Shown here piece by piece: positions 1 to 64,000 of a DNA stretch of 64,000 bases. The stretch is from NCBI GenBank assembly GCA_964498245.1, contig CAZCGK010000001.1, positions 36,581-100,580 on the forward strand. The letters run 5' to 3'. The DNA comes from an uncultured archaeon (GTDB lineage: Archaea; Aenigmatarchaeota; Aenigmatarchaeia; QMZP01). Both the position numbers and the translations under genes were made by a program. The notes beneath the pieces are model-generated. The model saw nothing but the letters and a program-made list of their open reading frames with translations. It made no database searches and was not told the DNA's origin. Each line of letters opens with the position of its first letter. Position 1 is the stretch's first letter.

Positions 1-3000
1 AGGCTGTAGAAACACCTGTTACAAATTCTGCAACATCCCGTCCTGTCCAAGGCTGACCTTTATATTCCTCATCAAAGAAGGGAAGAGCCTCTATCTTTGG
101 GAATCCCAGCATACCCCATACTCCGATGAATACTGAGGTTATGGTAGCTATCATGGAAAGCCAAACAAACTTTTTCACCATGTCCAGACATCTTTCATAC
201 CAGTCCATTAAAGAATTCGCTATATCCAGTGTTTCGTAAAGGGTTTTTCTTATTTCCTTTACGGATGATGTTACTATGTCATACATGCTTTCATATTCTT
301 GAATGGTTGTTATTGGCGGAAGTTGTGCTATTAGTTCTCTCGTGAGGGTTTTTCCCGTTTTTCCATCACGGTATGAAATGAAGAAGGACACGGAATTGTT
401 AATGTAAATGAAACGGTTGTTGGGTGGGTGGACAGAGCATTTTGATTCCTTTGGAACAAACATTGTACAGTTAAAGGTTATGCCTATGTTCTCATCACCT
501 TTCTTTTCACAGAATATATCTGCCAGATTATTTCCGATCTTTCCGTAAACCTCTTCCACACGGAAATTGTAAGGTGTGTTTTCTATATGTGCCTTCACAT
601 TGAGTCTGTTCCTTGTTTCACAGGTCTTAAAGGTAACCGGTGAGGCTGGAGAATCTATAACAAGCTTTATATCATTTTCCTTAATGCATGTTCCATACGG
701 GTCAAGTGTTGGGTCATAATTACAGAATTCCCCGGCAGGACAACCACAATCTATACAGCAGTTTTCGCTGTTTTCACCAAACTCGGTTTCACATCCATAT
801 TCACCGCAATGGAAGATGGGTGTGAGGGTTATGGCTGGAAGTTTTGCAGAAAGTTCCATGGTCCTGGTTCTGCTTCCATCTGGGAAGCTTATAGTGAAGT
901 TCAGGTGGTTATCATCGAATATTATGCCTGAGGATTCGCAATCCGGTTGCTCTGGTACGAGTACTGTACAGTTGAATAATCCGCTACCTGGGTGCTTCTC
1001 CTTGCAGGTTATTGCCGTTCCCGTTTCCCCACCAAGCTGATATGAGTAAAAATCAAGATGCAATCCTGTGGGTGGATTATGTATTTTTGCAAGTATGCTG
1101 ATTTCATGTTCTTTAAGACAATCCTCAAGTTCAACAGGGTTTACGGATTCTATAGAAAGTTTTATTCCGTCGATTGGTCTGCATTCCCCTATACTGTCAC
1201 AGTATTCATCATCAGAATAGCACCCTGCATCCTGACAGCATGTTTCCGGTGTTTCTCCAGAATCTATTTTACCATCTCCGCATAGTTTGGATGGAATGGT
1301 TATTGGATAAAATCCCTCTGAAACAGAAAGTGTCTTTGTTTTCTTCACTGCTCCATCACTGTAAGTTATCTGGAATATGAGTGTGTTTGGTTCAAATTTA
1401 TAATTGAGGTCCGGGCTGTAATTTGTTATGGAGAAGGGGATTGAACAGTTGTATTCGAAATTTTCTGTGGGCTCTGAACATATGGGTGTTCCTGGAGAGA
1501 CCTCACCATTTGTAAGATTCAGCTGGGCGCTGGCGCTTATAAGTACGGTATCAGTTGGTGGATTAAATATCTTTGCAGTAACGTTTATCATGTCTCCGGG
1601 TTGATAATCCTTTAGATAGGATGTTAGATAAATTATACCGAGAGAAATGGCATCTTCGGATTCGCATTCGTGCGTTCCTATATCGCAGTACAATCCTTCC
1701 CCACAGACACAATCATAATTCCATACAATAGAGGAGGAAGGTTGTGAGAGTTCTTTTGTTTCCTGATTCGGACCGTTAAAATAGGTTATTGTTAGTGTTA
1801 TATCCCTTATTTCAGAAGTTTTGCTACCCTTACCGCAACTTACCGGGGGTGAAAGCATGACAGGACATTCATAGGTAGAGGGAGAGCTCTTTGAACATGT
1901 AGAGAGGTATTGGGTATCATCTATTGAAAATGTTGCCTCTGCTGTATCTGATAGTGTGGCGGGAGCATTATTGATTTTCATTGGTATTCTGATCTCGGTC
2001 TGTGAAAGGCAGTTGTCAATCTGAACGGTTACAGGAGGCACTTCTAAGTTCATATCTGCAAGAGCCCTGCATGTGCCTGTGCTTGGTGTGTCTGGACTGG
2101 CATCACAGTATAATCCTTCTTCACAACCACAGTCATAACAGCAGTTTGCGGATGTTTCTCCCTTTGAAAGCTCACATTCACCGTTTCCACATGTGTAAAA
2201 TGGATTAAGGTTAAGTACCACAGGTGATATTATTTTGTCTGAATATTCTGGGAAGAGAAAGTAATAATCTTTGTTTATTGTGTCTATGGTATTTGATTCT
2301 GTAATTGCTGAGGTTGGTTGTGGTGGTGAGGATTCGAGTTCGCTTTGGGAACCACCGATGGCGTATATTTTATCGGCGTTTAAGAGCACAACTTTTTCCA
2401 GCCAGTTAAAGGGTATCATTCCAAAGTTTTCTATATACATTATTATTGGCTGAATATATTCTTCTGCTTTGGAATAAAGATTTACAGAATCAATTTCATC
2501 TTCGGATGTTATGAATATATTATAATCCCTTCTTTCTATTCTTTCCAGGATCCCGGTCCAACTTGAGGTTTCATATGGTCCTTCTAGTTTTACCAATATC
2601 ATGAGATTTGCTACTTCTGGGTACCTTTCTGCGCCTTCTCTCTGAGAGATATCATCCCACGAGTATTCAACATCTGCAAAGGTGTCGTATTCTTCAGGTT
2701 CTAACTGAGAGCACGTAACAGGGTCCAGAACCTTACATTTGTAGATATATATTTTCTTTATGGTATGGGAGAGGCTTGCACTGTTTATTGTAACCCTTAT
2801 TTTTATCTTTGACCAGGAAATGTCACTTGGGTCTCTTACAACCATGACTGCTGTATTGATCATATCCTTAAAGCTGTATTCTATGCTTGCCTGAATTTCA
2901 TCATTGTATATCACTCTAAAAGTGGTTGCTGAAACTATACTCAAATTTAAGAGCATGCAGGAAACCATTACTGCAGTGATCTGTAGGCAAAGCATCCTTG

Positions 3001-3007
3001 CATTCAT
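1..3007 (-). CDS. Giant secreted cysteine-rich repeat protein, partial (C-terminus beyond the window start). Last gene of the prepilin-like operon; putative pilus-associated adhesin.
   Basis: Uninterrupted minus-strand reading frame across the whole interval, read by hand. It is missing from the ORF track because it runs off the window. The N-terminus is MNARMLCLQITAVMVSCMLL, a signal peptide. The body has repeated modules such as CGNGECELSKGETSANCCYDCGCEEGLYCD and CGDGKIDSGETPETCCQDAGCYSDDEYCD. A TM-like stretch lies near position 1. The start ATG (3007-3005) overlaps the upstream TGA stop (3006-3004) as ATGA. Confidence 0.6.
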   Translation of the reverse strand, partial: MNARMLCLQITAVMVSCMLLNLSIVSATTFRVIYNDEIQASIEYSFKDMINTAVMVVRDPSDISWSKIKIRVTINSASLSHTIKKIYIYKCKVLDPVTCSQLEPEEYDTFADVEYSWDDISQREGAERYPEVANLMILVKLEGPYETSSWTGILERIERRDYNIFITSEDEIDSVNLYSKAEEYIQPIIMYIENFGMIPFNWLEKVVLLNADKIYAIGGSQSELESSPPQPTSAITESNTIDTINKDYYFLFPEYSDKIISPVVLNLNPFYTCGNGECELSKGETSANCCYDCGCEEGLYCDASPDTPSTGTCRALADMNLEVPPVTVQIDNCLSQTEIRIPMKINNAPATLSDTAEATFSIDDTQYLSTCSKSSPSTYECPVMLSPPVSCGKGSKTSEIRDITLTITYFNGPNQETKELSQPSSSIVWNYDCVCGEGLYCDIGTHECESEDAISLGIIYLTSYLKDYQPGDMINVTAKIFNPPTDTVLISASAQLNLTNGEVSPGTPICSEPTENFEYNCSIPFSITNYSPDLNYKFEPNTLIFQITYSDGAVKKTKTLSVSEGFYPITIPSKLCGDGKIDSGETPETCCQDAGCYSDDEYCDSIGECRPIDGIKLSIESVNPVELEDCLKEHEISILAKIHNPPTGLHLDFYSYQLGGETGTAITCKEKHPGSGLFNCTVLVPEQPDCESSGIIFDDNHLNFTISFPDGSRTRTMELSAKLPAITLTPIFHCGEYGCETEFGENSENCCIDCGCPAGEFCNYDPTLDPYGTCIKENDIKLVIDSPASPVTFKTCETRNRLNVKAHIENTPYNFRVEEVYGKIGNNLADIFCEKKGDENIGITFNCTMFVPKESKCSVHPPNNRFIYINNSVSFFISYRDGKTGKTLTRELIAQLPPITTIQEYESMYDIVTSSVKEIRKTLYETLDIANSLMDWYERCLDMVKKFVWLSMIATITSVFIGVWGMLGFPKIEALPFFDEEYKGQPWTGRDVAEFVTGVSTA

Positions 3008-4863
3008 TCACTAATCACCTCATCATAAGTTCTTGTACATCCTTCATAGTTGAGATAATCAATGGGTTTTTCAGATACAGGCCCGAGGTTACAGAGCATG
3101 AATAGATTGTTCAATTTCATCATTTCTCCAACCCTTTCTTCCGATTTTTCTATTTCCTTGAAATATTCACCATAGGGCAGATATATGTACAGATCTCCTC
3201 CATCCATATCTTCTGTTATTGTTAAAGGTGTTATGAGTCCACCAGATGCTTTCAGATTATCTACAAGAGTTATATAGACAATGTAATTGCCTACCGGTAT
3301 TCGCGTTATTCGAGCTATGTTTTTATTGAATATTCTGTGATAGATTTTACCTTCATTTACATTGAGGAAATCCATATAAACTATTTCGTTGGTATGTTTA
3401 TCATTCAAAGTATAAACTTCATAAGCAGGTATGGTATAGGTTTGTGAAATAGTGTTGTTGGTGACAAGAGCCTCGAAAAAGTGGAGGTTTATCACAGGTG
3501 TTCTTTTCAAAACTACCTTCATTCCAGCAAGTCTGTTCGATCCCGTGAGGTTGAAATAACGTGCAAAGCCCCTTTTGTAGATTTCGAGAGATCCTATTCC
3601 ACAAGGTGCTTGAGCAAAAACTTTTCCAGAAGAATCTGTTTCACCAAGGCTGCAACCCATAAAGCTCACCAAAGCTTCTCTTACTGGTCTGTTCTCAGTA
3701 TCGACTACGGTTATATCAGCTATGCAGTGGCTCGCTGAGCATAACTCTGAGTGTAATGATTGTTGTAGTGTGATTTGTCCTGTAGAAAGGTCGGGTGGTG
3801 TGTTATTGATTATATAGACTTGTGTTGCAAAATTCAAACTCTTTCTCGATTCTGGATCCTGTACGGTAACTATAGCAGGATAGCTCAGAGAGTATCTTAC
3901 GTATATTGGTTTGGATTGACACTTTCCGATAAATGGTATGGGTTCTGCGTATGCAACGATGGGCTCTGGTGTGAATGAAAATGTAAAGGAATCGAGTTCG
4001 AAATCATCCGGAAGGAAGAACTTTACATCAAGGTCTGAATATGTTTTTCCATTGTATCTCAGTAAAGAAAATTTGGGCGATGCGCTTATGTTCATCGTAT
4101 GAAGCGGGACTTTTTCAGGCATATAGATATTTTCTAAAGTTCTTCTTATAGCATCTTCAACCTTGGGTTTTATATCACTCCATGTTCTTATATAGAAATC
4201 ACCGCATTCTGTAAGAAAGACAAAAAACGGTATCTCGTTTACACCATCATCAATTGGGGAAACCACCATCGTTGTAAGAGTTGAGTATTCAAGAAAGTGT
4301 CTTTTAAGAGAGTCTTTCAGAAAACTCTCGGAAAACTCTATCATCTCTTTAAGCTTCATTGGAACAGAAACTGTGTAAGGTTGAGGAACCGGATAATCTT
4401 TTGCAACTGTTGGCATGTTCACAACTGCTTCAACCCTGTCATCGAGAATATTTACAGCGATAACCTGGGGGTCTCCTAGTGAAGTGAGTATGCCCTCAGC
4501 AGAAGCCGTACTGAAGAATTTATCTTTATGTTCTCTCAAATATTCTTGCAAGGCGTTCTTTATGTTTTCTCTTATATCCGGTATAACAACCCTTCCCTCA
4601 TATTGCCAGTAAGGAACATCCTTTCCGTTAAGCCTTACAGAGCCTAAAGGAAAAGCCTCAGGATTTGCATATCCACCGTGCGCGGTTATATTATTTAACA
4701 CATCGGATAAGGACGCCTTCAAAAAACCTTCAACTGTTGATTTTGCAACTCTTACATCAGGGGACTCTACCGGGAAAAAGGTATTCCACTGGGTGGCTAT
4801 TACAATCATTATCACGATAAAAAGAGCTATTATTATCACAACTTCTGTTTGAGCTTTTTTCAT
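3004..4863 (-). CDS. Large prepilin-like protein (619 aa) with a class III / type IV pilin-type signal peptide
   Basis: N-terminus MKKAQTEVVIIIALFIVIMIVIATQ: a short basic leader, then KA|Q, then a roughly 20-residue hydrophobic helix, as in archaeal type IV pilin N-terminal domains. The stop overlaps the next gene's start. Confidence 0.55.
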   Translation of the reverse strand: MKKAQTEVVIIIALFIVIMIVIATQWNTFFPVESPDVRVAKSTVEGFLKASLSDVLNNITAHGGYANPEAFPLGSVRLNGKDVPYWQYEGRVVIPDIRENIKNALQEYLREHKDKFFSTASAEGILTSLGDPQVIAVNILDDRVEAVVNMPTVAKDYPVPQPYTVSVPMKLKEMIEFSESFLKDSLKRHFLEYSTLTTMVVSPIDDGVNEIPFFVFLTECGDFYIRTWSDIKPKVEDAIRRTLENIYMPEKVPLHTMNISASPKFSLLRYNGKTYSDLDVKFFLPDDFELDSFTFSFTPEPIVAYAEPIPFIGKCQSKPIYVRYSLSYPAIVTVQDPESRKSLNFATQVYIINNTPPDLSTGQITLQQSLHSELCSASHCIADITVVDTENRPVREALVSFMGCSLGETDSSGKVFAQAPCGIGSLEIYKRGFARYFNLTGSNRLAGMKVVLKRTPVINLHFFEALVTNNTISQTYTIPAYEVYTLNDKHTNEIVYMDFLNVNEGKIYHRIFNKNIARITRIPVGNYIVYITLVDNLKASGGLITPLTITEDMDGGDLYIYLPYGEYFKEIEKSEERVGEMMKLNNLFMLCNLGPVSEKPIDYLNYEGCTRTYDEVISE

Positions 4864-4898
4864 AATATTTTTATTTTGTTTTGGAGGTTTTTATATTA

Positions 4899-5417
4899 TT
4901 ATTTCTGAGTTGCAAAGGATACGATGAGCTTTGCTTCTAAAAGATATTCTGTTCCATGATATAATTTTTCAATTATTGTGTTGGCAACCCTTTTGGGGAT
5001 TCTCCTCTCCCTTTCAAGAGAAGGATCTCCAAACTCCAGTTTTAATGCTCCCTTTCCATGAAGAGGTATCCATTCTGAGGATGCAGACCTTACGGTAAAG
5101 AAATATCTCATGTTCTCGTTTATCAATCCCATATATTTTTTCAGGGTTTCGTTTGCAAGTTCCAAGCATGGTTTTGGAGAACCCCTGCACACATAGCTTG
5201 GTGTTAGGAATGCACAGGTTATGAGGTCTGAAACGGTCTCGCACCTGTCTCCGTATCCTGTGTTTGTTTTGAGCACGGAGAGAAGCAGGTTATTTACATA
5301 CAAATCGCTGTATTCTTCTCTTATTACGGTAGAGGAAAGCGAGAGAAGAATTGTTATCAGGCCTAGGAATATCAAAAGCACAACAATCAGCAATATCATG
5401 CTTGTTTGTGCCCTCAT
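4899..5417 (-). CDS. Prepilin-like protein (172 aa)
   Basis: N-terminus MRAQTSMILLIVVLLIFLGLITILLSL (RA|Q followed by a hydrophobic segment). Sits in the same operon. Confidence 0.5.
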   Translation of the reverse strand: MRAQTSMILLIVVLLIFLGLITILLSLSSTVIREEYSDLYVNNLLLSVLKTNTGYGDRCETVSDLITCAFLTPSYVCRGSPKPCLELANETLKKYMGLINENMRYFFTVRSASSEWIPLHGKGALKLEFGDPSLERERRIPKRVANTIIEKLYHGTEYLLEAKLIVSFATQK

Positions 5418-5926
5418 TCATATACACCTACTGTAAGGAGTGCAAGATCGTATTTTTGGGTTATATGTCTGTAAACGTTGACAGGAAAAGTGTAAATATA
5501 TCTTGTAATTCTTTCTTTTTCCAGAGATTTCGATTTACAAAAGCTCCAGTAATTGCAATCAGGGTATACAAACTCTGTGCATTCGTTTTCTTCCTCTCCA
5601 TCAGCAATTTTCACTTCAAAATACCAGTTGCTTCCAAAAATTTTGTTAAGCTCTCTGCATATATCCTTTCCGGAGCTTTCAAGTCTTTTCATGCCCGTGA
5701 GTAATGAATCATCAAATGCAAACCTTTCTTTCACGAAGAATGGAGAAACCATAAGATGCTTTGCAAGGAACAGTGCTCTATCGTCCATTGATCTTGTGCG
5801 TTCAGTGCCTATATGCATAACATTCCACCATCCTAAAAAAAGGACAAGCAGAGCTATTACAAATATCACAAAAAAGGTCATGAATATGTATTCCATTATT
5901 CCTGCTTGTGATTTCATTTCATTCAC
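5414..5926 (-). CDS. Prepilin-like / N-terminally anchored small protein (170 aa)
   Basis: N-terminus MNEMKSQAGIMEYIFMTFFVIFVIALLVLFLGWW. It overlaps both neighbours by 4-8 nt. Confidence 0.45.
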   Translation of the reverse strand: MNEMKSQAGIMEYIFMTFFVIFVIALLVLFLGWWNVMHIGTERTRSMDDRALFLAKHLMVSPFFVKERFAFDDSLLTGMKRLESSGKDICRELNKIFGSNWYFEVKIADGEEENECTEFVYPDCNYWSFCKSKSLEKERITRYIYTFPVNVYRHITQKYDLALLTVGVYE

Positions 5927-7067
5927 ACCCGTTCTTTATAAGGTCTGCATATATGGATTTTGATTCCTCTAGGGCAAGTTTTAACATTTCCATCTCCCCA
6001 TATTTTGTATAGTCATTTCCCGTATGCTTCATAACATTTCCAAGTTTTGAGTACAGCTGATTATAAAGAGGATAACATCTGCAGTAGATGCTCTCGGGAT
6101 TGTGCTGAGGATCGCATCTTTTTTGATATTCTGATCTGAGAATGTATGATTTTTCTCTTACAAATTCAGCAGCGATGGCAAGATTTTTGAGCAGAAGTGT
6201 GTTTTTGAAATGGTAAAGTTTTTCGCCTGAAGATTTTCCTAATATGTCTTCTTCATTTCCTCCTATAATGAGTGCTAGAATGTCTACAGGGTCTTTGTAT
6301 ACAAAAATATCCTGAGATCTTGGTGTATATATATAGCCCATTTCAGGAGAGACGGGTTTTACGCATATTCCCTGTGAAATCCTCGCCTGTCTACAGGATT
6401 GAGATACAGTTACTAGGATATAGTTTTTTTCCAGTGCGGTATTACATGGTGAAGCTTTTGCTCTGTAGAAATCCAAGACTTTGAGAAATGCTTCCCTTTC
6501 GCAGGGTTTTCCGCCACATATGTTTTCCAGAAGGGTATTACCGTCGCAGAATCCAAAGGTGATTTTCACATGGAAATTTTGAGTATCGGGAAATATTCTT
6601 GTCAGGTTTTTCATAATATTCCATGTTTTATCTTCTATATCCTCTGGAATAAAAATCACATGCATCTCTGGAAGTGCTGTTATGAAACGGAATCTCCACC
6701 AACCATAATCGATTTCCTCAGCATCAATTATTGATTCTTTTCTGTCCTCAAAATGAGGAAATATGGGAAGAGATACTGGAGAAATCTCTCCGAAATCGCA
6801 TTTAATAGCAGGAGGCTCGGGTTCATTCCAAGCAATTTCGCAGGAGGAGAAATCAAACATTTTTGTGTCATTGAAAACAACAGGATTACCTGAAAAATAA
6901 ACGCTTTCTGAGGTTTTCTTGAGGTTGTTTAGCACGGTTAAGCTTTGTTTGGTTTTTCCAAATGAAGAATAATCTGAAGCGTATTGAATGAGAAAGAATA
7001 AAATAAAACCTGAAAATATAATACCCAATACCAGCTGAAAAGCCTTATATACTGTTATCATTTTCAA
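5919..7067 (-). CDS. Prepilin-like protein (382 aa)
   Basis: N-terminus MKMITVYKAFQLVLGIIFSGFILFFLIQ (KA|FQ followed by a hydrophobic helix). It has a 4-nt overlap with the upstream gene. Confidence 0.5.
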   Translation of the reverse strand: MKMITVYKAFQLVLGIIFSGFILFFLIQYASDYSSFGKTKQSLTVLNNLKKTSESVYFSGNPVVFNDTKMFDFSSCEIAWNEPEPPAIKCDFGEISPVSLPIFPHFEDRKESIIDAEEIDYGWWRFRFITALPEMHVIFIPEDIEDKTWNIMKNLTRIFPDTQNFHVKITFGFCDGNTLLENICGGKPCEREAFLKVLDFYRAKASPCNTALEKNYILVTVSQSCRQARISQGICVKPVSPEMGYIYTPRSQDIFVYKDPVDILALIIGGNEEDILGKSSGEKLYHFKNTLLLKNLAIAAEFVREKSYILRSEYQKRCDPQHNPESIYCRCYPLYNQLYSKLGNVMKHTGNDYTKYGEMEMLKLALEESKSIYADLIKNGCE

Positions 7068-7588
7068 TCACTTATCTTTTCCACCGAAACCCATTTTCCG
7101 ATATTTTCAAAATACAGTTCCGAACCAGGACCTGCACAGAAATTTTCTTCAGGTAGTATTCTGAGATAGTTTACATGATACCCGCTTTCACCTCCGCAAA
7201 ACGTTATCCACAAGGTGTAATCATTTTCCTTTATCAGGTTTTCATATACAGGGTCGGGTATCCAGTCTCCTGCAAGATTAGGTCTGGGATCTGAGCTGTT
7301 TACAAAACATATTTTTGTATTTTCTGGTATGTTCAGTGTATACACTTCACTAAAGCCCTTTGATTTTGGATAGACTTGATTCTCAACAAGATTTTTTATC
7401 TCTTTTACAGTTTTCTGAATCTGGGCATTTTCACCGGTGCAGAATATATTCATGATGACATTAAAACCGAAAAATATAACAAAGGATATAACTACTATCG
7501 CAAAAATAAGTGCAAATACCATACCTACACTCATGGCTTTCATTTTCTCACTAAATTCTTTTTGATTTTGAAGAATTAAATTATTCAA
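7064..7588 (-). CDS. Prepilin-like protein (174 aa by the ORF track; the real start is probably an internal Met near 7540)
   Basis: The internal sequence MKAMSVGMVFALIFAIVVISFVIFFGF looks like the true class III signal peptide. Confidence 0.45.
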   Translation of the reverse strand: MNNLILQNQKEFSEKMKAMSVGMVFALIFAIVVISFVIFFGFNVIMNIFCTGENAQIQKTVKEIKNLVENQVYPKSKGFSEVYTLNIPENTKICFVNSSDPRPNLAGDWIPDPVYENLIKENDYTLWITFCGGESGYHVNYLRILPEENFCAGPGSELYFENIGKWVSVEKISD

Positions 7589-8186
7589 CTATTTCTATTG
7601 CAAACGAAGCAGAACCATAGAGGCTGGAGGAAGGTGTGGAATATCCTATGGAAGGAGAGGTTGCATGACAATCATTTGCATCTCTATAATTTGTGCATAC
7701 AGCTGCTCTAAAGGAATATATTCCAGGAGGTGATGTAGGGCTTGGTTTGATTATTATATCCACTTTATCTCTTCCATTCGGTTCTATATCAATACTGGGA
7801 GGGGAAAGTGTTATCCATGATTTTACTTCGTCTTTTAATCTCGAAAGTTGAGAAGGATCGAGTCCTCCGCCTATTGCTTCGAGATAAACATTAACGTAAT
7901 ATGTATTGGATTTGTCTGTATCTTCATTTCTTATGCCTAAAGTATATGCACCTGTTTCTCCTTTTTTCCATTTTGTTACAGAAGGTGCAGCAATTCCAAC
8001 CCTTTTGTTCTGTGATGCAAGTTCTTGAAGGAGTTTCTGCATAGCGATATCGGTTGTTTTGTGGGTTATGGTGGAAAGGGGATCGAAAATACCTTGAAGC
8101 CATGTGAGGGATAAGCTCAACAAGATCACTGCAAACACAACAGCAACTATAAAACCCAAACTTAACTGAAACGCTCCCTTTTTCAT
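7581..8186 (-). CDS. Prepilin (type IV pilin-like, 201 aa)
   Basis: N-terminus MKKGAFQLSLGFIVAVVFAVILLSLSL: the canonical KKG|A prepilin peptidase motif followed by a hydrophobic helix. Confidence 0.6.
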   Translation of the reverse strand: MKKGAFQLSLGFIVAVVFAVILLSLSLTWLQGIFDPLSTITHKTTDIAMQKLLQELASQNKRVGIAAPSVTKWKKGETGAYTLGIRNEDTDKSNTYYVNVYLEAIGGGLDPSQLSRLKDEVKSWITLSPPSIDIEPNGRDKVDIIIKPSPTSPPGIYSFRAAVCTNYRDANDCHATSPSIGYSTPSSSLYGSASFAIEIVE

Positions 8187-8232
8187 GAATAATAATTTGA
8201 TAGCAGATACTTATATATTTTAATCAAAATGG

Positions 8233-8700
8233 CTACATTATTCCAACATTTCTGTAAACACGATAATATTCTCTTGTTACCGTTTGATATCCACCGCTTC
8301 CAGATTTTATTTCCAAAGAAACAGTAACGGGCGCATCTTCCGGTGGAGTGTTGTTCCAGTTATCGCAATTTACAGAAAAATCTATATCTGTAACATATTC
8401 AAAGGATCCGTAGGTGTCTGCAAGAAAGGTTTTCAATTCTTTAAGTCTTGTTTTGAACTCTTCACAGTTTTCTGCAGAAGTGAGGGTCTGATTTGTTACA
8501 TCTTTTAGGTTGTTAAGGAGATAAAGATCATTATTGCTTAAAGTTTCTGAAGCGTCCATTGTGGAGTACGCTAAAAGCAAAATCTGCACTGCTGAAATCA
8601 TCCCCGCCAAAAAAATCATCGTCACTATAAACATCTGTGCTTTCCTCATAATCTGTTTTTGTTCCTCAAGAAATAAAAAACCTCTTCGTATTTTAATCAA
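8233..8700 (-). CDS. Prepilin-like protein; the likely start is at internal Met (~8649), giving MRKAQMFIVTMIFLAGMISAVQILLL
   Basis: KA|Q motif and hydrophobic helix. It is the first gene of the minus-strand operon and is divergent from pus10. Confidence 0.5.
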   Translation of the reverse strand: MIKIRRGFLFLEEQKQIMRKAQMFIVTMIFLAGMISAVQILLLAYSTMDASETLSNNDLYLLNNLKDVTNQTLTSAENCEEFKTRLKELKTFLADTYGSFEYVTDIDFSVNCDNWNNTPPEDAPVTVSLEIKSGSGGYQTVTREYYRVYRNVGIM

Positions 8701-8702
8701 GT

Positions 8703-9896
8703 ATGAGTTTCGAAAGGTATGTTAACGAGGAGGTTATTCAGATAGCAAGAGAGATAATTGCACATAGAGAAAGCATATGCGATCACTGTCTGGGAAGACA
8801 ATTCGCCCAGATAGGACACGGTTTTACAAATGCAAAAAGGGGAAGGATTATAAGAAAAATTACAGGCCTGAAGAAAAAACCCGGTTCATGCCCGGTTTGC
8901 AGGGATTTTTTCAAGAACCTTGAAAGGCTTTCAGAGAAAATTGCAGACGCGCTGAAGGGTTTCGAATTCAAAACGTTTGTTGTGGGAACGAAACTTGATG
9001 AGGATTTGATAAAAAGGGAGGAAGCATTATGGGAGGATGTGGGTATAAAATACTGTGAATCCATAAAATCGGAAATAAACAGGGAACTCGGTAAGCTTAT
9101 AGAGAAAAAAACTGGAAAAAAGGCTCACAGGGAAAATCCCGAAATCACCATAACCTTGAACACGGAAGGTATGGATTTCAAGATTGAGCCTGCGTCGCTC
9201 TATATCTATGGTAGGTACAAAAAGCTTGTAAGAGGTATCCCGCAGACCAAATGGGATAAATATCCAGAAACTGTTGAAGATATCATAGCAGAACCCTTTA
9301 TGAAAGAGACTGAAGGAAAAGCACATTCTTTTCATGGAATGGGAAGGGAGGATATAGATGCTAGATGTCTTGATTGGAGACCGTTTGTGCTGGAAATAAA
9401 GAAACCGAAAAAGAGAAATATAAATTTGAGAAAAATGGAAAGAGAGGTTAACAAGTCAAAGAAAGTTAGAATCAGTGATTTGAGGTTCTCTAATAAAGAA
9501 GAAGTTGTTAAGCTTAAGGATGCAAGACCTGATAAAACCTATCGTGTTATTGTAGAGTTTGAAAAATCTTTAAATAAGGAAGATTTAGAAAAATTAAAAT
9601 CTCTTGTGGGTGAAATATACCAGAGAACGCCTACAAGGGTTTTGCACAGGAGAGCAGATGTCCTCAGAAAGAGAAAGGTGAAGGAGATAAGCTTCAGAAT
9701 GATAAACAATAAAAAACTTGAACTCGAAATAAAAGGTGAAGCAGGACTTTACATAAAAGAGCTTGTAACAGGGGATAATGGCAGAACAAGGCCATCGCTT
9801 GCAGAAATTATAGGAAAAAACCCGAAGGTATCGGAGCTGGATGTTATAAAGATACATTGGAAAGAAGGGGAGCGAAAAAATGGTAAGGATGAGTAA
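8703..9896 (+). CDS. pus10: tRNA pseudouridine(54/55) synthase Pus10
   Basis: N-terminal zinc ribbon (CDHC...CPVC), THUMP-like middle region, and a catalytic region with GREDIDARCLDWRPFVLEI. The 397 aa length is typical of archaeal Pus10. Confidence 0.7.
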   Translation: MSFERYVNEEVIQIAREIIAHRESICDHCLGRQFAQIGHGFTNAKRGRIIRKITGLKKKPGSCPVCRDFFKNLERLSEKIADALKGFEFKTFVVGTKLDEDLIKREEALWEDVGIKYCESIKSEINRELGKLIEKKTGKKAHRENPEITITLNTEGMDFKIEPASLYIYGRYKKLVRGIPQTKWDKYPETVEDIIAEPFMKETEGKAHSFHGMGREDIDARCLDWRPFVLEIKKPKKRNINLRKMEREVNKSKKVRISDLRFSNKEEVVKLKDARPDKTYRVIVEFEKSLNKEDLEKLKSLVGEIYQRTPTRVLHRRADVLRKRKVKEISFRMINNKKLELEIKGEAGLYIKELVTGDNGRTRPSLAEIIGKNPKVSELDVIKIHWKEGERKNGKDE

Positions 9897-10167
9897 AGGG
9901 TTTAGGTCTGGAACAAGAAATAAACTCTCGAAAAGCAAGAGAGAAAAGTTTACTGTGGAGAGGTATATAAGGAAATTTGAACCGAACCAAAGAGTTGTTA
10001 TACATCTTGATCCTTCCTCACACAAAGGAATGCCTCATCCGAGATTTAAGGGCCTGATAGGGGTTGTAAAGGAAAGGAGGGGAAGGGCGTACATTGTAAG
10101 TGTAAAAACCGGTAGAAAGGAAAAAATGATTATAGCCAGACCAGAACATTTAAAACCTGCAGGATAA
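9880..10167 (+). CDS. rpl21e: 50S ribosomal protein L21e
   Basis: MVRMSKGFRSGTRNKLSK...RVVIHLDPSSHKGMPHPRFKGLIG is characteristic of L21e. It sits in the conserved L21e-RpoF-DUF655 cluster. Confidence 0.85.
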   Translation: MVRMSKGFRSGTRNKLSKSKREKFTVERYIRKFEPNQRVVIHLDPSSHKGMPHPRFKGLIGVVKERRGRAYIVSVKTGRKEKMIIARPEHLKPAG

Positions 10168-10186
10168 ATTAAAATGGGGGATAAAT

Positions 10187-10516
10187 ATGGAAATAAAGGA
10201 GGAAAGGCTTGTTACCTGGGCTGAAGCAAAGAACATACTTTTGAAGAAGGAAAAAGAGAAAGAACTTGGGTATGAACAGAGAAATGCTCTTGAACATCTA
10301 AGGAAATTTGCAAATCTTTCCGAGAGCAAGGCAAAGGAAATGGCAGAGGAACTGAAAAAAATAGAGAAGTTGAGGGAAAAGCACATAGTTAATCTAATAA
10401 ATCTCCTTCCTCAGGATGAAGAGGAACTCAGGCTTATTTTTGCAAATGAGATAATCACACTGACTGATGAGGAGAAGAAAACTATTCTTGATGTGGTCAA
10501 AAAATTTACGAGTTAA
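10187..10516 (+). CDS. rpoF: DNA-directed RNA polymerase subunit Rpo4/F (Rpb4 homolog)
   Basis: Size, a Rpb4/RpoF-like helical sequence, and a conserved position directly after rpl21e. Confidence 0.7.
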   Translation: MEIKEERLVTWAEAKNILLKKEKEKELGYEQRNALEHLRKFANLSESKAKEMAEELKKIEKLREKHIVNLINLLPQDEEELRLIFANEIITLTDEEKKTILDVVKKFTS

Positions 10517-10548
10517 AGAAATTTAAAACAGGGATTTAATTCTTTACA

Positions 10549-11157
10549 TTGAGCTGTATGAAAGGTGTTTATATGATAGGAAAAAACATCAGAAAGGATG
10601 AATGGGCAATAGTTCTTGATTTCCTATCCCATGGACATGCGGGTATGGAAAGAGCGCAGCCCGTTGCGCAGATTTTGGGAGAGAGATATTTTTCGCTTCT
10701 TGAGGTTATAGTGAGGGATGGTGTTTATCTCAAGGCAGGAGACAGGGTTTATATAGGGGATGGAAAGAGAAATGAAGTGAAATATATACGGGGGAGGCTC
10801 AAAATAGATGATCTTACGGCATTTGCCAAAGAGGAACTTCCAGAAGTTATAGAAAATCTTGTTAAGAAAAATCCTGAAAGATTCATAGAATTTTTCAACA
10901 AGGCTGGAAGCATAACTACAAGGCTCCATCAGCTTGAGCTCCTTCCAGGTATAGGAAAAAAGCATCTATGGGCAATACTCGAGGAGAGAAAGGTAAAACC
11001 CTTTGAATCATTTGAAGATTTAAAGAAAAGGGTCCCTCTCATACCAGACCCTGAAAAAATGATAGTTAAAAGAATAATAGATGAATTGAGTGATAAAGAT
11101 AAATACAAGCTGTTCGTTCCGAGGTTTGATAAGGAAAAAAGGGATAGGTTCAGGTAA
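10549..11157 (+). CDS. DUF655-family nucleic-acid-binding protein (HhH), the conserved partner of rpoF
   Basis: Motifs EWAIVLDFLSHGH and LELLPGIGKKHLWAILEERK (helix-hairpin-helix). It follows rpoF, which is the canonical archaeal neighbourhood. Confidence 0.65.
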   Translation: MSCMKGVYMIGKNIRKDEWAIVLDFLSHGHAGMERAQPVAQILGERYFSLLEVIVRDGVYLKAGDRVYIGDGKRNEVKYIRGRLKIDDLTAFAKEELPEVIENLVKKNPERFIEFFNKAGSITTRLHQLELLPGIGKKHLWAILEERKVKPFESFEDLKKRVPLIPDPEKMIVKRIIDELSDKDKYKLFVPRFDKEKRDRFR

Positions 11158-11248
11158 TGGTATTAGATAAAACAGGAAAGAAATTGTTGTTAGAAATTCG
11201 AACCGGATTTGAAGCACAAATATTCGATGGATTTTAGTTAAAAGCAAA

Positions 11249-11493
11249 TGGGCCCGCTGGGATTCTCGTTGCCAAATCCTCTCTTCATGTGAATATTATT
11301 TGGATGTTTTCTGTTAACGCTTTTGCGTAAGCAAGCGTTAATTTACATATTAACCTTTCTTTGTGGAAGCGGTAGCTCCCGTAAAGAAAGGTTATTTCGA
11401 ACCCAGGACCTCCCGCTAGCCTAGCACTCACCGGACCAGAACGTCCGGTGGTCATATAAGACGGGCGCTCTAGGCCAGCTGAGCTACGGGCCC
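11249..11493 (-). tRNA. tRNA gene interrupted by two introns. Predicted mature tRNA is 75 nt with anticodon UAU (probable tRNA-Ile reading AUA). Exons are at 11455-11493, 11396-11417 and 11249-11262; introns are at 11418-11454 (37 nt, anticodon loop 37/38) and about 11263-11395 (about 133 nt, T-loop 59/60).
   Basis: Hand-assembled cloverleaf on the minus strand. Acceptor GGGCCCG/CGGGCCC + A73. D arm GCTC-AGCTGGCCTA-GAGC. Anticodon stem CCCGT/GCGGG, loop CTTATA+A. Variable region AGGTC. T arm CTGGG-TTCGAAT-CCCAG. Intron 1 has a bulge-helix-bulge-like geometry (4-bp helix CTTA/TAGG flanked by 3-nt bulges) and an internal 8-bp hairpin CACCGGAC/GTCCGGTG. Intron 2 contains a 9-bp hairpin TTAACGCTT/AAGCGTTAA. 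No encoded CCA; a T-tract follows A73. An upstream TTTTTAAAA lies roughly -30. Confidence 0.75.
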
Positions 11494-11670
11494 CTGTCTA
11501 AAATTTATTGGAAATGCAGTTTTAAAAAAGCATTTGATTTACTGGAGTATAGAAAAATTTAAAAATACAAATGATAGTATATTCTTTACCCTTGACTGGT
11601 TTTGTACAGAGTATTGAAGCATTAGGGGTGTTATGATTATACATTATATAAAAATTAAGAGGTGATAGAT

Positions 11671-13314
11671 ATGACCAATTCCGTTCAGCTTGCAGGACAG
11701 CCTATTTTAATATTACCTGAGGGTACTGTTAGAAGTAAAGGCAGAGATGCCCAGAGAACAAATATTGCAGCAGCAAAGGCTATAGCAGATACTGTTAAAA
11801 CAACTCTGGGCCCGAAGGGAATGGATAAGATGCTTGTGGATTCTCTAGGAGATGTGGTGATAACCAATGATGGGGCAACGATACTCAATGAGATGCAGAT
11901 AGAACATCCCTCAGCAAAAATGATGGTGGAAATAGCAAAGACACAGGACAGTGCGGTGGGAGACGGAACAACCACAGCGGTTGTTCTGGCAGGTGAGCTT
12001 CTGAAAAAGGCAGAAGATCTTTTGGAACAGGAAATACATCCAACGGTGATAACCAAGGGTTTCAGAATGGCAAAACTCAAGGCTCTGGAGGTTCTGAATA
12101 AGATTGCAATGGATGTAAGTATAAAGGATGAGAGCATGCTCGAAAAGATTGCGGAAACAGCTATGACAGGTAAATCCTCTGAAAAGGCTTCTAAAGAGCT
12201 TGCAGCACTTGCGGTAAAGGCTATAAAGAGGGTCGCGGAGATAAAGGATAATGAAATAGAGATTGACACAGATAACATAAAGCTCGAAAAGAAGGAAGGT
12301 GGTTCAATCAATGATACAAGACTTATCGATGGTATAATAATAGACAAGGAAGTTGTTCATCCAGCAATGCCCAAGAGGGTAGAGAATGCAAAGATAGCGC
12401 TGATAGATTCTGCTATGGAGATTAAGGAACTTGAAGGGGATGCAAAGATAAGCATAGACTCTCCGGAGAAAATGCAGGCATTTCTCGAGGACCAGGAGAG
12501 AACGCTAAAGAATATGGTTGATAAGCTTGTAGAGGTAGGAGCTAATGTTGTGCTCTGTCAGAAGGGAATAGATGACACAGCACAGCACTATCTTGCCAAG
12601 GCGGGAATTCTTGCTGCAAGAAGGGTAAAGAAATCTGATATGGAGAAGCTCGCAAAGGCAACAGGAGCAACAATAGTTACAAACATCAAGGAACTTGAAA
12701 AGAAGGATCTTGGATATGCAGGGATTGTGTATGAAAAGAAAGTTGCAGGAGATGAAATGATATTCATAGAAAAGTGCAAGGAGCCCAAGGCAGTGACAAT
12801 TCTTATCAGAGGTGGAACGGAGCATGTTGTTGATGAGGTTGAAAGAGCAATGCAGGATGCTGTTAAGGGAATAGCAGCGGCTCTGGAGCTCGGTAAGGTT
12901 GTCGCTGGTGGTGGTGCAAGTGAAATAGAAATATCCAGAGAGGTCAAGAAATATGCGGAGAGTTTCTCCGGAAGAGAACAGCTTGCAGTGAGTGCGTTTG
13001 CAGAAGCTATGGAGGCAATACCCAGAACACTTGCAGAGAATGCAGGCCTGGACCCCATCGATAAACTGGCGGCACTCAGAGCAAGACATGATAAGAACGA
13101 GGTCAACATCGGTCTGAACGTGTTTTCCGGAGAGATAGAGGACATGACAAAAATAGGTGTGATAGAGCCTCTCAAAACAAAGCTTCAGGCAATAAAGTCT
13201 GCATCAGAGGCAGCAGAAATGATACTGAGAATAGATGATGTGATATCAGCAAGCTCTTCAGAAAAGGGAGGTAGTTCAGGACACGGCGGACCCAGTGAAA
13301 TGCCCGAGTATTAA
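11671..13314 (+). CDS. ths: Thermosome subunit (group II chaperonin)
   Basis: [18 protein letters not shown] and GDGTTT motifs, GGGA... and a C-terminal GGSSGHGG tail. The start was moved to ATG 11671 (MTNSVQ...), which follows AAGAGGTGAT. The ORF track extends upstream to a GTG. Confidence 0.9.
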
Positions 13315-14672
13315 GCTTTTTGATTTTTTTCTATCTCCTCTTCTACCATATGTATAAATCTCTCTTTCATTTCTTTGAGGTTTTCCTCTGTATCTGCCTC
13401 CACTGTTATTCTTATCACAGGTGATGTATTCGAGGGTCTTATCAGAACCCAGCCGTTTTCAAGGTCAACTCTCACTCCATCAATTGTTGTAACTCTTGTG
13501 TATTGAGACCTTATTTTTTCAGTTATTTTTTTCATTATCTGGAATTTTCTTTCATCATCACATTCAAGGTTTATTCTCTCGAACGGATATCTGGGAATTT
13601 GTTTTACAAGCTCTGATAGAGGTCTGGATTTTTTCGAGAGAATGCAGGCAAAAAAGAAGGAAACCGCAAGAGAATCATCATAAGGCAGGAGGGATGGTAT
13701 GACAAAATGGCCGCTGGTTTCAAGTCCGAAGCTTGCTTTTTCCTTCATTACAGCTTCCATAAGGAATGTGTGACCGACTTTTATTCTCTTCACATCTCTC
13801 CCGAATTTTTTTGCGATAAAATCTATTGTCCTTGTGCATTCTACATTTGCAATAATCGGGCCTTTTTCTTTCTGCAATATCTCCTCAAGCATTATGAAAG
13901 ATGCTTGTTCTACGGAAAGTTTCTCACCCTTATCATCAACAACAACCATTCTGTCTCCATCACCGTCATAGGCTATTCCCAGATCCGCATTTTTCGAGAG
14001 CTCTCTGAGCTTTTCCAGAGGATCTTCCAGAGGGTCTGGCAATCTGTTCGGAAAGTTTCCATCAGGCTCATTAAATATGGTTTTTACCTCAAACTCTGCT
14101 TCTTTAAAAATCTTATCTGCCACAACACAAGCGGCTCCGTTTCCGGGATCAAGAACGAGCCTTAAAGACCTTTCTGGTTTTATTTTAGAAAACAGATAAT
14201 CTTTATAATCTTCGATTATGGAAGATGTTTTCTCTTTTTTTAGAGTTCCCTTTCCTGAGCTGAAGTCTTCTTTTAAGAATATCTCTTTTATTTTCTTGCC
14301 TTCCTCTTCCATGAATCCTATACCGTTTCCGTGAAAGAATTTCACGCCTGTCCATTCTTTTGGGAGGTGCGAAGCTGTTATATAGGCAAAGGGCAGATTT
14401 TTTCTCCATGCATGAAACATACCTGTTCCTAATGGAAGCGCACCCACATCTATGACATTTTTTCCGGATTTGAGCACACCCTGAACGAAAGCCTCCTTCA
14501 TTTCCGGGCTTCCTATTCTGAAATCCCTTCCAACAACAGCTGTGTTTTCCTCTATATAAGAAGCAAAGGTTCTGCCTATTCTTTGCATGATATCTTCATC
14601 GATATCCTTTTTGTATATTCCCCTTATGTCATATGCACGGAAAATTTTCACGGTTTCGCCTCCTTTCGGCAA
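13311..14672 (-). CDS. Phosphoglucosamine/phosphomannomutase family protein (archaeal GlmM/PMM-PGM)
   Basis: Active-site Ser loop ITASHLP, metal-binding DGDGDR motif, 453 aa. Confidence 0.8.
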
Positions 14673-15370
14673 ACAAAAAATACAGATTTTTCACCTATTT
14701 TGAGCGTTTTCTTTCTCGAAAGATATTCTTCAAGTCTTCTCTCCATTTCTTTTGTAAATCTCTTTTTCTCCTCAAACACTATCTCCTTTTCGAAATATTT
14801 CTTAGCCTGGGATTTGTTTTTGAAATGATACCATGTTGAGAGCTTACTTTCCTTGACATTTCCGAACTCTTTTTCCAAAACCTGCTTGAGTTCTTCCCTC
14901 TTTTTCTTTATTCTCGATTTCTTTTTGGGTGAGATATAGTCTAGGATGCGAACAAACTCGCTTGTTTCGTCAGCCTCCTCTATCAGGAGTGTTCCTTTTG
15001 TTTTAAGGATTCTTTTCATCTCCCGGATGATTTTTCTCTTGTTCTTCTCGTAATGCAGACCGGCCCAGAGGGAAATCACAACATCAAAACTTTCTTTAGG
15101 AAAACCGGTTTTGGAAAGCGGTTTTGCAAAAAATTTGATTTTTTTGCTTTTCTTTCTGCAATAGCTTATGAGTTTTTTATTTTGGTGGATAGCGGTAACA
15201 GGTTTTGCATATTTAAGGAGTTTGAAAGAAAAGTGCAGAACACCGTATGTTCCTGTTATCAGGATATCTTTATTCTCAGGTTTTGCAAGTTTAAGTATTT
15301 TTGACAATTCTTTATTTTCAGGATCGTATTCCTTAATCGAATACCATCTATCAAGCTCTTTCAGGTTCAT
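14648..15370 (-). CDS. Class I SAM-dependent methyltransferase (type 11-like)
   Basis: Rossmann-like DILITGTYGV and VVISLWAGLHY...ILKTKGTLLIEE, with a lysine-rich C-terminal tail. Confidence 0.45.
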   Translation of the reverse strand: MNLKELDRWYSIKEYDPENKELSKILKLAKPENKDILITGTYGVLHFSFKLLKYAKPVTAIHQNKKLISYCRKKSKKIKFFAKPLSKTGFPKESFDVVISLWAGLHYEKNKRKIIREMKRILKTKGTLLIEEADETSEFVRILDYISPKKKSRIKKKREELKQVLEKEFGNVKESKLSTWYHFKNKSQAKKYFEKEIVFEEKKRFTKEMERRLEEYLSRKKTLKIGEKSVFFVCRKEAKP

Positions 15371-15451
15371 ATCTTTAAGGTAATTTCATTCTAGTTAATA
15401 AAAATTCTGTCTACAATTTAGTTAAATTTAATTTACTTAAACTATTAAATT

Positions 15452-15507
15452 TTAGTTAATTATAATTGACTAAAAATTTTAAATATTAGTCAATTATAAT
15501 TAACTAA
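15452..15507. promoter_or_regulatory. 56-bp near-perfect palindrome: two 22-bp perfectly inverted copies (TTAGTTAATTATAATTGACTAA / TTAGTCAATTATAATTAACTAA) separated by 12 bp, ending 1 bp before the ATG of the AAA ATPase gene. Two further TAGTTAA motifs lie at about 15392 and 15419.
   Basis: Direct reading. The second copy equals the reverse complement of the first. The element sits in the divergent intergenic region between 14648-15370 (-) and 15509-16945 (+). Confidence 0.6.
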
Positions 15508-15508
15508 T

Positions 15509-16945
15509 ATGGAACGGGAATTACTTCATACTTATTTGAGAAAAAGCATATCTCTGGCACCGGAGAGATTGAGAGAGTATGTTGTAGATATACATGGAAG
15601 GGATTTTTTTCACCGCTGGGTTTTTTACAGATTGAAAAAGCTTCTCAATGATTTTATTGAGAAAAAATCCGAAAACAGATGGATTCTGCTTCCGGGCATG
15701 AGAGGAACAGGAAAGACCACTCTGCTGGCACAGGTATATTTCTACCTTATGGAGAAAAAAATACCCCAAAGCAATATTTTGTATCTATCTTTAGATGAAG
15801 TTACAAAATTGCTTGATTCAGATCTCAATGAAATCATCTCGGTTTATGAGGAATTTTTGGGTAAAAACCTTGAATCTCTGGATAGAAATGTGTTTTTGCT
15901 CATAGACGAAGCCCATTATGATAAAAACTGGGCAATTACTCTCAAAACCGTGTTTGATAGAACGAGAAAGATATTTATTATAAGCACGGGTTCCTCCTCC
16001 TTATCATTACAAACAGGTTCAGATATTGCAAGAAGAGCACAGATTGAAAAGGTTCTTCCCCTGAGCTTCACAGAATATATAATGCTTAAATACAGAATTC
16101 TGCCAGTGCAGAGGTTGAAATCCAAGCTGGAAGATGCTGTGTTTTTTTCCAGAAATGCAGAGGAGGTCTTTATTCGGCTGAAAGAAATAGAGAATAAAAC
16201 AAAAAAGTATCTTGCATTAGTAAAACCTCTTGAACTTCAGGTGTATCTGAAAACAGGAACGCTTCCATTTGCTTTAGGACTATCAAACGAAATCGATGTG
16301 TACAGTAGAATTATCAATATTCTGGAAAAGGTAATAAATGAGGATATACCGGCAATAAAGGTATTTGATAAGGAAGTTCTTGACAAAATATGGAATCTAT
16401 TGCTTTTGTTTTCAGTAAGCGAAAAACTCAATTATGAATCTATCTGTAATAAACTCGATATATCCAAACCAACCCTGAATGAAATACTGAATGTTCTAAC
16501 AAAGGCTGAACTTATCTATCCTTTAAGACCGTATGGATCTGTGGGAAAAATCGTGAGGAAAACACCAAAATACAAGTTCATTGCTCCTGTTATAAAAGCA
16601 GCTTTACTTTGGCATGTAGGAAAATTGGTGCACACACCGGACTTATACGGTCAGCTTCTTGAGGATGTGATTTCCTTCTATTTTTACAGGATAAACCAGC
16701 TCAAAAAGATTTTTGGTGTTTATTATGATGTTGAAAAGGAGGGTGCCGATTTCATACTCACGCTTAATGATGGTTCAAGGATTGTGGTGGAGGTTGGTTA
16801 TGGACAAAAGGGGATAAAACAGATTAGAAAATCGGGGAAAAAGGTTGAACCGAAGTACAGCGTTCTTGTCTCGGAAAGAGAGCTGAATGTAAATACAGAA
16901 GAAAACACAGTATTTATTCCAAAACAGATTTTTCTTCTTATTTAG
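15509..16945 (+). CDS. AAA+ superfamily ATPase (COG1373-like, AAA_14 + DUF4143 architecture)
   Basis: Walker A GMRGTGKTTL, Walker B LLIDEAHY, 478 aa. Confidence 0.65.
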   Translation: MERELLHTYLRKSISLAPERLREYVVDIHGRDFFHRWVFYRLKKLLNDFIEKKSENRWILLPGMRGTGKTTLLAQVYFYLMEKKIPQSNILYLSLDEVTKLLDSDLNEIISVYEEFLGKNLESLDRNVFLLIDEAHYDKNWAITLKTVFDRTRKIFIISTGSSSLSLQTGSDIARRAQIEKVLPLSFTEYIMLKYRILPVQRLKSKLEDAVFFSRNAEEVFIRLKEIENKTKKYLALVKPLELQVYLKTGTLPFALGLSNEIDVYSRIINILEKVINEDIPAIKVFDKEVLDKIWNLLLLFSVSEKLNYESICNKLDISKPTLNEILNVLTKAELIYPLRPYGSVGKIVRKTPKYKFIAPVIKAALLWHVGKLVHTPDLYGQLLEDVISFYFYRINQLKKIFGVYYDVEKEGADFILTLNDGSRIVVEVGYGQKGIKQIRKSGKKVEPKYSVLVSERELNVNTEENTVFIPKQIFLLI

Positions 16946-18230
16946 AGCCCCTTTCCATCTCGAGAAGCTCCTTTGCCCTGGAAACCGATATGTTTCCTTC
17001 CTCTATCATCTTTTGCGCTATCCTGTTTATTTCATCTCCTGTTGCTCCTGCTGTTACTGCTATGTTCCTTGCGTGAAGACGCATGTGACCTTTCTGTATG
17101 CCTTCTGTTGCGAGGGCGCGCATGGCTGCAAAGTTCTGGGCAAGACCCACTGCAGCGATAACCTCGGCAAGTTCTTGGCTGGTTTTTACTCCAAGGATTT
17201 TAAGCGAGAGTTTTGCTAGGGGATTTGTTCTTGTTGCTCCACCAACAATTCCTACAGCAATCGGAAGTTCTATTTCTCCCGCAAGATTTCCATTCTCGTC
17301 TTTCCAGTATCTTGTAAGGGGTTTATATCTTCCGTCTTTAGCGGCATAGGAATGCGCTCCTGCCTCCACAGCGCGGAAATCGTTTCCCGTTGCTATCAGC
17401 ACAGCATCGATACCGTTCATTATGCCTTTGTTATGTGTTGTGGATCTGTACTGGTCTGCCTCTGCGAATGCATAGGCCTCGAGTATAGCATCCACAACCT
17501 CTTCTCCCTTCATACTTCCCTTCACGCTCTCTTCCAAGGCTTCCTTGGTCCATACTGCCCTTGCCCTGGCAATCCTCCTATCCGCAAGGTTCGAGATTAT
17601 TCTGAGCCTGACCTTGCCTTGAGAGGCTTCTTCGAGGATGGGTGCAACCGCCTCTGCCATGGTATTTACGGCATTAGCTCCCATTGCATCTCTTACATCC
17701 ACAAGAATGTGAACAACAAGCATGATTCCTGCTTTGGTTTCAAGCTCTCTTATCTCAATATCCTTTGCACCACCACCGAACTTCAGAAGGGTTGAATCCT
17801 TTTTGTTGCACGTGTCAAGTATCTCCTGTTTTCTCTTCAAAATCTCGGATTTTGCTTTCTCTATATCAGGAATATCAACAATCTGTACCTGACCTATCAT
17901 AACAGGGTCTGTAGAACTTGTTTTAAAACCCCCTCCGGGTCTTGCGAGCTTGGCAGCGTATGAGGCGGCAGCAACTACTGAAGGTTCTTCCAGAACCATA
18001 GGGATAAGATAATCCTTTCCGTTTATCAGAAAATTTGTGGCAATACCCAAAGGGAGGGAAAATGTTCCTATAACGTTCTCTATCATCATATCCGCTGTTT
18101 TCAGGGGGAGATTCCCCTCTTTTTTCAGAATCTGGATTTCATCTTCTGAGAGATTTGCGAACTCCTTTATTTTTTCCAATCTTTCCTCTATGCTCAGCTT
18201 GTAAAAACCGGAAATGTTGGAAGTTCTCAT
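16938..18230 (-). CDS. hmgA: 3-hydroxy-3-methylglutaryl-CoA reductase (class I)
   Basis: DAMGANAVNTMAEAV, GTVGG-like and HMRLHARN-like catalytic motifs, 430 aa. This is the mevalonate pathway enzyme for archaeal isoprenoid lipids. Confidence 0.9.
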   Translation of the reverse strand: MRTSNISGFYKLSIEERLEKIKEFANLSEDEIQILKKEGNLPLKTADMMIENVIGTFSLPLGIATNFLINGKDYLIPMVLEEPSVVAAASYAAKLARPGGGFKTSSTDPVMIGQVQIVDIPDIEKAKSEILKRKQEILDTCNKKDSTLLKFGGGAKDIEIRELETKAGIMLVVHILVDVRDAMGANAVNTMAEAVAPILEEASQGKVRLRIISNLADRRIARARAVWTKEALEESVKGSMKGEEVVDAILEAYAFAEADQYRSTTHNKGIMNGIDAVLIATGNDFRAVEAGAHSYAAKDGRYKPLTRYWKDENGNLAGEIELPIAVGIVGGATRTNPLAKLSLKILGVKTSQELAEVIAAVGLAQNFAAMRALATEGIQKGHMRLHARNIAVTAGATGDEINRIAQKMIEEGNISVSRAKELLEMERGSK

Positions 18231-18313
18231 GTTTTTGCCTCAGGCTTATTTTAAAAATTAAATTTAATAAGGTTATCCATTTTTTAAATATCTTTTTCTT
18301 TCAATTCTAATGA

Positions 18314-19246
18314 ATGGTGTATCTCCTAGAGAAAATCCGGAGAATGAACCCAAAAAGAATTTTTCTTCAGATTCCAGAGGGTCTTAAACCAAAAGCTCAG
18401 GAACTTGCAAAAAGTTTGGAAAAAACCGGCGCTAAAGTTTTCCTTTCCATAGAGCCTTGTTATGGTGGGTGTGATATCAGGGATTCCGAAGCAGAGAGGC
18501 TGGGATGTGACCTTATCGTGCATGTGGGGCATTCAGATTTCGGTATAAAAACAAGAGTGCCTGTGATATATGAGGAATACAGAACTGAGTTTGATCCCGT
18601 GCCTGTTCTGGAAAGGGAGATAAAGATTTTTGAAGGTTTTAAGAGCATAGGTTTGATAACCACCGTGCAGTATCTTTCAAGTCTGGATAAGGCAAAGAAG
18701 TTTCTTGAAAAACACGGTAAAAAAATCTATATAGGAAAACCGAGGCTTGCCAAGTATCCTGGACAGATTTTGGGATGCGATTATTCTTCTGCAAAGTCGG
18801 TGGAAAATCTTGTGGATTGCTATCTTTATATAGGCACCGGAGAGTTTCACCCTTTGGGTCTTGCCATGGAAACAGAAAAGCCTGTTTTTTTCCTGAATGC
18901 TGAATCAGGAAAAATCAAAAGGCTTGAAACGAAAAAATACAGGATTCTTCGGGCTTTGCAGGTGGAAAAGGCAAAAGAGGCAAAGAACTTCGGAATTTTC
19001 GTTTCCACAAAACCGGGTCAGGCAAGACCGGAGCTTGCGGAAAGGCTTAAAAACATGCTCGAAATAGCTGGAAAGAATGTATGGATTCTGGTTGCAGATG
19101 AGATTTCTAAGGCAAAGCTTTTAGGCCTGAACATAGAGGTTATTGTAAACACAGCATGTCCGAGGATAAGAGATGACTGGAAGGCCTTGGGCATAACCGT
19201 GATAAATCCAGAGGATGTTGAAGAGGTTGTGAAAGAGAAGGTTTAA
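18314..19246 (+). CDS. dph2: Diphthamide biosynthesis enzyme Dph2 (2-(3-amino-3-carboxypropyl)histidine synthase)
   Basis: Archaeal Dph2 length (310 aa), conserved Cys-containing segments (PCYGGCD, GCDYS, NTACPR). Confidence 0.7.
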   Translation: MVYLLEKIRRMNPKRIFLQIPEGLKPKAQELAKSLEKTGAKVFLSIEPCYGGCDIRDSEAERLGCDLIVHVGHSDFGIKTRVPVIYEEYRTEFDPVPVLEREIKIFEGFKSIGLITTVQYLSSLDKAKKFLEKHGKKIYIGKPRLAKYPGQILGCDYSSAKSVENLVDCYLYIGTGEFHPLGLAMETEKPVFFLNAESGKIKRLETKKYRILRALQVEKAKEAKNFGIFVSTKPGQARPELAERLKNMLEIAGKNVWILVADEISKAKLLGLNIEVIVNTACPRIRDDWKALGITVINPEDVEEVVKEKV

Positions 19247-19263
19247 ATTTTAATTCAGAAAAG

Positions 19264-19521
19264 GTGAAAGAGATTGGAAAGAGGGATAGAAATATAATAG
19301 CTATTATCCTCTTTGGAAGCTCGCTTAAAAGAAAGGGAAGGGATATAGACCTGTGTTTTATTATGGAACCTGAATTGAGCAAAAGAAAGCTTCTAGAAAA
19401 GAGAATCGAATATGCAGGAATTCTTGGAGACAGATTTGATGTTCAGATATTTCAGATGCTTCCGCTTTACATAAGAATCAGAGTCCTTAAGGAAGGAAAG
19501 ATTGTATTCTGGGGAAAATAG
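19264..19521 (+). CDS. Minimal nucleotidyltransferase (MNT/Pol-beta superfamily; type VII antitoxin-like)
   Basis: Motif LFGSSLKRKGRDIDLCFI (GS...D.D) in an 85 aa protein. Confidence 0.6.
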   Translation: MKEIGKRDRNIIAIILFGSSLKRKGRDIDLCFIMEPELSKRKLLEKRIEYAGILGDRFDVQIFQMLPLYIRIRVLKEGKIVFWGK

Positions 19522-19669
19522 ATCAACTTGAAGGTATCTTAAAGAATTGAAGGAGATAGTGCCAGAGGATTATGAGGAATACATGAACTCAAAGGAAAAG
19601 AAAAGGGCATGAAGAAAAAATTAAAGGATTTTAAGGATTTTATGAATGAGGTGAGAAGAGTTCTGAAAT

Positions 19670-20554
19670 CTAATGTATAAACCTCAGGTCCAGGCTTTTC
19701 GCATAGTCCAGAACTTCAGCAAATTCCTCCTCGCTCAAGCATCTGGAAATCTCGGGAAAGTTTTTTGCCTTATATTCTGGTCTGTACTGAGACATGATGT
19801 TAACTATAACCTGTTTTCCGAAGTTTTCGGAAATAAAATCAAGAACAGGTTTTGAACAGCACTGTATGTGCCCGGGCAAAACTAAGTGCCTTATCACAAG
19901 GTCCGAATCGTGAAAAGCAAGAATGTGATTTCTCTTCACAACTTCCATATAATTCTTAACCCCAGAAAGCCTCCATGCGCATTTGTTGTTTCCGTATTTG
20001 AAATCACTGAGATAGAGGTCTATTGTGCCTTTCAGCAAAGATAGAGATTTTTCTGACATATAGAAATTGGAATTCCAGATAACGGGTATATCTGATTTCA
20101 CAAATTTTAGGGTTTTCAGAATAAAGGGAAGATAGGGTGTTGGTTCACCTCCGACAAAGTTTACATTTTTGCATCCACAGGAATCTATATACAAGGCAAG
20201 CTCTCTTTCCGATACCTCTTTTGGTCTTTCGAATCTCTGCGATATGGTCCAGTTCTGGCAGAAAACACAGGCAAATGTGCATGACCAGAAGAAAACCGTG
20301 AAGCTCGGTACAAGGAAATATTCCTCACCCCAGTGGGAAAACATGGAAGAAACAAGCATTTTGTTTGGAACCTTACACCAGCCGGTTTTGCCCTGAGTTC
20401 TGTCAACACCACATTTTCTCTCGCACAGACAGCATTTTTTCAAAACATTTGAAGCTTCTTTTATTTTGCTTTCCAGGTTTTCCAGATTTTTGAACTTTGG
20501 TTTCGATTTTCCGGAAACTACTGCTTCGTAATGCTCTAAGGGTTTTCTCATCAT
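19670..20554 (-). CDS. Radical SAM protein, PflX-like (COG1313, PFL-activating-enzyme-related)
   Basis: CX3CX2C motif CTFACVFCQNW, further Cys clusters, 294 aa. Confidence 0.65.
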   Translation of the reverse strand: MMRKPLEHYEAVVSGKSKPKFKNLENLESKIKEASNVLKKCCLCERKCGVDRTQGKTGWCKVPNKMLVSSMFSHWGEEYFLVPSFTVFFWSCTFACVFCQNWTISQRFERPKEVSERELALYIDSCGCKNVNFVGGEPTPYLPFILKTLKFVKSDIPVIWNSNFYMSEKSLSLLKGTIDLYLSDFKYGNNKCAWRLSGVKNYMEVVKRNHILAFHDSDLVIRHLVLPGHIQCCSKPVLDFISENFGKQVIVNIMSQYRPEYKAKNFPEISRCLSEEEFAEVLDYAKSLDLRFIH

Positions 20555-21426
20555 CGTTTTATTTCATTTTTTATAAATTCCATTATATTTCTTGCTACAT
20601 TGATATTGGTTGCCTTTTCTATTTCCTGAATACCGGGGTTTATATTCACTTCTATAACATGGATTCCATTTTTGCTTTCTATCATATCCACAGCACATAT
20701 TCTGGACTTTATGGCTTCTGCACATTTAAAACATATCTCCTCCATTTCTGATGTTAGCTTGTATGCAACTCCCCTTCCTCCAGCTTTTATATTTGCTCTC
20801 TTTTCCTCTGGAGATGCTATTCTTTTGAAGGAACCTATTATCTCATCCCCAGCAACTATTCCTCTTATATCCTCTCCAGGATTGGGAACGAATTTCTCTA
20901 TCAGAACTTCCTGTTTCAGGGTGTTCATTGTTTCTATTAAAGATTTTGCGGCTTCCTTGCTTTCTATCACCATCACACCCTTTCCACCAAAACCTGCAAG
21001 AAGCTTTATCATTAAGGGAAGTTTCTGTTTTTCTATTATTTTCATTGCAGATTCCTTTGAACCTGTTAGGTAGGTTTCCGGAACCTTTATTCCGTGTTTT
21101 ACAAGCTGTTCCAAGGTAAGAAACTTGTTGTGTGCGATATGAATGGTTTCAGCTGGATAGGGTTTCCTAACGCCAAGATCATCGAGAAATCTTATCACAG
21201 GATAGCCTATGATTGCACGTTTGGAGTCAATTCTTGGAAGGACATAATCGAATTTGGACATATCCGTTTTTTCGTAAAAAGCACCAAGACCGTTGTCTAC
21301 CCTTAACTGAATGCTAACGAGGGGTATATACTTTGCATTGAATCCTGCATTTTTTGCTTCTGCTATCAATCGCTTTGTGGTGTAGCCTATAAATTTCTGT
21401 GTTGGGCCGAGAATTGCAAGTTTCAT
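20551..21426 (-). CDS. RimK-family ATP-grasp ligase (alpha-L-glutamate ligase-like)
   Basis: ATP-grasp motifs LMIKLLAGFGGKGV, QEVLIEKFV and IRGIVAGDEIIGSFKR, 291 aa. Confidence 0.7.
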   Translation of the reverse strand: MKLAILGPTQKFIGYTTKRLIAEAKNAGFNAKYIPLVSIQLRVDNGLGAFYEKTDMSKFDYVLPRIDSKRAIIGYPVIRFLDDLGVRKPYPAETIHIAHNKFLTLEQLVKHGIKVPETYLTGSKESAMKIIEKQKLPLMIKLLAGFGGKGVMVIESKEAAKSLIETMNTLKQEVLIEKFVPNPGEDIRGIVAGDEIIGSFKRIASPEEKRANIKAGGRGVAYKLTSEMEEICFKCAEAIKSRICAVDMIESKNGIHVIEVNINPGIQEIEKATNINVARNIMEFIKNEIKR

Positions 21427-21440
21427 AACAAATATTGGTG

Positions 21441-21725
21441 TTATTTAATAAAACTCTTTTCTTTCACTATTTCTTCTGGCTTCGCTTCCAGCATGGCCTT
21501 TATTTCTTCAAGCTCTATCTCTATTTCCTTTGAAAGCCTTGCTCTATCCCATCGGGTCAGGGTTCTTTCCTCAAGAATTCTGAGCTTTTCTTCTGTTCTG
21601 TCCAGTTTTTCGAGAAGAATGTGCCTGACGGGTTTTTCCTTTTTGAGGGTTTTTTCTCTGAGCCTGTCCCATTTTTTTCTTAATTTTCTTAATTTTCTCT
21701 GCCATCCAAAAAACAGGGAAAACAT
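21441..21725 (-). CDS. Small basic coiled-coil hypothetical protein (94 aa)
   Basis: ORF sits between RuBisCO and the ATP-grasp gene on the same strand. It is Lys/Arg/Glu-rich. Confidence 0.35.
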   Translation of the reverse strand: MFSLFFGWQRKLRKLRKKWDRLREKTLKKEKPVRHILLEKLDRTEEKLRILEERTLTRWDRARLSKEIEIELEEIKAMLEAKPEEIVKEKSFIK

Positions 21726-22951
21726 TATTTCACTCTTCTGCTCCAGTGAATGAGAGCTGTGTGAAGTTCTGGATGCGTTCTGGCGTGTGTTTTGAGTGGT
21801 ATACCTTTCATCACGGCATCCAGGGCCTGTCTTATTGCCCTGGCTCCTGCTTCAGGCCCTTGTGGATGACCCCACAGGCCTCCACCGCAGGTAAAGATTA
21901 TATCCTTTCCTAAAAGCTTTACAAGAGAAGGTATCAGTCCTGGATGCAGACCTCCTGAAGCTACTGGAAAAACCCTCTTCAAACCATGCCATTTTGCTCT
22001 CAGGAATGAATCTATCTCCTGAACCTCTCTTTTACTTCCTTCCATTTTTCCAACTGCTGTTCCTGTATGCAAGGCTGTCACACCAGCAAGTCTTGCGAAT
22101 TTGGCTATAACCTTCATGGAAATTCCGTGTTCAGGGTCTCTTGTAAATGCAGCGTGCATTGCCCTGTGAGCATGAATGGCCAAGCCTAATTTTTGATTTC
22201 TCATGAACTGAAGAGCGGACCAGCCAGAGGTTATGATATCTATCATTATACATTTCCCTCCCTGCGCCTTTATCATCTCTGCTCTTTCAAGCATGACATC
22301 TGCAGGGGCTGTTATATTGCATGCATATATCACTGTCCTGCCTTCCTCGGATTTTATCCTGTCAACAACATCGAGCATTCTCACAACTCTTTCTTCGAAT
22401 TTGCTAAAAGGCATTGAGGTCAGGTTTTCATCGTCTTTTGTATAATCTATGCCTGCTGAATATACTCTGTAGGCAAGCTCTGCCTGTTCTTTGGGTGTTA
22501 GACCCAGTTTAGGCTTGAATATGGTTCCTGCTATGGGTCTGTTTCTGATTTTCATGATTCTTCGCAGATCTTCCATGCCTATTTCAGGTCCGGGAAAGCT
22601 TTTTGCAAGCTTTTTCGGAATGTGAACATCTTCGAGCCTTAAGCTCTCGACAAGCTTCATACCGAAAATGTTTCCTGCTACAGAGCTCAGAATCTGTGAA
22701 ATATTGCCTGGTTCGAAAAGTTCTGCAGGATATGCTATTTTTATTCTTCTTCCCTTTATCTCAAAAACCCTTGCGGATATTCTTTCTATTCTCTTCTTCC
22801 AGGTTTTAAGTTCTGTCCAGGTTCCTGTTGAGCTTTCTAATGCAATGTTTTCAGCGACTTTTTTTATGGAAATGCCTTTGGCTGGTTTCACATAGAAATC
22901 GCAGATCAGATCGTTTTTGCTTGGTTTGTAACTTAGATCGAGATAGTGCAT
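21725..22951 (-). CDS. rbcL: Ribulose-1,5-bisphosphate carboxylase large subunit, form III (archaeal)
   Basis: ESSTGTWT, GTIFKPKLGL (catalytic Lys), IDYTKDDENL (carbamylated Lys) and GGLHPG motifs, 408 aa. Confidence 0.85.
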   Translation of the reverse strand: MHYLDLSYKPSKNDLICDFYVKPAKGISIKKVAENIALESSTGTWTELKTWKKRIERISARVFEIKGRRIKIAYPAELFEPGNISQILSSVAGNIFGMKLVESLRLEDVHIPKKLAKSFPGPEIGMEDLRRIMKIRNRPIAGTIFKPKLGLTPKEQAELAYRVYSAGIDYTKDDENLTSMPFSKFEERVVRMLDVVDRIKSEEGRTVIYACNITAPADVMLERAEMIKAQGGKCIMIDIITSGWSALQFMRNQKLGLAIHAHRAMHAAFTRDPEHGISMKVIAKFARLAGVTALHTGTAVGKMEGSKREVQEIDSFLRAKWHGLKRVFPVASGGLHPGLIPSLVKLLGKDIIFTCGGGLWGHPQGPEAGARAIRQALDAVMKGIPLKTHARTHPELHTALIHWSRRVK

Positions 22952-23091
22952 GGTTAAATATTTTCATGGTGATTAAAATATATTTTTGGATATAACAATG
23001 TTATACAGTAAGTACTCGAAGTAATCATTTAAATATCAATTTTTATACTCAAATCTCCATAAATCATTCAATTAAAATTCAGGCGTTTCTT

Positions 23092-24339
23092 ATGGTAGAA
23101 ATAACCTTTCTCGGTGGAACAAGAGAAGTGGGCAGGATGGGTATACTCCTGGAAACCTCTGGAAAGAGGATACTCTGGGAGTATGGTGTGAACGTTCAGA
23201 CAATGGATGTTCCGAAAAAAGCGGAACTGCCTCTTGATGCTGTTTTTGTTACCCATGCTCACTTGGATCATTCTGGTTATCTTCCTGCCCTGTATAAAGA
23301 AGGTTATGAGGGTTCTGTTTGCGCGACTTCTGTAACGTTTGATTTGATGTCCCTCCTTCTCCGTGATGCCTTAAAGGTTCAGAGTAAAAGGGGATTAAAG
23401 CTCCTTTTTATGCCCCATGACATAGAGAAAATGGAAAGGCTTAAAAGGATTGTCAGATTTGGAGAGGAGATAGAAATAGGCGATGCTCTGATTACGGTGC
23501 ACAATGCAGGTCATATCCCAGGAGCGGTTTCCTTTGTGCTTGAGGCAGAAGGAAAGAGAATTCTCTATACCGGTGATATAAAATTCCTTGACACCCGTCT
23601 TGTTTCAGGTGCTGAGCCACATTTTAAAGATATAGATATTGTGATAACGGAATGCACGTATTCTTATAAAAACCATCCTGACAGGGAAAAGCTCATAGAT
23701 AGGATAAGGGAAATTGCACAGGAAACCGTATACAATAATGGCATACTTCTTCTTCCATGTTTTGCTGTGGGCAGAACGCAGGAGCTCTTGATAAATCTTT
23801 ATGATTTGGGTCTTCCGATATATCTGGATGGAATGGGAATAGATGCAACAGAAATCATACTCAACCATCCTGAATATATAAAGAATCCTTCTGAACTAAG
23901 AAAAGCCTTCAGCAAGGCAAGAAAGGTGGTAAGACCAAGGGATAGAAACGAGGCTGTGCACAATGCGTGCATAATAATCACTACAGCGGGTATGATGAAC
24001 GGTGGGCCTGTGAGCTTTTACATGAAAAAACTTCATAACAAGGAGAATTGCTCTCTTGTCACCACAGGTTACATGGTTGAGGGCACTGTTGGAAGAACTC
24101 TGATGGACACAGGCAGATATATTGCGGATGGTCTGGATGTCAGACCGAAAATGCATATGGAATTCCTTGATCTCTCTGCACACACGGATCACGACCACAT
24201 TGTTAGGTTCCTGGAAAAACTCTCTCCGGAAAAAATATTTCTTGTTCACGGAGAACACAATCCTGAATTTGAAAAGGAGCTGAAAAGCATGGGGTTTGAT
24301 GCATATTCTCCTGAAATAGGAGAAAAGATGAGGGTTTGA
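23092..24339 (+). CDS. Metallo-beta-lactamase / beta-CASP ribonuclease (aCPSF/RNase J-like, without KH domains)
   Basis: HxHxDH motif VTHAHLDHSG, beta-CASP region, C-terminal His motif (LVHGEHN), 415 aa. Confidence 0.7.
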   Translation: MVEITFLGGTREVGRMGILLETSGKRILWEYGVNVQTMDVPKKAELPLDAVFVTHAHLDHSGYLPALYKEGYEGSVCATSVTFDLMSLLLRDALKVQSKRGLKLLFMPHDIEKMERLKRIVRFGEEIEIGDALITVHNAGHIPGAVSFVLEAEGKRILYTGDIKFLDTRLVSGAEPHFKDIDIVITECTYSYKNHPDREKLIDRIREIAQETVYNNGILLLPCFAVGRTQELLINLYDLGLPIYLDGMGIDATEIILNHPEYIKNPSELRKAFSKARKVVRPRDRNEAVHNACIIITTAGMMNGGPVSFYMKKLHNKENCSLVTTGYMVEGTVGRTLMDTGRYIADGLDVRPKMHMEFLDLSAHTDHDHIVRFLEKLSPEKIFLVHGEHNPEFEKELKSMGFDAYSPEIGEKMRV

Positions 24340-24386
24340 TATAAATTTTGCCTTGATTGTTCGAAAGCAAGCTTTTCGATTTACTC

Positions 24387-25055
24387 TCACTTTAGTGGAT
24401 TAAAAGTGTCCGATTGATATTTTTGTTCCACCCGATGCCTCTTTGTTTGATAAAGTGCTTTGTCCGCTGTTTTCAGAACCTCCGGGGTATACTCTTCAAA
24501 CACACCGACCCCCATGCTCAGGCTTATATTTTCAATATCTCTTAACACTTCTTCTGAATGTGGATATTTTTTCATTCTCCACAGTCTTTTGAGAGTCTTC
24601 TTCAGATTATCTTTTTCTCTTTCAACATATTCTGTTATCCTCTCCATTACATAGGGTATATTTTCTGGTTTTATGTCTTTGAGAAGCACGATCATTTCAT
24701 CACCACCATATCTTCCTGTGAAAGCCTCTGTGAAAAGCTTATCCTGACCTCGAGAGATTCTTGTGCTTCCTTTTAATGCTCTGGCTATTCTTTTCAGTAC
24801 ATGATCGCCTGCTTTATGACCGTAGGTATCATTGATTTTCTTGAAGTTGTCCACATCTATGAATAAAAGCGCATAATTACCCCTTTCCAAGCTCTTCAGT
24901 TCATTTTCAAGGGCTCTCCTGTTATTCAGGCCTGTAAGCGGGTCCTTGTATGCTAATTCTTCCAGCTCTTTCGCATATCTGGCAAGCTCTTTCGCATATT
25001 CACGAAGGTCCTCTGGCCCTAATACATCTATCTCGCTTTCTTTCAGTATCCTCAT
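24387..25055 (-). CDS. GGDEF-domain protein (putative diguanylate cyclase with a degenerate GGDEM signature) and an N-terminal coiled coil
   Basis: DPLTGLNNRRALE, FIDVDNFKKINDTYGHKAGD, RYGGDEM and LSMGVGV...ADKALYQTK match the GGDEF fold landmarks. Confidence 0.7.
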   Translation of the reverse strand: MRILKESEIDVLGPEDLREYAKELARYAKELEELAYKDPLTGLNNRRALENELKSLERGNYALLFIDVDNFKKINDTYGHKAGDHVLKRIARALKGSTRISRGQDKLFTEAFTGRYGGDEMIVLLKDIKPENIPYVMERITEYVEREKDNLKKTLKRLWRMKKYPHSEEVLRDIENISLSMGVGVFEEYTPEVLKTADKALYQTKRHRVEQKYQSDTFNPLK

Positions 25056-25153
25056 ATTGAATTAATTAACTGCAAGCGATAACTTTAAATTAGTATCGTT
25101 CCCTTGAGCGCTGTTATGATTTATTAAAAATGCATTAATCAAATATTTTTCTC

Positions 25154-26182
25154 ATGATAGATATTGACGGTTCATATCTTGAAGGCGGGGGTCAAATACT
25201 CAGAACATCTGTCGCTCTTTCCTGTGTAACCGGAAAACCGGTGAGGGTTTTCAGCATCAGAGCGAACAGGCCGCAACCGGGATTAAAAGCACAGCATCTT
25301 CAGAGTATAAAAGCTGCTGCTAAGCTGTGCAATGCAAAGGTTTCCGGTCTTTTTCTGGGATCGGAGAAAATAGAATTTGTTCCAGGAGAAATACAAGGAG
25401 GCTCTCTTTCTATAAATGTGGGCACTGCTGGTTCAATAGGCTTGGTTCTTCAAACCCTCATGATACCTGCGATACATGCGAAAAAGCCTGTGGAACTGCA
25501 TATAACAGGGGGAACGGATGTTTCATGGTCACCGTCCGTGGGCTTTATCCAGCACGTAAAGCTTCCTCTGCTTGAAAAAATGGGTTATTCTGGAAGACTT
25601 GCTCTAGAAAAAAGAGGTTACTATCCGAAAGGTGGAGGGAGGATAGCAATGGTTATAGAACCTGGAAGGCTTAGAGAAATAAACCTTACGGAGCAGGGAA
25701 AGCCCGAATGCGTTCATGGCATTTCCCATGCTTCGCAAAACCTCAAAAAGGCTTCAGTGGCGGAAAGGCAGGCAAAGGCAGCGAGGGATATAGTTTTTAA
25801 AAGATTTGAGCTTTCTCCTGATATAGAAAAGCAATACTGCGATACGCTCTGCGCTGGTTCTGGTATGGATTTATGGATTAAAACCAGCAATACAGTTATG
25901 GGTTCAACCTCTCTCGGAAAACCCGGAAAGAGAGCCGAGCTTGTGGGAAGGGAGGCCGCAGAGTTTCTTGTAAAGCAGTTTGATTCCGGTGCGTGTGTTG
26001 ATGAGCACATGGGAGATCAGATCATACCTTACATGGCTCTGGCAGGAAAATCTTGCATAACGGTTCCGGAAATAACAGGTCACATCAAAACAAACATCTG
26101 GGTTACTGAAAGGTTTTTACCGGTAAAGTTCGAAATCGAAAAAATCAGAGCATGTTATGCCATAAGATGCAGATCACTTTAG
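25154..26182 (+). CDS. rtcA: RNA 3'-terminal phosphate cyclase
   Basis: N-terminal LEGGGQILRTSVALS and the internal region HITGGTDVSWSPSVGF. Confidence 0.85.
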   Translation: MIDIDGSYLEGGGQILRTSVALSCVTGKPVRVFSIRANRPQPGLKAQHLQSIKAAAKLCNAKVSGLFLGSEKIEFVPGEIQGGSLSINVGTAGSIGLVLQTLMIPAIHAKKPVELHITGGTDVSWSPSVGFIQHVKLPLLEKMGYSGRLALEKRGYYPKGGGRIAMVIEPGRLREINLTEQGKPECVHGISHASQNLKKASVAERQAKAARDIVFKRFELSPDIEKQYCDTLCAGSGMDLWIKTSNTVMGSTSLGKPGKRAELVGREAAEFLVKQFDSGACVDEHMGDQIIPYMALAGKSCITVPEITGHIKTNIWVTERFLPVKFEIEKIRACYAIRCRSL

Positions 26183-26992
26183 AAACCTCTCCAGTCCTGA
26201 CTTCTCTTTACTGCCGATCACTTCATCGAGATTCAAAACCATTCCATCCTTCGCTGCAATGGTTCTTATTCCTGTATTTTCCTCTATTTCCTTTGCTTCC
26301 CTCTCTGCTTTACCAAAAAGCATTTTCATGCCGAAATGCTGGAGTATGGCGAGTTTGGGTTTTGCTTTTCTGATAAGATCTTCTGCCTGTCCAGCGTTCA
26401 TATGACCCGGCCATGTATCTTCCCTGGGTCTTAAACAGTTCAAAACCAGACAGTCGCATCCCTGAAAATATTTTTCTTGGCCTGAGTAATACTCACCGTC
26501 TCCGGTATAGCCTATTTTTCTGCTACCCTCAAAAACAAATCCAAGACCATCCTCATCCCTGTGTTTTGTTGGTGTTGAGGTTATACGTAAAGAATTCCAT
26601 TCAAAAATATCTCCGGGTTTCATGCTCTTGTACCTTTCCACAACGCTTAAATGATAATTGGAAACCTTTTGCGGCTCCTTTTCATCACCGTGAATTACGG
26701 CAGGAGTTGAGATCAGAAAGCCTTTCCTTTTCTTTGCTCCATAGGTCATGGCCTCGATAACGACCTCCACATCAGTATAATGGTCAGGATGTCTGTGCGA
26801 TACCACAACTCCTGTGAGCTTTTTAAGATCAAAACCATGCTGTTTTGCTCTGACAAGTGAACCAGGACCCGGGTCGATGTAAATCATTTCCCCATCCATT
26901 TCCAGTATCCAGCCACACGTGCCTATGAGCTGGCTCAGGGTAACATACCTTCCTCCACCCACTCCGAGAAAGATAAGCCTTGCCATATTCAT
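26174..26992 (-). CDS. MBL-fold metallo-hydrolase (PhnP/RNase Z-like)
   Basis: HxHxDH motif VVVSHRHPDHYTD, 272 aa. Co-oriented with cysS. Confidence 0.55.
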   Translation of the reverse strand: MNMARLIFLGVGGGRYVTLSQLIGTCGWILEMDGEMIYIDPGPGSLVRAKQHGFDLKKLTGVVVSHRHPDHYTDVEVVIEAMTYGAKKRKGFLISTPAVIHGDEKEPQKVSNYHLSVVERYKSMKPGDIFEWNSLRITSTPTKHRDEDGLGFVFEGSRKIGYTGDGEYYSGQEKYFQGCDCLVLNCLRPREDTWPGHMNAGQAEDLIRKAKPKLAILQHFGMKMLFGKAEREAKEIEENTGIRTIAAKDGMVLNLDEVIGSKEKSGLERFLK

Positions 26993-28470
26993 GCCCCTGT
27001 AACCTTTACTCCTCCCTTTACATCTTCCAGAATTATTCCTTTTTTTCTCAGCCTATCTCTTATCTCATCCGCTTCTTTCCAAGCTTTCATTCTCCTGTAT
27101 TTTTCCCTTTCAATCACAAGTTTCTCGATTTCCTTATCAGGCTTTACATCATGATAGCTTATTGTATACTTCTCTCCATCTATATCCACAATCTTCTCCG
27201 CATGTGTTTTTGAAATCTTATCAAGTCCTAAACCCAACACAGAATCAAACCTAAGCATAAGCCTGTAAACCCTTTTCGCATCTTCCGTGCTCATCTCTTT
27301 TCTGGAAAGAAAGGTGTTTATTTCGCTAATCATTTCAAACACGAAAGGCAAAGCCTCAGGCATGTTAAGGTCATCATCCAGCGAGGTTTCAAAACCTCTT
27401 CGGGCTTTCTCTATTATCCTATCAACTTCCGGATTATTATTTCCTTCATGTCTGTAATCGAGAATGTCCTGAACAAATCTTTTCAAGCTTTTAACCGTGT
27501 TTTCTGCGGATTTGAGAGCTTTCTCAGTGAAATTCAGTTTTGCTCTATAGTGGGCTGAAAGCAGGAGGTATCTTATTGCCATGGGTTCATATCCCTTGGC
27601 AAGCAAATCTCTGAGGGTGAAGAAGTTTCCCAGGGACTTTGACATTTTTCTTCCTTCAACAAGCAAGTGCTCATTATGAAGCCAGTAACGCACGAATGGT
27701 TTTCCTGTTTTTGCCTCGCTCTGCGCGATCTCGTTTTCATGATGAGGGAAAATCAGATCAACACCTCCTGTGTGAATATCAAAGGTCTCTCCTAAATATT
27801 TTGTGCTCATAACTGAGCACTCTATATGCCAGCCCGGTCTTCCCTTGCCTATATCGGTCTCCCAGTAAACATCTCCGTCTTCTTCATCCCAGAACTTCCA
27901 CAGGGCAAAATCATGCGCATGCTCCTTATCATATTCATCCTGTTTTACCCTTGCCCCTGCCTTGAGATTTTTCACATTTATGCCTGAGAGTTTTCCGTAA
28001 TCAGGAAATTTCCTTATGCTAAAGTATATTCCATCCTCGCTCCGGTACGCAAAGCCTTTTTCCATCAGAACCTTCACGAATTCCACGATTTCTTCTATAT
28101 GCTCTGTGGCTCGGGGATAGATTGTTGCAGGGCGTATGTTAAGGGTTCTTATATCCTCGAAAAATGCTTTTGCATATCGTTCTGTAAACTCTTTGAGGCT
28201 TATTCCTTCCCTTCTCGAACCACGTATGGTTTTATCATCCACATCCGTGAGGTTCATGACCTGCATAACTCTGTAACCTTTATACTCTAAATACCTTCTG
28301 AGGATGTCTGCAAATATATATGACCTGAAGTTTCCTATGTGAGCATAATCGTAAACAGTAGGTCCGCAGTTGTACATTCTGACCTCTCCCTCTTTCAAGG
28401 GCCTGAATTCCTCCTTTCTTTTCGTCAGTGTGTTGTAAAATCTCAGGCTCATAATTTTCCTTATTGCCAA
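26989..28470 (-). CDS. cysS: Cysteinyl-tRNA synthetase
   Basis: HIGH-class motif YDYAHIGNFRSY and KMSKS motif KMSKSLGN, 493 aa. Confidence 0.9.
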   Translation of the reverse strand: MAIRKIMSLRFYNTLTKRKEEFRPLKEGEVRMYNCGPTVYDYAHIGNFRSYIFADILRRYLEYKGYRVMQVMNLTDVDDKTIRGSRREGISLKEFTERYAKAFFEDIRTLNIRPATIYPRATEHIEEIVEFVKVLMEKGFAYRSEDGIYFSIRKFPDYGKLSGINVKNLKAGARVKQDEYDKEHAHDFALWKFWDEEDGDVYWETDIGKGRPGWHIECSVMSTKYLGETFDIHTGGVDLIFPHHENEIAQSEAKTGKPFVRYWLHNEHLLVEGRKMSKSLGNFFTLRDLLAKGYEPMAIRYLLLSAHYRAKLNFTEKALKSAENTVKSLKRFVQDILDYRHEGNNNPEVDRIIEKARRGFETSLDDDLNMPEALPFVFEMISEINTFLSRKEMSTEDAKRVYRLMLRFDSVLGLGLDKISKTHAEKIVDIDGEKYTISYHDVKPDKEIEKLVIEREKYRRMKAWKEADEIRDRLRKKGIILEDVKGGVKVTGA

Positions 28471-28508
28471 TGGAAACTTAAAAGCTTCTTAGACAAAAAA
28501 TTAAAATC

Positions 28509-30590
28509 ATGGGAATATTTTCAAGAAAGAAAAAATTATCAAAGGAAAGAAGCGGTATTTACATTCCGCTTGCAAGAAGGCTTCCAAAGATTTCTTCAAG
28601 GGAATATAGAATATTCAAAAGACAGGAAAAAAAGGAATTCAACTGGTATGAAAAGCTCGTAAAGTTAAGCGAAAGGTTTCTTAAAATAAACCCAGACGAG
28701 AGAACAAGAAATGAGCTTGAAAAAGCAATAGTATTTACAGGATTGAGAATCACGCCGGAGGGTGTGATGTCACTCTTTGTGGGAACGATTGTTATCTTTC
28801 TCCTTCTGGGATTGAGTTTTATTGTAACCAACATTCTGATTTTTGGTTTTTCTACCATGAGCATCATGATGGGTCTTATGATTATCTCCTTTGGTCTACT
28901 TCTTGGGTACTATTTTTTCAGATATCCAATAAACCTGGTAAAGGTAATGAGAATGAGAGCATCATCACAGGTCATTCTTGCTGTGCTGTATATGGTTATC
29001 TCTATGAGATTGACACCTAATCTTGAAAAAGCATTGCAGTTTGCTGCTGCAAACATTTCCGGAGAACTTGCATACGATATGAGAAGATTCTTATGGGATA
29101 TAGAAATGGGTAAATACTACTCTGCATCTGAGGCTCTTTCGGATTATATAGCGAAGTGGAAACCGGAAAATGAAGAATTTGCAGAGGCTTTAAGGCTTAT
29201 CAGGGATTCGCAATCACATCCACCGGATAAAGCAAAGGTGGTTCTGGACCAGGCACTTGATGTCATATTAGAAGGTACCAAAACCAGAATGAAGCATTAT
29301 TCTCAGGATCTTCAACTTCCGGTAAATGTGATACATATGCTTGGAATTTTGCTTCCTATATTGGGAACCATTATGGCGCCTCTTGCAGCAGTGTTCATGT
29401 CCGATATCATAACACCATGGCATTTCGTTATCGGTTATGATATTATTCTACCTGTGGTTATACTGTGGTTTATAAACACAACCTTGAGCAAAAGACCTGT
29501 TACGTTCTCTAAAGTAGATATATCACACCATCCTGATCTCCCTCCAGAGGGAACATTTTATGTAGGAAAGAGAAGTTTGGTTCCTGTTTTGCCCGTAGCA
29601 CTTTTTGTACTGATGGTATTTTTGATATATCCATTGTACTTCTTCTTCCAAAACCCGGAGCTTCTTATGTCAGGTGAAGGAGGACACACTGTCTTTTCCA
29701 TGATGATGTCTGGATTAATAATTCTTGGTATTGGTTTTTCTCTTGCAGTGTATTTTGTTCTATCAAACTATCAGAGGTACAGGATATATAATGATATACA
29801 GAAAACGGAAAGTGAATTTGAGCTTGCTTTGTTTCAGCTGGGAAACCGAATATCCGGAGGAACACCCACGGAACTTGCTATAGAAAGGTGTATAGAGGAT
29901 GTTAAGGATTTGGAAATAGCCAATCTTTTCAGGCTAACCCTGAGAAACATACGTTCTTTGGGAATGACTTTTAGAGAAGCCTTATTTAACAGGAGATGGG
30001 GAGCTTTGAGATACTATCCTTCTCATCTTATAAGGAATGTGATGTATGTAGTTGTTGATACAGCAAGGACGGGTGTTAGATATGCAGCAGAAAGCATGTT
30101 GAGAATTTCGAAATATCTGAAAAATGTGAGAGAAACTCAGGAATACATAAGAGAGCTTCTTTCTGAGACCGTTTCTTCCATGAAGTTTCAGGCATATTTT
30201 CTTACACCTCTAATCACAGGTCTCATAGTATCCATGGCTGATGTGATAGTAAAGGTTCTGGCAACTCTAGGTTGCTATCTTGAAAGTATGGTTACGGGAG
30301 AAACAAATGTTTTTGGCGGAATAGTCAATCTTTTCGGAACAGGTTCTCCCATATCTCCAGAGGTTTTTCAGATAATAGTTGGAATATATCTCATAGAAGT
30401 AATAATGATTCTCGGTATATTTATCACGAGAATAAGTGTTGGTGAAAATAAAATAGTGCAGTGGTACACCGTGGGTAAGATGCTTGCCATAGGTGTTACC
30501 ATATACTTTATGGTTGCTATTACATCAAGCAGCATATTTGGAGAATTGATATCCAAGGCGCTTTCGGATATTGGTGCTGGGGTCTGCTAA
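28509..30590 (+). CDS. Polytopic membrane protein with two T2SS-F-like (FlaJ/TadC-like) cytoplasmic domains, putative
   Basis: 693 aa with at least 8 TM helices. Segments such as TPNLEKALQFAAANISGELAYDM and GGTPTELAIERCIEDVKDLEIANLFRLTL resemble GspF/TadC domains. There is no adjacent ATPase. Confidence 0.4.
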   Translation: MGIFSRKKKLSKERSGIYIPLARRLPKISSREYRIFKRQEKKEFNWYEKLVKLSERFLKINPDERTRNELEKAIVFTGLRITPEGVMSLFVGTIVIFLLLGLSFIVTNILIFGFSTMSIMMGLMIISFGLLLGYYFFRYPINLVKVMRMRASSQVILAVLYMVISMRLTPNLEKALQFAAANISGELAYDMRRFLWDIEMGKYYSASEALSDYIAKWKPENEEFAEALRLIRDSQSHPPDKAKVVLDQALDVILEGTKTRMKHYSQDLQLPVNVIHMLGILLPILGTIMAPLAAVFMSDIITPWHFVIGYDIILPVVILWFINTTLSKRPVTFSKVDISHHPDLPPEGTFYVGKRSLVPVLPVALFVLMVFLIYPLYFFFQNPELLMSGEGGHTVFSMMMSGLIILGIGFSLAVYFVLSNYQRYRIYNDIQKTESEFELALFQLGNRISGGTPTELAIERCIEDVKDLEIANLFRLTLRNIRSLGMTFREALFNRRWGALRYYPSHLIRNVMYVVVDTARTGVRYAAESMLRISKYLKNVRETQEYIRELLSETVSSMKFQAYFLTPLITGLIVSMADVIVKVLATLGCYLESMVTGETNVFGGIVNLFGTGSPISPEVFQIIVGIYLIEVIMILGIFITRISVGENKIVQWYTVGKMLAIGVTIYFMVAITSSSIFGELISKALSDIGAGVC

Positions 30591-30823
30591 GAGCTTTTTC
30601 TCCATAGGATTTTTCCTCTTTGCCTTACTTCTATAATTCTGTGAAGAGGTATGTAAATTTCTTTATTCTTGGATTTATAGTAAAAATAACCCTTTTTCAG
30701 TTCTGTTATCCCGCTGCCCTTAATGGTTTTTCTGTTTTCTGGGGCACCTCTGTGCACTATAATTATTTCAGCTTCATGCAATTTACCCTGCCACTTCAGA
30801 CGATTGAGAATCTGAAAGACCAT
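30587..30823 (-). CDS. Small basic conserved hypothetical protein (78 aa; possibly a DUF504/UPF0248-like RNA-binding protein)
   Basis: ORF only; Lys/Arg-rich. Confidence 0.3.
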   Translation of the reverse strand: MVFQILNRLKWQGKLHEAEIIIVHRGAPENRKTIKGSGITELKKGYFYYKSKNKEIYIPLHRIIEVRQRGKILWRKSS

Positions 30824-30865
30824 TATATTTTTTATAATAGGAAAATAAAGATTAAATAGAAGTCT

Positions 30866-31579
30866 ATGATGGGTTCAAAACAGAGTCATAAAGAAGGAAT
30901 TATCAAAAGACTTTTTTTTAAACCACAAAAAGAAAAAAAGAAGGACTCTGCTGTTATAAAAGACATAGTTCTTTCAGGGAATGATAACAGAGCATTGACT
31001 CGGGCTCCAGAAATAGAAATAAAACCTCCGGAAAGAAAGCGTGCACATATAGAAACTGTAAAAAAGAAGGAGGAAAAGCTGGTTATAAAGCCTAAAGAAA
31101 GCGGACTTGAAAGGAGTCTAAAATTTATAGAAAAAGAAGTGGATAAGTTTGCGGAGGAAGTGTTGAAAAATAAGGAGAAAATTCAAGAACTTTTTTCTCT
31201 TCAGAAAAGATTATCCATGCTCGAAAACAGGATTTATGAAATAGAATCAAAAAGATTCGGAGAGATGGATAAGGAATTAAAAAAATTGAAGGAAATGATA
31301 GATGAAACTACAAAAAGGGAAAGAGAAGTTAACGACAAAATGGCAGCAGAGCTTAATTTAATTAAAGAAGATATCAAAGCTCTCAAATCTTTAGAAGAGA
31401 ATATAAAAAATATCGGTTTGAAAGAGATAAGAAGGGAAGTTGAGATTCTTAAGGAAAAGGCAAAATGGATGGAGGAAAATATAGAAAAATTTGATATACA
31501 GCCGCTTTATAAACTAATAAAGGATATAGAAAACAAAGTAGATTTGTTAAAAATCTCAAGCCCAATGATACTGGAATAA
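30866..31579 (+). CDS. Lys/Glu-rich coiled-coil protein (237 aa)
   Basis: Long heptad-like K/E-rich sequence. No catalytic motifs. Confidence 0.4.
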   Translation: MMGSKQSHKEGIIKRLFFKPQKEKKKDSAVIKDIVLSGNDNRALTRAPEIEIKPPERKRAHIETVKKKEEKLVIKPKESGLERSLKFIEKEVDKFAEEVLKNKEKIQELFSLQKRLSMLENRIYEIESKRFGEMDKELKKLKEMIDETTKREREVNDKMAAELNLIKEDIKALKSLEENIKNIGLKEIRREVEILKEKAKWMEENIEKFDIQPLYKLIKDIENKVDLLKISSPMILE

Positions 31580-31613
31580 TGTTTATAAAATAGAAAAACC
31601 ATATAGTTATTTT

Positions 31614-32027
31614 ATGAAAAAAGTTCTTGTTGGGGGAGTGTTCAATCTGATTCACCCTGGTCACATTTTCTTCTTGGGAAGAGCAAGGGAGTATGGAGAT
31701 CACCTTACTGTTGTTGTTGCAAATGATAAGACGGTTCTTGAAAAAAAGGGTTTTCTCGTTTTCTCTTCAGAAGAGAGGCTGGAGCTTGTCCAGAACTTAA
31801 AGCATGTTGACAATGCGATAGTGGGTGATGAAAGAGATATGTTCAGGGTTGTGGAAGAGGAAAAACCTGATGTCATAGTTTTGGGATATGATCAGGAGTT
31901 TGATACCGAGGCTCTTGAGAGATTTCTAAAGGAGAAGAATATTCAGTGCAAGATAGTTAGAATAAACCAGAAGTTCGGGGATTACAGCACGAGAGAAATT
32001 ATAGAAAGAATAAAAAGGATGGATTAA
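31614..32027 (+). CDS. ribL: Archaeal FAD synthetase (FMN adenylyltransferase, cytidylyltransferase family)
   Basis: GGVFNLIHPGHIFFL nucleotidyltransferase motif, 137 aa. Confidence 0.8.
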   Translation: MKKVLVGGVFNLIHPGHIFFLGRAREYGDHLTVVVANDKTVLEKKGFLVFSSEERLELVQNLKHVDNAIVGDERDMFRVVEEEKPDVIVLGYDQEFDTEALERFLKEKNIQCKIVRINQKFGDYSTREIIERIKRMD

Positions 32028-32192
32028 AAAATAAAAAATAAAAAAATCAAAACTCCTCGACCTCCTCATCCTCTGGTTCCTCATCCTCGTCATCGACGTC
32101 CCATATGTCCTCTTCATCAAAGAATCCTTTCATGCCTTCACCCACCACGAGGTTAATTGATTATAAAAACGATATGTATTTAAATGTTTCTG

Positions 32193-33431
32193 TTACAGAA
32201 GTAGAGCTGCTAAACCCAGAAGTGCGAGGAATCCCAAAACATCGGTTGCTGTGGTTATGAATATCGTTGCAGATGATGCAGGGTCCTTTCCCAATCGCTT
32301 CATTATTATAGGCACAATAGCTCCGAACATTCCCGCTATTATGAGGTTTATGATCATTGCTAAGCATACTATAAGTCCAAGTATCGGGTTCTTGTGAAGA
32401 AATGCTGCCACTGCTGCGACTATTGCACCATTTATTATACCGTTTATTGCTCCAGCAAGCATCTCATTTATTACAACTCTCTTTCCTACAATTTCTTTCA
32501 GTGTCAGGCCTCTTACGACCACAGCAAGGGTTTGTGTACCTGCATTACCGCCCATTCCAGCCACTATCGGCATGTAAACCGCAAGGAGAACGAATGCTGA
32601 AATGGTCTCTTGGAAGAGTCCAACGACCGAGGCTGCGAGAAATGCCGTGCCGAGGTTTATTATTAGCCATTTATATCTGTTTTTCACTTTGGTAAGTGCT
32701 GAATCGAAAACATCCTCTTCCTTGCTCACACCGGCAAAATCTCGTAATGTGTTTAGTGATCTTTTTTCTATAATTCTGAGTATGTCATCTGAATATATCA
32801 CACCGAGTATGCTATTATCATCATCAAGAACGACAATCTTGTTATGTGGATGTTTCTTAAAAGTCTCGATAACCTCTTTCTCATCTTTATTGTATTTTAT
32901 GGAAGGTATTTTTTTCACATATTTTCCTATTTTTTCTCTGCCTTTATGAAGTGCAAAGAGATAACCCGGAAGTTCACCAATGAGAAAACCGTTTTCTACA
33001 ACCAAAACCGCAGGGAACTTTCCTGTTCTTTTTTCGTGTTTCTGCACGAGCTTCAGAACCTCGCTGAGGGTCATGTTCTTGCTGACCTCAAGATAATCCA
33101 GACTCATTAAACCAGCAGCAGTATTCGGATCGAATTTCAAAAGGAATTCTACCTTTTCTCTTATATCTTCACTTAGTTTTCTCAGTATTCTTTTTCTTCT
33201 TCTTGAATTAATTCTCTGCAGTATATCGGTTACTTCATCCGGATCGAGGTAGTGCAGGAGTTTTATTATTTCTTGATCCTTGAGTTTGTTCAGAATCTCC
33301 TCTTGTATGCGTTTTGATAGCGTGAGAAGAATAAATCCCTGTTTGTTAACCGGTATCTCTCGGAAAAATGAAATTCTGTTTTTGGACGAGATCAGATTGG
33401 ATATCAAATTGTTTCGATATCGCGTCTTCAT
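32193..33431 (-). CDS. mgtE: Magnesium transporter MgtE
   Basis: MgtE-N region, CBS pair, and a C-terminal 5-TM domain carrying the GMGGNAGTQ motif. 412 aa. Confidence 0.85.
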   Translation of the reverse strand: MKTRYRNNLISNLISSKNRISFFREIPVNKQGFILLTLSKRIQEEILNKLKDQEIIKLLHYLDPDEVTDILQRINSRRRKRILRKLSEDIREKVEFLLKFDPNTAAGLMSLDYLEVSKNMTLSEVLKLVQKHEKRTGKFPAVLVVENGFLIGELPGYLFALHKGREKIGKYVKKIPSIKYNKDEKEVIETFKKHPHNKIVVLDDDNSILGVIYSDDILRIIEKRSLNTLRDFAGVSKEEDVFDSALTKVKNRYKWLIINLGTAFLAASVVGLFQETISAFVLLAVYMPIVAGMGGNAGTQTLAVVVRGLTLKEIVGKRVVINEMLAGAINGIINGAIVAAVAAFLHKNPILGLIVCLAMIINLIIAGMFGAIVPIIMKRLGKDPASSATIFITTATDVLGFLALLGLAALLL

Positions 33432-33509
33432 AATTATCCTTTAGATGAAACAGAATAAAAATCAAAGCTTAAAAGTCTTATTTCTCATTTAGTTAAGAGG
33501 GGGTTTTGT

Positions 33510-34433
33510 ATGAGGCATTTGGTTTTTTCCCTTGTGTTTTTATGCTGTTTCATACTCATTTCGGGAAGTGCGAAAGGAGTTGGTCTTAAATACTACGGAG
33601 TAGAGGATACTATAAACGAGGATTTGTCCGTAACCAATCAGATAGTCTTGAAATTTGATTCTCCGATAGCCCACTTGGATTACATGCTGGATTTCAAAAT
33701 ATATAACTTCAGATATGAGGCAGATTTTGAATTCGCTGATTGCGTGGTCACGGATATTAATGGAAAAAGCAAGATTTCTTGCGATTTCATAGGAATGTCA
33801 CGGGAGAAGAATACATTAAAATTGAAATTCGATACCCGAAATGTTATAAAAAAAGTCGGCAATAATTACAAGTTCACGGTTAATTACGGTATATCGCTTC
33901 CTATAGAGAGAGTTTTCGTCCTCATCAAACTACCCCAAAACGGAATATTATCCGGAAAGAATGTAAGTGAGTCTTATTTTCCAAGCACCGGGAACATTCT
34001 GACAGACGGAAAACGAATAATGGTTTACTGGGAAGAGGAAAATTTAAACTCTGGAGATAATTTGCAGTTTTCAGTTTTATACAGCATACCTGCACTTCCA
34101 GGTCCTATGTATAATTTCATAATAGCGCTTCTTACACTTGTTGTAGTTATTGCAATGATAGTGATTGCAGTATATATGAAGAGGCTTCCTGAAAACAGAG
34201 AAACGGTAAAAGAAATAGTGACATCTGTTCTGAATTCTGAAGAAAAAACAATAGTGGATATTCTTATGAAACATGAAGGCAGGGTGAATCAAAAATGCCT
34301 TGTTAGAGAGTCCGGATTCTCAAAGGCAAAGGTTTCAAGAATTGTGAAAAGTCTGAAATCCAGAGGTATAGTTGATGTGGAACCAATATCTGGAAGGGAA
34401 AATCGCGTGATACTTCGTATAGAAAAGCCTTAA
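33510..34433 (+). CDS. Membrane-anchored transcriptional regulator: signal peptide + extracellular domain + single TM + cytoplasmic winged-helix (TrmB/MarR-like)
   Basis: N-terminal signal MRHLVFSLVFLCCFILISGSA; a TM helix at about residues 195-215; C-terminal EEKTIVDILMKHEGRVNQKCLVRESGFSKAKVSRIVKSLKSRGIV, a winged-helix DNA-binding domain. Confidence 0.55.
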   Translation: MRHLVFSLVFLCCFILISGSAKGVGLKYYGVEDTINEDLSVTNQIVLKFDSPIAHLDYMLDFKIYNFRYEADFEFADCVVTDINGKSKISCDFIGMSREKNTLKLKFDTRNVIKKVGNNYKFTVNYGISLPIERVFVLIKLPQNGILSGKNVSESYFPSTGNILTDGKRIMVYWEEENLNSGDNLQFSVLYSIPALPGPMYNFIIALLTLVVVIAMIVIAVYMKRLPENRETVKEIVTSVLNSEEKTIVDILMKHEGRVNQKCLVRESGFSKAKVSRIVKSLKSRGIVDVEPISGRENRVILRIEKP

Positions 34434-35908
34434 ACCTCAGGAATTTTCATGCATTCGCATAGAGCCTGCTTATGCACGAGGCATATGTATCTATTTTCTG
34501 TAATACCCAATATTATATTCTTGCCCTTGTATGTAAGGTTGAACATAGAGAGTATCTTGCTATTGGTTGCTTGAGTTATAATATTTTGAATCTGGGAGTC
34601 TTCGTATCTTTTCAATTTACCTGAAAGAATGATATCAGAATTTTCCATGAAAACGTCAAGTAGTGGTGGGCATTCAGAGCTTTCATTGGTTTCATTCATA
34701 ACTTCCATCAGCGCAAAATGCTGTTCAAGAATTTTAAGCTGCGAGATAAGCTCTTCTCTGCTTGTTCCTGATGATGCAAGTATTTCGTCTATTTTATTAC
34801 CGGTGTCTGGTATTTTGCTCACACCAATCACACCAAAACATGCAATAAGTATCACTAATATCATTCCTATAAGCATGGGGGGTCTTTTAAGCAGGGGTTT
34901 TCCTTTTATTTTTGTTTTCTTTCTTTCAGCTTCTCTGAGTTTTTTCTTCATTTTTTTCAGAAATGTCTTTATTCCGTTACTGTATACGATGTTTCTTGTA
35001 ATCAGAAAAACAGCGATTGCTGTGATTGAGCTTGTGATTATTCCAGCAATAAGAATGTTAATTTGCATGATTTCCAGAATAGTTTCGACAATTTCAATGT
35101 TGCTCAGAGTCACATACGGAGAGATTCCAATTCCGCACATAAGAGAAAAGAATCCTGTACCAAGCCTTGTAACAATCTTTACACCTCTGGGATAGTACTC
35201 TGGTAGTGCAAGCGTGGATATCCATCCGAAAAAAAGAATGAAAGAAATGTAGACAATAACTTGTACTGCTGGCAGAACAACTGAAAGCAGATCGTTGATA
35301 ACGGATGTTATAAAAATGATACTATGAAATTGTGAGTTTTTGAACCGTGTCTGAGCAGTTGATAAAAGCGAGGAGACTTCTTCAGGTGTGATACCTATTT
35401 CATTGTAAAACCTTTCCTGCATATTCGGGATTCCGGGAAAATTAGTAAAAGAAATGAAAGACAATAAGGCTACGATACACATTCCGGCAATAAAGCTTGG
35501 AGTAATTACTTTTGTCCTTTTTCTTTTGCTCAGTTTTTTTATCGTTTTTCTTATTCCATGGAAATTTGGCAGGTTTTCTGAAAGAATGTACAGTCCAAGA
35601 AATAGAATCAGGGATGAGATAATACCGTATAAAATGATTTCCATCTGAAGGATTTCGAATATCCTGCCAAGGTTAATCCTTGGAAGGATTGAAGAGAGAA
35701 AAAACCCGGAGAATAAAGCCAGCATTCCGAGGGGAAATTTTATCACGAGTTTTACATATTTGGGTGTATAGCTTCTATATCCTGAAACAGCAATTCTGCC
35801 GAGGAAAAGTGCAAAGAATGTAAAAAACAGCAGTTGTATAAAGAATGTGATGGATGGCAGGTTTTGGAGAAAATCTATCATAAAGGAAATAGTTTTTGAG
35901 AGCGGCAT
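34430..35908 (-). CDS. Polytopic integral membrane protein of unknown function (492 aa)
   Basis: At least 10 predicted TM helices, a Lys-rich loop (KKMKKKLREAERKKTKIKGK), and a Cys-containing C-terminus. Confidence 0.5.
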   Translation of the reverse strand: MPLSKTISFMIDFLQNLPSITFFIQLLFFTFFALFLGRIAVSGYRSYTPKYVKLVIKFPLGMLALFSGFFLSSILPRINLGRIFEILQMEIILYGIISSLILFLGLYILSENLPNFHGIRKTIKKLSKRKRTKVITPSFIAGMCIVALLSFISFTNFPGIPNMQERFYNEIGITPEEVSSLLSTAQTRFKNSQFHSIIFITSVINDLLSVVLPAVQVIVYISFILFFGWISTLALPEYYPRGVKIVTRLGTGFFSLMCGIGISPYVTLSNIEIVETILEIMQINILIAGIITSSITAIAVFLITRNIVYSNGIKTFLKKMKKKLREAERKKTKIKGKPLLKRPPMLIGMILVILIACFGVIGVSKIPDTGNKIDEILASSGTSREELISQLKILEQHFALMEVMNETNESSECPPLLDVFMENSDIILSGKLKRYEDSQIQNIITQATNSKILSMFNLTYKGKNIILGITENRYICLVHKQALCECMKIPEV

Positions 35909-35995
35909 ATTATTTCATTAGTTATTTTTCGTATTAAAATGGAATGGAAAACATTTATAAGCCTTTTCTATCACTTATATTTATCCGGTGAGTAG

Positions 35996-36451
35996 ATGGC
36001 AAGAATGCATGCAAGAAAGAAGGGGAAATCCGGTTCGAAAAGACCTTTAGAAAGAATAGCCCCTTGGGTTAGGTACAAGCCCAGAGAGATAGAAGAAATA
36101 GTTGTTAAACTCGCAAAGCAGGGAAAACAGTCAGCTGAGATAGGTCTGATTCTTAGAGATCAGTACGGCATTCCATCTGTTAAGATGTTTACGAAAAAGA
36201 GTATAACACAAATAATGAAGGAGCATGGTGTTTTTAACACACCATATCCCGAAGATATTTTCAATTTGATGAGAAGGGCGGTAAATCTTGCAGCTCACCT
36301 TGAAAAGTACAGAAAGGATTACGCATCCAAAAGAGGGTTGGAGCTTATTGAGTCCAAAATCAGAAGGCTTGCAAAGTATTACAAAAGAAAGGGTGTTTTG
36401 CCCAAAGACTGGAAATATGACCTTGAAAAAGCAAAACTTGTTGCAAAATAA
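35996..36451 (+). CDS. rps15: 30S ribosomal protein S15 (uS15; eukaryotic S13e-type)
   Basis: [14 protein letters not shown]...[10 protein letters not shown]...HLEKYRKD is the typical archaeal S15/S13e sequence. Confidence 0.85.
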
Positions 36452-36454
36452 TTT

Positions 36455-36670
36455 TTATTCTCGGAGTTTTTTGAGGAGTTTATTTGCGGATTTTATAATA
36501 CAGGTTTTGCTTTTTCTTTCATCTGCAAGCCTTTCCAAACCCAAACCTATTACAAGCAAAGGTATTATAAATGCATAAGGTGATGAGTCTTCTAAAAGAA
36601 TGTAAACAGAAATAAAACCTGTGAGCGCAAACCATATCCAGAACAGTTTATCGAGGCTCACCAGATTCAC
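36455..36670 (-). CDS. Small two-TM membrane protein (71 aa)
   Basis: ORF downstream of the ParA cassette; hydrophobic. Confidence 0.3.
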   Translation of the reverse strand: MNLVSLDKLFWIWFALTGFISVYILLEDSSPYAFIIPLLVIGLGLERLADERKSKTCIIKSANKLLKKLRE

Positions 36671-36830
36671 CCCTCAAAACCTTCAGAACAGATTCATCAA
36701 TTTTTCTCTCTCTTTTCAATTCCTCGATTTTTTTCCTAAGTTCGTTTATTTCATTTTCTTGTTTCTTTATTTTTTTGTTAATAATGTCTATTGCTTTTTC
36801 CAGAAATTGCTCTAATTCCATACCTCCCAT
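36648..36830 (-). CDS. Small coiled-coil protein (60 aa)
   Basis: EINELRKKIEELKRERK heptads. Co-oriented with parA. Confidence 0.3.
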   Translation of the reverse strand: MGGMELEQFLEKAIDIINKKIKKQENEINELRKKIEELKRERKIDESVLKVLRGESGEPR

Positions 36831-36854
36831 GATTTAAGATTAATAAAAAGTTTT

Positions 36855-37064
36855 TTATTCATTCAGCTTGAATTTGTGATATAATTTATCAGGATTTCCT
36901 ATTATCGATATCTTTCCCTCTCTTGCGAGCCATCCCAAGCCTATGCCGACCTCCTTCACACTCAGGCCCGTACTTTTTTGAATCTGGGTAAAGGTTTTTT
37001 CACCTTCACTTAAGGCTTTCCATACCTTTCCTGCAAGGGATCCAAAAACACTGACAACGTCCAT
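36855..37064 (-). CDS. Small winged-helix DNA-binding protein (69 aa), a candidate centromere-binding partner of ParA
   Basis: GEKTFTQIQKSTGLSVKEVGIGLGWLAREGKI is a winged-helix motif. It lies immediately downstream of parA on the same strand. Confidence 0.45.
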   Translation of the reverse strand: MDVVSVFGSLAGKVWKALSEGEKTFTQIQKSTGLSVKEVGIGLGWLAREGKISIIGNPDKLYHKFKLNE

Positions 37065-37076
37065 TCTTCACCTCCT

Positions 37077-37835
37077 TTAATATCCATAAGACAGAAACTC
37101 CTTGGCAAGATTTCTATAGGCATATGCACCAATGCTGTTTTTTGCATACTTTATTATGGGTTTGTGATGATTTGGTGCGCATGCAAGATCGATGTTTATG
37201 GGAATTACAGAGGAAAACACCTTGGATCCGAATCTTTCTCTTATCATTTTTTCTATGGTTCCTGAAAGCTTATTCCTTTTATCAAACATAGTAAGCACAT
37301 ATCTAATAATACTAAGTTTGGGGTTTATTTCCCTTTTTATGGCATTAACCGTTTCCATGAGCTTTTCCATCCCTTCCACTGCGAGATAGTGAACTTGAAC
37401 AGGAACTATAACACCATGAGATGCTGTAAGTGCGTTTATGGTCAGAGGATCGAGGGATGGAGGTGTATCTATGATGATGTAATCATATCCCTTCTCGTTT
37501 TTCAGTTTCTTTTTCAATTTAAACTGCATTCCAACATCGTTAAGAAGCTCTGCCCTTACCGCGTTCAATCTTTTGTCTCCGGGAACGATAAACAGATTTT
37601 TCACATCTGTTTTATATATAATCTCCTTGAGCTTTGTGTCTTCCTGAAGAAGAAGATCGCACACAGTTTTTTTCGGTTTGGTTTGAAGAAGGTAGTGAGT
37701 TGCATTGCTTTGAGGGTCTATATCTATCAGCAGGGTTTTTTTACCGAGGTCCGCGAGACACGAAGAAAGATTTACAGCAACATCGGTTTTTCCCACACCA
37801 CCTTTCTGGTTTGCAACAGTAAATATTCTTGCCAT
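37077..37835 (-). CDS. parA: ParA/Soj/MinD-family partition ATPase
   Basis: Deviant Walker A NQKGGVGKTD and DIDPQSNAT, 252 aa. Confidence 0.8.
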   Translation of the reverse strand: MARIFTVANQKGGVGKTDVAVNLSSCLADLGKKTLLIDIDPQSNATHYLLQTKPKKTVCDLLLQEDTKLKEIIYKTDVKNLFIVPGDKRLNAVRAELLNDVGMQFKLKKKLKNEKGYDYIIIDTPPSLDPLTINALTASHGVIVPVQVHYLAVEGMEKLMETVNAIKREINPKLSIIRYVLTMFDKRNKLSGTIEKMIRERFGSKVFSSVIPINIDLACAPNHHKPIIKYAKNSIGAYAYRNLAKEFLSYGY

Positions 37836-37871
37836 ATCATTTAATAATAATTCTGTTTCCTGCTTATAAAA

Positions 37872-39524
37872 CTATGGGGATTTATGTTTTATGCAGGCTT
37901 CCACAAATCCAAGAAAGAGTGGGTTTGGATTCATGAATCTGGATGTGAACTCTGGATGTGCCTGTGTTGCAACAAAGAACGGATGGCCTGGAAGTTCCAA
38001 AAATTCCATAAGTCTTCTATCAGGCGAAACCCCAGAAAACACAAGACCTCTGCTCTCCAGCATTTCTATGTACTCTGGATTTACCTCATATCTGTGCCTG
38101 TGACGTTCTTTTACAAGTTCTTTTCCATAAAGCCTGTAAACAAGTGTTCCCTCTTTTAATTTCGCTGGATATGCACCCAGCCTCATCGTTGCACCATACC
38201 CTTTTTTCCTGAGTATTTCTTTCTGCTCCGGCAGTATGTCTATAACCGGATATTTTGTGTTTTTATCTATTTCGGTGGTGTGCGCATCTTTCATTCCGCA
38301 TACATTTCTTGCAAATTCCACAACAGCGAGTTGCATACCATAGCACAGTCCAAGGTAAGGTATTTTATTCTCTCTGCAATATTTAATGGCTACAATCTTT
38401 CCTTCCACACCAGAACTACCAAAACCTCCAGGCACTATTATTCCATGGTATTGTTTAAGCACATTGATATTTTCTGGATTTTTTTCAAACATTTTAGAAT
38501 CTATCCATTCTATTTTTGGTTTTACACCGAGTTTCCATGAAGCGTGTTTTACAGCCTCTATTACGGAGATATAGGAATCTTCCAATGCAAAATCCCCTAT
38601 ATCAAAATACTTGCCCACTATGCCTATTTTTATTTCATCCTTCAGATTTTTTATTTTCTGTATCAATTCCTCCCATTCTTTCATATCATAAGTTTCTTTC
38701 TGAATGTCGAATTTTTCAAGAATCTTATCAACAAACTTCTGCTTTTGAAATATCAGGGGTACTTCGTATATCACATCAACATCCGGGTTTGATATAACCC
38801 TTTCTGGTGTGATATTGCAGAATATTGATAGCTTTTCCCTTCTCACATCATCTATATTTTTTTCTGCACGGGCAACTATAAAATCAGGTTGAATACCAAG
38901 CTCATTGAGTTTTCTTACAGAGTGCTGTGCTGGTTTTGTTTTCATTTCTCCAAGATTGGCTGGTATGGGCAAATAAACAACATGAATGAAAACTATAGGG
39001 TCTCCTTTCAGATGCATTCTCCTCACAGCCTCGAGGAAAAGTACATTTTGATAGTCTCCGACGGTTCCGCCAATCTCAATGAGAACAAAATCAGAATCTG
39101 TTTTTTCAGCGACCTCCTTTATTCTTCTTTCCACTTCTTCCGGGATGTGTGGTATTACTTCAACACACTTTCCATCAAACTCAAGGTTTCTCTCCATTTC
39201 TATAACTCTGAGATACACCTGTCCGGTGGTTATATTGTTCATTTTTGATATCGCTTTTCCGAGAAACCTTTCATATATGCCGAGGTCCTGATCGGTCTCC
39301 CCACCATCTTCTGTAACAAACACTTCTCCGTGTTCTGTTGGTCTCATTGTTCCGGCGTCAACATTTATATACGGGTCTATTTTGATTATAGTCACATTGA
39401 AACCTTTAGATTGGAGGAGAACCCCTATAGAAGCTGTTACTGTTCCCTTTCCGAGACCAGAAATGACTCCTCCTGTAACAACTATGTACCTTCTCTTTTT
39501 TGTAGAACGGCTGTTTTCTTGCAT
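37872..39524 (-). CDS. pyrG: CTP synthase
   Basis: N-terminal VVTGGVISGLGKG, glutamine amidotransferase domain GLCYGMQ...HRHRYE, 550 aa. Confidence 0.9.
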   Translation of the reverse strand: MQENSRSTKKRRYIVVTGGVISGLGKGTVTASIGVLLQSKGFNVTIIKIDPYINVDAGTMRPTEHGEVFVTEDGGETDQDLGIYERFLGKAISKMNNITTGQVYLRVIEMERNLEFDGKCVEVIPHIPEEVERRIKEVAEKTDSDFVLIEIGGTVGDYQNVLFLEAVRRMHLKGDPIVFIHVVYLPIPANLGEMKTKPAQHSVRKLNELGIQPDFIVARAEKNIDDVRREKLSIFCNITPERVISNPDVDVIYEVPLIFQKQKFVDKILEKFDIQKETYDMKEWEELIQKIKNLKDEIKIGIVGKYFDIGDFALEDSYISVIEAVKHASWKLGVKPKIEWIDSKMFEKNPENINVLKQYHGIIVPGGFGSSGVEGKIVAIKYCRENKIPYLGLCYGMQLAVVEFARNVCGMKDAHTTEIDKNTKYPVIDILPEQKEILRKKGYGATMRLGAYPAKLKEGTLVYRLYGKELVKERHRHRYEVNPEYIEMLESRGLVFSGVSPDRRLMEFLELPGHPFFVATQAHPEFTSRFMNPNPLFLGFVEACIKHKSP

Positions 39525-39555
39525 TTTCTTATATACAAAAGAAGAAATAAAAAGT

Positions 39556-39960
39556 TTAAATCTCGAGAATTTCTACCTGGTTCTTTTTTCCCTTCTTTTT
39601 CATTTTCTGAAATATCTCGAAATTTTTCTTTGTGTCTATTATAAAATTGCCTGAAAGGATGTTTCTCCCTATGATAACGGGAAATGTCATGTGCGATCTG
39701 TCCTGAACGTTAACCTCAGTTTCAAATTCCCTTCCCTTTATCACAATTTTCGCTCTCACAACAGGCCTTCTTATTTCCATTTTTAGTGAGGGGTTTTTTA
39801 TCGTGGTTGTTCTTACTATGGGTCCAAGTCTGGCCTTAGCAGCCAGTTTCATGTCCACTGAAGTTGAGCTCGCACCGCTATCACACAAAGCAATCGTTTC
39901 TATTTCCTTTTCACCTATTACCTTGATTTTCTCAACAATGCCAACGATATCTTTTTTCAT
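39556..39960 (-). CDS. Retropepsin-like aspartic peptidase domain protein (COG4067-like)
   Basis: LCDSGASSTSV (D-S/T-G-A) signature in a 134 aa protein. Confidence 0.45.
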   Translation of the reverse strand: MKKDIVGIVEKIKVIGEKEIETIALCDSGASSTSVDMKLAAKARLGPIVRTTTIKNPSLKMEIRRPVVRAKIVIKGREFETEVNVQDRSHMTFPVIIGRNILSGNFIIDTKKNFEIFQKMKKKGKKNQVEILEI

Positions 39961-39992
39961 AATTTTTATATTGGTCTCTCTCAGTTATTAAT

Positions 39993-41510
39993 ATGTCTCC
40001 TGCCTTTGTCAAACATCCTCTTATTAAAGAAAATGTAATAGAATATCGTGAATATCAGAATAACATACTCAATACAGCACTTGAGAAAAACACATTATGC
40101 GTTCTGCCTACAGGATTGGGAAAAACACCTATAGCTGTCATGCTTACTGCTCACAGGCTTTACACATTCCCTGAATCCAAAGCTTTGATTCTTGCACCCA
40201 CAAGACCTTTAGCTGCACAGCACTATAGAACATTTATCAAATTTCTGAACCTTCCCGAAGAGAAGTTTCAGATAATAACCGGCACAACAAAACCAGAAAA
40301 ACGGGAAATGCTTTACAAAGAAAAGACTGTTTTTTTCGCCACACCACAGACCATAAAAAACGATATCCAGGATGGAAGACTCTCTCTCAAAAACTTTTCA
40401 CTTTTGGTAATAGACGAAACACACCATGCTATTGGCGGTTATGCGTATCCTTATATAGTAGAAAGGTATCTGCAAGAGGCTGAAAATCAGAGAATTCTGG
40501 GTTTAACAGCATCTCCTGGAGGAGATGTAGAAAAAATAGCGGAGATATGTAAAAATGCTGGTGTGGAGAGTATAGAGATAAGGACAGAGCATGATGAAGA
40601 TGTCATACCGTATGTAATGGAGAAAAAGATAGAATGGATATACGTTGAACTTCCTGAAAGCTTTAGAAAGGTAAGGAACATGATTCAATGTGCCCTAGAT
40701 GAGAAAATAGCAGTGTTAAGGAGGTTAGGCATTACTCTGAGAAAAAACCCCAGCAGAAAGGATCTGCTTACCCTGCAATCACGGCTGAGAAGGGAATCTG
40801 AGAAAAGGGCAAATATAGCGCTTATCTGTGTTGCAGAGGCTTTAAAACTGGAACATGCAATCACATTACTGGAAACTCAGGGTGTTAACATTCTGGAAAG
40901 TTACTGGAAAAAACTGAGGTCTAGCCATTCGAAGATTGACAAGAGATTGGTCAGCAACAGAATGGTATCAAATGCGATGTGGCTTACGCAAAGTATGGTT
41001 GAAACCGGTGCAAAGCATCCGAAAATAAGCAAACTATGTTCTGTGATTTATAATGAACTTAAAGAGAAACCGGATTCCAAGATAATAATTTTTGCTAACT
41101 ACAGAAATACTGTGAAGGAGATTGTAAAAGCGCTGTCTGGTGTATCAAATGCCAGACCTGTAGAGTTTGTGGGACAGAAAGAGGGAATGACTCAGAAAGA
41201 ACAGATAAAGAGAATAAAAGAATTTTCTGAAGGAAAATACAACATCCTTGTTGCAACATCTGTTGCAGAGGAAGGAATGGATATAGAAAAGGCTGATACA
41301 GCAATTTTTTACGAACCTGTGCCCTCAGGTATACGGTTTATACAGAGAAGAGGCAGGGTTGGAAGACATTCTCTTGGAAAAATAATAGTTTTAATAACCA
41401 AAAAAACCAGAGATGAAGTGTATTATTGGTCGGCTGTAGCGAAGGAGAGAGAAATGAAAAAAACACTTTATGGAATGAAGTATACACTTTCTGAAAATTT
41501 TTGGAAATGA
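39993..41510 (+). CDS. ERCC4-related (Hef/FANCM-type) SF2 helicase, helicase domains only
   Basis: Motif I LPTGLGKT, Ia ILAPTRPLAAQH, II VIDETHH, VI QRRGRVGR. 505 aa with no nuclease domain. Confidence 0.65.
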   Translation: MSPAFVKHPLIKENVIEYREYQNNILNTALEKNTLCVLPTGLGKTPIAVMLTAHRLYTFPESKALILAPTRPLAAQHYRTFIKFLNLPEEKFQIITGTTKPEKREMLYKEKTVFFATPQTIKNDIQDGRLSLKNFSLLVIDETHHAIGGYAYPYIVERYLQEAENQRILGLTASPGGDVEKIAEICKNAGVESIEIRTEHDEDVIPYVMEKKIEWIYVELPESFRKVRNMIQCALDEKIAVLRRLGITLRKNPSRKDLLTLQSRLRRESEKRANIALICVAEALKLEHAITLLETQGVNILESYWKKLRSSHSKIDKRLVSNRMVSNAMWLTQSMVETGAKHPKISKLCSVIYNELKEKPDSKIIIFANYRNTVKEIVKALSGVSNARPVEFVGQKEGMTQKEQIKRIKEFSEGKYNILVATSVAEEGMDIEKADTAIFYEPVPSGIRFIQRRGRVGRHSLGKIIVLITKKTRDEVYYWSAVAKEREMKKTLYGMKYTLSENFWK

Positions 41511-41627
41511 AAATCAATTAATTCATTATATATATTCATGTATAGAAATATTTATAAAAGGAAAGCATTAATATATATTAGTTTTGTCTGATAGTCACTA
41601 AATAGGGGTAACAAATGGGGTTTTAGC

Positions 41628-42596
41628 ATGGAAGATGAAATAAAATGTCCTGAATGTGGATCAAAACACATAAGATATGATCATGTAAGAGGAGAATCTG
41701 TATGTGAGGTATGCGGTTCTGTTGTTAAGGAATCAATAATCGATCTCACTCAAGAATGGAGAGCATTTGATGAAGAGCAGAGATCAAGAAGGGTGAGAAC
41801 CGGGGCGGCCCTGACACCAACGAAGCATGATGAGGGGATAACAACTGAGATAGGCAAGGGTCGTGGAGAACTTTTCAAGGTTTCCTCAAAAAAGCGTGCT
41901 CAATATTACAGAATTACCAAATGGCACAAGAGATTGATAAAATCCAAGGATAGAAATCTCTCCTTTGCTTTCTCAGAACTGCAAAGACTTATTTCTTATC
42001 TGAATCTCTCCAGGGCAATCCATGAAAAGGTTGCAAAGCTTTATCAGCACGCTGTTAACAAGGGTCTTGTTAGAGGAAGGTCAACAGAATCCATAATTGC
42101 TGCCCTGCTCTACACAACCTGCAGAGAGGAGGGTGCTCCAAGAACTCTGGATGAGATATCCAAGGCTTCTGGAATAAACAAGAGGGAAATAGGCAAAACA
42201 TACAGATATATATCCAGAAAGCTGGGTATAAGAATACTTCCAGCAAAGGCACAGGATTACATACCGAGATTTGGTTCTCTTTTAGGCTTGTCAGAAAGGG
42301 TTCAGGTTCGTGCGGTTGAACTTCTGGAAGCAGCGGGAAATTCTGATGTTACATCAGGAAAAGGCCCGATAGGTGTGGCAGCTGCTGCTCTTTACATAGC
42401 TGCTGTTCTGGATGGTGAGAAAAAAACACAGAGAGAGGTTGCGGATGCAATTGGTGTTACTGAGGTGACCATAAGAAACAGATACAAGGAAATGGTGGAA
42501 AGTTTGGGTATAAAGGATGAGATAGAGGAAAAGATTAAAGAAGAAAGTAACGAGGAAGATAATAAGGATAAGAAAGACACAGACAAAAAGGAATGA
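41628..42596 (+). CDS. tfb: Transcription initiation factor IIB (TFB)
   Basis: N-terminal Zn ribbon CPECGS...CEVCG, two cyclin-like repeats, and a C-terminal K/D/E-rich tail. Several A/T-rich TATA-like stretches lie upstream (e.g. TTTATAAAAG near 41551). Confidence 0.9.
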   Translation: MEDEIKCPECGSKHIRYDHVRGESVCEVCGSVVKESIIDLTQEWRAFDEEQRSRRVRTGAALTPTKHDEGITTEIGKGRGELFKVSSKKRAQYYRITKWHKRLIKSKDRNLSFAFSELQRLISYLNLSRAIHEKVAKLYQHAVNKGLVRGRSTESIIAALLYTTCREEGAPRTLDEISKASGINKREIGKTYRYISRKLGIRILPAKAQDYIPRFGSLLGLSERVQVRAVELLEAAGNSDVTSGKGPIGVAAAALYIAAVLDGEKKTQREVADAIGVTEVTIRNRYKEMVESLGIKDEIEEKIKEESNEEDNKDKKDTDKKE

Positions 42597-42833
42597 AAAA
42601 TCAGATTGCCCGTCATAATCATCACCCTTCAAGGTTCTTTTTAAATTCTTTCATCATCTATTGAAGGTGATAGAAGATTATATAAAAAATTTATCATGAT
42701 CGTTCAATATTCATAATCTCGCTTACTCAGCAACCATTTCCAAAGAGGTACGAAAGTAATCTTGTTTGGATTAGTTTCTTTTATTCTGGAAAATTAACCT
42801 ATATATATTAATTGAGGATAAAAATAATATTAT

Positions 42834-43286
42834 ATGATAGAAGAGGAGTACGAAATAATTCCAACTTCTCCGTTAAGAAGGCTTGAGAAGAGGATAAGCA
42901 AACTTGAGGAATCCAGTCAATCTTCCCAGATAAATAAACTTATAGAGCAGATTATTGAACTTATTAAATCCAATCAGAGGGTAATAGATGATGTGGTTAA
43001 ATCAGACAGTGAGCTTAGAAATGAGATCTCAAAGCTCCCGGGAAAAATAGATGCGCTTGTTTCAATGATGAAAGAGTTCATAGAGATGTTGAAGGCTTCC
43101 GCGGCAGAGGAAACCACAACAGAGACATCCAAAGAGATTGTTGAACCCATGATTAAAAAAATTGATGAGCTTATAGAACAGAACAGACAGAATCTGGAGG
43201 CAAGTAAAGCGATACTTACAAATTTAAGTGCAATAGATAATAGATTGAAAAGAATATATATGCAGTATTCATCCACGGTGAGGTAA
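42834..43286 (+). CDS. Coiled-coil protein; first gene of the pilus locus (150 aa)
   Basis: Heptad-rich, no TM. Co-oriented and tightly spaced with the pilin genes. Confidence 0.4.
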   Translation: MIEEEYEIIPTSPLRRLEKRISKLEESSQSSQINKLIEQIIELIKSNQRVIDDVVKSDSELRNEISKLPGKIDALVSMMKEFIEMLKASAAEETTTETSKEIVEPMIKKIDELIEQNRQNLEASKAILTNLSAIDNRLKRIYMQYSSTVR

Positions 43287-43329
43287 ATAATATAAACCTG
43301 AGATTATTAAAAAATAAAGGAGGAAGAAA

Positions 43330-43785
43330 ATGAAAAAGGGAATAACGCCCATCATTTCGGTAATAGTTCTTTTGCTTATAACAATTGCTCTTGCAGGAGC
43401 TGCATGGACATTTTTAAATCAGTATCTTTCAGGTACCACTGGCAAGAATCTTCAGATGATAGATTCTTACTGTCAAGGTGGCACAACAGCAAAGATTGTG
43501 CTCAAGAATGTAGGGACCGAAGCGATAAACATAGGGAACTGTAATGTAGGAATGTCCGGAACAGAGACATCATGTGGAGACGTTATAGTTGTAAGAACAG
43601 ATGGAGGAGGGCTTAATGGTTCTGTCTTAACCCCAAACACAGGTGGAAATACCATCCCTTCTCAGGGGCTTGCAACGTTCACTGATAATAACTGTACGGT
43701 GACCGGAACACCAAAAACATGCATTTACAGATTTGTTGTAGGAACTCTTGGTGCAGTACAAGCAATAGTAACGTGCTCTGGCTGA
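43330..43785 (+). CDS. Type IV pilin-like protein (class III signal peptide)
   Basis: MKKG|ITPIISVIVLLLITIALAGAAW: a prepilin peptidase site plus a hydrophobic N-terminal helix. A GGAGG RBS lies upstream. Confidence 0.7.
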   Translation: MKKGITPIISVIVLLLITIALAGAAWTFLNQYLSGTTGKNLQMIDSYCQGGTTAKIVLKNVGTEAINIGNCNVGMSGTETSCGDVIVVRTDGGGLNGSVLTPNTGGNTIPSQGLATFTDNNCTVTGTPKTCIYRFVVGTLGAVQAIVTCSG

Positions 43786-43804
43786 GTAAACAGCTTTTGA
43801 AAGT

Positions 43805-44419
43805 ATGAAGAAAGCCCAAACCCAAACAATATCCGTAGTTTTAATGACAGGGATAATTATTAGCCTTGCTGGTGCGGCATATCTTTGGGGAAAACCACTA
43901 ATAGAAAAGAGAATGACTATATCAGACTTTACAAATGCGCTGGATTTTGTTCTCGATCTGGATAAAAAAATAGTGGATGTTGTGAATTCAGGTTCTGGTT
44001 CCTTTGAGATAGATATACCTAAAGGCACTTTGAGAGTTGTTCCGTATGGTGCGAACGACCCAGATAATAATTCAATAATATATGAAATTCTGGTTAGCCA
44101 GCCAATTGCATATAATGCAAGTACAATACTCATTAAGACCGAAAGTGATGATCCTGTAGGCATGTATGGAGAGGCTGAACCGAGAATTATAACCCTCAGT
44201 ACACTCTCTACTGGAGGAAATCTGTATCAATTGAGATTTAAAATACACTATCGAGAGCTCATCACAAAAACAAAGGGTTACAGGATAGCTTTAGATTCGG
44301 TAAGCAAGAGTGGAAACAAAAGGATTACAGTTACGTTCGACAAAAAAGAGATACAGCCTCTTCAGGCAAGCAATAATGGAGATTTAATACTCAATTATGT
44401 AAAAATTACCGTAATTTAA
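43805..44419 (+). CDS. Type IV pilin-like protein (class III signal peptide)
   Basis: MKKA|QTQTISVVLMTGIIISLAGAAYLWG. Confidence 0.7.
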   Translation: MKKAQTQTISVVLMTGIIISLAGAAYLWGKPLIEKRMTISDFTNALDFVLDLDKKIVDVVNSGSGSFEIDIPKGTLRVVPYGANDPDNNSIIYEILVSQPIAYNASTILIKTESDDPVGMYGEAEPRIITLSTLSTGGNLYQLRFKIHYRELITKTKGYRIALDSVSKSGNKRITVTFDKKEIQPLQASNNGDLILNYVKITVI

Positions 44420-44450
44420 AAATTTATCACCAAACACACAAATCTAATTT

Positions 44451-44897
44451 ATGAGAAAACTAAAAGCCGCTTCATTTATATTTGAACAGGTTATGCTTTT
44501 TTTAATGGGTGTTGTGATATTTACTGCGTGTTTTTTCGTTTTTCAGAGTTACCAATCGTATTTTGAAGAAATAAGTGTAAGAAACCAGCTTAACGAAATA
44601 AAGGATGCTGTGATCTCTTATATAATCAAGCTTGCTGAAGGCGGGAAGGATACCATCTCATACATAAAAATAAAATTCTGCAGACCGCCGGGCAGTAACT
44701 GTTTTCCTTATAAAGTGGGAAATGAAGATTATCTCATATCACTTTCCGATGATGGTGTAAATGTTACTGCTATTTCATCTGGTATCACTGTACATTCTGA
44801 TGTATATTTACTCAATATTTCTCTCGATGGTACTGTTTACAGTTCAGCAGGAGATTTTGTGATTTATAAGAGTGGAAACAAAATTATAATAAAATAG
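44451..44897 (+). CDS. Pilin-like / pseudopilin-like protein with bacterial-type Glu+5
   Basis: MRKLKA|ASFIFEQVMLFLMGVVIFTACFFVF: cleavage after Ala would place Glu at +5. Confidence 0.45.
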   Translation: MRKLKAASFIFEQVMLFLMGVVIFTACFFVFQSYQSYFEEISVRNQLNEIKDAVISYIIKLAEGGKDTISYIKIKFCRPPGSNCFPYKVGNEDYLISLSDDGVNVTAISSGITVHSDVYLLNISLDGTVYSSAGDFVIYKSGNKIIIK

Positions 44898-44908
44898 GAA
44901 GGGAAAAT

Positions 44909-46663
44909 ATGAGCGGATATCTATCTGCAAGAAAAATACTAAAAGTCCTGAGAAGGGGTTGTATAGCACTTGAGAAAAAAAGAATAGAAAAGGGGGAAAT
45001 GCAAGCTCCATTTCCTTACATGGTTTTTCCAGCCACGGTCACCACAACCGAGACCCAGCACCTTAAAAAGGAACCCGAAGGAATAGAACTTACCCATGTA
45101 ACCACATCAGGCTTATTCAATCTTTCCATTACACAGGAAATGGAAAAAAAGGATATTCAGAGTATTGATATTACCTATAATCTTATACCTCGCTCTCCAA
45201 AAAAGGGTGAGAAGGTTTTTGCCTATGCACACATCCACTGGGATAAAAATCGTGGAGAACTCATTTATGATGTAGTTGAACCTCCTTTATCTCAACATGA
45301 CAAGGAGCTGATAGAAAAACTCAAAAGAGAGCTTGAAGAGAGACTGGATGTTAATTTTTATAAAATAGGTGTGATAAAGGCTAAAGACCTTCTCAGGGAA
45401 GAAGTGTTAAACATCCTTTCGGAGGAAGGTGGTTTGAGTGATGAGCAAAAAGAGGTACTTCTCTACTATATAGAGAGGGATATAATCGGTTTGGGAAAAA
45501 TAGAACCATTAATGAACGATCCAAATATAGAGGATATATCGTGTGATGGAGTCAACATTCCTATCTATGTTTATCACAGGGATACCAGAATAGGTTCTGT
45601 AAAGACTAATGTCATATTTGAAGATGAAGAAGAGCTCAACACATTTGTAATAAAACTTGCACAGAAATGCAGAAAAACGATAAATATAGCGGAACCTTTG
45701 CTTGATGCAGCGCTTCCAGATGGTTCAAGGGTTCAGGCAACCTTGGGCACGGATATAGCGAGAAAGGGCTCTAACTTTACCATAAGGAAATTCACGGAAG
45801 AGCCTTTAACTCCCATCCACATGTTAAAATACGGGACACTGGATTCCACTCAGCTTGCGTACCTGTGGCTTGCTGTGGAAAACGGGCAATCTATACTGAT
45901 CTCTGGTGGAACTGCTACTGGAAAGACATCCTTACTAAATGCTCTTTCACTTTTCATCAAACCCAGTCTTAAGGTTGTAAGTATAGAGGATACACCCGAA
46001 CTCAGGCTTCCTCACCCTCACTGGATACCGGAGGTTGCAAGAACACCACTTTCAGAAAAGGAAAGGCACGGGGAGGTTACGCTTTTTGATTTGCTCAAGT
46101 CTTCATTAAGACAGAGACCTGATTACATAGTTATGGGAGAGGTTAGAGGAAAGGAGGCTTTTGTTCTCTTTCAGCAAATGGCTACCGGACACCCAAGTCT
46201 TGCAACAATACATGCTGCTTCTATTTCACAGCTTATTGACAGGTTGACGACTCCACCGATATCCCTTCCACCAACATTACTTGAAAATATAAATATAATT
46301 GTATTTTTGGTCATGTCAAGAATAGGAGAGAAGTATGTAAGAAGGGCCAACACCATAATAGAGATTGTTGGTATTGAAAAAGACAGACCAGTAACAAAGG
46401 ATGTGTTCAAATGGGATGCAAGGAGAGACAGGTTTGCTATTGTAGGCAAGTCAACTGTTCTAAGGAATATAGCATTAAAGCTTGGAATGGATGAAAAAAA
46501 GATAAAACAGGAATTGATAAGGAGAAAACTTGTATTAGAATGGATGCTGATCGAAGGTATCACGGATTATGTTGAGTTCGCAAAAATTGTGAGTAGATAC
46601 TATTCTAACCCTCAAAGCATTCTTAATCTCATCAAGAATAAATATCCTTTTTTAGCTTTATAG
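44909..46663 (+). CDS. Type II/IV secretion system ATPase (FlaI/TadA/VirB11/GspE family)
   Basis: Walker A SGGTATGKTS, Asp box, Walker B DYIVMGEVRG, His box TGHPSLATIHA. 584 aa. Confidence 0.85.
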   Translation: MSGYLSARKILKVLRRGCIALEKKRIEKGEMQAPFPYMVFPATVTTTETQHLKKEPEGIELTHVTTSGLFNLSITQEMEKKDIQSIDITYNLIPRSPKKGEKVFAYAHIHWDKNRGELIYDVVEPPLSQHDKELIEKLKRELEERLDVNFYKIGVIKAKDLLREEVLNILSEEGGLSDEQKEVLLYYIERDIIGLGKIEPLMNDPNIEDISCDGVNIPIYVYHRDTRIGSVKTNVIFEDEEELNTFVIKLAQKCRKTINIAEPLLDAALPDGSRVQATLGTDIARKGSNFTIRKFTEEPLTPIHMLKYGTLDSTQLAYLWLAVENGQSILISGGTATGKTSLLNALSLFIKPSLKVVSIEDTPELRLPHPHWIPEVARTPLSEKERHGEVTLFDLLKSSLRQRPDYIVMGEVRGKEAFVLFQQMATGHPSLATIHAASISQLIDRLTTPPISLPPTLLENINIIVFLVMSRIGEKYVRRANTIIEIVGIEKDRPVTKDVFKWDARRDRFAIVGKSTVLRNIALKLGMDEKKIKQELIRRKLVLEWMLIEGITDYVEFAKIVSRYYSNPQSILNLIKNKYPFLAL

Positions 46664-46667
46664 GTGC

Positions 46668-47546
46668 TTGAAGATGAAAAAAATTGCATTGATGCTGTTT
46701 GGGGATATAGTAAAACGGTACGTGCCTTATTTCGATACACTCAAAACCAATCTGAAAAAAGCTGGAATAAAGACGCCTGTGCATGAATATTTGTGTAATA
46801 TACTGTTCTATTCGCTTATAACTCTGATTGTATCCATGATTGCAGGGTCTTTTTTTGTTACGCTTCTCATAGGCAATGTGATACCGATTGCAACAGCTGC
46901 AGATATGATATTCGCATATACCTTTTCAATACTACTGTCCATCATTCTTTCAGGAATGATATTTTTATTAGGTTATTATTATCCTTCACTGCTCGCTAAA
47001 AACATGAAAAATAAAATAGACAGATCTCTTCCCTTTGCTGTTTTTTACATGGCAACATCAGCTTCCTCAGGCATAAATCCTGTGGAGATTTTTAAGGCTT
47101 TGGCAAAAAAAGGTGGAATAATAGGCAAAGAAGCGGAAAGGATATATAACGATGTTACATCTCTTGGTATGGATCTTCCCACAGCTATAGAAAGAGCAGC
47201 AAACAGAACACCTTCAGAAATGTTTTCTGATCTCTTGTGGGGAATGTCCTCGGTTATAACCACAGGAGGGGATATTGAAAAATACCTGTCTGGTAAAACA
47301 CGAGTGTTTATGAACCATTACAGAAGATCGCTTAACGAGTATGCAAAAACAATCTCTCTATATACAGAGATATACATTACTCTTGTGATAATAGGTTCGC
47401 TTTTTTCCATAGTTTTAACAGCCATGATGACCCCTTTAGCAGGAAATGTTTTAATGCTTCAAACCTTTCTTGTATTCTTTGTCATACCTTTGGTTTCAAT
47501 AGGGTTTATCATTCTTGTGAGGGGTATATCTCCATCAGAGGTGTAG
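46668..47546 (+). CDS. FlaJ/TadC-like platform protein, N-terminal half (split gene)
   Basis: T2SS-F domain PFAVFYMATSASSGINPVEIFKAL...LPTAIERAA flanked by TM helices. Confidence 0.65.
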   Translation: MKMKKIALMLFGDIVKRYVPYFDTLKTNLKKAGIKTPVHEYLCNILFYSLITLIVSMIAGSFFVTLLIGNVIPIATAADMIFAYTFSILLSIILSGMIFLLGYYYPSLLAKNMKNKIDRSLPFAVFYMATSASSGINPVEIFKALAKKGGIIGKEAERIYNDVTSLGMDLPTAIERAANRTPSEMFSDLLWGMSSVITTGGDIEKYLSGKTRVFMNHYRRSLNEYAKTISLYTEIYITLVIIGSLFSIVLTAMMTPLAGNVLMLQTFLVFFVIPLVSIGFIILVRGISPSEV

Positions 47547-47550
47547 ATCA

Positions 47551-48468
47551 ATGATAAAAATTGCAAGAACAACAATCGCGCTTATCGGTATTGGAGTATT
47601 GCTGATAGGTACAGGTTTGGTGATAGGGGATAGCGGTGTTTTGGGAAATCTCGTGATTATGGCTGTAATAATAAATACGTTTCCGTACTTCCTTAACAGA
47701 TACCTTCGTTATCTGTGGATAAAAAGCGCTGAAGAACACTTTCCAAATTTTATAAGAGATCTTGCAGACTCCGTTCGTTCGGGCATGGCACTTCCAGAGG
47801 CAATAAGTGTTGTCAGCAGATCGAACTACGGGAAGCTTACAGAAGAGATTGTAAAAATGAATAACAGGCTTTCCTGGGGAACACCCTTTCTCCGTGCTTT
47901 GGAAATAATGGAAAACCGTCTAAGGGATTCCAAAATAATATCCGAGGCACTGAAAATAATAAGGGAATCATATGAATCCGGGGGTAATATAGTTTCAACT
48001 CTGGATTCTATCTCTAATGACATTCTCATGCTTAGAGAGGCAGAAGCTGAAAGGCTTTCTATGGTCAAACAGCAAATAATGATAATGTACGGAATATTTG
48101 TTATCTTTCTTGCAATCTCTATCATTATAATAAACATAATGGTTCCTATGATGTCATTCCAGCCTGCTCTGGGAGAAGAGAGTATGGGATTTATTTTTAA
48201 AAATCCCTGTGAGGGTGGGATTTTCTTTCCATGCTCACTCTTTGCAGCGATTAATGCAGTTTTGGGTGTTCCTGAGGGAGGCATAGCTCCATATTATATT
48301 GCACTGTTCTTTACCACCGTGATGATGGAAGGATTATTTATAGGTTTGATAGCAGGTCAGATAGGTGAGAATTCGATAACAGCGGGATTCAAACATTCAT
48401 TAATAATGATGTTTGCAGCATTTGGAGTTTTCCTGTTTTTAATAAAATTGGGTATGATGGCAGTTTAA
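47551..48468 (+). CDS. FlaJ/TadC-like platform protein, C-terminal half (split gene)
   Basis: Second T2SS-F domain FIRDLADSVRSGMALPEAISVV... plus TM helices. Begins 4 nt after the previous stop. Confidence 0.65.
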   Translation: MIKIARTTIALIGIGVLLIGTGLVIGDSGVLGNLVIMAVIINTFPYFLNRYLRYLWIKSAEEHFPNFIRDLADSVRSGMALPEAISVVSRSNYGKLTEEIVKMNNRLSWGTPFLRALEIMENRLRDSKIISEALKIIRESYESGGNIVSTLDSISNDILMLREAEAERLSMVKQQIMIMYGIFVIFLAISIIIINIMVPMMSFQPALGEESMGFIFKNPCEGGIFFPCSLFAAINAVLGVPEGGIAPYYIALFFTTVMMEGLFIGLIAGQIGENSITAGFKHSLIMMFAAFGVFLFLIKLGMMAV

Positions 48469-48524
48469 GTTTTTAAATGAAAAAGTATAAAATCTCAAGG
48501 TAAAAGCAATCATCTGGGGTTGTT

Positions 48525-49445
48525 ATGGGTCTGTGTATTATAGGTCAGGAAAAAAGTGAAAGCAATATAAAACTCTTGGAAGAGGCTAAAAAGGTTTTTG
48601 GTTCTGTGTTTTTTGTGCCGATAAACAGCATAAGGATAGGTCTGACTGATAAATTTTCTATATTTTACAGAACCACAGATCTTTTCAAATTCAAGGCTGT
48701 GCTTCCAAGAATATCAAGAAGCTATCATTCTTATGCTTATCAGCTTCTCTCGCTTTTTCCTCCAGATACATTCATGCCCATAAAACCCATAAGCTTTCTT
48801 TTATCTCAAGAGAGATTCTTTCTTTTAACAGTGTTGAGAAAAAGGGGTATACCTACCTTGAACCTTCATCTTTCCAGATCCACAAAAGCTGTAGAGAAGG
48901 TAATAGAGAATAAGGAGATATATCCTGTTATAATAAGAACACCTGAAAAGAAAACCGGTATTGTTGTTAAAAATAAGACAGAAGCAAAGACCGTGATAGA
49001 TGCGCTAACGCATCTGAAAAAGAATATTTTAATCGAAGAGGTTGTAAAAAACATGATATCTGTATATGTAGCTGATCCGTATGTTCTTGCTTCTGTTAAG
49101 AAAAAAGCCAAGGATATAGATATTGTTTTTGGAGAGGGTGAAATGAAAAATCAGAAAATAAATATAGAAACAGAACAGCTTGCATTGGATGCTGCAAGGG
49201 CTGTGGAGGCACAGATAGCAAGGATTGATATCTTTCCCGGAGAAACACCAAAGATTGTAAATATAGATCTCAATCCAGATCTCATAAAACCAAGTAAGGT
49301 CACAGGAATAAATCTTACTCAGAAAATCATAGAGGCTGTGGCAGAAAACTACAGGGAGCATCAGAAAAAACCACTGTTAATGAAATTCTTAGAGGATGCA
49401 AGATCGGTTGTGAAGGATGTGCTTAAAGGTAAACAGCTTCTTTAA
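48525..49445 (+). CDS. Hypothetical protein with weak ATP-grasp-like features
   Basis: IYPVIIRTPEKKTGIVVKNKTEAKTVIDAL / ILIEEVV loosely resemble the central region of RimK-type ATP-grasp proteins, but the canonical motifs are not clearly present. Confidence 0.3.
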   Translation: MGLCIIGQEKSESNIKLLEEAKKVFGSVFFVPINSIRIGLTDKFSIFYRTTDLFKFKAVLPRISRSYHSYAYQLLSLFPPDTFMPIKPISFLLSQERFFLLTVLRKRGIPTLNLHLSRSTKAVEKVIENKEIYPVIIRTPEKKTGIVVKNKTEAKTVIDALTHLKKNILIEEVVKNMISVYVADPYVLASVKKKAKDIDIVFGEGEMKNQKINIETEQLALDAARAVEAQIARIDIFPGETPKIVNIDLNPDLIKPSKVTGINLTQKIIEAVAENYREHQKKPLLMKFLEDARSVVKDVLKGKQLL

Positions 49446-50487
49446 CTCCTATCAAAGTTTCTATAGGAAAATCCATATCAAGAGAATTCATGAATTTCAT
49501 TTCCTTGAATCTTTCAAACATTTTATCGATTTGCGGATTGCTCAGTTTTCTGTAAAATTCTCTGAACATCATGCCCAATTCTATGTGTTTATTTATCTTT
49601 TCTGCACATTTTTCTTCATATTCTTTGAGAGCACCTTCAGAAAAATCTCCCTTTTCAAAGGCCTTGCTTGCGACTGAGGCTGCAATCTTCGCTGCGGTAA
49701 GACTGTATATCACACCCCCACCAGACCAAGGTTTAACCTGAGATGCGGCATCCCCTATCAAAAGGGTTCTTGTAAAATGTATCCTGTGGGTTCCCATGGG
49801 AATCGGTCCAGAGATTTTGGAGTAATTATCAAGATTGAAAAACCTTTCAAGAGTTCGAAAGCTCGGTTTTTTGGAAAGCATGCCGTATTCCGTTTTCGAG
49901 CCCCGTGGTATTTTCCATACAAACCCATCTGCACACAGTTTTTTATCAAACCATATCTCCACATATTTGGAATCATCTGGTTTATCTTCCAGAGCAATGA
50001 TGCCCGTCAGCATTTCTTTTGGTTTGACACCGAAATGTCTTCTTACTAGAGAATGAGGACCATCACAGCCGAATATAATTTCAGAAAATAAAGTATTATT
50101 TTGAGTTTTTACCACGGCTCTGTTTTTGTTTACAAATATAGACTTGGCTCTTGTATCAAGAAAGATTTCGGATTGCAGGTCTTCTGATAAGAATCTATCA
50201 AATTTTTCTCTGTTAACGACATACGCTGCTGTGTTCTTTTTTTCAAGCCTGATTGTTATTCCAGAAGGGGAATGAAGTATTGCTCCCTTTACCTTATGAT
50301 CGATCCATTCTCTGTTTAATTTTACAAATCTTTTGAGGTTTGTGGAGATAAGACCTGAACACTGCATGGGTTTTCCTATTTCTGAGTGCTCCTCCAGCAC
50401 TGCAACTTTGAAACCCATCTTCTCGCATAACTTTGCGGAGTACAATCCTGCTGGACCTGCACCTACAATAATTATGTCCCATTTCAT
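49423..50487 (-). CDS. Geranylgeranyl reductase family FAD-dependent oxidoreductase (digeranylgeranylglycerophospholipid reductase-like)
   Basis: N-terminal FAD fold DIIIVGAGPAGLYSA, GD motif LIGDAAS, 354 aa. Confidence 0.75.
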   Translation of the reverse strand: MKWDIIIVGAGPAGLYSAKLCEKMGFKVAVLEEHSEIGKPMQCSGLISTNLKRFVKLNREWIDHKVKGAILHSPSGITIRLEKKNTAAYVVNREKFDRFLSEDLQSEIFLDTRAKSIFVNKNRAVVKTQNNTLFSEIIFGCDGPHSLVRRHFGVKPKEMLTGIIALEDKPDDSKYVEIWFDKKLCADGFVWKIPRGSKTEYGMLSKKPSFRTLERFFNLDNYSKISGPIPMGTHRIHFTRTLLIGDAASQVKPWSGGGVIYSLTAAKIAASVASKAFEKGDFSEGALKEYEEKCAEKINKHIELGMMFREFYRKLSNPQIDKMFERFKEMKFMNSLDMDFPIETLIGVKEAVYL

Positions 50488-50521
50488 GGAATAATTTTTG
50501 CTTGAAAGAAAATTTAAAACC

Positions 50522-52312
50522 TTATTTGCTCATACTTTCCACTATTCTTCCGTAAGCAGGTCTGGTTACAAGAACGCCTACAAGAACGCCTACAATAGTG
50601 GTTATTGCAAAACCCCGGAGAAAACCTATTCCACCGAGCAGTGGTGTCATTGCGGCTATGGTTGTGGCAGCTGCACCGAAGATTATGAAGAATGCTCTTT
50701 TTATGCTCTCTTTAATTGAATATATTTTTCTTTCCCTTCCTTTCATAAGAGTTTCATCTGCTATTATAATCATATGATCCATTCCTGTACCTATTGCCGC
50801 AAGGATACCGCCTATTGCTGGTAAATCTATTGTCCATCCTCCCATAAGGCCTAAAAGAGGAATGAGCAATGCTCCTATCCATGCATACACATCTACTTCA
50901 TACTTCTTCCACCATGCGGTTGAGATTATTATGAAATTTATGATCAGGATTATGGTCCAGATAAAATAATCATTAAGCGCAGCTATGCCCAAAATTATAA
51001 TTATTTCTGAAAGACCCACAAGAACCATGGGTATCGCGATTTTTAATTTTCTGTATCTTAAAAACACCAGCAAAATCACTGCGCATCCAGCAAGCAAAGC
51101 CGCATGCAACGTTGAAATGAAGAAATCCTTGCCAAGTACCGGAGAGATTATGCTTATGGATGCAATTTCAAGCCCTGTTGGTAAAGCACCTGATCGAAGT
51201 ATAGCTTGAAGCCTCAGTTTTTCCTCCACTGCTTCTTCCATAGTTTGTCTCCATCCTGTTATTTGAGGTGTATCAACAACCTTTCCGCTGAGATCAGATG
51301 ATATTCTCAGATCAGAAACAAGTTTTCCATCGAGATACAGGAAAATTTTAGATGTGAGGTACCTTTCACCTGTTTGGAGGTCTATATAGCTCGGCACACC
51401 GCTTGTTACATCTGCAAATCTCTTTGCTCCATCGTGCGATATAAGAACTGCAAAATAGAATCTGTAACCATTTGATGCTGGTACTACAGCAGACCTTTGC
51501 GGATCTGTGTATACAAGCTCTATATCATCACCTTCATAAACCTTTGCCAAGAAAAGAGCTTCGTTTGCGGTTGAATTGATGTACTCAAATTCTATGTTCT
51601 GGAGGACAAATTTTTCTCTTGGATCAATAACTGAATTGTTCACCACCACGCTTCCGTTGGCAAGCGTTGTAACATCATAGAAATTTGAACCGAGCTGGAT
51701 GCTTCCCTTTCCGTTGGTAATGCTCACGGGCTTGGAAACCTTTGCTTCGAACTTTCCTTCTGTTGATAGGAGTTCTTCTATTACATTACCCTTAACCCCA
51801 GCCATTTCTATCTGCACATAATAATTCCCATCTATTCCTCTTACAGGATAAAAATGCATTTCCTTCAGACCATAAAGATTTGCACGTGTTTGCAGGGTTG
51901 ATATTATCTGATCTATCATATCTTTTGTTGCGTTTTCCTTTGGTTTAAGCAAAATCCTTGTTCCTCCTTTCAGGTCAAGACCAAAATCAATATTTGTTCT
52001 TTCTATATCAACAACATATATTCCTAAACTCTCATTTACATTTAATGTATATCTTTTTCCGTTCGCTATCAATGTGATGTTTCCTGATATATTTGAAATC
52101 ATTTTATTCCAGGATTCCACATTCTTTACTTGTTTATCATTGAGTTGTGTTATTATCATTCCCTGTTCCAGAACACCCCTTGCTGGAGAATCCTTTGCAA
52201 TATAGGCTATCTCAACACCGTTTCTGCCATAGGGATATGCTTTCATGCCTATTGCGAGAATCGAACCGAATACTATTGTTGCGAGTATGACAACACGCCA
52301 GTAGTTGAGCAT
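50522..52312 (-). CDS. secD: Protein-export membrane protein SecD
   Basis: Large periplasmic domain followed by a 6-TM C-terminal domain typical of archaeal SecD. 596 aa, immediately after secF. Confidence 0.75.
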   Translation of the reverse strand: MLNYWRVVILATIVFGSILAIGMKAYPYGRNGVEIAYIAKDSPARGVLEQGMIITQLNDKQVKNVESWNKMISNISGNITLIANGKRYTLNVNESLGIYVVDIERTNIDFGLDLKGGTRILLKPKENATKDMIDQIISTLQTRANLYGLKEMHFYPVRGIDGNYYVQIEMAGVKGNVIEELLSTEGKFEAKVSKPVSITNGKGSIQLGSNFYDVTTLANGSVVVNNSVIDPREKFVLQNIEFEYINSTANEALFLAKVYEGDDIELVYTDPQRSAVVPASNGYRFYFAVLISHDGAKRFADVTSGVPSYIDLQTGERYLTSKIFLYLDGKLVSDLRISSDLSGKVVDTPQITGWRQTMEEAVEEKLRLQAILRSGALPTGLEIASISIISPVLGKDFFISTLHAALLAGCAVILLVFLRYRKLKIAIPMVLVGLSEIIIILGIAALNDYFIWTIILIINFIIISTAWWKKYEVDVYAWIGALLIPLLGLMGGWTIDLPAIGGILAAIGTGMDHMIIIADETLMKGRERKIYSIKESIKRAFFIIFGAAATTIAAMTPLLGGIGFLRGFAITTIVGVLVGVLVTRPAYGRIVESMSK

Positions 52313-52313
52313 A

Positions 52314-53162
52314 TTATGACCTCCTTTTCACATAGAGTTTGATTATTGTTGCGTTTTGAAGCCAGGTATTGATCAGATCTATTACAAGACCGATGATAAG
52401 AACCGAAGCTATCTGGATTAGGATTCTCGAAGAAGAGAGTAAGATCACTGCGGTCAGTGCTGCAAGAGTTGTTCCTGTCATTGTTATACCGGTCTTAAAT
52501 GCGGATTTTACTCTCTCATCTATTTCCATTTCCTCTTTTAGAACTCTTGTGGTAAGGAGTATATCTGTGTCTATGGAATAACCTATGAGCATTAGTATTG
52601 CCGCAAAGCTGGCCAGAGACATGGGTATGCTCAAAATCTGCATGAAAGCAAGGGTAACGATGATATCGGATATAGCTGCAAGCATGACAGCAAATGAGGG
52701 AACAAACGTGCGGAAGATGAAAAAAACTATCAATCCCATGAAAATAAATGCTATGCTTATGCTTATTTGTGCCTGGCGCCAGAAGGATTCTCCTAAAGAT
52801 GGACCTATGGTTTCTATTGAAAAATCACTCACATCAATTCCTATGGTTTTAATCCTTTCTATGATCTGGGTTGCATTTTTATTGTGTTCTGTTTCTATCA
52901 GAATCGTATGGCCAGAAAGGCTTCGAAGTTCTCTTATTAAAACATTGCCTTCCTCACCGAGAACGGTTTCTATTCTTTTTATATCTGGAGGTGTTGGGGT
53001 GTTTATGGTTATTAACATTCCTCCCTTTAATTCTATTGATCTTTCAAACCAGTCACCTGTGGATATATAATGGTTTACAAGTATAAAGATCGAAAAAAGT
53101 AAGAGAGCTACAGGAATGGCCAACGAAATTACATATTTCCAGTTTTCTAATGAGATTTTCAT
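52314..53162 (-). CDS. secF: Protein-export membrane protein SecF
   Basis: SecF-type 6-TM domain (SIETIGPSLGESFWRQA..., IGYSIDTDILL). 282 aa. Confidence 0.75.
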   Translation of the reverse strand: MKISLENWKYVISLAIPVALLLFSIFILVNHYISTGDWFERSIELKGGMLITINTPTPPDIKRIETVLGEEGNVLIRELRSLSGHTILIETEHNKNATQIIERIKTIGIDVSDFSIETIGPSLGESFWRQAQISISIAFIFMGLIVFFIFRTFVPSFAVMLAAISDIIVTLAFMQILSIPMSLASFAAILMLIGYSIDTDILLTTRVLKEEMEIDERVKSAFKTGITMTGTTLAALTAVILLSSSRILIQIASVLIIGLVIDLINTWLQNATIIKLYVKRRS

Positions 53163-53178
53163 GGAGGATCACTTTGTT

Positions 53179-56100
53179 TTAGAAGGATGAGAACTCCCAC
53201 AGTTTTTTCTGTTTTTCCCTTTTGAAAAATTTCTTTATTCTTTCCTTGAAGTTTTTGGTGTAGGAGTATTCCAAAGATCTGTGTTTCACGTAGTCTCCTG
53301 TATAAGCCAGCGGTCCTGAAGGTATGTTTTCTTTATCGGACTTCGATGCTCCTTTTCTTGTAATTCTCAGGGATTTCATTCTTGTTGTGAATCTTTTTAT
53401 AAGTTCAGAACTGTCTTTTACCGGTTTGTATCCGTATTTTGGATGATATCCTTTATGGGAGAGGAATATATAATAAACGAAAAATATCACAATTATTGCT
53501 ATAAAGATTATGAGTGTCCATATTAACCATTCAGAGGTTCCTTTTACAGTTGTGCCTCCTTTGATTTTTTGAAAGGGTTTCAGAAGTTCCTTTGTTGCAT
53601 TAAGTTTATCCCCTATCAGGGAAATCAGGGATTGTGCGGTAACATAGTCCTTGTTCGTAAGAGAAACGTTTGCTTTTTTCAGCAAATCCTCTATCTCTGT
53701 TATCAAACTCTTCGCCTTTGTGATATTTGTGTTGTTTTCAAACTCCTTTTCGGATTTTAAAGATTCAAGAAGTGATTTCAGTGACTCAAATTCTTCAAAA
53801 TAATTTAAGAGTGTACTGTTTATCTCCTCTATTGTTTCATCCGTGGGTATAATCTTGAGGGTGAAGGCCTTTTCGTCACTTATATCCTCATTTCCTTTCT
53901 TGTATGCTTTGAATGTTCCTATATAATTACCAACCTCTATATCTGATTGTATTGACATGTTTATGGTGAATTCTGTTTCTTCTCCGATAGCAAGGGTTTT
54001 CTCTTCAGGTGTAACAGTAAAGCTTTCAATATATGGAACCACAACGGTTGCTTTTGCTGTGAGACTCAAATTTCCTGTATTCTTTACCTTTACTTTTGCC
54101 AAAACCCATTCACCTGGGTGTGCAATAAGCTCTGAGGGATAATCGGTTATTTCAATTGCATAAGGTGAAAATGATGAGGAGGGTTGGTTTGTGCTTGTCT
54201 GATCTGTGGTTTGTGTGGTTGATTGGTTTCCTGAATCAAGGACCGTGAAGGTGTAGTCAGCATAGTTATAGTAGAGCCTGCTGTCTGCATCCCTTCCTGT
54301 GACATTTATATAGAAATGTTTAGTTCCTGTGGATGTTGCTTCAACCTTTATACCTATGCATGCTGTTGAGTTGCTTTTTCCAGCACCAAGTGAGGTTATG
54401 TTCCAGCAGTGACCCCATGATATGAGAGAAATGGTCACACCAGAGTTTGAATCTGTCCAGTATTTTATCTCGATATTGCTTGCGGGTTTGTTTCCTGTAT
54501 TGGATATTGTGATATTGACTATTTGATATGCGCTTGAACCACCCTGAAGATCAAGGTCGTAAAGGCCTATGGGATTTGAACCCAGTCTTGGGGCTGTTAG
54601 GTTGAAGGTTAAGCTTGATATTCCTGTGTAGTTGTTCTTTGTGATGTTCAGTTTGAGTGTATATATTCCTGGCTGGATGAAACCATTTGCCAGATTTGGG
54701 GCTGTTAGGTTAAACCAGTAATAACCTGAGGAGTTGCCTGTAGCGGAGAGTGTGTAGGTTCTTCCTGAGCTTGGAGAGGTTTCGGAAATCTCGAAGTTCA
54801 GTGATATGTTCAGATCTGTTGCTGGCTCACCGTTTGCGTAAGTCACCGAAATATTGAAAAATACCTGTTCATTGGGATCAACCTTTGCTGGATAGGAGGA
54901 GTTTATCCACGAAGCCCAGCCATAGGAGTTTATAACCGTGATATTGTAACCCACTATTGTTTCGTTATTGAGGATATTGTTGGAGGTTGTTGCCTCGCTC
55001 TCATTTGTTGAAATCTCGGCTGTGATTGTGTGAGAGCCGAATGTAACATAGCTTGTGTTTATCACATCATAGAAGATTACAGTGTATTTTGAACCGTTAG
55101 TGAGACTCTCTGCAGGTATTTCATATGTTCCGTTTATAACTCTATTTGTATATCCATCCCATTTCAGGACCAGAGTTACATTATTGCTTATATTGAAGTC
55201 TCCTGTGTTATTAACTGTAACTGTAATGGTTATCTTGCTTCCTTGAGTTGTGCGATTGTCATTCGGGGATACGCCTGTGGAGTTCCAGATTATGGACTCT
55301 ATTGCAAGGTCTGGGTAAACACCGAATACTGCAAAGGCTGTTGCTGTATAATTCGCATCAGAGCAGTTGATCGTGATGTTATGGGTGGTGCCTGGTGTTA
55401 AACCTGTATGAATTAAGCTGTATGGGGTTGCGTTTGCAACAGAAGCATTGTAGGAATAGTTTCCATCTATATAGATTGAACAGTTCATTGTAGGGGCAAC
55501 GGCATCCGTGGCTGTGAAGCTTATGTTAATGTAGCTCCTGCTTATGTTCGTGTTGTTTACCGGGGAGGTTATGGTTACGGATGGAGCTGTGGTTTCGATT
55601 ATTGCAATCCAACTTCCGTTCCAGCCGAGATTTCCGAAGGTGTCATTCACATAAACAGAATATGTATAAATACCGTCCGTGAGGTTTGTTAGATTATACC
55701 AGCAGTACCTTTCGGTCTTGTTTATATTCATGGTATAGTTTGTTTGGTTGTTCCACTCAAGCAGGCATGAATCCGGATTGACCTCAGAGAATGTTATGTT
55801 TATTAAAATCCAGGTTTTGGCTGTATAGGAGTTGTTTGCAGGGGTTGGTGGGGAGGGGATTATGTTTGTGGGAGGGAAATCGTCTACATCTATTGTTATA
55901 TTTCGTATCTCGGATTGATTTTCGTTGGCGCCATCGGAACACGTTATCCACCAGAGGTATGTTCCGTTAATGAGGGGTGTATTAGCCGTTATAGTTGTGG
56001 GTGTATCGTTCAAAACAGAGGAGTTGGTTCCATATGCATCACTATCTGTTCCATTCTTCAAGTAAAGTGTGCATGATAATAGAGATGCGAAATTGTCTGT

Positions 56101-56943
56101 TACATTGAATGTGAAAGAAGGCGTTCTTGTTGAATTTATTACCGTGTTATTTGCAGGGGACTGGAGATTGATTAAGGGATATTGTCTGTCTAAGGTTACA
56201 AACCATGTTCCGTTCCAGCCTGTGTTTCCTGAAGTATCATTTATGTATACTGAATAATAATGAATGCCTTCGCTCTGATTCGTGGCATTGAAGTAGCAGG
56301 CATAGTTTCCGAGCATGGTCATGGTGTAGTTTGCTTGGGTTCCGTTGTTGAGTTCGAGTATGCATGTATCTGGATTCACCTCAGTAAAGGTTATGTTTAT
56401 TTCGAAGTAATCAGCATTGATAACCGAATTGTTTGCAGGGGTTGGTGGGGAGGGGATTATATTTGCAGGGGGAATTGTATCCAAAACCGTGATTGTGAGA
56501 TTGGTAGAGTTTATCGAGTTATCCGTGAATTTTACGGTTAGTGTGAAATTGTATGTGCCTGTTCCTGAAGGAACGGAAACATTGAACAGAAAATATTCTT
56601 CTGTACCGTTCTGGATAAATCCTGAAGAGGTTGTATTTGTCCATGTTAGGTTTGGGGAGACCGTATAAAAGGATGTGTCTGCAGCAGAGGTTTGGTTGGA
56701 TTCAGAGATAAAGGAAAAGCCTGAAGGGAGTGTTATGTTGACCTCTGTAATATTTAGTTGAGGATCCGTGTTATTAACCGTGAAATTGAGCTGCTCGGTT
56801 GTTCCGGATTCCAGTGTTGTATTTGTGATCTGTGAAGAGAAATTGGATGCATGAATTGAGACAAGGAAAGTTAAAATTGTCATTAAAATGCTAACAGTTA
56901 TTATTCTTCCTCTCTTAGCCAATCCTTTCATCAGCTTCCCCAC
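53179..56943 (-). CDS. Giant cell-surface glycoprotein candidate (S-layer-like; 1254 aa) with a signal peptide, internally duplicated domains, a C-terminal TM anchor and a cytoplasmic tail
   Basis: Signal MKGLAKRGRIITVSILMTILTFLVSIHA. Dozens of N-x-S/T sequons. Duplicated domain PP(A/T)NIIPSPPTPANNS...NITF(T/S)EVNPD(T/S)C(I/L)LE...GNxGWNG(T/S)W, with matching DNA repeats around 55840 and 56440. TM WLIWTLIIFIAIIVIFFVYYIFL near the C-terminus. Confidence 0.65.
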   Translation of the reverse strand: MGKLMKGLAKRGRIITVSILMTILTFLVSIHASNFSSQITNTTLESGTTEQLNFTVNNTDPQLNITEVNITLPSGFSFISESNQTSAADTSFYTVSPNLTWTNTTSSGFIQNGTEEYFLFNVSVPSGTGTYNFTLTVKFTDNSINSTNLTITVLDTIPPANIIPSPPTPANNSVINADYFEINITFTEVNPDTCILELNNGTQANYTMTMLGNYACYFNATNQSEGIHYYSVYINDTSGNTGWNGTWFVTLDRQYPLINLQSPANNTVINSTRTPSFTFNVTDNFASLLSCTLYLKNGTDSDAYGTNSSVLNDTPTTITANTPLINGTYLWWITCSDGANENQSEIRNITIDVDDFPPTNIIPSPPTPANNSYTAKTWILINITFSEVNPDSCLLEWNNQTNYTMNINKTERYCWYNLTNLTDGIYTYSVYVNDTFGNLGWNGSWIAIIETTAPSVTITSPVNNTNISRSYINISFTATDAVAPTMNCSIYIDGNYSYNASVANATPYSLIHTGLTPGTTHNITINCSDANYTATAFAVFGVYPDLAIESIIWNSTGVSPNDNRTTQGSKITITVTVNNTGDFNISNNVTLVLKWDGYTNRVINGTYEIPAESLTNGSKYTVIFYDVINTSYVTFGSHTITAEISTNESEATTSNNILNNETIVGYNITVINSYGWASWINSSYPAKVDPNEQVFFNISVTYANGEPATDLNISLNFEISETSPSSGRTYTLSATGNSSGYYWFNLTAPNLANGFIQPGIYTLKLNITKNNYTGISSLTFNLTAPRLGSNPIGLYDLDLQGGSSAYQIVNITISNTGNKPASNIEIKYWTDSNSGVTISLISWGHCWNITSLGAGKSNSTACIGIKVEATSTGTKHFYINVTGRDADSRLYYNYADYTFTVLDSGNQSTTQTTDQTSTNQPSSSFSPYAIEITDYPSELIAHPGEWVLAKVKVKNTGNLSLTAKATVVVPYIESFTVTPEEKTLAIGEETEFTINMSIQSDIEVGNYIGTFKAYKKGNEDISDEKAFTLKIIPTDETIEEINSTLLNYFEEFESLKSLLESLKSEKEFENNTNITKAKSLITEIEDLLKKANVSLTNKDYVTAQSLISLIGDKLNATKELLKPFQKIKGGTTVKGTSEWLIWTLIIFIAIIVIFFVYYIFLSHKGYHPKYGYKPVKDSSELIKRFTTRMKSLRITRKGASKSDKENIPSGPLAYTGDYVKHRSLEYSYTKNFKERIKKFFKREKQKKLWEFSSF

Positions 56944-57021
56944 AACGATTAAAAAATTCTCACTTTTGTTTGAGTGTTATAATAAAAATGTTTCGTTAAT
57001 ATATAAACTTTAGACAAAGAA

Positions 57022-57717
57022 TTATTCTGCCATTTTTCTGAACTTTTCTGTAAGTTTTCCGTATCTATCCCAGTAATCTCTTGTGTAGTTCAATACCTTT
57101 ACATCACCTATTTTTCCCTTGTCTGAAAGTTCTTTTATACATGCTTCAAGATCTGTACACATCCTTCGAAACTCCATTATTGCAGCAGCCCTTTCTTCGC
57201 TTCCCGGCGGGGCCTTTTTTATTGTGTCAAGTATTCCTTCCAATTTTTTGAATCTGTCTTCTATTTTCTTTCTTAGGTCCTCTTCCTCCTTGGTTATGAT
57301 ATCCAGCATCTTTCTTCTTACAAAATCTCCCATGGCGTTTTTCATACCTCTGGAAACATTCCCGCCTCCACCAGAGGCAGGAGCCATTCTATGCAGTACA
57401 GCCCAGAAACCCCCAAGGAGAATTACAGCGATGAACCAGAATCTGCTTATGTTTAGAAAGATATGATACCAGCCTTGAAAGATTATAAAGAGAAAAATGG
57501 CTATGCTTACAAGGAGGGTGAATTTTGTATTGCCTGTTCTTTGCGATATACCGCTACCGAGAATGTGAACAAAAAGTATCAGAAAAACCATGGGGAAAAA
57601 AAGAAAAAAAACCATCTGCTGTGCTGGGTCCGGATAGGAGTTTATGAAACTCTGACATTCTGAAGCTGTACCCTGCTGGCAAAGAATATCTACAAGAAGA
57701 TCAAGGAGTTCAACCAT
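57022..57717 (-). CDS. Membrane protein with 4 TM helices and a C-terminal cytoplasmic coiled coil (231 aa)
   Basis: Hydrophobic segments plus a Gly-rich linker (ASGGGGN) and a charged helical tail. Confidence 0.4.
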   Translation of the reverse strand: MVELLDLLVDILCQQGTASECQSFINSYPDPAQQMVFFLFFPMVFLILFVHILGSGISQRTGNTKFTLLVSIAIFLFIIFQGWYHIFLNISRFWFIAVILLGGFWAVLHRMAPASGGGGNVSRGMKNAMGDFVRRKMLDIITKEEEDLRKKIEDRFKKLEGILDTIKKAPPGSEERAAAIMEFRRMCTDLEACIKELSDKGKIGDVKVLNYTRDYWDRYGKLTEKFRKMAE

Positions 57718-57765
57718 ATTTATAGTTATATGTGAAGAAATAAATATTCTTGCGAGTATCGTGAA

Positions 57766-58503
57766 TTAAGGTAATTCTTTAATTTTATCCGTTATGTATT
57801 TTGAAAGACCCGGAGATGCTTTCAAATCAACTCCTGCATAGTTCTTGAGAAAAGCCCCTATTGTGTTGTTGAACATCCAGGCAAGCCCCTCTTCTATTTT
57901 GTTTCCCACATCTCCTGCAATTGTAAGAGCCCATTCCGTTCTGTTCTGTCTAGACTGTGATTCCTGATACCTTCTTATCATGTCTTTCATAACTTGGTGA
58001 TGTTCCTGAGCAAAATCGTTCAGGTATTGCATTATCTGCCTTTCCAGAAATGCTTCATAGCCCTTTTCTGCAAGATCTCTTACTTCTTTATTATTCACTG
58101 ATTTGAGATATTCCAGTGCTTTTCCTGTAAGATATTCTATTACTTCTTCATTTTCCTCTTCTGGGAATATTGTATGTATCTTTTCGTGAACATAGGTAAG
58201 AATTCTCTTTCCCTCGTCTTTTTCAATTTCGCTATCAAGGAATATTTCATATTCTCTAAGAGACCCGTCTTCACCGCATTTAATATCTACATATCCATCG
58301 AGTTTCTTTCCTGTTTTCTCATCCCTGAGATTATGTTTGGTTTTGTAGGGTTTTTCCCCCTGAGATATTCTCCATAGGTCTGTATATATTTCATCCATTC
58401 CTTTTTCAAGAAGCAGTTTCTCTCTGCCTGAATTTATGCCGGATATCGGCATATCATCTGAATACAGGTCTTGAAGGTGAAGTTTGAATTTCATAATTGT
58501 CAC
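57766..58503 (-). CDS. Hypothetical cytoplasmic protein. The likely true start is ATG at 58494 (MKFKLHL...); the track starts at a GTG.
   Basis: ORF only; no recognisable motifs. A 9-bp perfect inverted repeat lies 2 nt upstream of the ATG. Confidence 0.4.
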   Translation of the reverse strand: MTIMKFKLHLQDLYSDDMPISGINSGREKLLLEKGMDEIYTDLWRISQGEKPYKTKHNLRDEKTGKKLDGYVDIKCGEDGSLREYEIFLDSEIEKDEGKRILTYVHEKIHTIFPEEENEEVIEYLTGKALEYLKSVNNKEVRDLAEKGYEAFLERQIMQYLNDFAQEHHQVMKDMIRRYQESQSRQNRTEWALTIAGDVGNKIEEGLAWMFNNTIGAFLKNYAGVDLKASPGLSKYITDKIKELP

Positions 58504-58577
58504 TGATAAATAGTGACAATATCGTATTTAAATGCTTTTCTATACTGCAATATAGATTATAGAATGATGATAAAGAA

Positions 58578-59960
58578 TTATTTAAATTTAATTTTATAGA
58601 TTAGGATAGCAATTATGATTACGATCAGCAACAGTATTGCTGTAAGTGTTTCTTTTATTTCTTCTGTGAATAATCCTGCTATCGGAAAACTTGATTTATT
58701 GTTGGTCGTGCTACTGCTAATATTCTGTTCGATTGATTCTATGCATTTGCCGTTCGAGCAGCCGTTTTCGCATTCATATATTTTTTTCCACACACCGTTT
58801 TCGCATTTCCACAGGCTCTTGCCTACACATCGTGTAATGCCTGATTCGCATTCCTCTGTGAGGATGCTTTTGAGGCCGCATGCCTGCTTTTCCGGTGGTT
58901 TGTCTTCTGTTGTATTGCAATTGTTAACATCCACACACTTTCTTGTTTGAGAACCGTTAATACACTGGGACCAGGGGGAGCATTCCCATTCAGGAATGCA
59001 TTCTTCTGGTTGACTTACAAAAAATCCTCCACCACCGGAGCTTCCACCACTTGCCGGATTTGATGGTTGTGAGCATTCACCGCAATCCTCCGGGCAGGAA
59101 GAGCAAGTTTCGCCTATTTCTGAGTTGCATATTCCATCCCCGCAGAACAATTCTTCCCCAAACAAACCGTAAGTGGAGAAATGCGTTACTTCAGCCCACA
59201 CATAGTTTTTTTCTGTGTTTATTCCTTGATTTGGAAGCCTCTCCCAACTTCCTGTTGATTCATTGTAATAGTATAGTTCAAGCGAGTTTTCATTGATGCC
59301 TTCGATTTCTTCTTGACTGTAATACACCCTTAATATCGCGTAGTCAACAATTGAATTATCGATTGTGATTTCAAATGTTTTGAGTTGGGATTTGTTTTCT
59401 AAACGAAATGCTGAAATGGGGTCTCCTTTGTATATTGAGATGGTTACGGGCTGGTTTGTCACATCTCTATTGGTTTTTATACTTAAACTTAATTCTGGAG
59501 ATATATCTTTGCTTATGTTTATCCATCCTTCCTCTGAGGTTGCGTTTATATTTAACGAGCTTGTTGGAGATAGCGAGAGGTTTATATTCTTGATATAGTC
59601 TCCCCTTTTGGCAGAACCAACACACACACCGTTTATTAAAAAGTTTACAGGATCTCCTGCAGTACCGCCAGTGATATGAATGGTATAGTAACCATCTTCT
59701 GTTATTACACAGGATACGCCTTCATTCCCTTCTTGAGGGGGTTGGCACTGACATCTCGGATATGAACACTCAAGATATTCACCATTTAGATATACATCGA
59801 TTTTCGTACCGTTAGGTGCAGGTATTCCGGCGATTTCAACAGTGCCGTAAAATGTGTCTGGAAGAAGGGGCTGCGCGGATCCGGCTGCAATAGAGGTGAA
59901 TAAAGTGAGAGAGGATAATATGAGGATTAGGATATGGTTTTGAAACTTTAAGGGGTTCAT
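58578..59960 (-). CDS. Secreted cysteine-rich protein with a C-terminal TM anchor (460 aa)
   Basis: Signal MNPLKFQNHILILILSSLTLFTSIAAGSA. Module CGDGICNSEIGETCSSCPEDCGEC and further Cys-rich repeats. C-terminal TM LTAILLLIVIIIAILIYKI. Confidence 0.6.
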   Translation of the reverse strand: MNPLKFQNHILILILSSLTLFTSIAAGSAQPLLPDTFYGTVEIAGIPAPNGTKIDVYLNGEYLECSYPRCQCQPPQEGNEGVSCVITEDGYYTIHITGGTAGDPVNFLINGVCVGSAKRGDYIKNINLSLSPTSSLNINATSEEGWINISKDISPELSLSIKTNRDVTNQPVTISIYKGDPISAFRLENKSQLKTFEITIDNSIVDYAILRVYYSQEEIEGINENSLELYYYNESTGSWERLPNQGINTEKNYVWAEVTHFSTYGLFGEELFCGDGICNSEIGETCSSCPEDCGECSQPSNPASGGSSGGGGFFVSQPEECIPEWECSPWSQCINGSQTRKCVDVNNCNTTEDKPPEKQACGLKSILTEECESGITRCVGKSLWKCENGVWKKIYECENGCSNGKCIESIEQNISSSTTNNKSSFPIAGLFTEEIKETLTAILLLIVIIIAILIYKIKFK

Positions 59961-59976
59961 GGCACTCTACCTGGTT

Positions 59977-60438
59977 TTACCTATGGAAGATAAATTTAAA
60001 AAGCATTGCTCCGATCACGATGGTTATTACGACCAAAACCCAAAGAAGAGTTAAGTTTTGTTCCTCTTGATCCTGTATTTGAACGGTGATGTCTGCGGTT
60101 TCTATCTCGCCTGGAATGATTTTCACGGATGTGTTTGTTCTGATACCATTAACGAATATATAGGCGGATTTCCCTTCAAGATCCTTTGAAGGAATGCTAA
60201 GCACATATGCTCCTTCTTCTGTAAGATTATATCGAGCCACTTCCTTGTTATCAACATAAGCTGTAACAATCGTGCCCGGTGGAGCTGGTTTATTGTCTAT
60301 ATACACCTTACCCATGAGGGTAAATGGTAAAACAGGTGGTGCTTGGGGCAATAACGGCTGTGCAGAACCGATCACAGCTTCAAGGATAATAAGAAAAAAC
60401 AGGGAAAAAGCAATTGTTCCGATTCTCATTGATATCAC
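59977..60438 (-). CDS. Small secreted protein with a C-terminal TM anchor (153 aa), paralogous to the N-terminal domain of 58578-59960
   Basis: Shares ...GSAQPLLP... and a following G.V.I...PAP.GT.I..Y..N motif with the neighbouring gene. C-terminal TM LTLLWVLVVITIVIGAMLF. Confidence 0.55.
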   Translation of the reverse strand: MISMRIGTIAFSLFFLIILEAVIGSAQPLLPQAPPVLPFTLMGKVYIDNKPAPPGTIVTAYVDNKEVARYNLTEEGAYVLSIPSKDLEGKSAYIFVNGIRTNTSVKIIPGEIETADITVQIQDQEEQNLTLLWVLVVITIVIGAMLFKFIFHR

Positions 60439-60459
60439 TTACAGCCTTGATGGCTTGGT

Positions 60460-63400
60460 TTATGCTGGTGGAGAGTAGCAGATATTGAGGTAATACAGCT
60501 CTTCGTTACTGTATGTTATCGGAATGTGCAGCCAGTATCCTCTGCCTGGATACATATCTTCTACCGGTAATCCATCTGCATATTGCAGCTCGTAATCCTG
60601 GCTTGCTGGATTATACCAGTATATCACCGATACCTTGTCGAGCAGATCAAAAGGTATGACCGAGGATATATCAGATGGTGAAAGACATGAGTAGCCTATC
60701 AGGTTCCATCCGCCCTTAAGCAGGACTGATGGTATAACCGAAGGTGTGTTCTCATTAACAGCATAGTTCACTCCTATTAACTGATCTGTTTTGGAATACA
60801 CGAAGTATCCATATCCTGGCTCAAGACCCTCTTCAATTACCACCCAGTCTTGGGCTGATGCATCCCAGCCATAGATTGCTGTGATGTTATCATTCTCATA
60901 CATTGCCTGCCATGACTCATCATCTATCGCTTTAGGCACGGATATCTGGTTCCATCCCTGTTTGAGATCGAGGATGAAATCATAGACCTCGATTGCACCA
61001 ACCCGAATTTCATTGTTTTCATTGCCCGCCATGTCGGTGAGATTGATCATCACATAATATGTTCCGTGCGGAACGATATTGCCTTCCTCATCTGTTCCGT
61101 TCCAATCTTTGGTTTGGGGACGTGTTGCAGTACCTGAATCTATTTGCTTCACGAACTCACCGTTGCTGTCAACTATGTAAATCACATAATCAGCTCTTTC
61201 CGAAAATTCAAGGTCAATCTCTGCTCTATTGTACCACACCCACTCCCATCCTTCACCACTCATGGACGGAGCGATCTTGTCGGGTGTTATTGATGCTTGA
61301 GTGACTGTCGGTGGGGTGTTGTCTACTTCTATGCCTGGTTCTTTGTCTGTTCCTGTTAATCCAGCGTCATCAGTTGCTGTGGCTTTTAGTATTACTGCAG
61401 GTGCATTGCCAGGTCCTTGTCCTGTAGAGGTGGTATCCCAATCGAAAGTACCATCAGCGGGAGAGTAGTCTATGCCGATAGTGACCCAAGATTCTCCATC
61501 ATCGGTATCACAATCATCATTTGTATTCAAATCTACACAGTACTCAAAAGTGACAGATTGGGTGTCAGCTGAGGTTTTGTAAGTAATTTGGAATGTTCCA
61601 CTAACAGTTGAATCTGTGGTTGGAGATTGAATTGTGACTGTCGGGTTTACTGTGTCGATGGTTAAATCCGTGACTTCATCCGTTCTTGTTAGTCCGGCGT
61701 CATCAGTTGCTGTGGCTTTTATGATCACATCTGTTAGGTCTAAATCTGTTGTGTCCCAATCGATAGACCATATTCCAGAACTGTAGGATGCAGATCCTAT
61801 GGTGCGCCAATCAGTTCTGTCATAATATTCGAAAACCACTGAAGTGACATCATCATCTCCGGTGGCTTTGAGGGTGTAAGGAGTGCTTGTTATTGTCGCT
61901 CCATCTGAGGGGTCTGTGATCGTGACTGTCGGCGGGGTGTTATCTATCTGTACTGTGACTTCTGTTGGAGCCTCGTTACCAGCATCATCTGTTGCTGTTA
62001 TGGTCACAGTTTGATCATCATCTCCTGTTGTTTCTGAAACTGTTACTTGTGCACCGTAGAGTCCTGGATCTGATTGTCCATCATTATCCCAGTCATAGGT
62101 TGAACCATCATCTTTATACATGGTTATGGAGTTTCCACCTCCTATGCTGGAAGCGTCCAGGATTACACTACTAATATCCACGTCTGGGATTTCTACAGTA
62201 AATGTTAAGGTATCACCATTCTTTGCTTCACTTTGTGATTCTGGGTAGATAATGCTTAGAGCCTGGATGGTGGGTGGTGTGTTGTCAACCGAAACTGCAT
62301 CATCATCTTGTACTGTTACGGAGTTACCCGCATCATCGGTGACTGTTACTGACGCATAGAGTTCTGAGGAATCTATAATATCAATACCATCGCCAGATTG
62401 AGGGACTGTGCAAGTGGCAGTCCATATACCATCATTATCATCATCAGATGCTTGAACTTGGTTACTACATCCGAACGCGGACATATCAACGATAACCGAA
62501 ACTACATCTAGGTTATTGTCCCCATTAGCGGAATTATTCCAAGAAACTGTTATTACATCGTTTGGATTAGCTATTCCATTATCGTTTGCATCCGTGGATA
62601 TTGAAGTTTGGATGTTGGCTTGGGTGACTGTGGGTGGTGTGTTGTCAACCGAAACTGCATCATCATCTTGTACTGTTACGGAGTTACCCGCATCATCGGT
62701 GACTGTTACTGACGCATAGAGTTCTGAGGAATCTATAATATCAATACCATCGCCAGATTGAGGGACTGTGCAAGTGGCAGTCCATATACCATCATTATCA
62801 TCATCAGATGCTTGAACTTGGTTACTACATCCGAACGCGGACATATCAACGATAACCGAAACTACATCTAGGTTATTGTCCCCATTAGCGGAATTATTCC
62901 AAGAAACTGTTATTACATCGTTTGGATTAGCTATTCCATTATCGTTTGCATCCGTGGATATTGAAGTTTGGATGTTGGCTTGGGTGACTGTGGGTTTTGT
63001 TGCATCAACATTTGCTGTGTCTGTATCTGTAACAGAATTACCTGCGTCATCGGTAACAGTCACTGTAAATGTAAATACAGTCGAATCTGCCGTACCTTCC
63101 TCGACAGTGAAGGTGTCGAAATAATAGTTGTTGGTGTTATCCCAACTCAGAGGTTCTGCGGATGATAATCCTATCGCCGATAGGTTGATAGTAACAACTT
63201 CGTTATCATCATGTGAGGCATATACTGTAACAGTTATTTGGTCTTCTATACTGGCTGTTTGACTGTCTGGTTCTATAGAGACGGATGTGATTGTGGGTGG
63301 TGTGTTGTCTATCTGCACTGTGACTTCTGTTGGAGCCTCGTTACCAGCATCATCTGTTGCTGTTATGGTCACAGTTTGATCATCATCTCCTGTTGTTTCT

Positions 63401-63999
63401 GAAACTGTTACTTGTGCACCGTAGAGTCCTGGATCTGATTGTCCATCATTATCCCAGTCATAGGTTGAACCATCATCTTCATACATGGTTGTAGAGCTAT
63501 CACCACCAATATTGGAAGCGTCTAGAATTACTGACTGTACTCCCGCCGTAGCGTCTTGGACGAATGCAAGGATAATAATAATATCTCCATTTTTCGCCTC
63601 ACTTTGTCCCTCAGGATAAATGATACTTACCCAAGAAATTTGAGGTGGTGTATTATCTATTGTGAAATAATCATCAGAAAAATCAAACACAGAATAACCA
63701 TCTTTATCCACAATGTAAATTTTATATTTAGTGCTATCAGGATAGGCTCCTGTAGATGTGTCCCACACATAAGATGTCACACCTGGGGCAATTGCCTTAC
63801 TAATAACATATTGTGTTGAGCTACCGCTACTGTAATCAATAGCATACAACTCAAAGCCATTTGATGAAGTTCCAGTGTAAGTCCAAGTAATGGTCTGTGT
63901 GCCTTTCCAAATCTCTCCACCATTTGGAGAAGTTATTGTTATGGAAGAGGCGGCAAAACCAACATCACCAATCAATCCCATGACAATGAAAAATAACAT
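60460..63999 (-). CDS. Giant adhesin-like surface protein (at least 1179 aa) with Ig-like/Ca-binding-like repeats. The start codon is at the window edge and may extend further.
   Basis: Signal MLFFIVMGLIGDVGFAASS. Repeated T(I/V)TATDDAGN... and DWDNDGQSD motifs. An exact 120-aa tandem repeat and other duplicated blocks. Confidence 0.7.
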   Translation of the reverse strand: MLFFIVMGLIGDVGFAASSITITSPNGGEIWKGTQTITWTYTGTSSNGFELYAIDYSSGSSTQYVISKAIAPGVTSYVWDTSTGAYPDSTKYKIYIVDKDGYSVFDFSDDYFTIDNTPPQISWVSIIYPEGQSEAKNGDIIIILAFVQDATAGVQSVILDASNIGGDSSTTMYEDDGSTYDWDNDGQSDPGLYGAQVTVSETTGDDDQTVTITATDDAGNEAPTEVTVQIDNTPPTITSVSIEPDSQTASIEDQITVTVYASHDDNEVVTINLSAIGLSSAEPLSWDNTNNYYFDTFTVEEGTADSTVFTFTVTVTDDAGNSVTDTDTANVDATKPTVTQANIQTSISTDANDNGIANPNDVITVSWNNSANGDNNLDVVSVIVDMSAFGCSNQVQASDDDNDGIWTATCTVPQSGDGIDIIDSSELYASVTVTDDAGNSVTVQDDDAVSVDNTPPTVTQANIQTSISTDANDNGIANPNDVITVSWNNSANGDNNLDVVSVIVDMSAFGCSNQVQASDDDNDGIWTATCTVPQSGDGIDIIDSSELYASVTVTDDAGNSVTVQDDDAVSVDNTPPTIQALSIIYPESQSEAKNGDTLTFTVEIPDVDISSVILDASSIGGGNSITMYKDDGSTYDWDNDGQSDPGLYGAQVTVSETTGDDDQTVTITATDDAGNEAPTEVTVQIDNTPPTVTITDPSDGATITSTPYTLKATGDDDVTSVVFEYYDRTDWRTIGSASYSSGIWSIDWDTTDLDLTDVIIKATATDDAGLTRTDEVTDLTIDTVNPTVTIQSPTTDSTVSGTFQITYKTSADTQSVTFEYCVDLNTNDDCDTDDGESWVTIGIDYSPADGTFDWDTTSTGQGPGNAPAVILKATATDDAGLTGTDKEPGIEVDNTPPTVTQASITPDKIAPSMSGEGWEWVWYNRAEIDLEFSERADYVIYIVDSNGEFVKQIDSGTATRPQTKDWNGTDEEGNIVPHGTYYVMINLTDMAGNENNEIRVGAIEVYDFILDLKQGWNQISVPKAIDDESWQAMYENDNITAIYGWDASAQDWVVIEEGLEPGYGYFVYSKTDQLIGVNYAVNENTPSVIPSVLLKGGWNLIGYSCLSPSDISSVIPFDLLDKVSVIYWYNPASQDYELQYADGLPVEDMYPGRGYWLHIPITYSNEELYYLNICYSPPA
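62272..62991. repeat. Perfect 2 x 360-bp tandem duplication inside the adhesin gene. Flanked by a dispersed near-identical pair of about 190 bp (61935-62125 and 63300-63490).
   Basis: Sequence lines 62281-62640 and 62641-63000 are identical base for base except at the final junction. The flanking pair was aligned by eye. Confidence 0.85.
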
Positions 64000-64000
64000 A

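What the first reader, a model, noticed from the sequence alone, without database searches (positions are those of the whole stretch)
60460..63999. Giant adhesin gene with a perfect 360-bp tandem duplication nested in a second ~190-bp duplicated pair
Two consecutive 360-bp units (62272-62631 and 62632-62991) are identical base for base. They encode an exact 120-aa repeat (VTQANIQTSISTDANDNGIANPNDVITVSWNNSANGDNNLDVVSVIVDMSAFGCSNQ...DNTPPT). They are bracketed by a second near-identical pair (61935-62125 and 63300-63490), giving an A-B-B-A arrangement. Zero divergence implies a very recent duplication or ongoing concerted evolution. The geometry allows repeat-number changes by slipped recombination, which is a classic mechanism for length and antigenic variation in adhesins. 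It is also a classic assembly-collapse hazard. The protein also carries DWDNDGQSD-type putative calcium-binding motifs.
Basis: seen in the sequence. Interest (0 to 1): 0.55.

Follow-up and report, generated by a model that had tools for sequence, protein, structure and literature searches.

The report
Duplicated domain in archaeal surface protein
A surface-protein gene of a tiny symbiotic-type (DPANN) archaeon carries a base-perfect, in-frame copy of one 120-residue module; this is a familiar way for surface proteins to change, but a second strain shows that the whole outer part of this protein is swapped between otherwise identical genomes.

Summary
Window 62270-62995 is a perfect period-360 repeat of 2.0 copies. 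It encodes two identical 120-aa modules in a minus-strand ORF (60460-63999) that runs off the window end.

The gene belongs to an Aenigmatarchaeota (DPANN) archaeon. It encodes a Sec-type, very acidic protein of at least 1179 aa, so it is not giant. The protein is a string of about 100-120-aa beta-sandwich modules joined by DNTPPT linkers: D1-A1-X-B1-B2-A2-C1-C2-FlgD_ig-CT.

The B duplication has a single junction, in a 6-nt microhomology (ACCCAC) supplied by the linker codons.

The outer pair is not a simple duplicate. A1 and A2 are old paralogues, with only 60% nt identity in their N-terminal parts. They share a 163-nt perfect tract, which points to gene conversion.

Two public short-read assemblies of the same strain stop exactly k (141) and k-1 (30) bases into that tract. 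The repeat is therefore real, and it breaks assemblies. Copy number 2 may be a lower bound.

A second strain (L084) has 0 differences across the CT domain. It is about 21% diverged in FlgD_ig and unrelated upstream.

Tandem duplication of a surface-protein module is a known kind of event. Adhesion and antigenic variation are not shown.

The parts
60460..63999 (-). ORF for a secreted multi-module surface protein, at least 1179 aa, stop codon at 60460-60462. Its 5' end is cut by the window end.
   Evidence: pI about 4, 12.5% Asp, no C-terminal TM segment.
63943..63999 (-). Tail of an N-terminal signal peptide (MLFFIVMGLIGDVGFAASS). The true start codon probably lies just beyond the window.
   Evidence: hydrophobic stretch at residues 1-19. 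The reading as a signal peptide is an inference.
63640..63942 (-). Module D1 (residues 20-120). It ends in DNTPPQ.
   Evidence: No Pfam family at E<0.09.
63292..63639 (-). Module A1 (residues 121-236, 116 aa), with the DWDNDGQSD loop.
   Evidence: (DUF5110 26.9 bits, Big_7 19.7 bits).
62989..63291 (-). Module X (residues 237-337, 101 aa). Not repeated. It ends in DATKPT.
62629..62988 (-). Module B1 (residues 338-457, 120 aa), first copy of the perfect duplication.
   Evidence: AF2 pLDDT 93.8.
62269..62628 (-). Module B2 (residues 458-577, 120 aa), second copy. Identical to B1 except the last base of the last codon.
61927..62268 (-). Module A2 (residues 578-691, 114 aa), an old paralogue of A1.
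61952..62114 (-). 163-nt tract in A2 with zero differences from 63317-63479 in A1. Read as a gene-conversion tract.
   Evidence: Contigs L001 and L002 end 141 and 30 nt into it.
63317..63479 (-). The partner copy of the 163-nt exact tract, in A1.
62990..62995 (-). ACCCAC microhomology (coding strand) at the X|B1 boundary.
62630..62635 (-). ACCCAC at the B1|B2 junction, the single novel junction of the duplication.
62270..62275 (-). ACCCAC at the B2|A2 boundary.
61639..61926 (-). Module C1 (residues 692-787), Big_7-type Ig domain.
   Evidence: (Big_7 26.4 bits, cut-off 24.1).
61306..61638 (-). Module C2 (residues 788-898), an older paralogue of C1 (47% aa, 55% nt identity).
   Evidence: (D4).
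60985..61305 (-). FlgD_ig-type module (residues 899-1005). About 21% nt diverged from strain L084.
   Evidence: PF13860 35.9 bits, cut-off 27; 3c12.
60463..60984 (-). Conserved C-terminal domain (174 aa) with no Pfam family. It has 0 nt differences from strain L084 and sits at the C-terminus of hundreds of other proteins.
59977..60438 (-). Downstream gene, 21 nt after the stop codon: a 153-aa protein with a signal peptide and a C-terminal TM segment. Homologues follow the large protein in other loci.
58578..59960 (-). Next gene: a 460-aa Cys-rich protein with a signal peptide and a C-terminal TM segment, also syntenic in other loci.

Best explanation
The gene encodes a Sec-exported, highly acidic cell-surface protein of an Aenigmatarchaeota (DPANN) archaeon. 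An N-terminal array of about 100-120-aa Ig-like beta-sandwich modules is joined by conserved D-N-T-P-P-T linkers to a constant C-terminal domain.

Every module ends in similar DNA (...ACnGATGAyGCnGGTAA...GTTGACAACACACCACCCAC...). The gene therefore carries in-frame short direct repeats at its module boundaries. One illegitimate or slipped recombination between two ACCCAC hexamers 360 nt apart, at the X|B and B|A2 linkers, produced a module-precise tandem duplication of B. The copies have not yet acquired a single difference.

Independently, a 163-nt stretch was copied between the old paralogues A1 and A2 by gene conversion. At the population level, the whole array upstream of the C-terminal domain is exchanged between otherwise identical genomes by homologous recombination.

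The array is thus the fast-evolving outward-facing part, and the C-terminal domain is the constant part. I infer, without having shown it, that the array binds a host cell or substrate or acts as a spacer. I also infer that the C-terminal domain docks the protein to the cell, possibly through the two membrane-anchored proteins encoded just downstream.

The 360-nt and 163-nt exact direct repeats are substrates for further in-frame changes: plus or minus 360 nt, or a 1365-nt (455-codon) deletion.
For: Shown:
- Perfect 2 x 360 nt repeat plus 6 nt of shared edge.
- Intact reading frame, with units that coincide with module plus linker.
- Linker alignment shows that X-end and B-end differ up to ACCCAC, and that the B1|B2 junction is B-end followed by B-start. 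This gives one junction in a 6-nt microhomology.
- The A1/A2 mosaic: 60% nt identity over 141 nt with many synonymous differences, then a 163-nt exact tract (61952-62114), which includes the 53 identical codons 175-227, then 5 synonymous differences.
- Age hierarchy in nt identity: B1/B2 100%, A1/A2 81%, C1/C2 55%.
- Independent assemblies L001 (k141) and L002 (Logan) are 100% identical to the window and end at 62092 and 61981. These points are 141 and 30 nt into the exact tract, as expected if the second copy exists in those samples.
- B folds as a confident beta-sandwich (pLDDT 93.8). It is homologous, at 34-59% aa identity, to about 115-aa modules arrayed in large bacterial, CPR and Nanoarchaeota surface proteins.
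- Strain L084 has 0 of 522 nt differences in the C-terminal domain and is about 99.9% identical downstream, apart from one diverged patch. It has 64 nt differences in the 102 aligned FlgD_ig codons and no homology upstream of 61299.
- The host is archaeal: TFB, archaeal pilins, and a FlaI-like ATPase 64-71% identical to that of Aenigmatarchaeota MAGs.
- The C-terminal domain is found at the extreme C-terminus of 738 cluster representatives. Homologues of the two downstream genes follow the large protein in L085, L088 and, more weakly, L089 and L090.
Against: - No reads are available. Copy number two is whatever the source assembler chose, and it may be a minimum.
- No other assembly spans B, so the duplication has no independent confirmation. 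B found nothing in the 5.8-billion-protein word search or in JGI contigs.
- The distant homologue P0021 has a B module followed by a diverged B-like module and then an A-like module. A two-B arrangement could therefore be older than the zero divergence suggests.
- Zero differences in 360 nt is weak as a clock. Two strains differ by only about 2 nt over 1.5 kb of backbone.
- Adhesion, calcium binding and docking through the C-terminal domain are untested. The AF2 model of the C-terminal region is poor (pLDDT 48.8).
Confidence: 0.72

Rival explanations
1. Assembly artefact, or copy number mis-resolved. In the first version the real genomes carry one B copy and the tandem pair was created by the assembler. 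In the second version they carry more than two copies, or a mixture, and the assembler output the minimal path through a loop in the graph.
For: Short-read assemblies demonstrably fail here. L001 and L002 break at the 163-nt tract, and the related contig L084 also ends inside the array. A 366-nt exact repeat is longer than any usual k. No independent contig contains B.
Against: - The B-end|B-start junction sequence occurs nowhere else in the gene. A de Bruijn or overlap assembler needs reads that contain it, so at least two copies must exist in some genomes.
- The duplication is in frame, module-precise and bounded by microhomology, as real events are.
- The 'more than two copies or mixed' version is compatible with the best explanation rather than opposed to it.
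Confidence: 0.12
2. The pair is an old tandem B-B' arrangement homogenised by concerted evolution (gene conversion or repeated unequal crossing-over), not a new duplication.
For: Gene conversion does operate in this gene, as the A1/A2 tract shows. The distant homologue P0021 has B followed by a diverged B-like module and then an A-like module, in the same order.
Against: - A conversion that overwrote a diverged B' would need two independent end points. Here both edges fall in the same 6-nt phase of the unit, as a single-junction duplication predicts.
- B and the B-like module of P0021 are too different to pair for conversion; the BLASTP alignment shows few matches across that module.
- P0021 is only 39% identical overall, so its arrangement may be independent.
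Confidence: 0.13
3. A dedicated variation system, either a diversity-generating retroelement or a site-specific recombinase acting on cassettes, produces the repeats.
For: The literature search returned a DGR survey paper (PMC5758913) that mentions Aenigmarchaeota. From my own knowledge, DGRs have been reported in DPANN archaea. The gene is clearly hypervariable between strains.
Against: - The A1/A2 differences are C/T, G/A, A/C, A/G and C/G, not adenine-specific.
- Both copies lie inside one ORF and encode identical protein in the tract.
- All repeats found in the gene (direct repeats only) are direct; inverted repeats were not searched for.
- No other copy of any module exists elsewhere in the 64-kb window.
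- No reverse transcriptase or recombinase was noticed in the ORF list.
Confidence: 0.03

Closest known systems
Gram-positive surface proteins with DNA-identical tandem repeats (alpha C / Rib of Streptococcus agalactiae, Aap/SasG, Esp, Bap). Cited from general knowledge, not tested here.
   Same: Whole Ig-like modules are encoded by in-frame tandem DNA repeats with no divergence. The repeats are substrates for copy-number change by recombination. The protein is exported and exposed.
   Different: There are only two copies here. The organism is an archaeon. There is no LPXTG or cell-wall anchor and no Rib or G5 domain hit. No evidence of copy-number polymorphism is available.
Large bacterial repeat proteins that carry the same ~115-aa module (P0001 Azospirillum sp. 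with DUF4347 and RTX repeats; P0010 Thauera DUF4347 protein; P0005, P0009, P0014, P0028) and the closest single-module match, P0021
   Same: The B module aligns end to end with these modules (34-59% aa identity). It shares the W30, GDNNxD, TDDAGN and VDNxxPT motifs and the same head-to-tail arrangement with xPT linkers.
   Different: Those proteins have 3-9 diverged copies and, in the cases seen, RTX/T1SS or autotransporter features. This protein has a Sec-type N-terminus, no HemolysinCabind hit and a different C-terminal domain.
Fast-evolving hypothetical cell-surface proteins of DPANN archaea (Nanoarchaeota single-cell study, PMC6142677)
   Same: It is a surface protein of a DPANN archaeon that varies far more between close strains than the rest of the genome does. 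That paper reports significantly higher non-synonymous SNP density in hypothetical cell-surface proteins.
   Different: The variation here comes from module duplication, conversion and replacement of the whole array, not from point substitutions. The phylum is different, and no host is known.
FlgD Ig-like domain (PF13860), and its use next to C-terminal sorting domains of bacterial secreted proteins
   Same: Residues 927-990 pass the Pfam cut-off (35.9 bits against 27 when scanned alone). They also match the solved FlgD-type structure 3c12 (E=1e-3).
   Different: It is not a flagellar hook protein. The CHU_C/T9SS signal is below cut-off (25.6 bits against 27), and archaea have no T9SS.

Membership tests
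Tandem-repeat (identical-repeat) surface proteins, as a functional kind | In-frame tandem DNA repeats with about 100% identity, each encoding one structural module | tested here: met
   TRF period 360, 2.0 copies, 100%. Units equal module plus linker. Confident beta-sandwich model.
Tandem-repeat (identical-repeat) surface proteins, as a functional kind | Repeat number varies among strains or within populations | not testable with these tools
   No reads are available and no other contig spans B.
Tandem-repeat (identical-repeat) surface proteins, as a functional kind | Exported and surface-located | tested here: inconclusive
   A hydrophobic N-terminal stretch ends in AAS at the window edge. 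There is no C-terminal anchor. Localisation is inferred only.
Bacterial Ig-like domain families (Big_7 PF17957, Big_13 PF19077) | Score above the Pfam gathering cut-off | tested here: met
   Big_7 scores 26.4 bits against 24.1, for residues 690-754 (module C1) only. Big_13 is below cut-off. The B module alone matches no Pfam family.
Ig-like beta-sandwich fold (module B) | All-beta sandwich that matches solved Ig-like, PKD or MG domains | tested here: met
   AF2 gives pLDDT 93.8 and 8 strands. Foldseek against PDB gives only generic hits (alpha-2-macroglobulin MG, PKD, SoxYZ; best E=3e-3, TM 0.42-0.49). The fold class is met, but there is no close solved relative.
RTX / type 1-secreted giant adhesins (LapA, MpIBP, SiiE type) | C-terminal RTX nonapeptide repeats with a T1SS signal; length of several thousand aa | tested here: not met
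   No HemolysinCabind hit. The length is at least 1179 aa. The C-terminus is a different domain. The organism is an archaeon.
LPXTG / sortase-anchored adhesins | C-terminal LPXTG motif, hydrophobic segment and charged tail | tested here: not met
   The C-terminus is ...YYLNICYSPPA, with no hydrophobic segment.
Thrombospondin type 3 / cadherin calcium-binding repeats | Pfam TSP_3 or Cadherin match | tested here: not met
   Neither is listed at E<=0.1 for the whole protein or at E<=1 for single modules.
DxDxDG-type calcium-binding loops | D-x-[DN]-x-[DN]-G motif present; metal actually bound | tested here: inconclusive
   There are six motif matches, at residues 181, 350, 399, 470, 519 and 636. 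Binding cannot be tested here.
FlgD_ig (PF13860) | Score above the gathering cut-off | tested here: met
   29.5 bits in the full protein and 35.9 bits for the module alone, against a cut-off of 27. PDB 3c12 at E=1e-3.
T9SS C-terminal sorting domain (CHU_C) | Score above the gathering cut-off, located at the extreme C-terminus | tested here: not met
   25.6 bits against 27, and the match lies about 190 aa before the C-terminus.
Diversity-generating retroelement target | A template/variable repeat pair differing at adenines, with a nearby reverse transcriptase | tested here: not met
   The A1/A2 differences are of mixed types. Both copies are coding. No extra copy exists in the window. The reverse-transcriptase search was not systematic.

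The most novel reading that the evidence does not exclude
The gene may be the variable 'payload' of a conserved, so far undescribed three-gene surface module of DPANN-type archaea. The module consists of a large protein whose constant ~170-aa C-terminal domain (no Pfam family; 738 cluster representatives) docks onto two co-encoded membrane-anchored proteins (~150 aa and ~450 aa). In this reading, the exchangeable Ig-module array sets what the cell attaches to, such as the host. The module-boundary repeats would be the built-in means of reshaping that specificity by duplication, conversion and cassette replacement.
Probability: 0.2. Interest if true: 0.6.

Novelty: new member of a known kind. 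Interest (0 to 1): 0.3.

Why it matters
DPANN archaea are thought to live attached to other cells, and the proteins that mediate attachment are mostly unknown. This locus offers a concrete candidate. One strain pair shows the signature expected of a specificity determinant: an identical backbone with a replaced outer array. The gene itself shows three ways in which such arrays are remodelled. Practically, it is a documented case in which a 163-nt and a 366-nt exact repeat break MEGAHIT and Logan assemblies at predictable bases. Such genes will therefore be systematically truncated or collapsed in metagenome bins. The duplication itself is an ordinary event for a repeat-module surface protein.

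Tried and rejected
- Exact look-ups. The 153-aa neighbour and TFB returned nothing. Look-ups of the 460-aa and 231-aa neighbours found three contigs, but only two were returned. The third (50-200 kb), presumably the window's source, was not shown, so the missing 5' end could not be recovered.
- GTDB genome scan with the C-terminal 281 aa: no relative.
- JGI metagenome scans, with a 37-nt B pattern and with the C-terminal 251 aa: nothing.
- Word-indexed search with B alone: nothing.
- Structure. The C-terminal region (281 aa, 2-sequence alignment) gave pLDDT 48.8 and was not used for fold search. PDB fold search of B gave only generic beta-sandwich matches.
- Repeats in other loci. TRF on L085 and L088 found no comparable recent repeats in the analogous genes.
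- Sample identity. A paper search for SRR7051320 found nothing.
- DGR and recombinase explanations were rejected for the reasons given under rival explanations.
- The idea that the contig is a chimera of two alleles was rejected. All four flanks of the A tract are distinct, and they are only consistent with one linear gene, possibly alongside a deletion variant.
Full report
**1. Observation**

Tandem Repeats Finder reports one array at 62270-62995: period 360, 2.0 copies, 100% matches, no indels. It is the only large tandem repeat in the window. A direct comparison confirms that 62272-62631 and 62632-62991 are identical. Offset-360 identity covers 366 positions, so the repeat is two units plus a 6-nt shared edge. 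The outer pair, 61935-62125 and 63300-63490, differs at 4 of 191 positions. Similarity extends to 245 nt at 93%.

**2. The gene**

The repeats lie in a minus-strand ORF, 60460-63999, of 1179 codons. The ORF reaches the window edge. Its first 19 residues (MLFFIVMGLIGDVGFAASS) look like the hydrophobic core and cleavage region of a signal peptide, so only a few codons are probably missing. That is an inference.

The protein has pI about 4, 12.5% Asp, 12.2% Thr and under 3% Lys plus Arg. It has no C-terminal membrane segment.

Splitting at the recurrent D-N-T-P-P-T linker gives these modules:

| Module | Residues |
|---|---|
| D1 | 20-120 |
| A1 | 121-236 |
| X | 237-337 |
| B1 | 338-457 |
| B2 | 458-577 |
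| A2 | 578-691 |
| C1 | 692-787 |
| C2 | 788-898 |
| FlgD_ig-type | 899-1005 |
| C-terminal domain (CT) | 1006-1179 |

Pfam support is thin. Big_7 scores 26.4 bits on C1, FlgD_ig scores 29.5-35.9 bits, and DUF5110 scores 35.6 bits across the two A modules. B and CT match nothing.

The order is therefore A-X-B-B-A with all repeats direct. At about 1.2 kaa the protein is not giant.

**3. Organism and neighbourhood**

The window encodes TFB, archaeal type IV pilins, a FlaI-like ATPase, two FlaJ/TadC-like proteins and SecDF. The ATPase is 64-71% identical to that of many Candidatus Aenigmatarchaeota MAGs, and no closer genome exists among GTDB representatives. The host is therefore a DPANN archaeon without a close sequenced relative.

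The gene heads a co-directional run. A 153-aa protein starts 21 nt after its stop codon, followed by proteins of 460, 245, 231 and 1254 aa. The 153-aa, 460-aa and 1254-aa proteins have an N-terminal signal-like segment and a C-terminal TM segment. The 1254-aa protein has 81 N-glycosylation sequons.

**4. Module B**

B alone found nothing in the word-indexed 5.8-billion-protein search. A phmmer search against the hits of the whole-protein search shows that it belongs to a widespread ~115-aa module. This module is arrayed 3-9 times in large bacterial proteins: P0001 from Azospirillum with DUF4347 and RTX repeats, P0010 from Thauera, and P0005, P0009, P0014 and P0028. It also occurs in CPR and Nanoarchaeota proteins. 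The closest match is P0021, at 59% identity.

With a 27-sequence alignment, AlphaFold2 gives a confident eight-strand beta-sandwich (pLDDT 93.8). Foldseek against PDB returns only generic Ig-like, PKD and MG matches (best E=3e-3, TM at most 0.49).

Conserved acidic positions (GDNNxD, TDDAGN, VDN) and six DxDxDG-like loops make calcium binding plausible. It is untested.

**5. How the B duplication arose**

The module ends share DNA: the TDDAGN codons and GTTGACAACACACCACCCAC for VDNTPPT. X ends with GATGCAACAAAACCCAC, and B ends with GACAACACACCACCCAC. After ACCCAC, the X|B1 and B1|B2 junctions continue with the B start (AGTCACCCAAGCC), whereas the B2|A2 junction continues with CATCCAGGCT.

The structure therefore has one novel junction, B-end joined to B-start. 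The switch point lies inside a 6-nt microhomology, at the end of a longer stretch in which X-end and B-end are only loosely similar. This is what a single slipped or illegitimate recombination event predicts. It yields an in-frame copy of exactly one module plus linker.

**6. The outer pair**

A codon-by-codon comparison shows three zones:
- The first 47 aligned codons are 60% identical in DNA, with 17 synonymous and 20 nonsynonymous codon differences and a 2-codon indel.
- Codons 175-227 (630-682 in A2) are identical at every base. They sit inside a 163-nt exact tract, 61952-62114 = 63317-63479.
- The linker codons then carry 5 synonymous differences.

Uniform divergence at the pair's average of 81% cannot produce 163 consecutive matches (0.81^163 is about 1e-15; my calculation). 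A1 and A2 are old paralogues that share a recent gene-conversion tract. Together with C1/C2 (55% nt identity), the gene records duplications of three ages.

**7. Independent assemblies**

Exact look-up of the neighbouring 460-aa protein returned two other contigs: L001 (ENA ERZ27248349, k141_611995) and L002 (Logan SRR7051320). Both are 100% identical to the window. They end at 62092 and 61981.

These ends are 141 and 30 nt into the exact A tract. They mark the first k-mer (k=141) and the last k-1 overlap that lie wholly inside the repeat; the second figure rests on my assumption that Logan uses k=31. The second copy of the tract, with the same boundary, must therefore exist in those samples.

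None of these contigs reaches B. The B-end|B-start junction sequence is unique, so an assembler needs reads that contain it. At least two copies are therefore real in some genomes. The true number could be higher or mixed.

**8. A second strain**

The C-terminal 251 aa has one relative in the large protein database: P0121, 92% identical. It lies on a 3986-bp contig (L084, QMQA01000184.1) that is binned as a Candidatus Aerophobetes bacterium.

DNA comparison shows the following:
- There are 0 differences over the 522 nt of CT.
- The next ~3.5 kb is about 99.9% identical, except for one patch in the 460-aa gene.
- There are 64 differences in the 102 aligned FlgD_ig codons, of which 25 codons differ synonymously and 24 nonsynonymously.
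- There is no homology upstream of 61299, where L084 encodes a different Ig-type module.

A change this abrupt, at a module boundary and on an identical backbone, indicates allelic replacement of the array by recombination.

**9. Wider family**

CT matches 738 cluster representatives (E<=1e-3), nearly always at the extreme C-terminus of proteins of 150-2700 aa. Their other domains are beta-helix, PKD or Ig. The CT region of these proteins has no Pfam family either.

In the four loci examined, the large protein is followed by homologues of the window's small partners:
- L085: proteins of 146 and 475 aa (E=6e-13 and 2e-17).
- L088: proteins of 136 and 438 aa (E=2e-18 and 4e-7).
- L089: a 487-aa protein (E=2e-8, over a Cys-rich segment).
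- L090: weakly (E=0.004).

They suggest a conserved cassette, which was only partly followed up.

P0021 is colinear with the window protein (X-like, B, a diverged B-like module, A-like, CT-like). This keeps open the idea that a two-B arrangement is older than it looks here.

**10. Verdict**

The feature is real: a module-precise tandem duplication in a recombination-prone surface-protein gene of a DPANN archaeon. The mechanism (microhomology at linker codons, with gene conversion between paralogous modules) and the kind of gene are well known from bacterial repeat proteins. This is therefore a new member of a known kind.

The points that add value are the demonstrated assembly breakpoints, the mosaic nature of the outer pair, the strain-level replacement of the array, and the possible conserved three-gene cassette with an unannotated C-terminal domain. 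Adhesion, calcium binding, antigenic variation and copy-number polymorphism remain inferences.

Noticed in passing
window 58578-60984; L085 4108-9195; L088 8001-14398; L089 6001-12215; L090 43-4938: A recurring gene order. A large multi-domain surface protein ends in the same unannotated ~170-aa C-terminal domain. It is followed by a ~140-150-aa and a ~440-490-aa signal-plus-TM protein that are homologous to the window's 153-aa and 460-aa proteins (E from 2e-18 to 4e-3). In L085 and L088, a giant Ig/PKD/cadherin protein (3597 aa and at least 2073 aa) follows.
   Followed up: partly
window 60463-60984 (-): The C-terminal 174-aa domain has an internal two-fold pattern (L.LK.GWN.I... / ...PG.GY.). 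It has no Pfam family, yet it matches 738 cluster representatives, almost always at the very C-terminus of proteins of 150-2700 aa. The AF2 model with 2 sequences was poor (pLDDT 48.8).
   Followed up: partly
L084 (QMQA01000184.1, GCA_003648845.1) vs window 57441-61299: A 3986-bp contig binned as 'Candidatus Aerophobetes bacterium' is essentially identical to this archaeal (Aenigmatarchaeota) contig. It is probably mis-binned.
   Followed up: partly
window 58870-59400 (-), inside the 460-aa gene: A second diverged patch between the window and L084 sits on an otherwise identical backbone. It has about 27 nt differences plus a 3-nt indel, giving 10 aa changes clustered at residues 239-253, 280 and 350-354. 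It looks like another small recombination or diversification tract in a surface protein.
   Followed up: partly
window 53179-56943 (-): A 1254-aa protein with a signal-like N-terminus, a C-terminal TM segment, 81 N-glycosylation sequons, and CARDB and Big_7 hits. It is a candidate S-layer or major surface glycoprotein, directly upstream of secF/secD (52314-53162, 50522-52312).
   Followed up: no
window 43330-48468 (+): An archaeal type IV pilus-like locus. It has three small pilin-like proteins (one with a Pilin_N hit), a FlaI-like ATPase (44909-46663) and two FlaJ/TadC-like membrane proteins. It lies about 12 kb from the surface-protein cluster.
   Followed up: no
window 15417-15507: An AT-rich 34-bp tandem repeat, 2.7 copies, 84% matches. 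The unit, TTTAGTTAATTATAATTAACTAAAAATATTAAAT, contains a palindrome. It sits in the gap just upstream of the ORF that starts at 15509.
   Followed up: no
window 1-64000: ARAGORN finds no tRNA gene in 64 kb.
   Followed up: no
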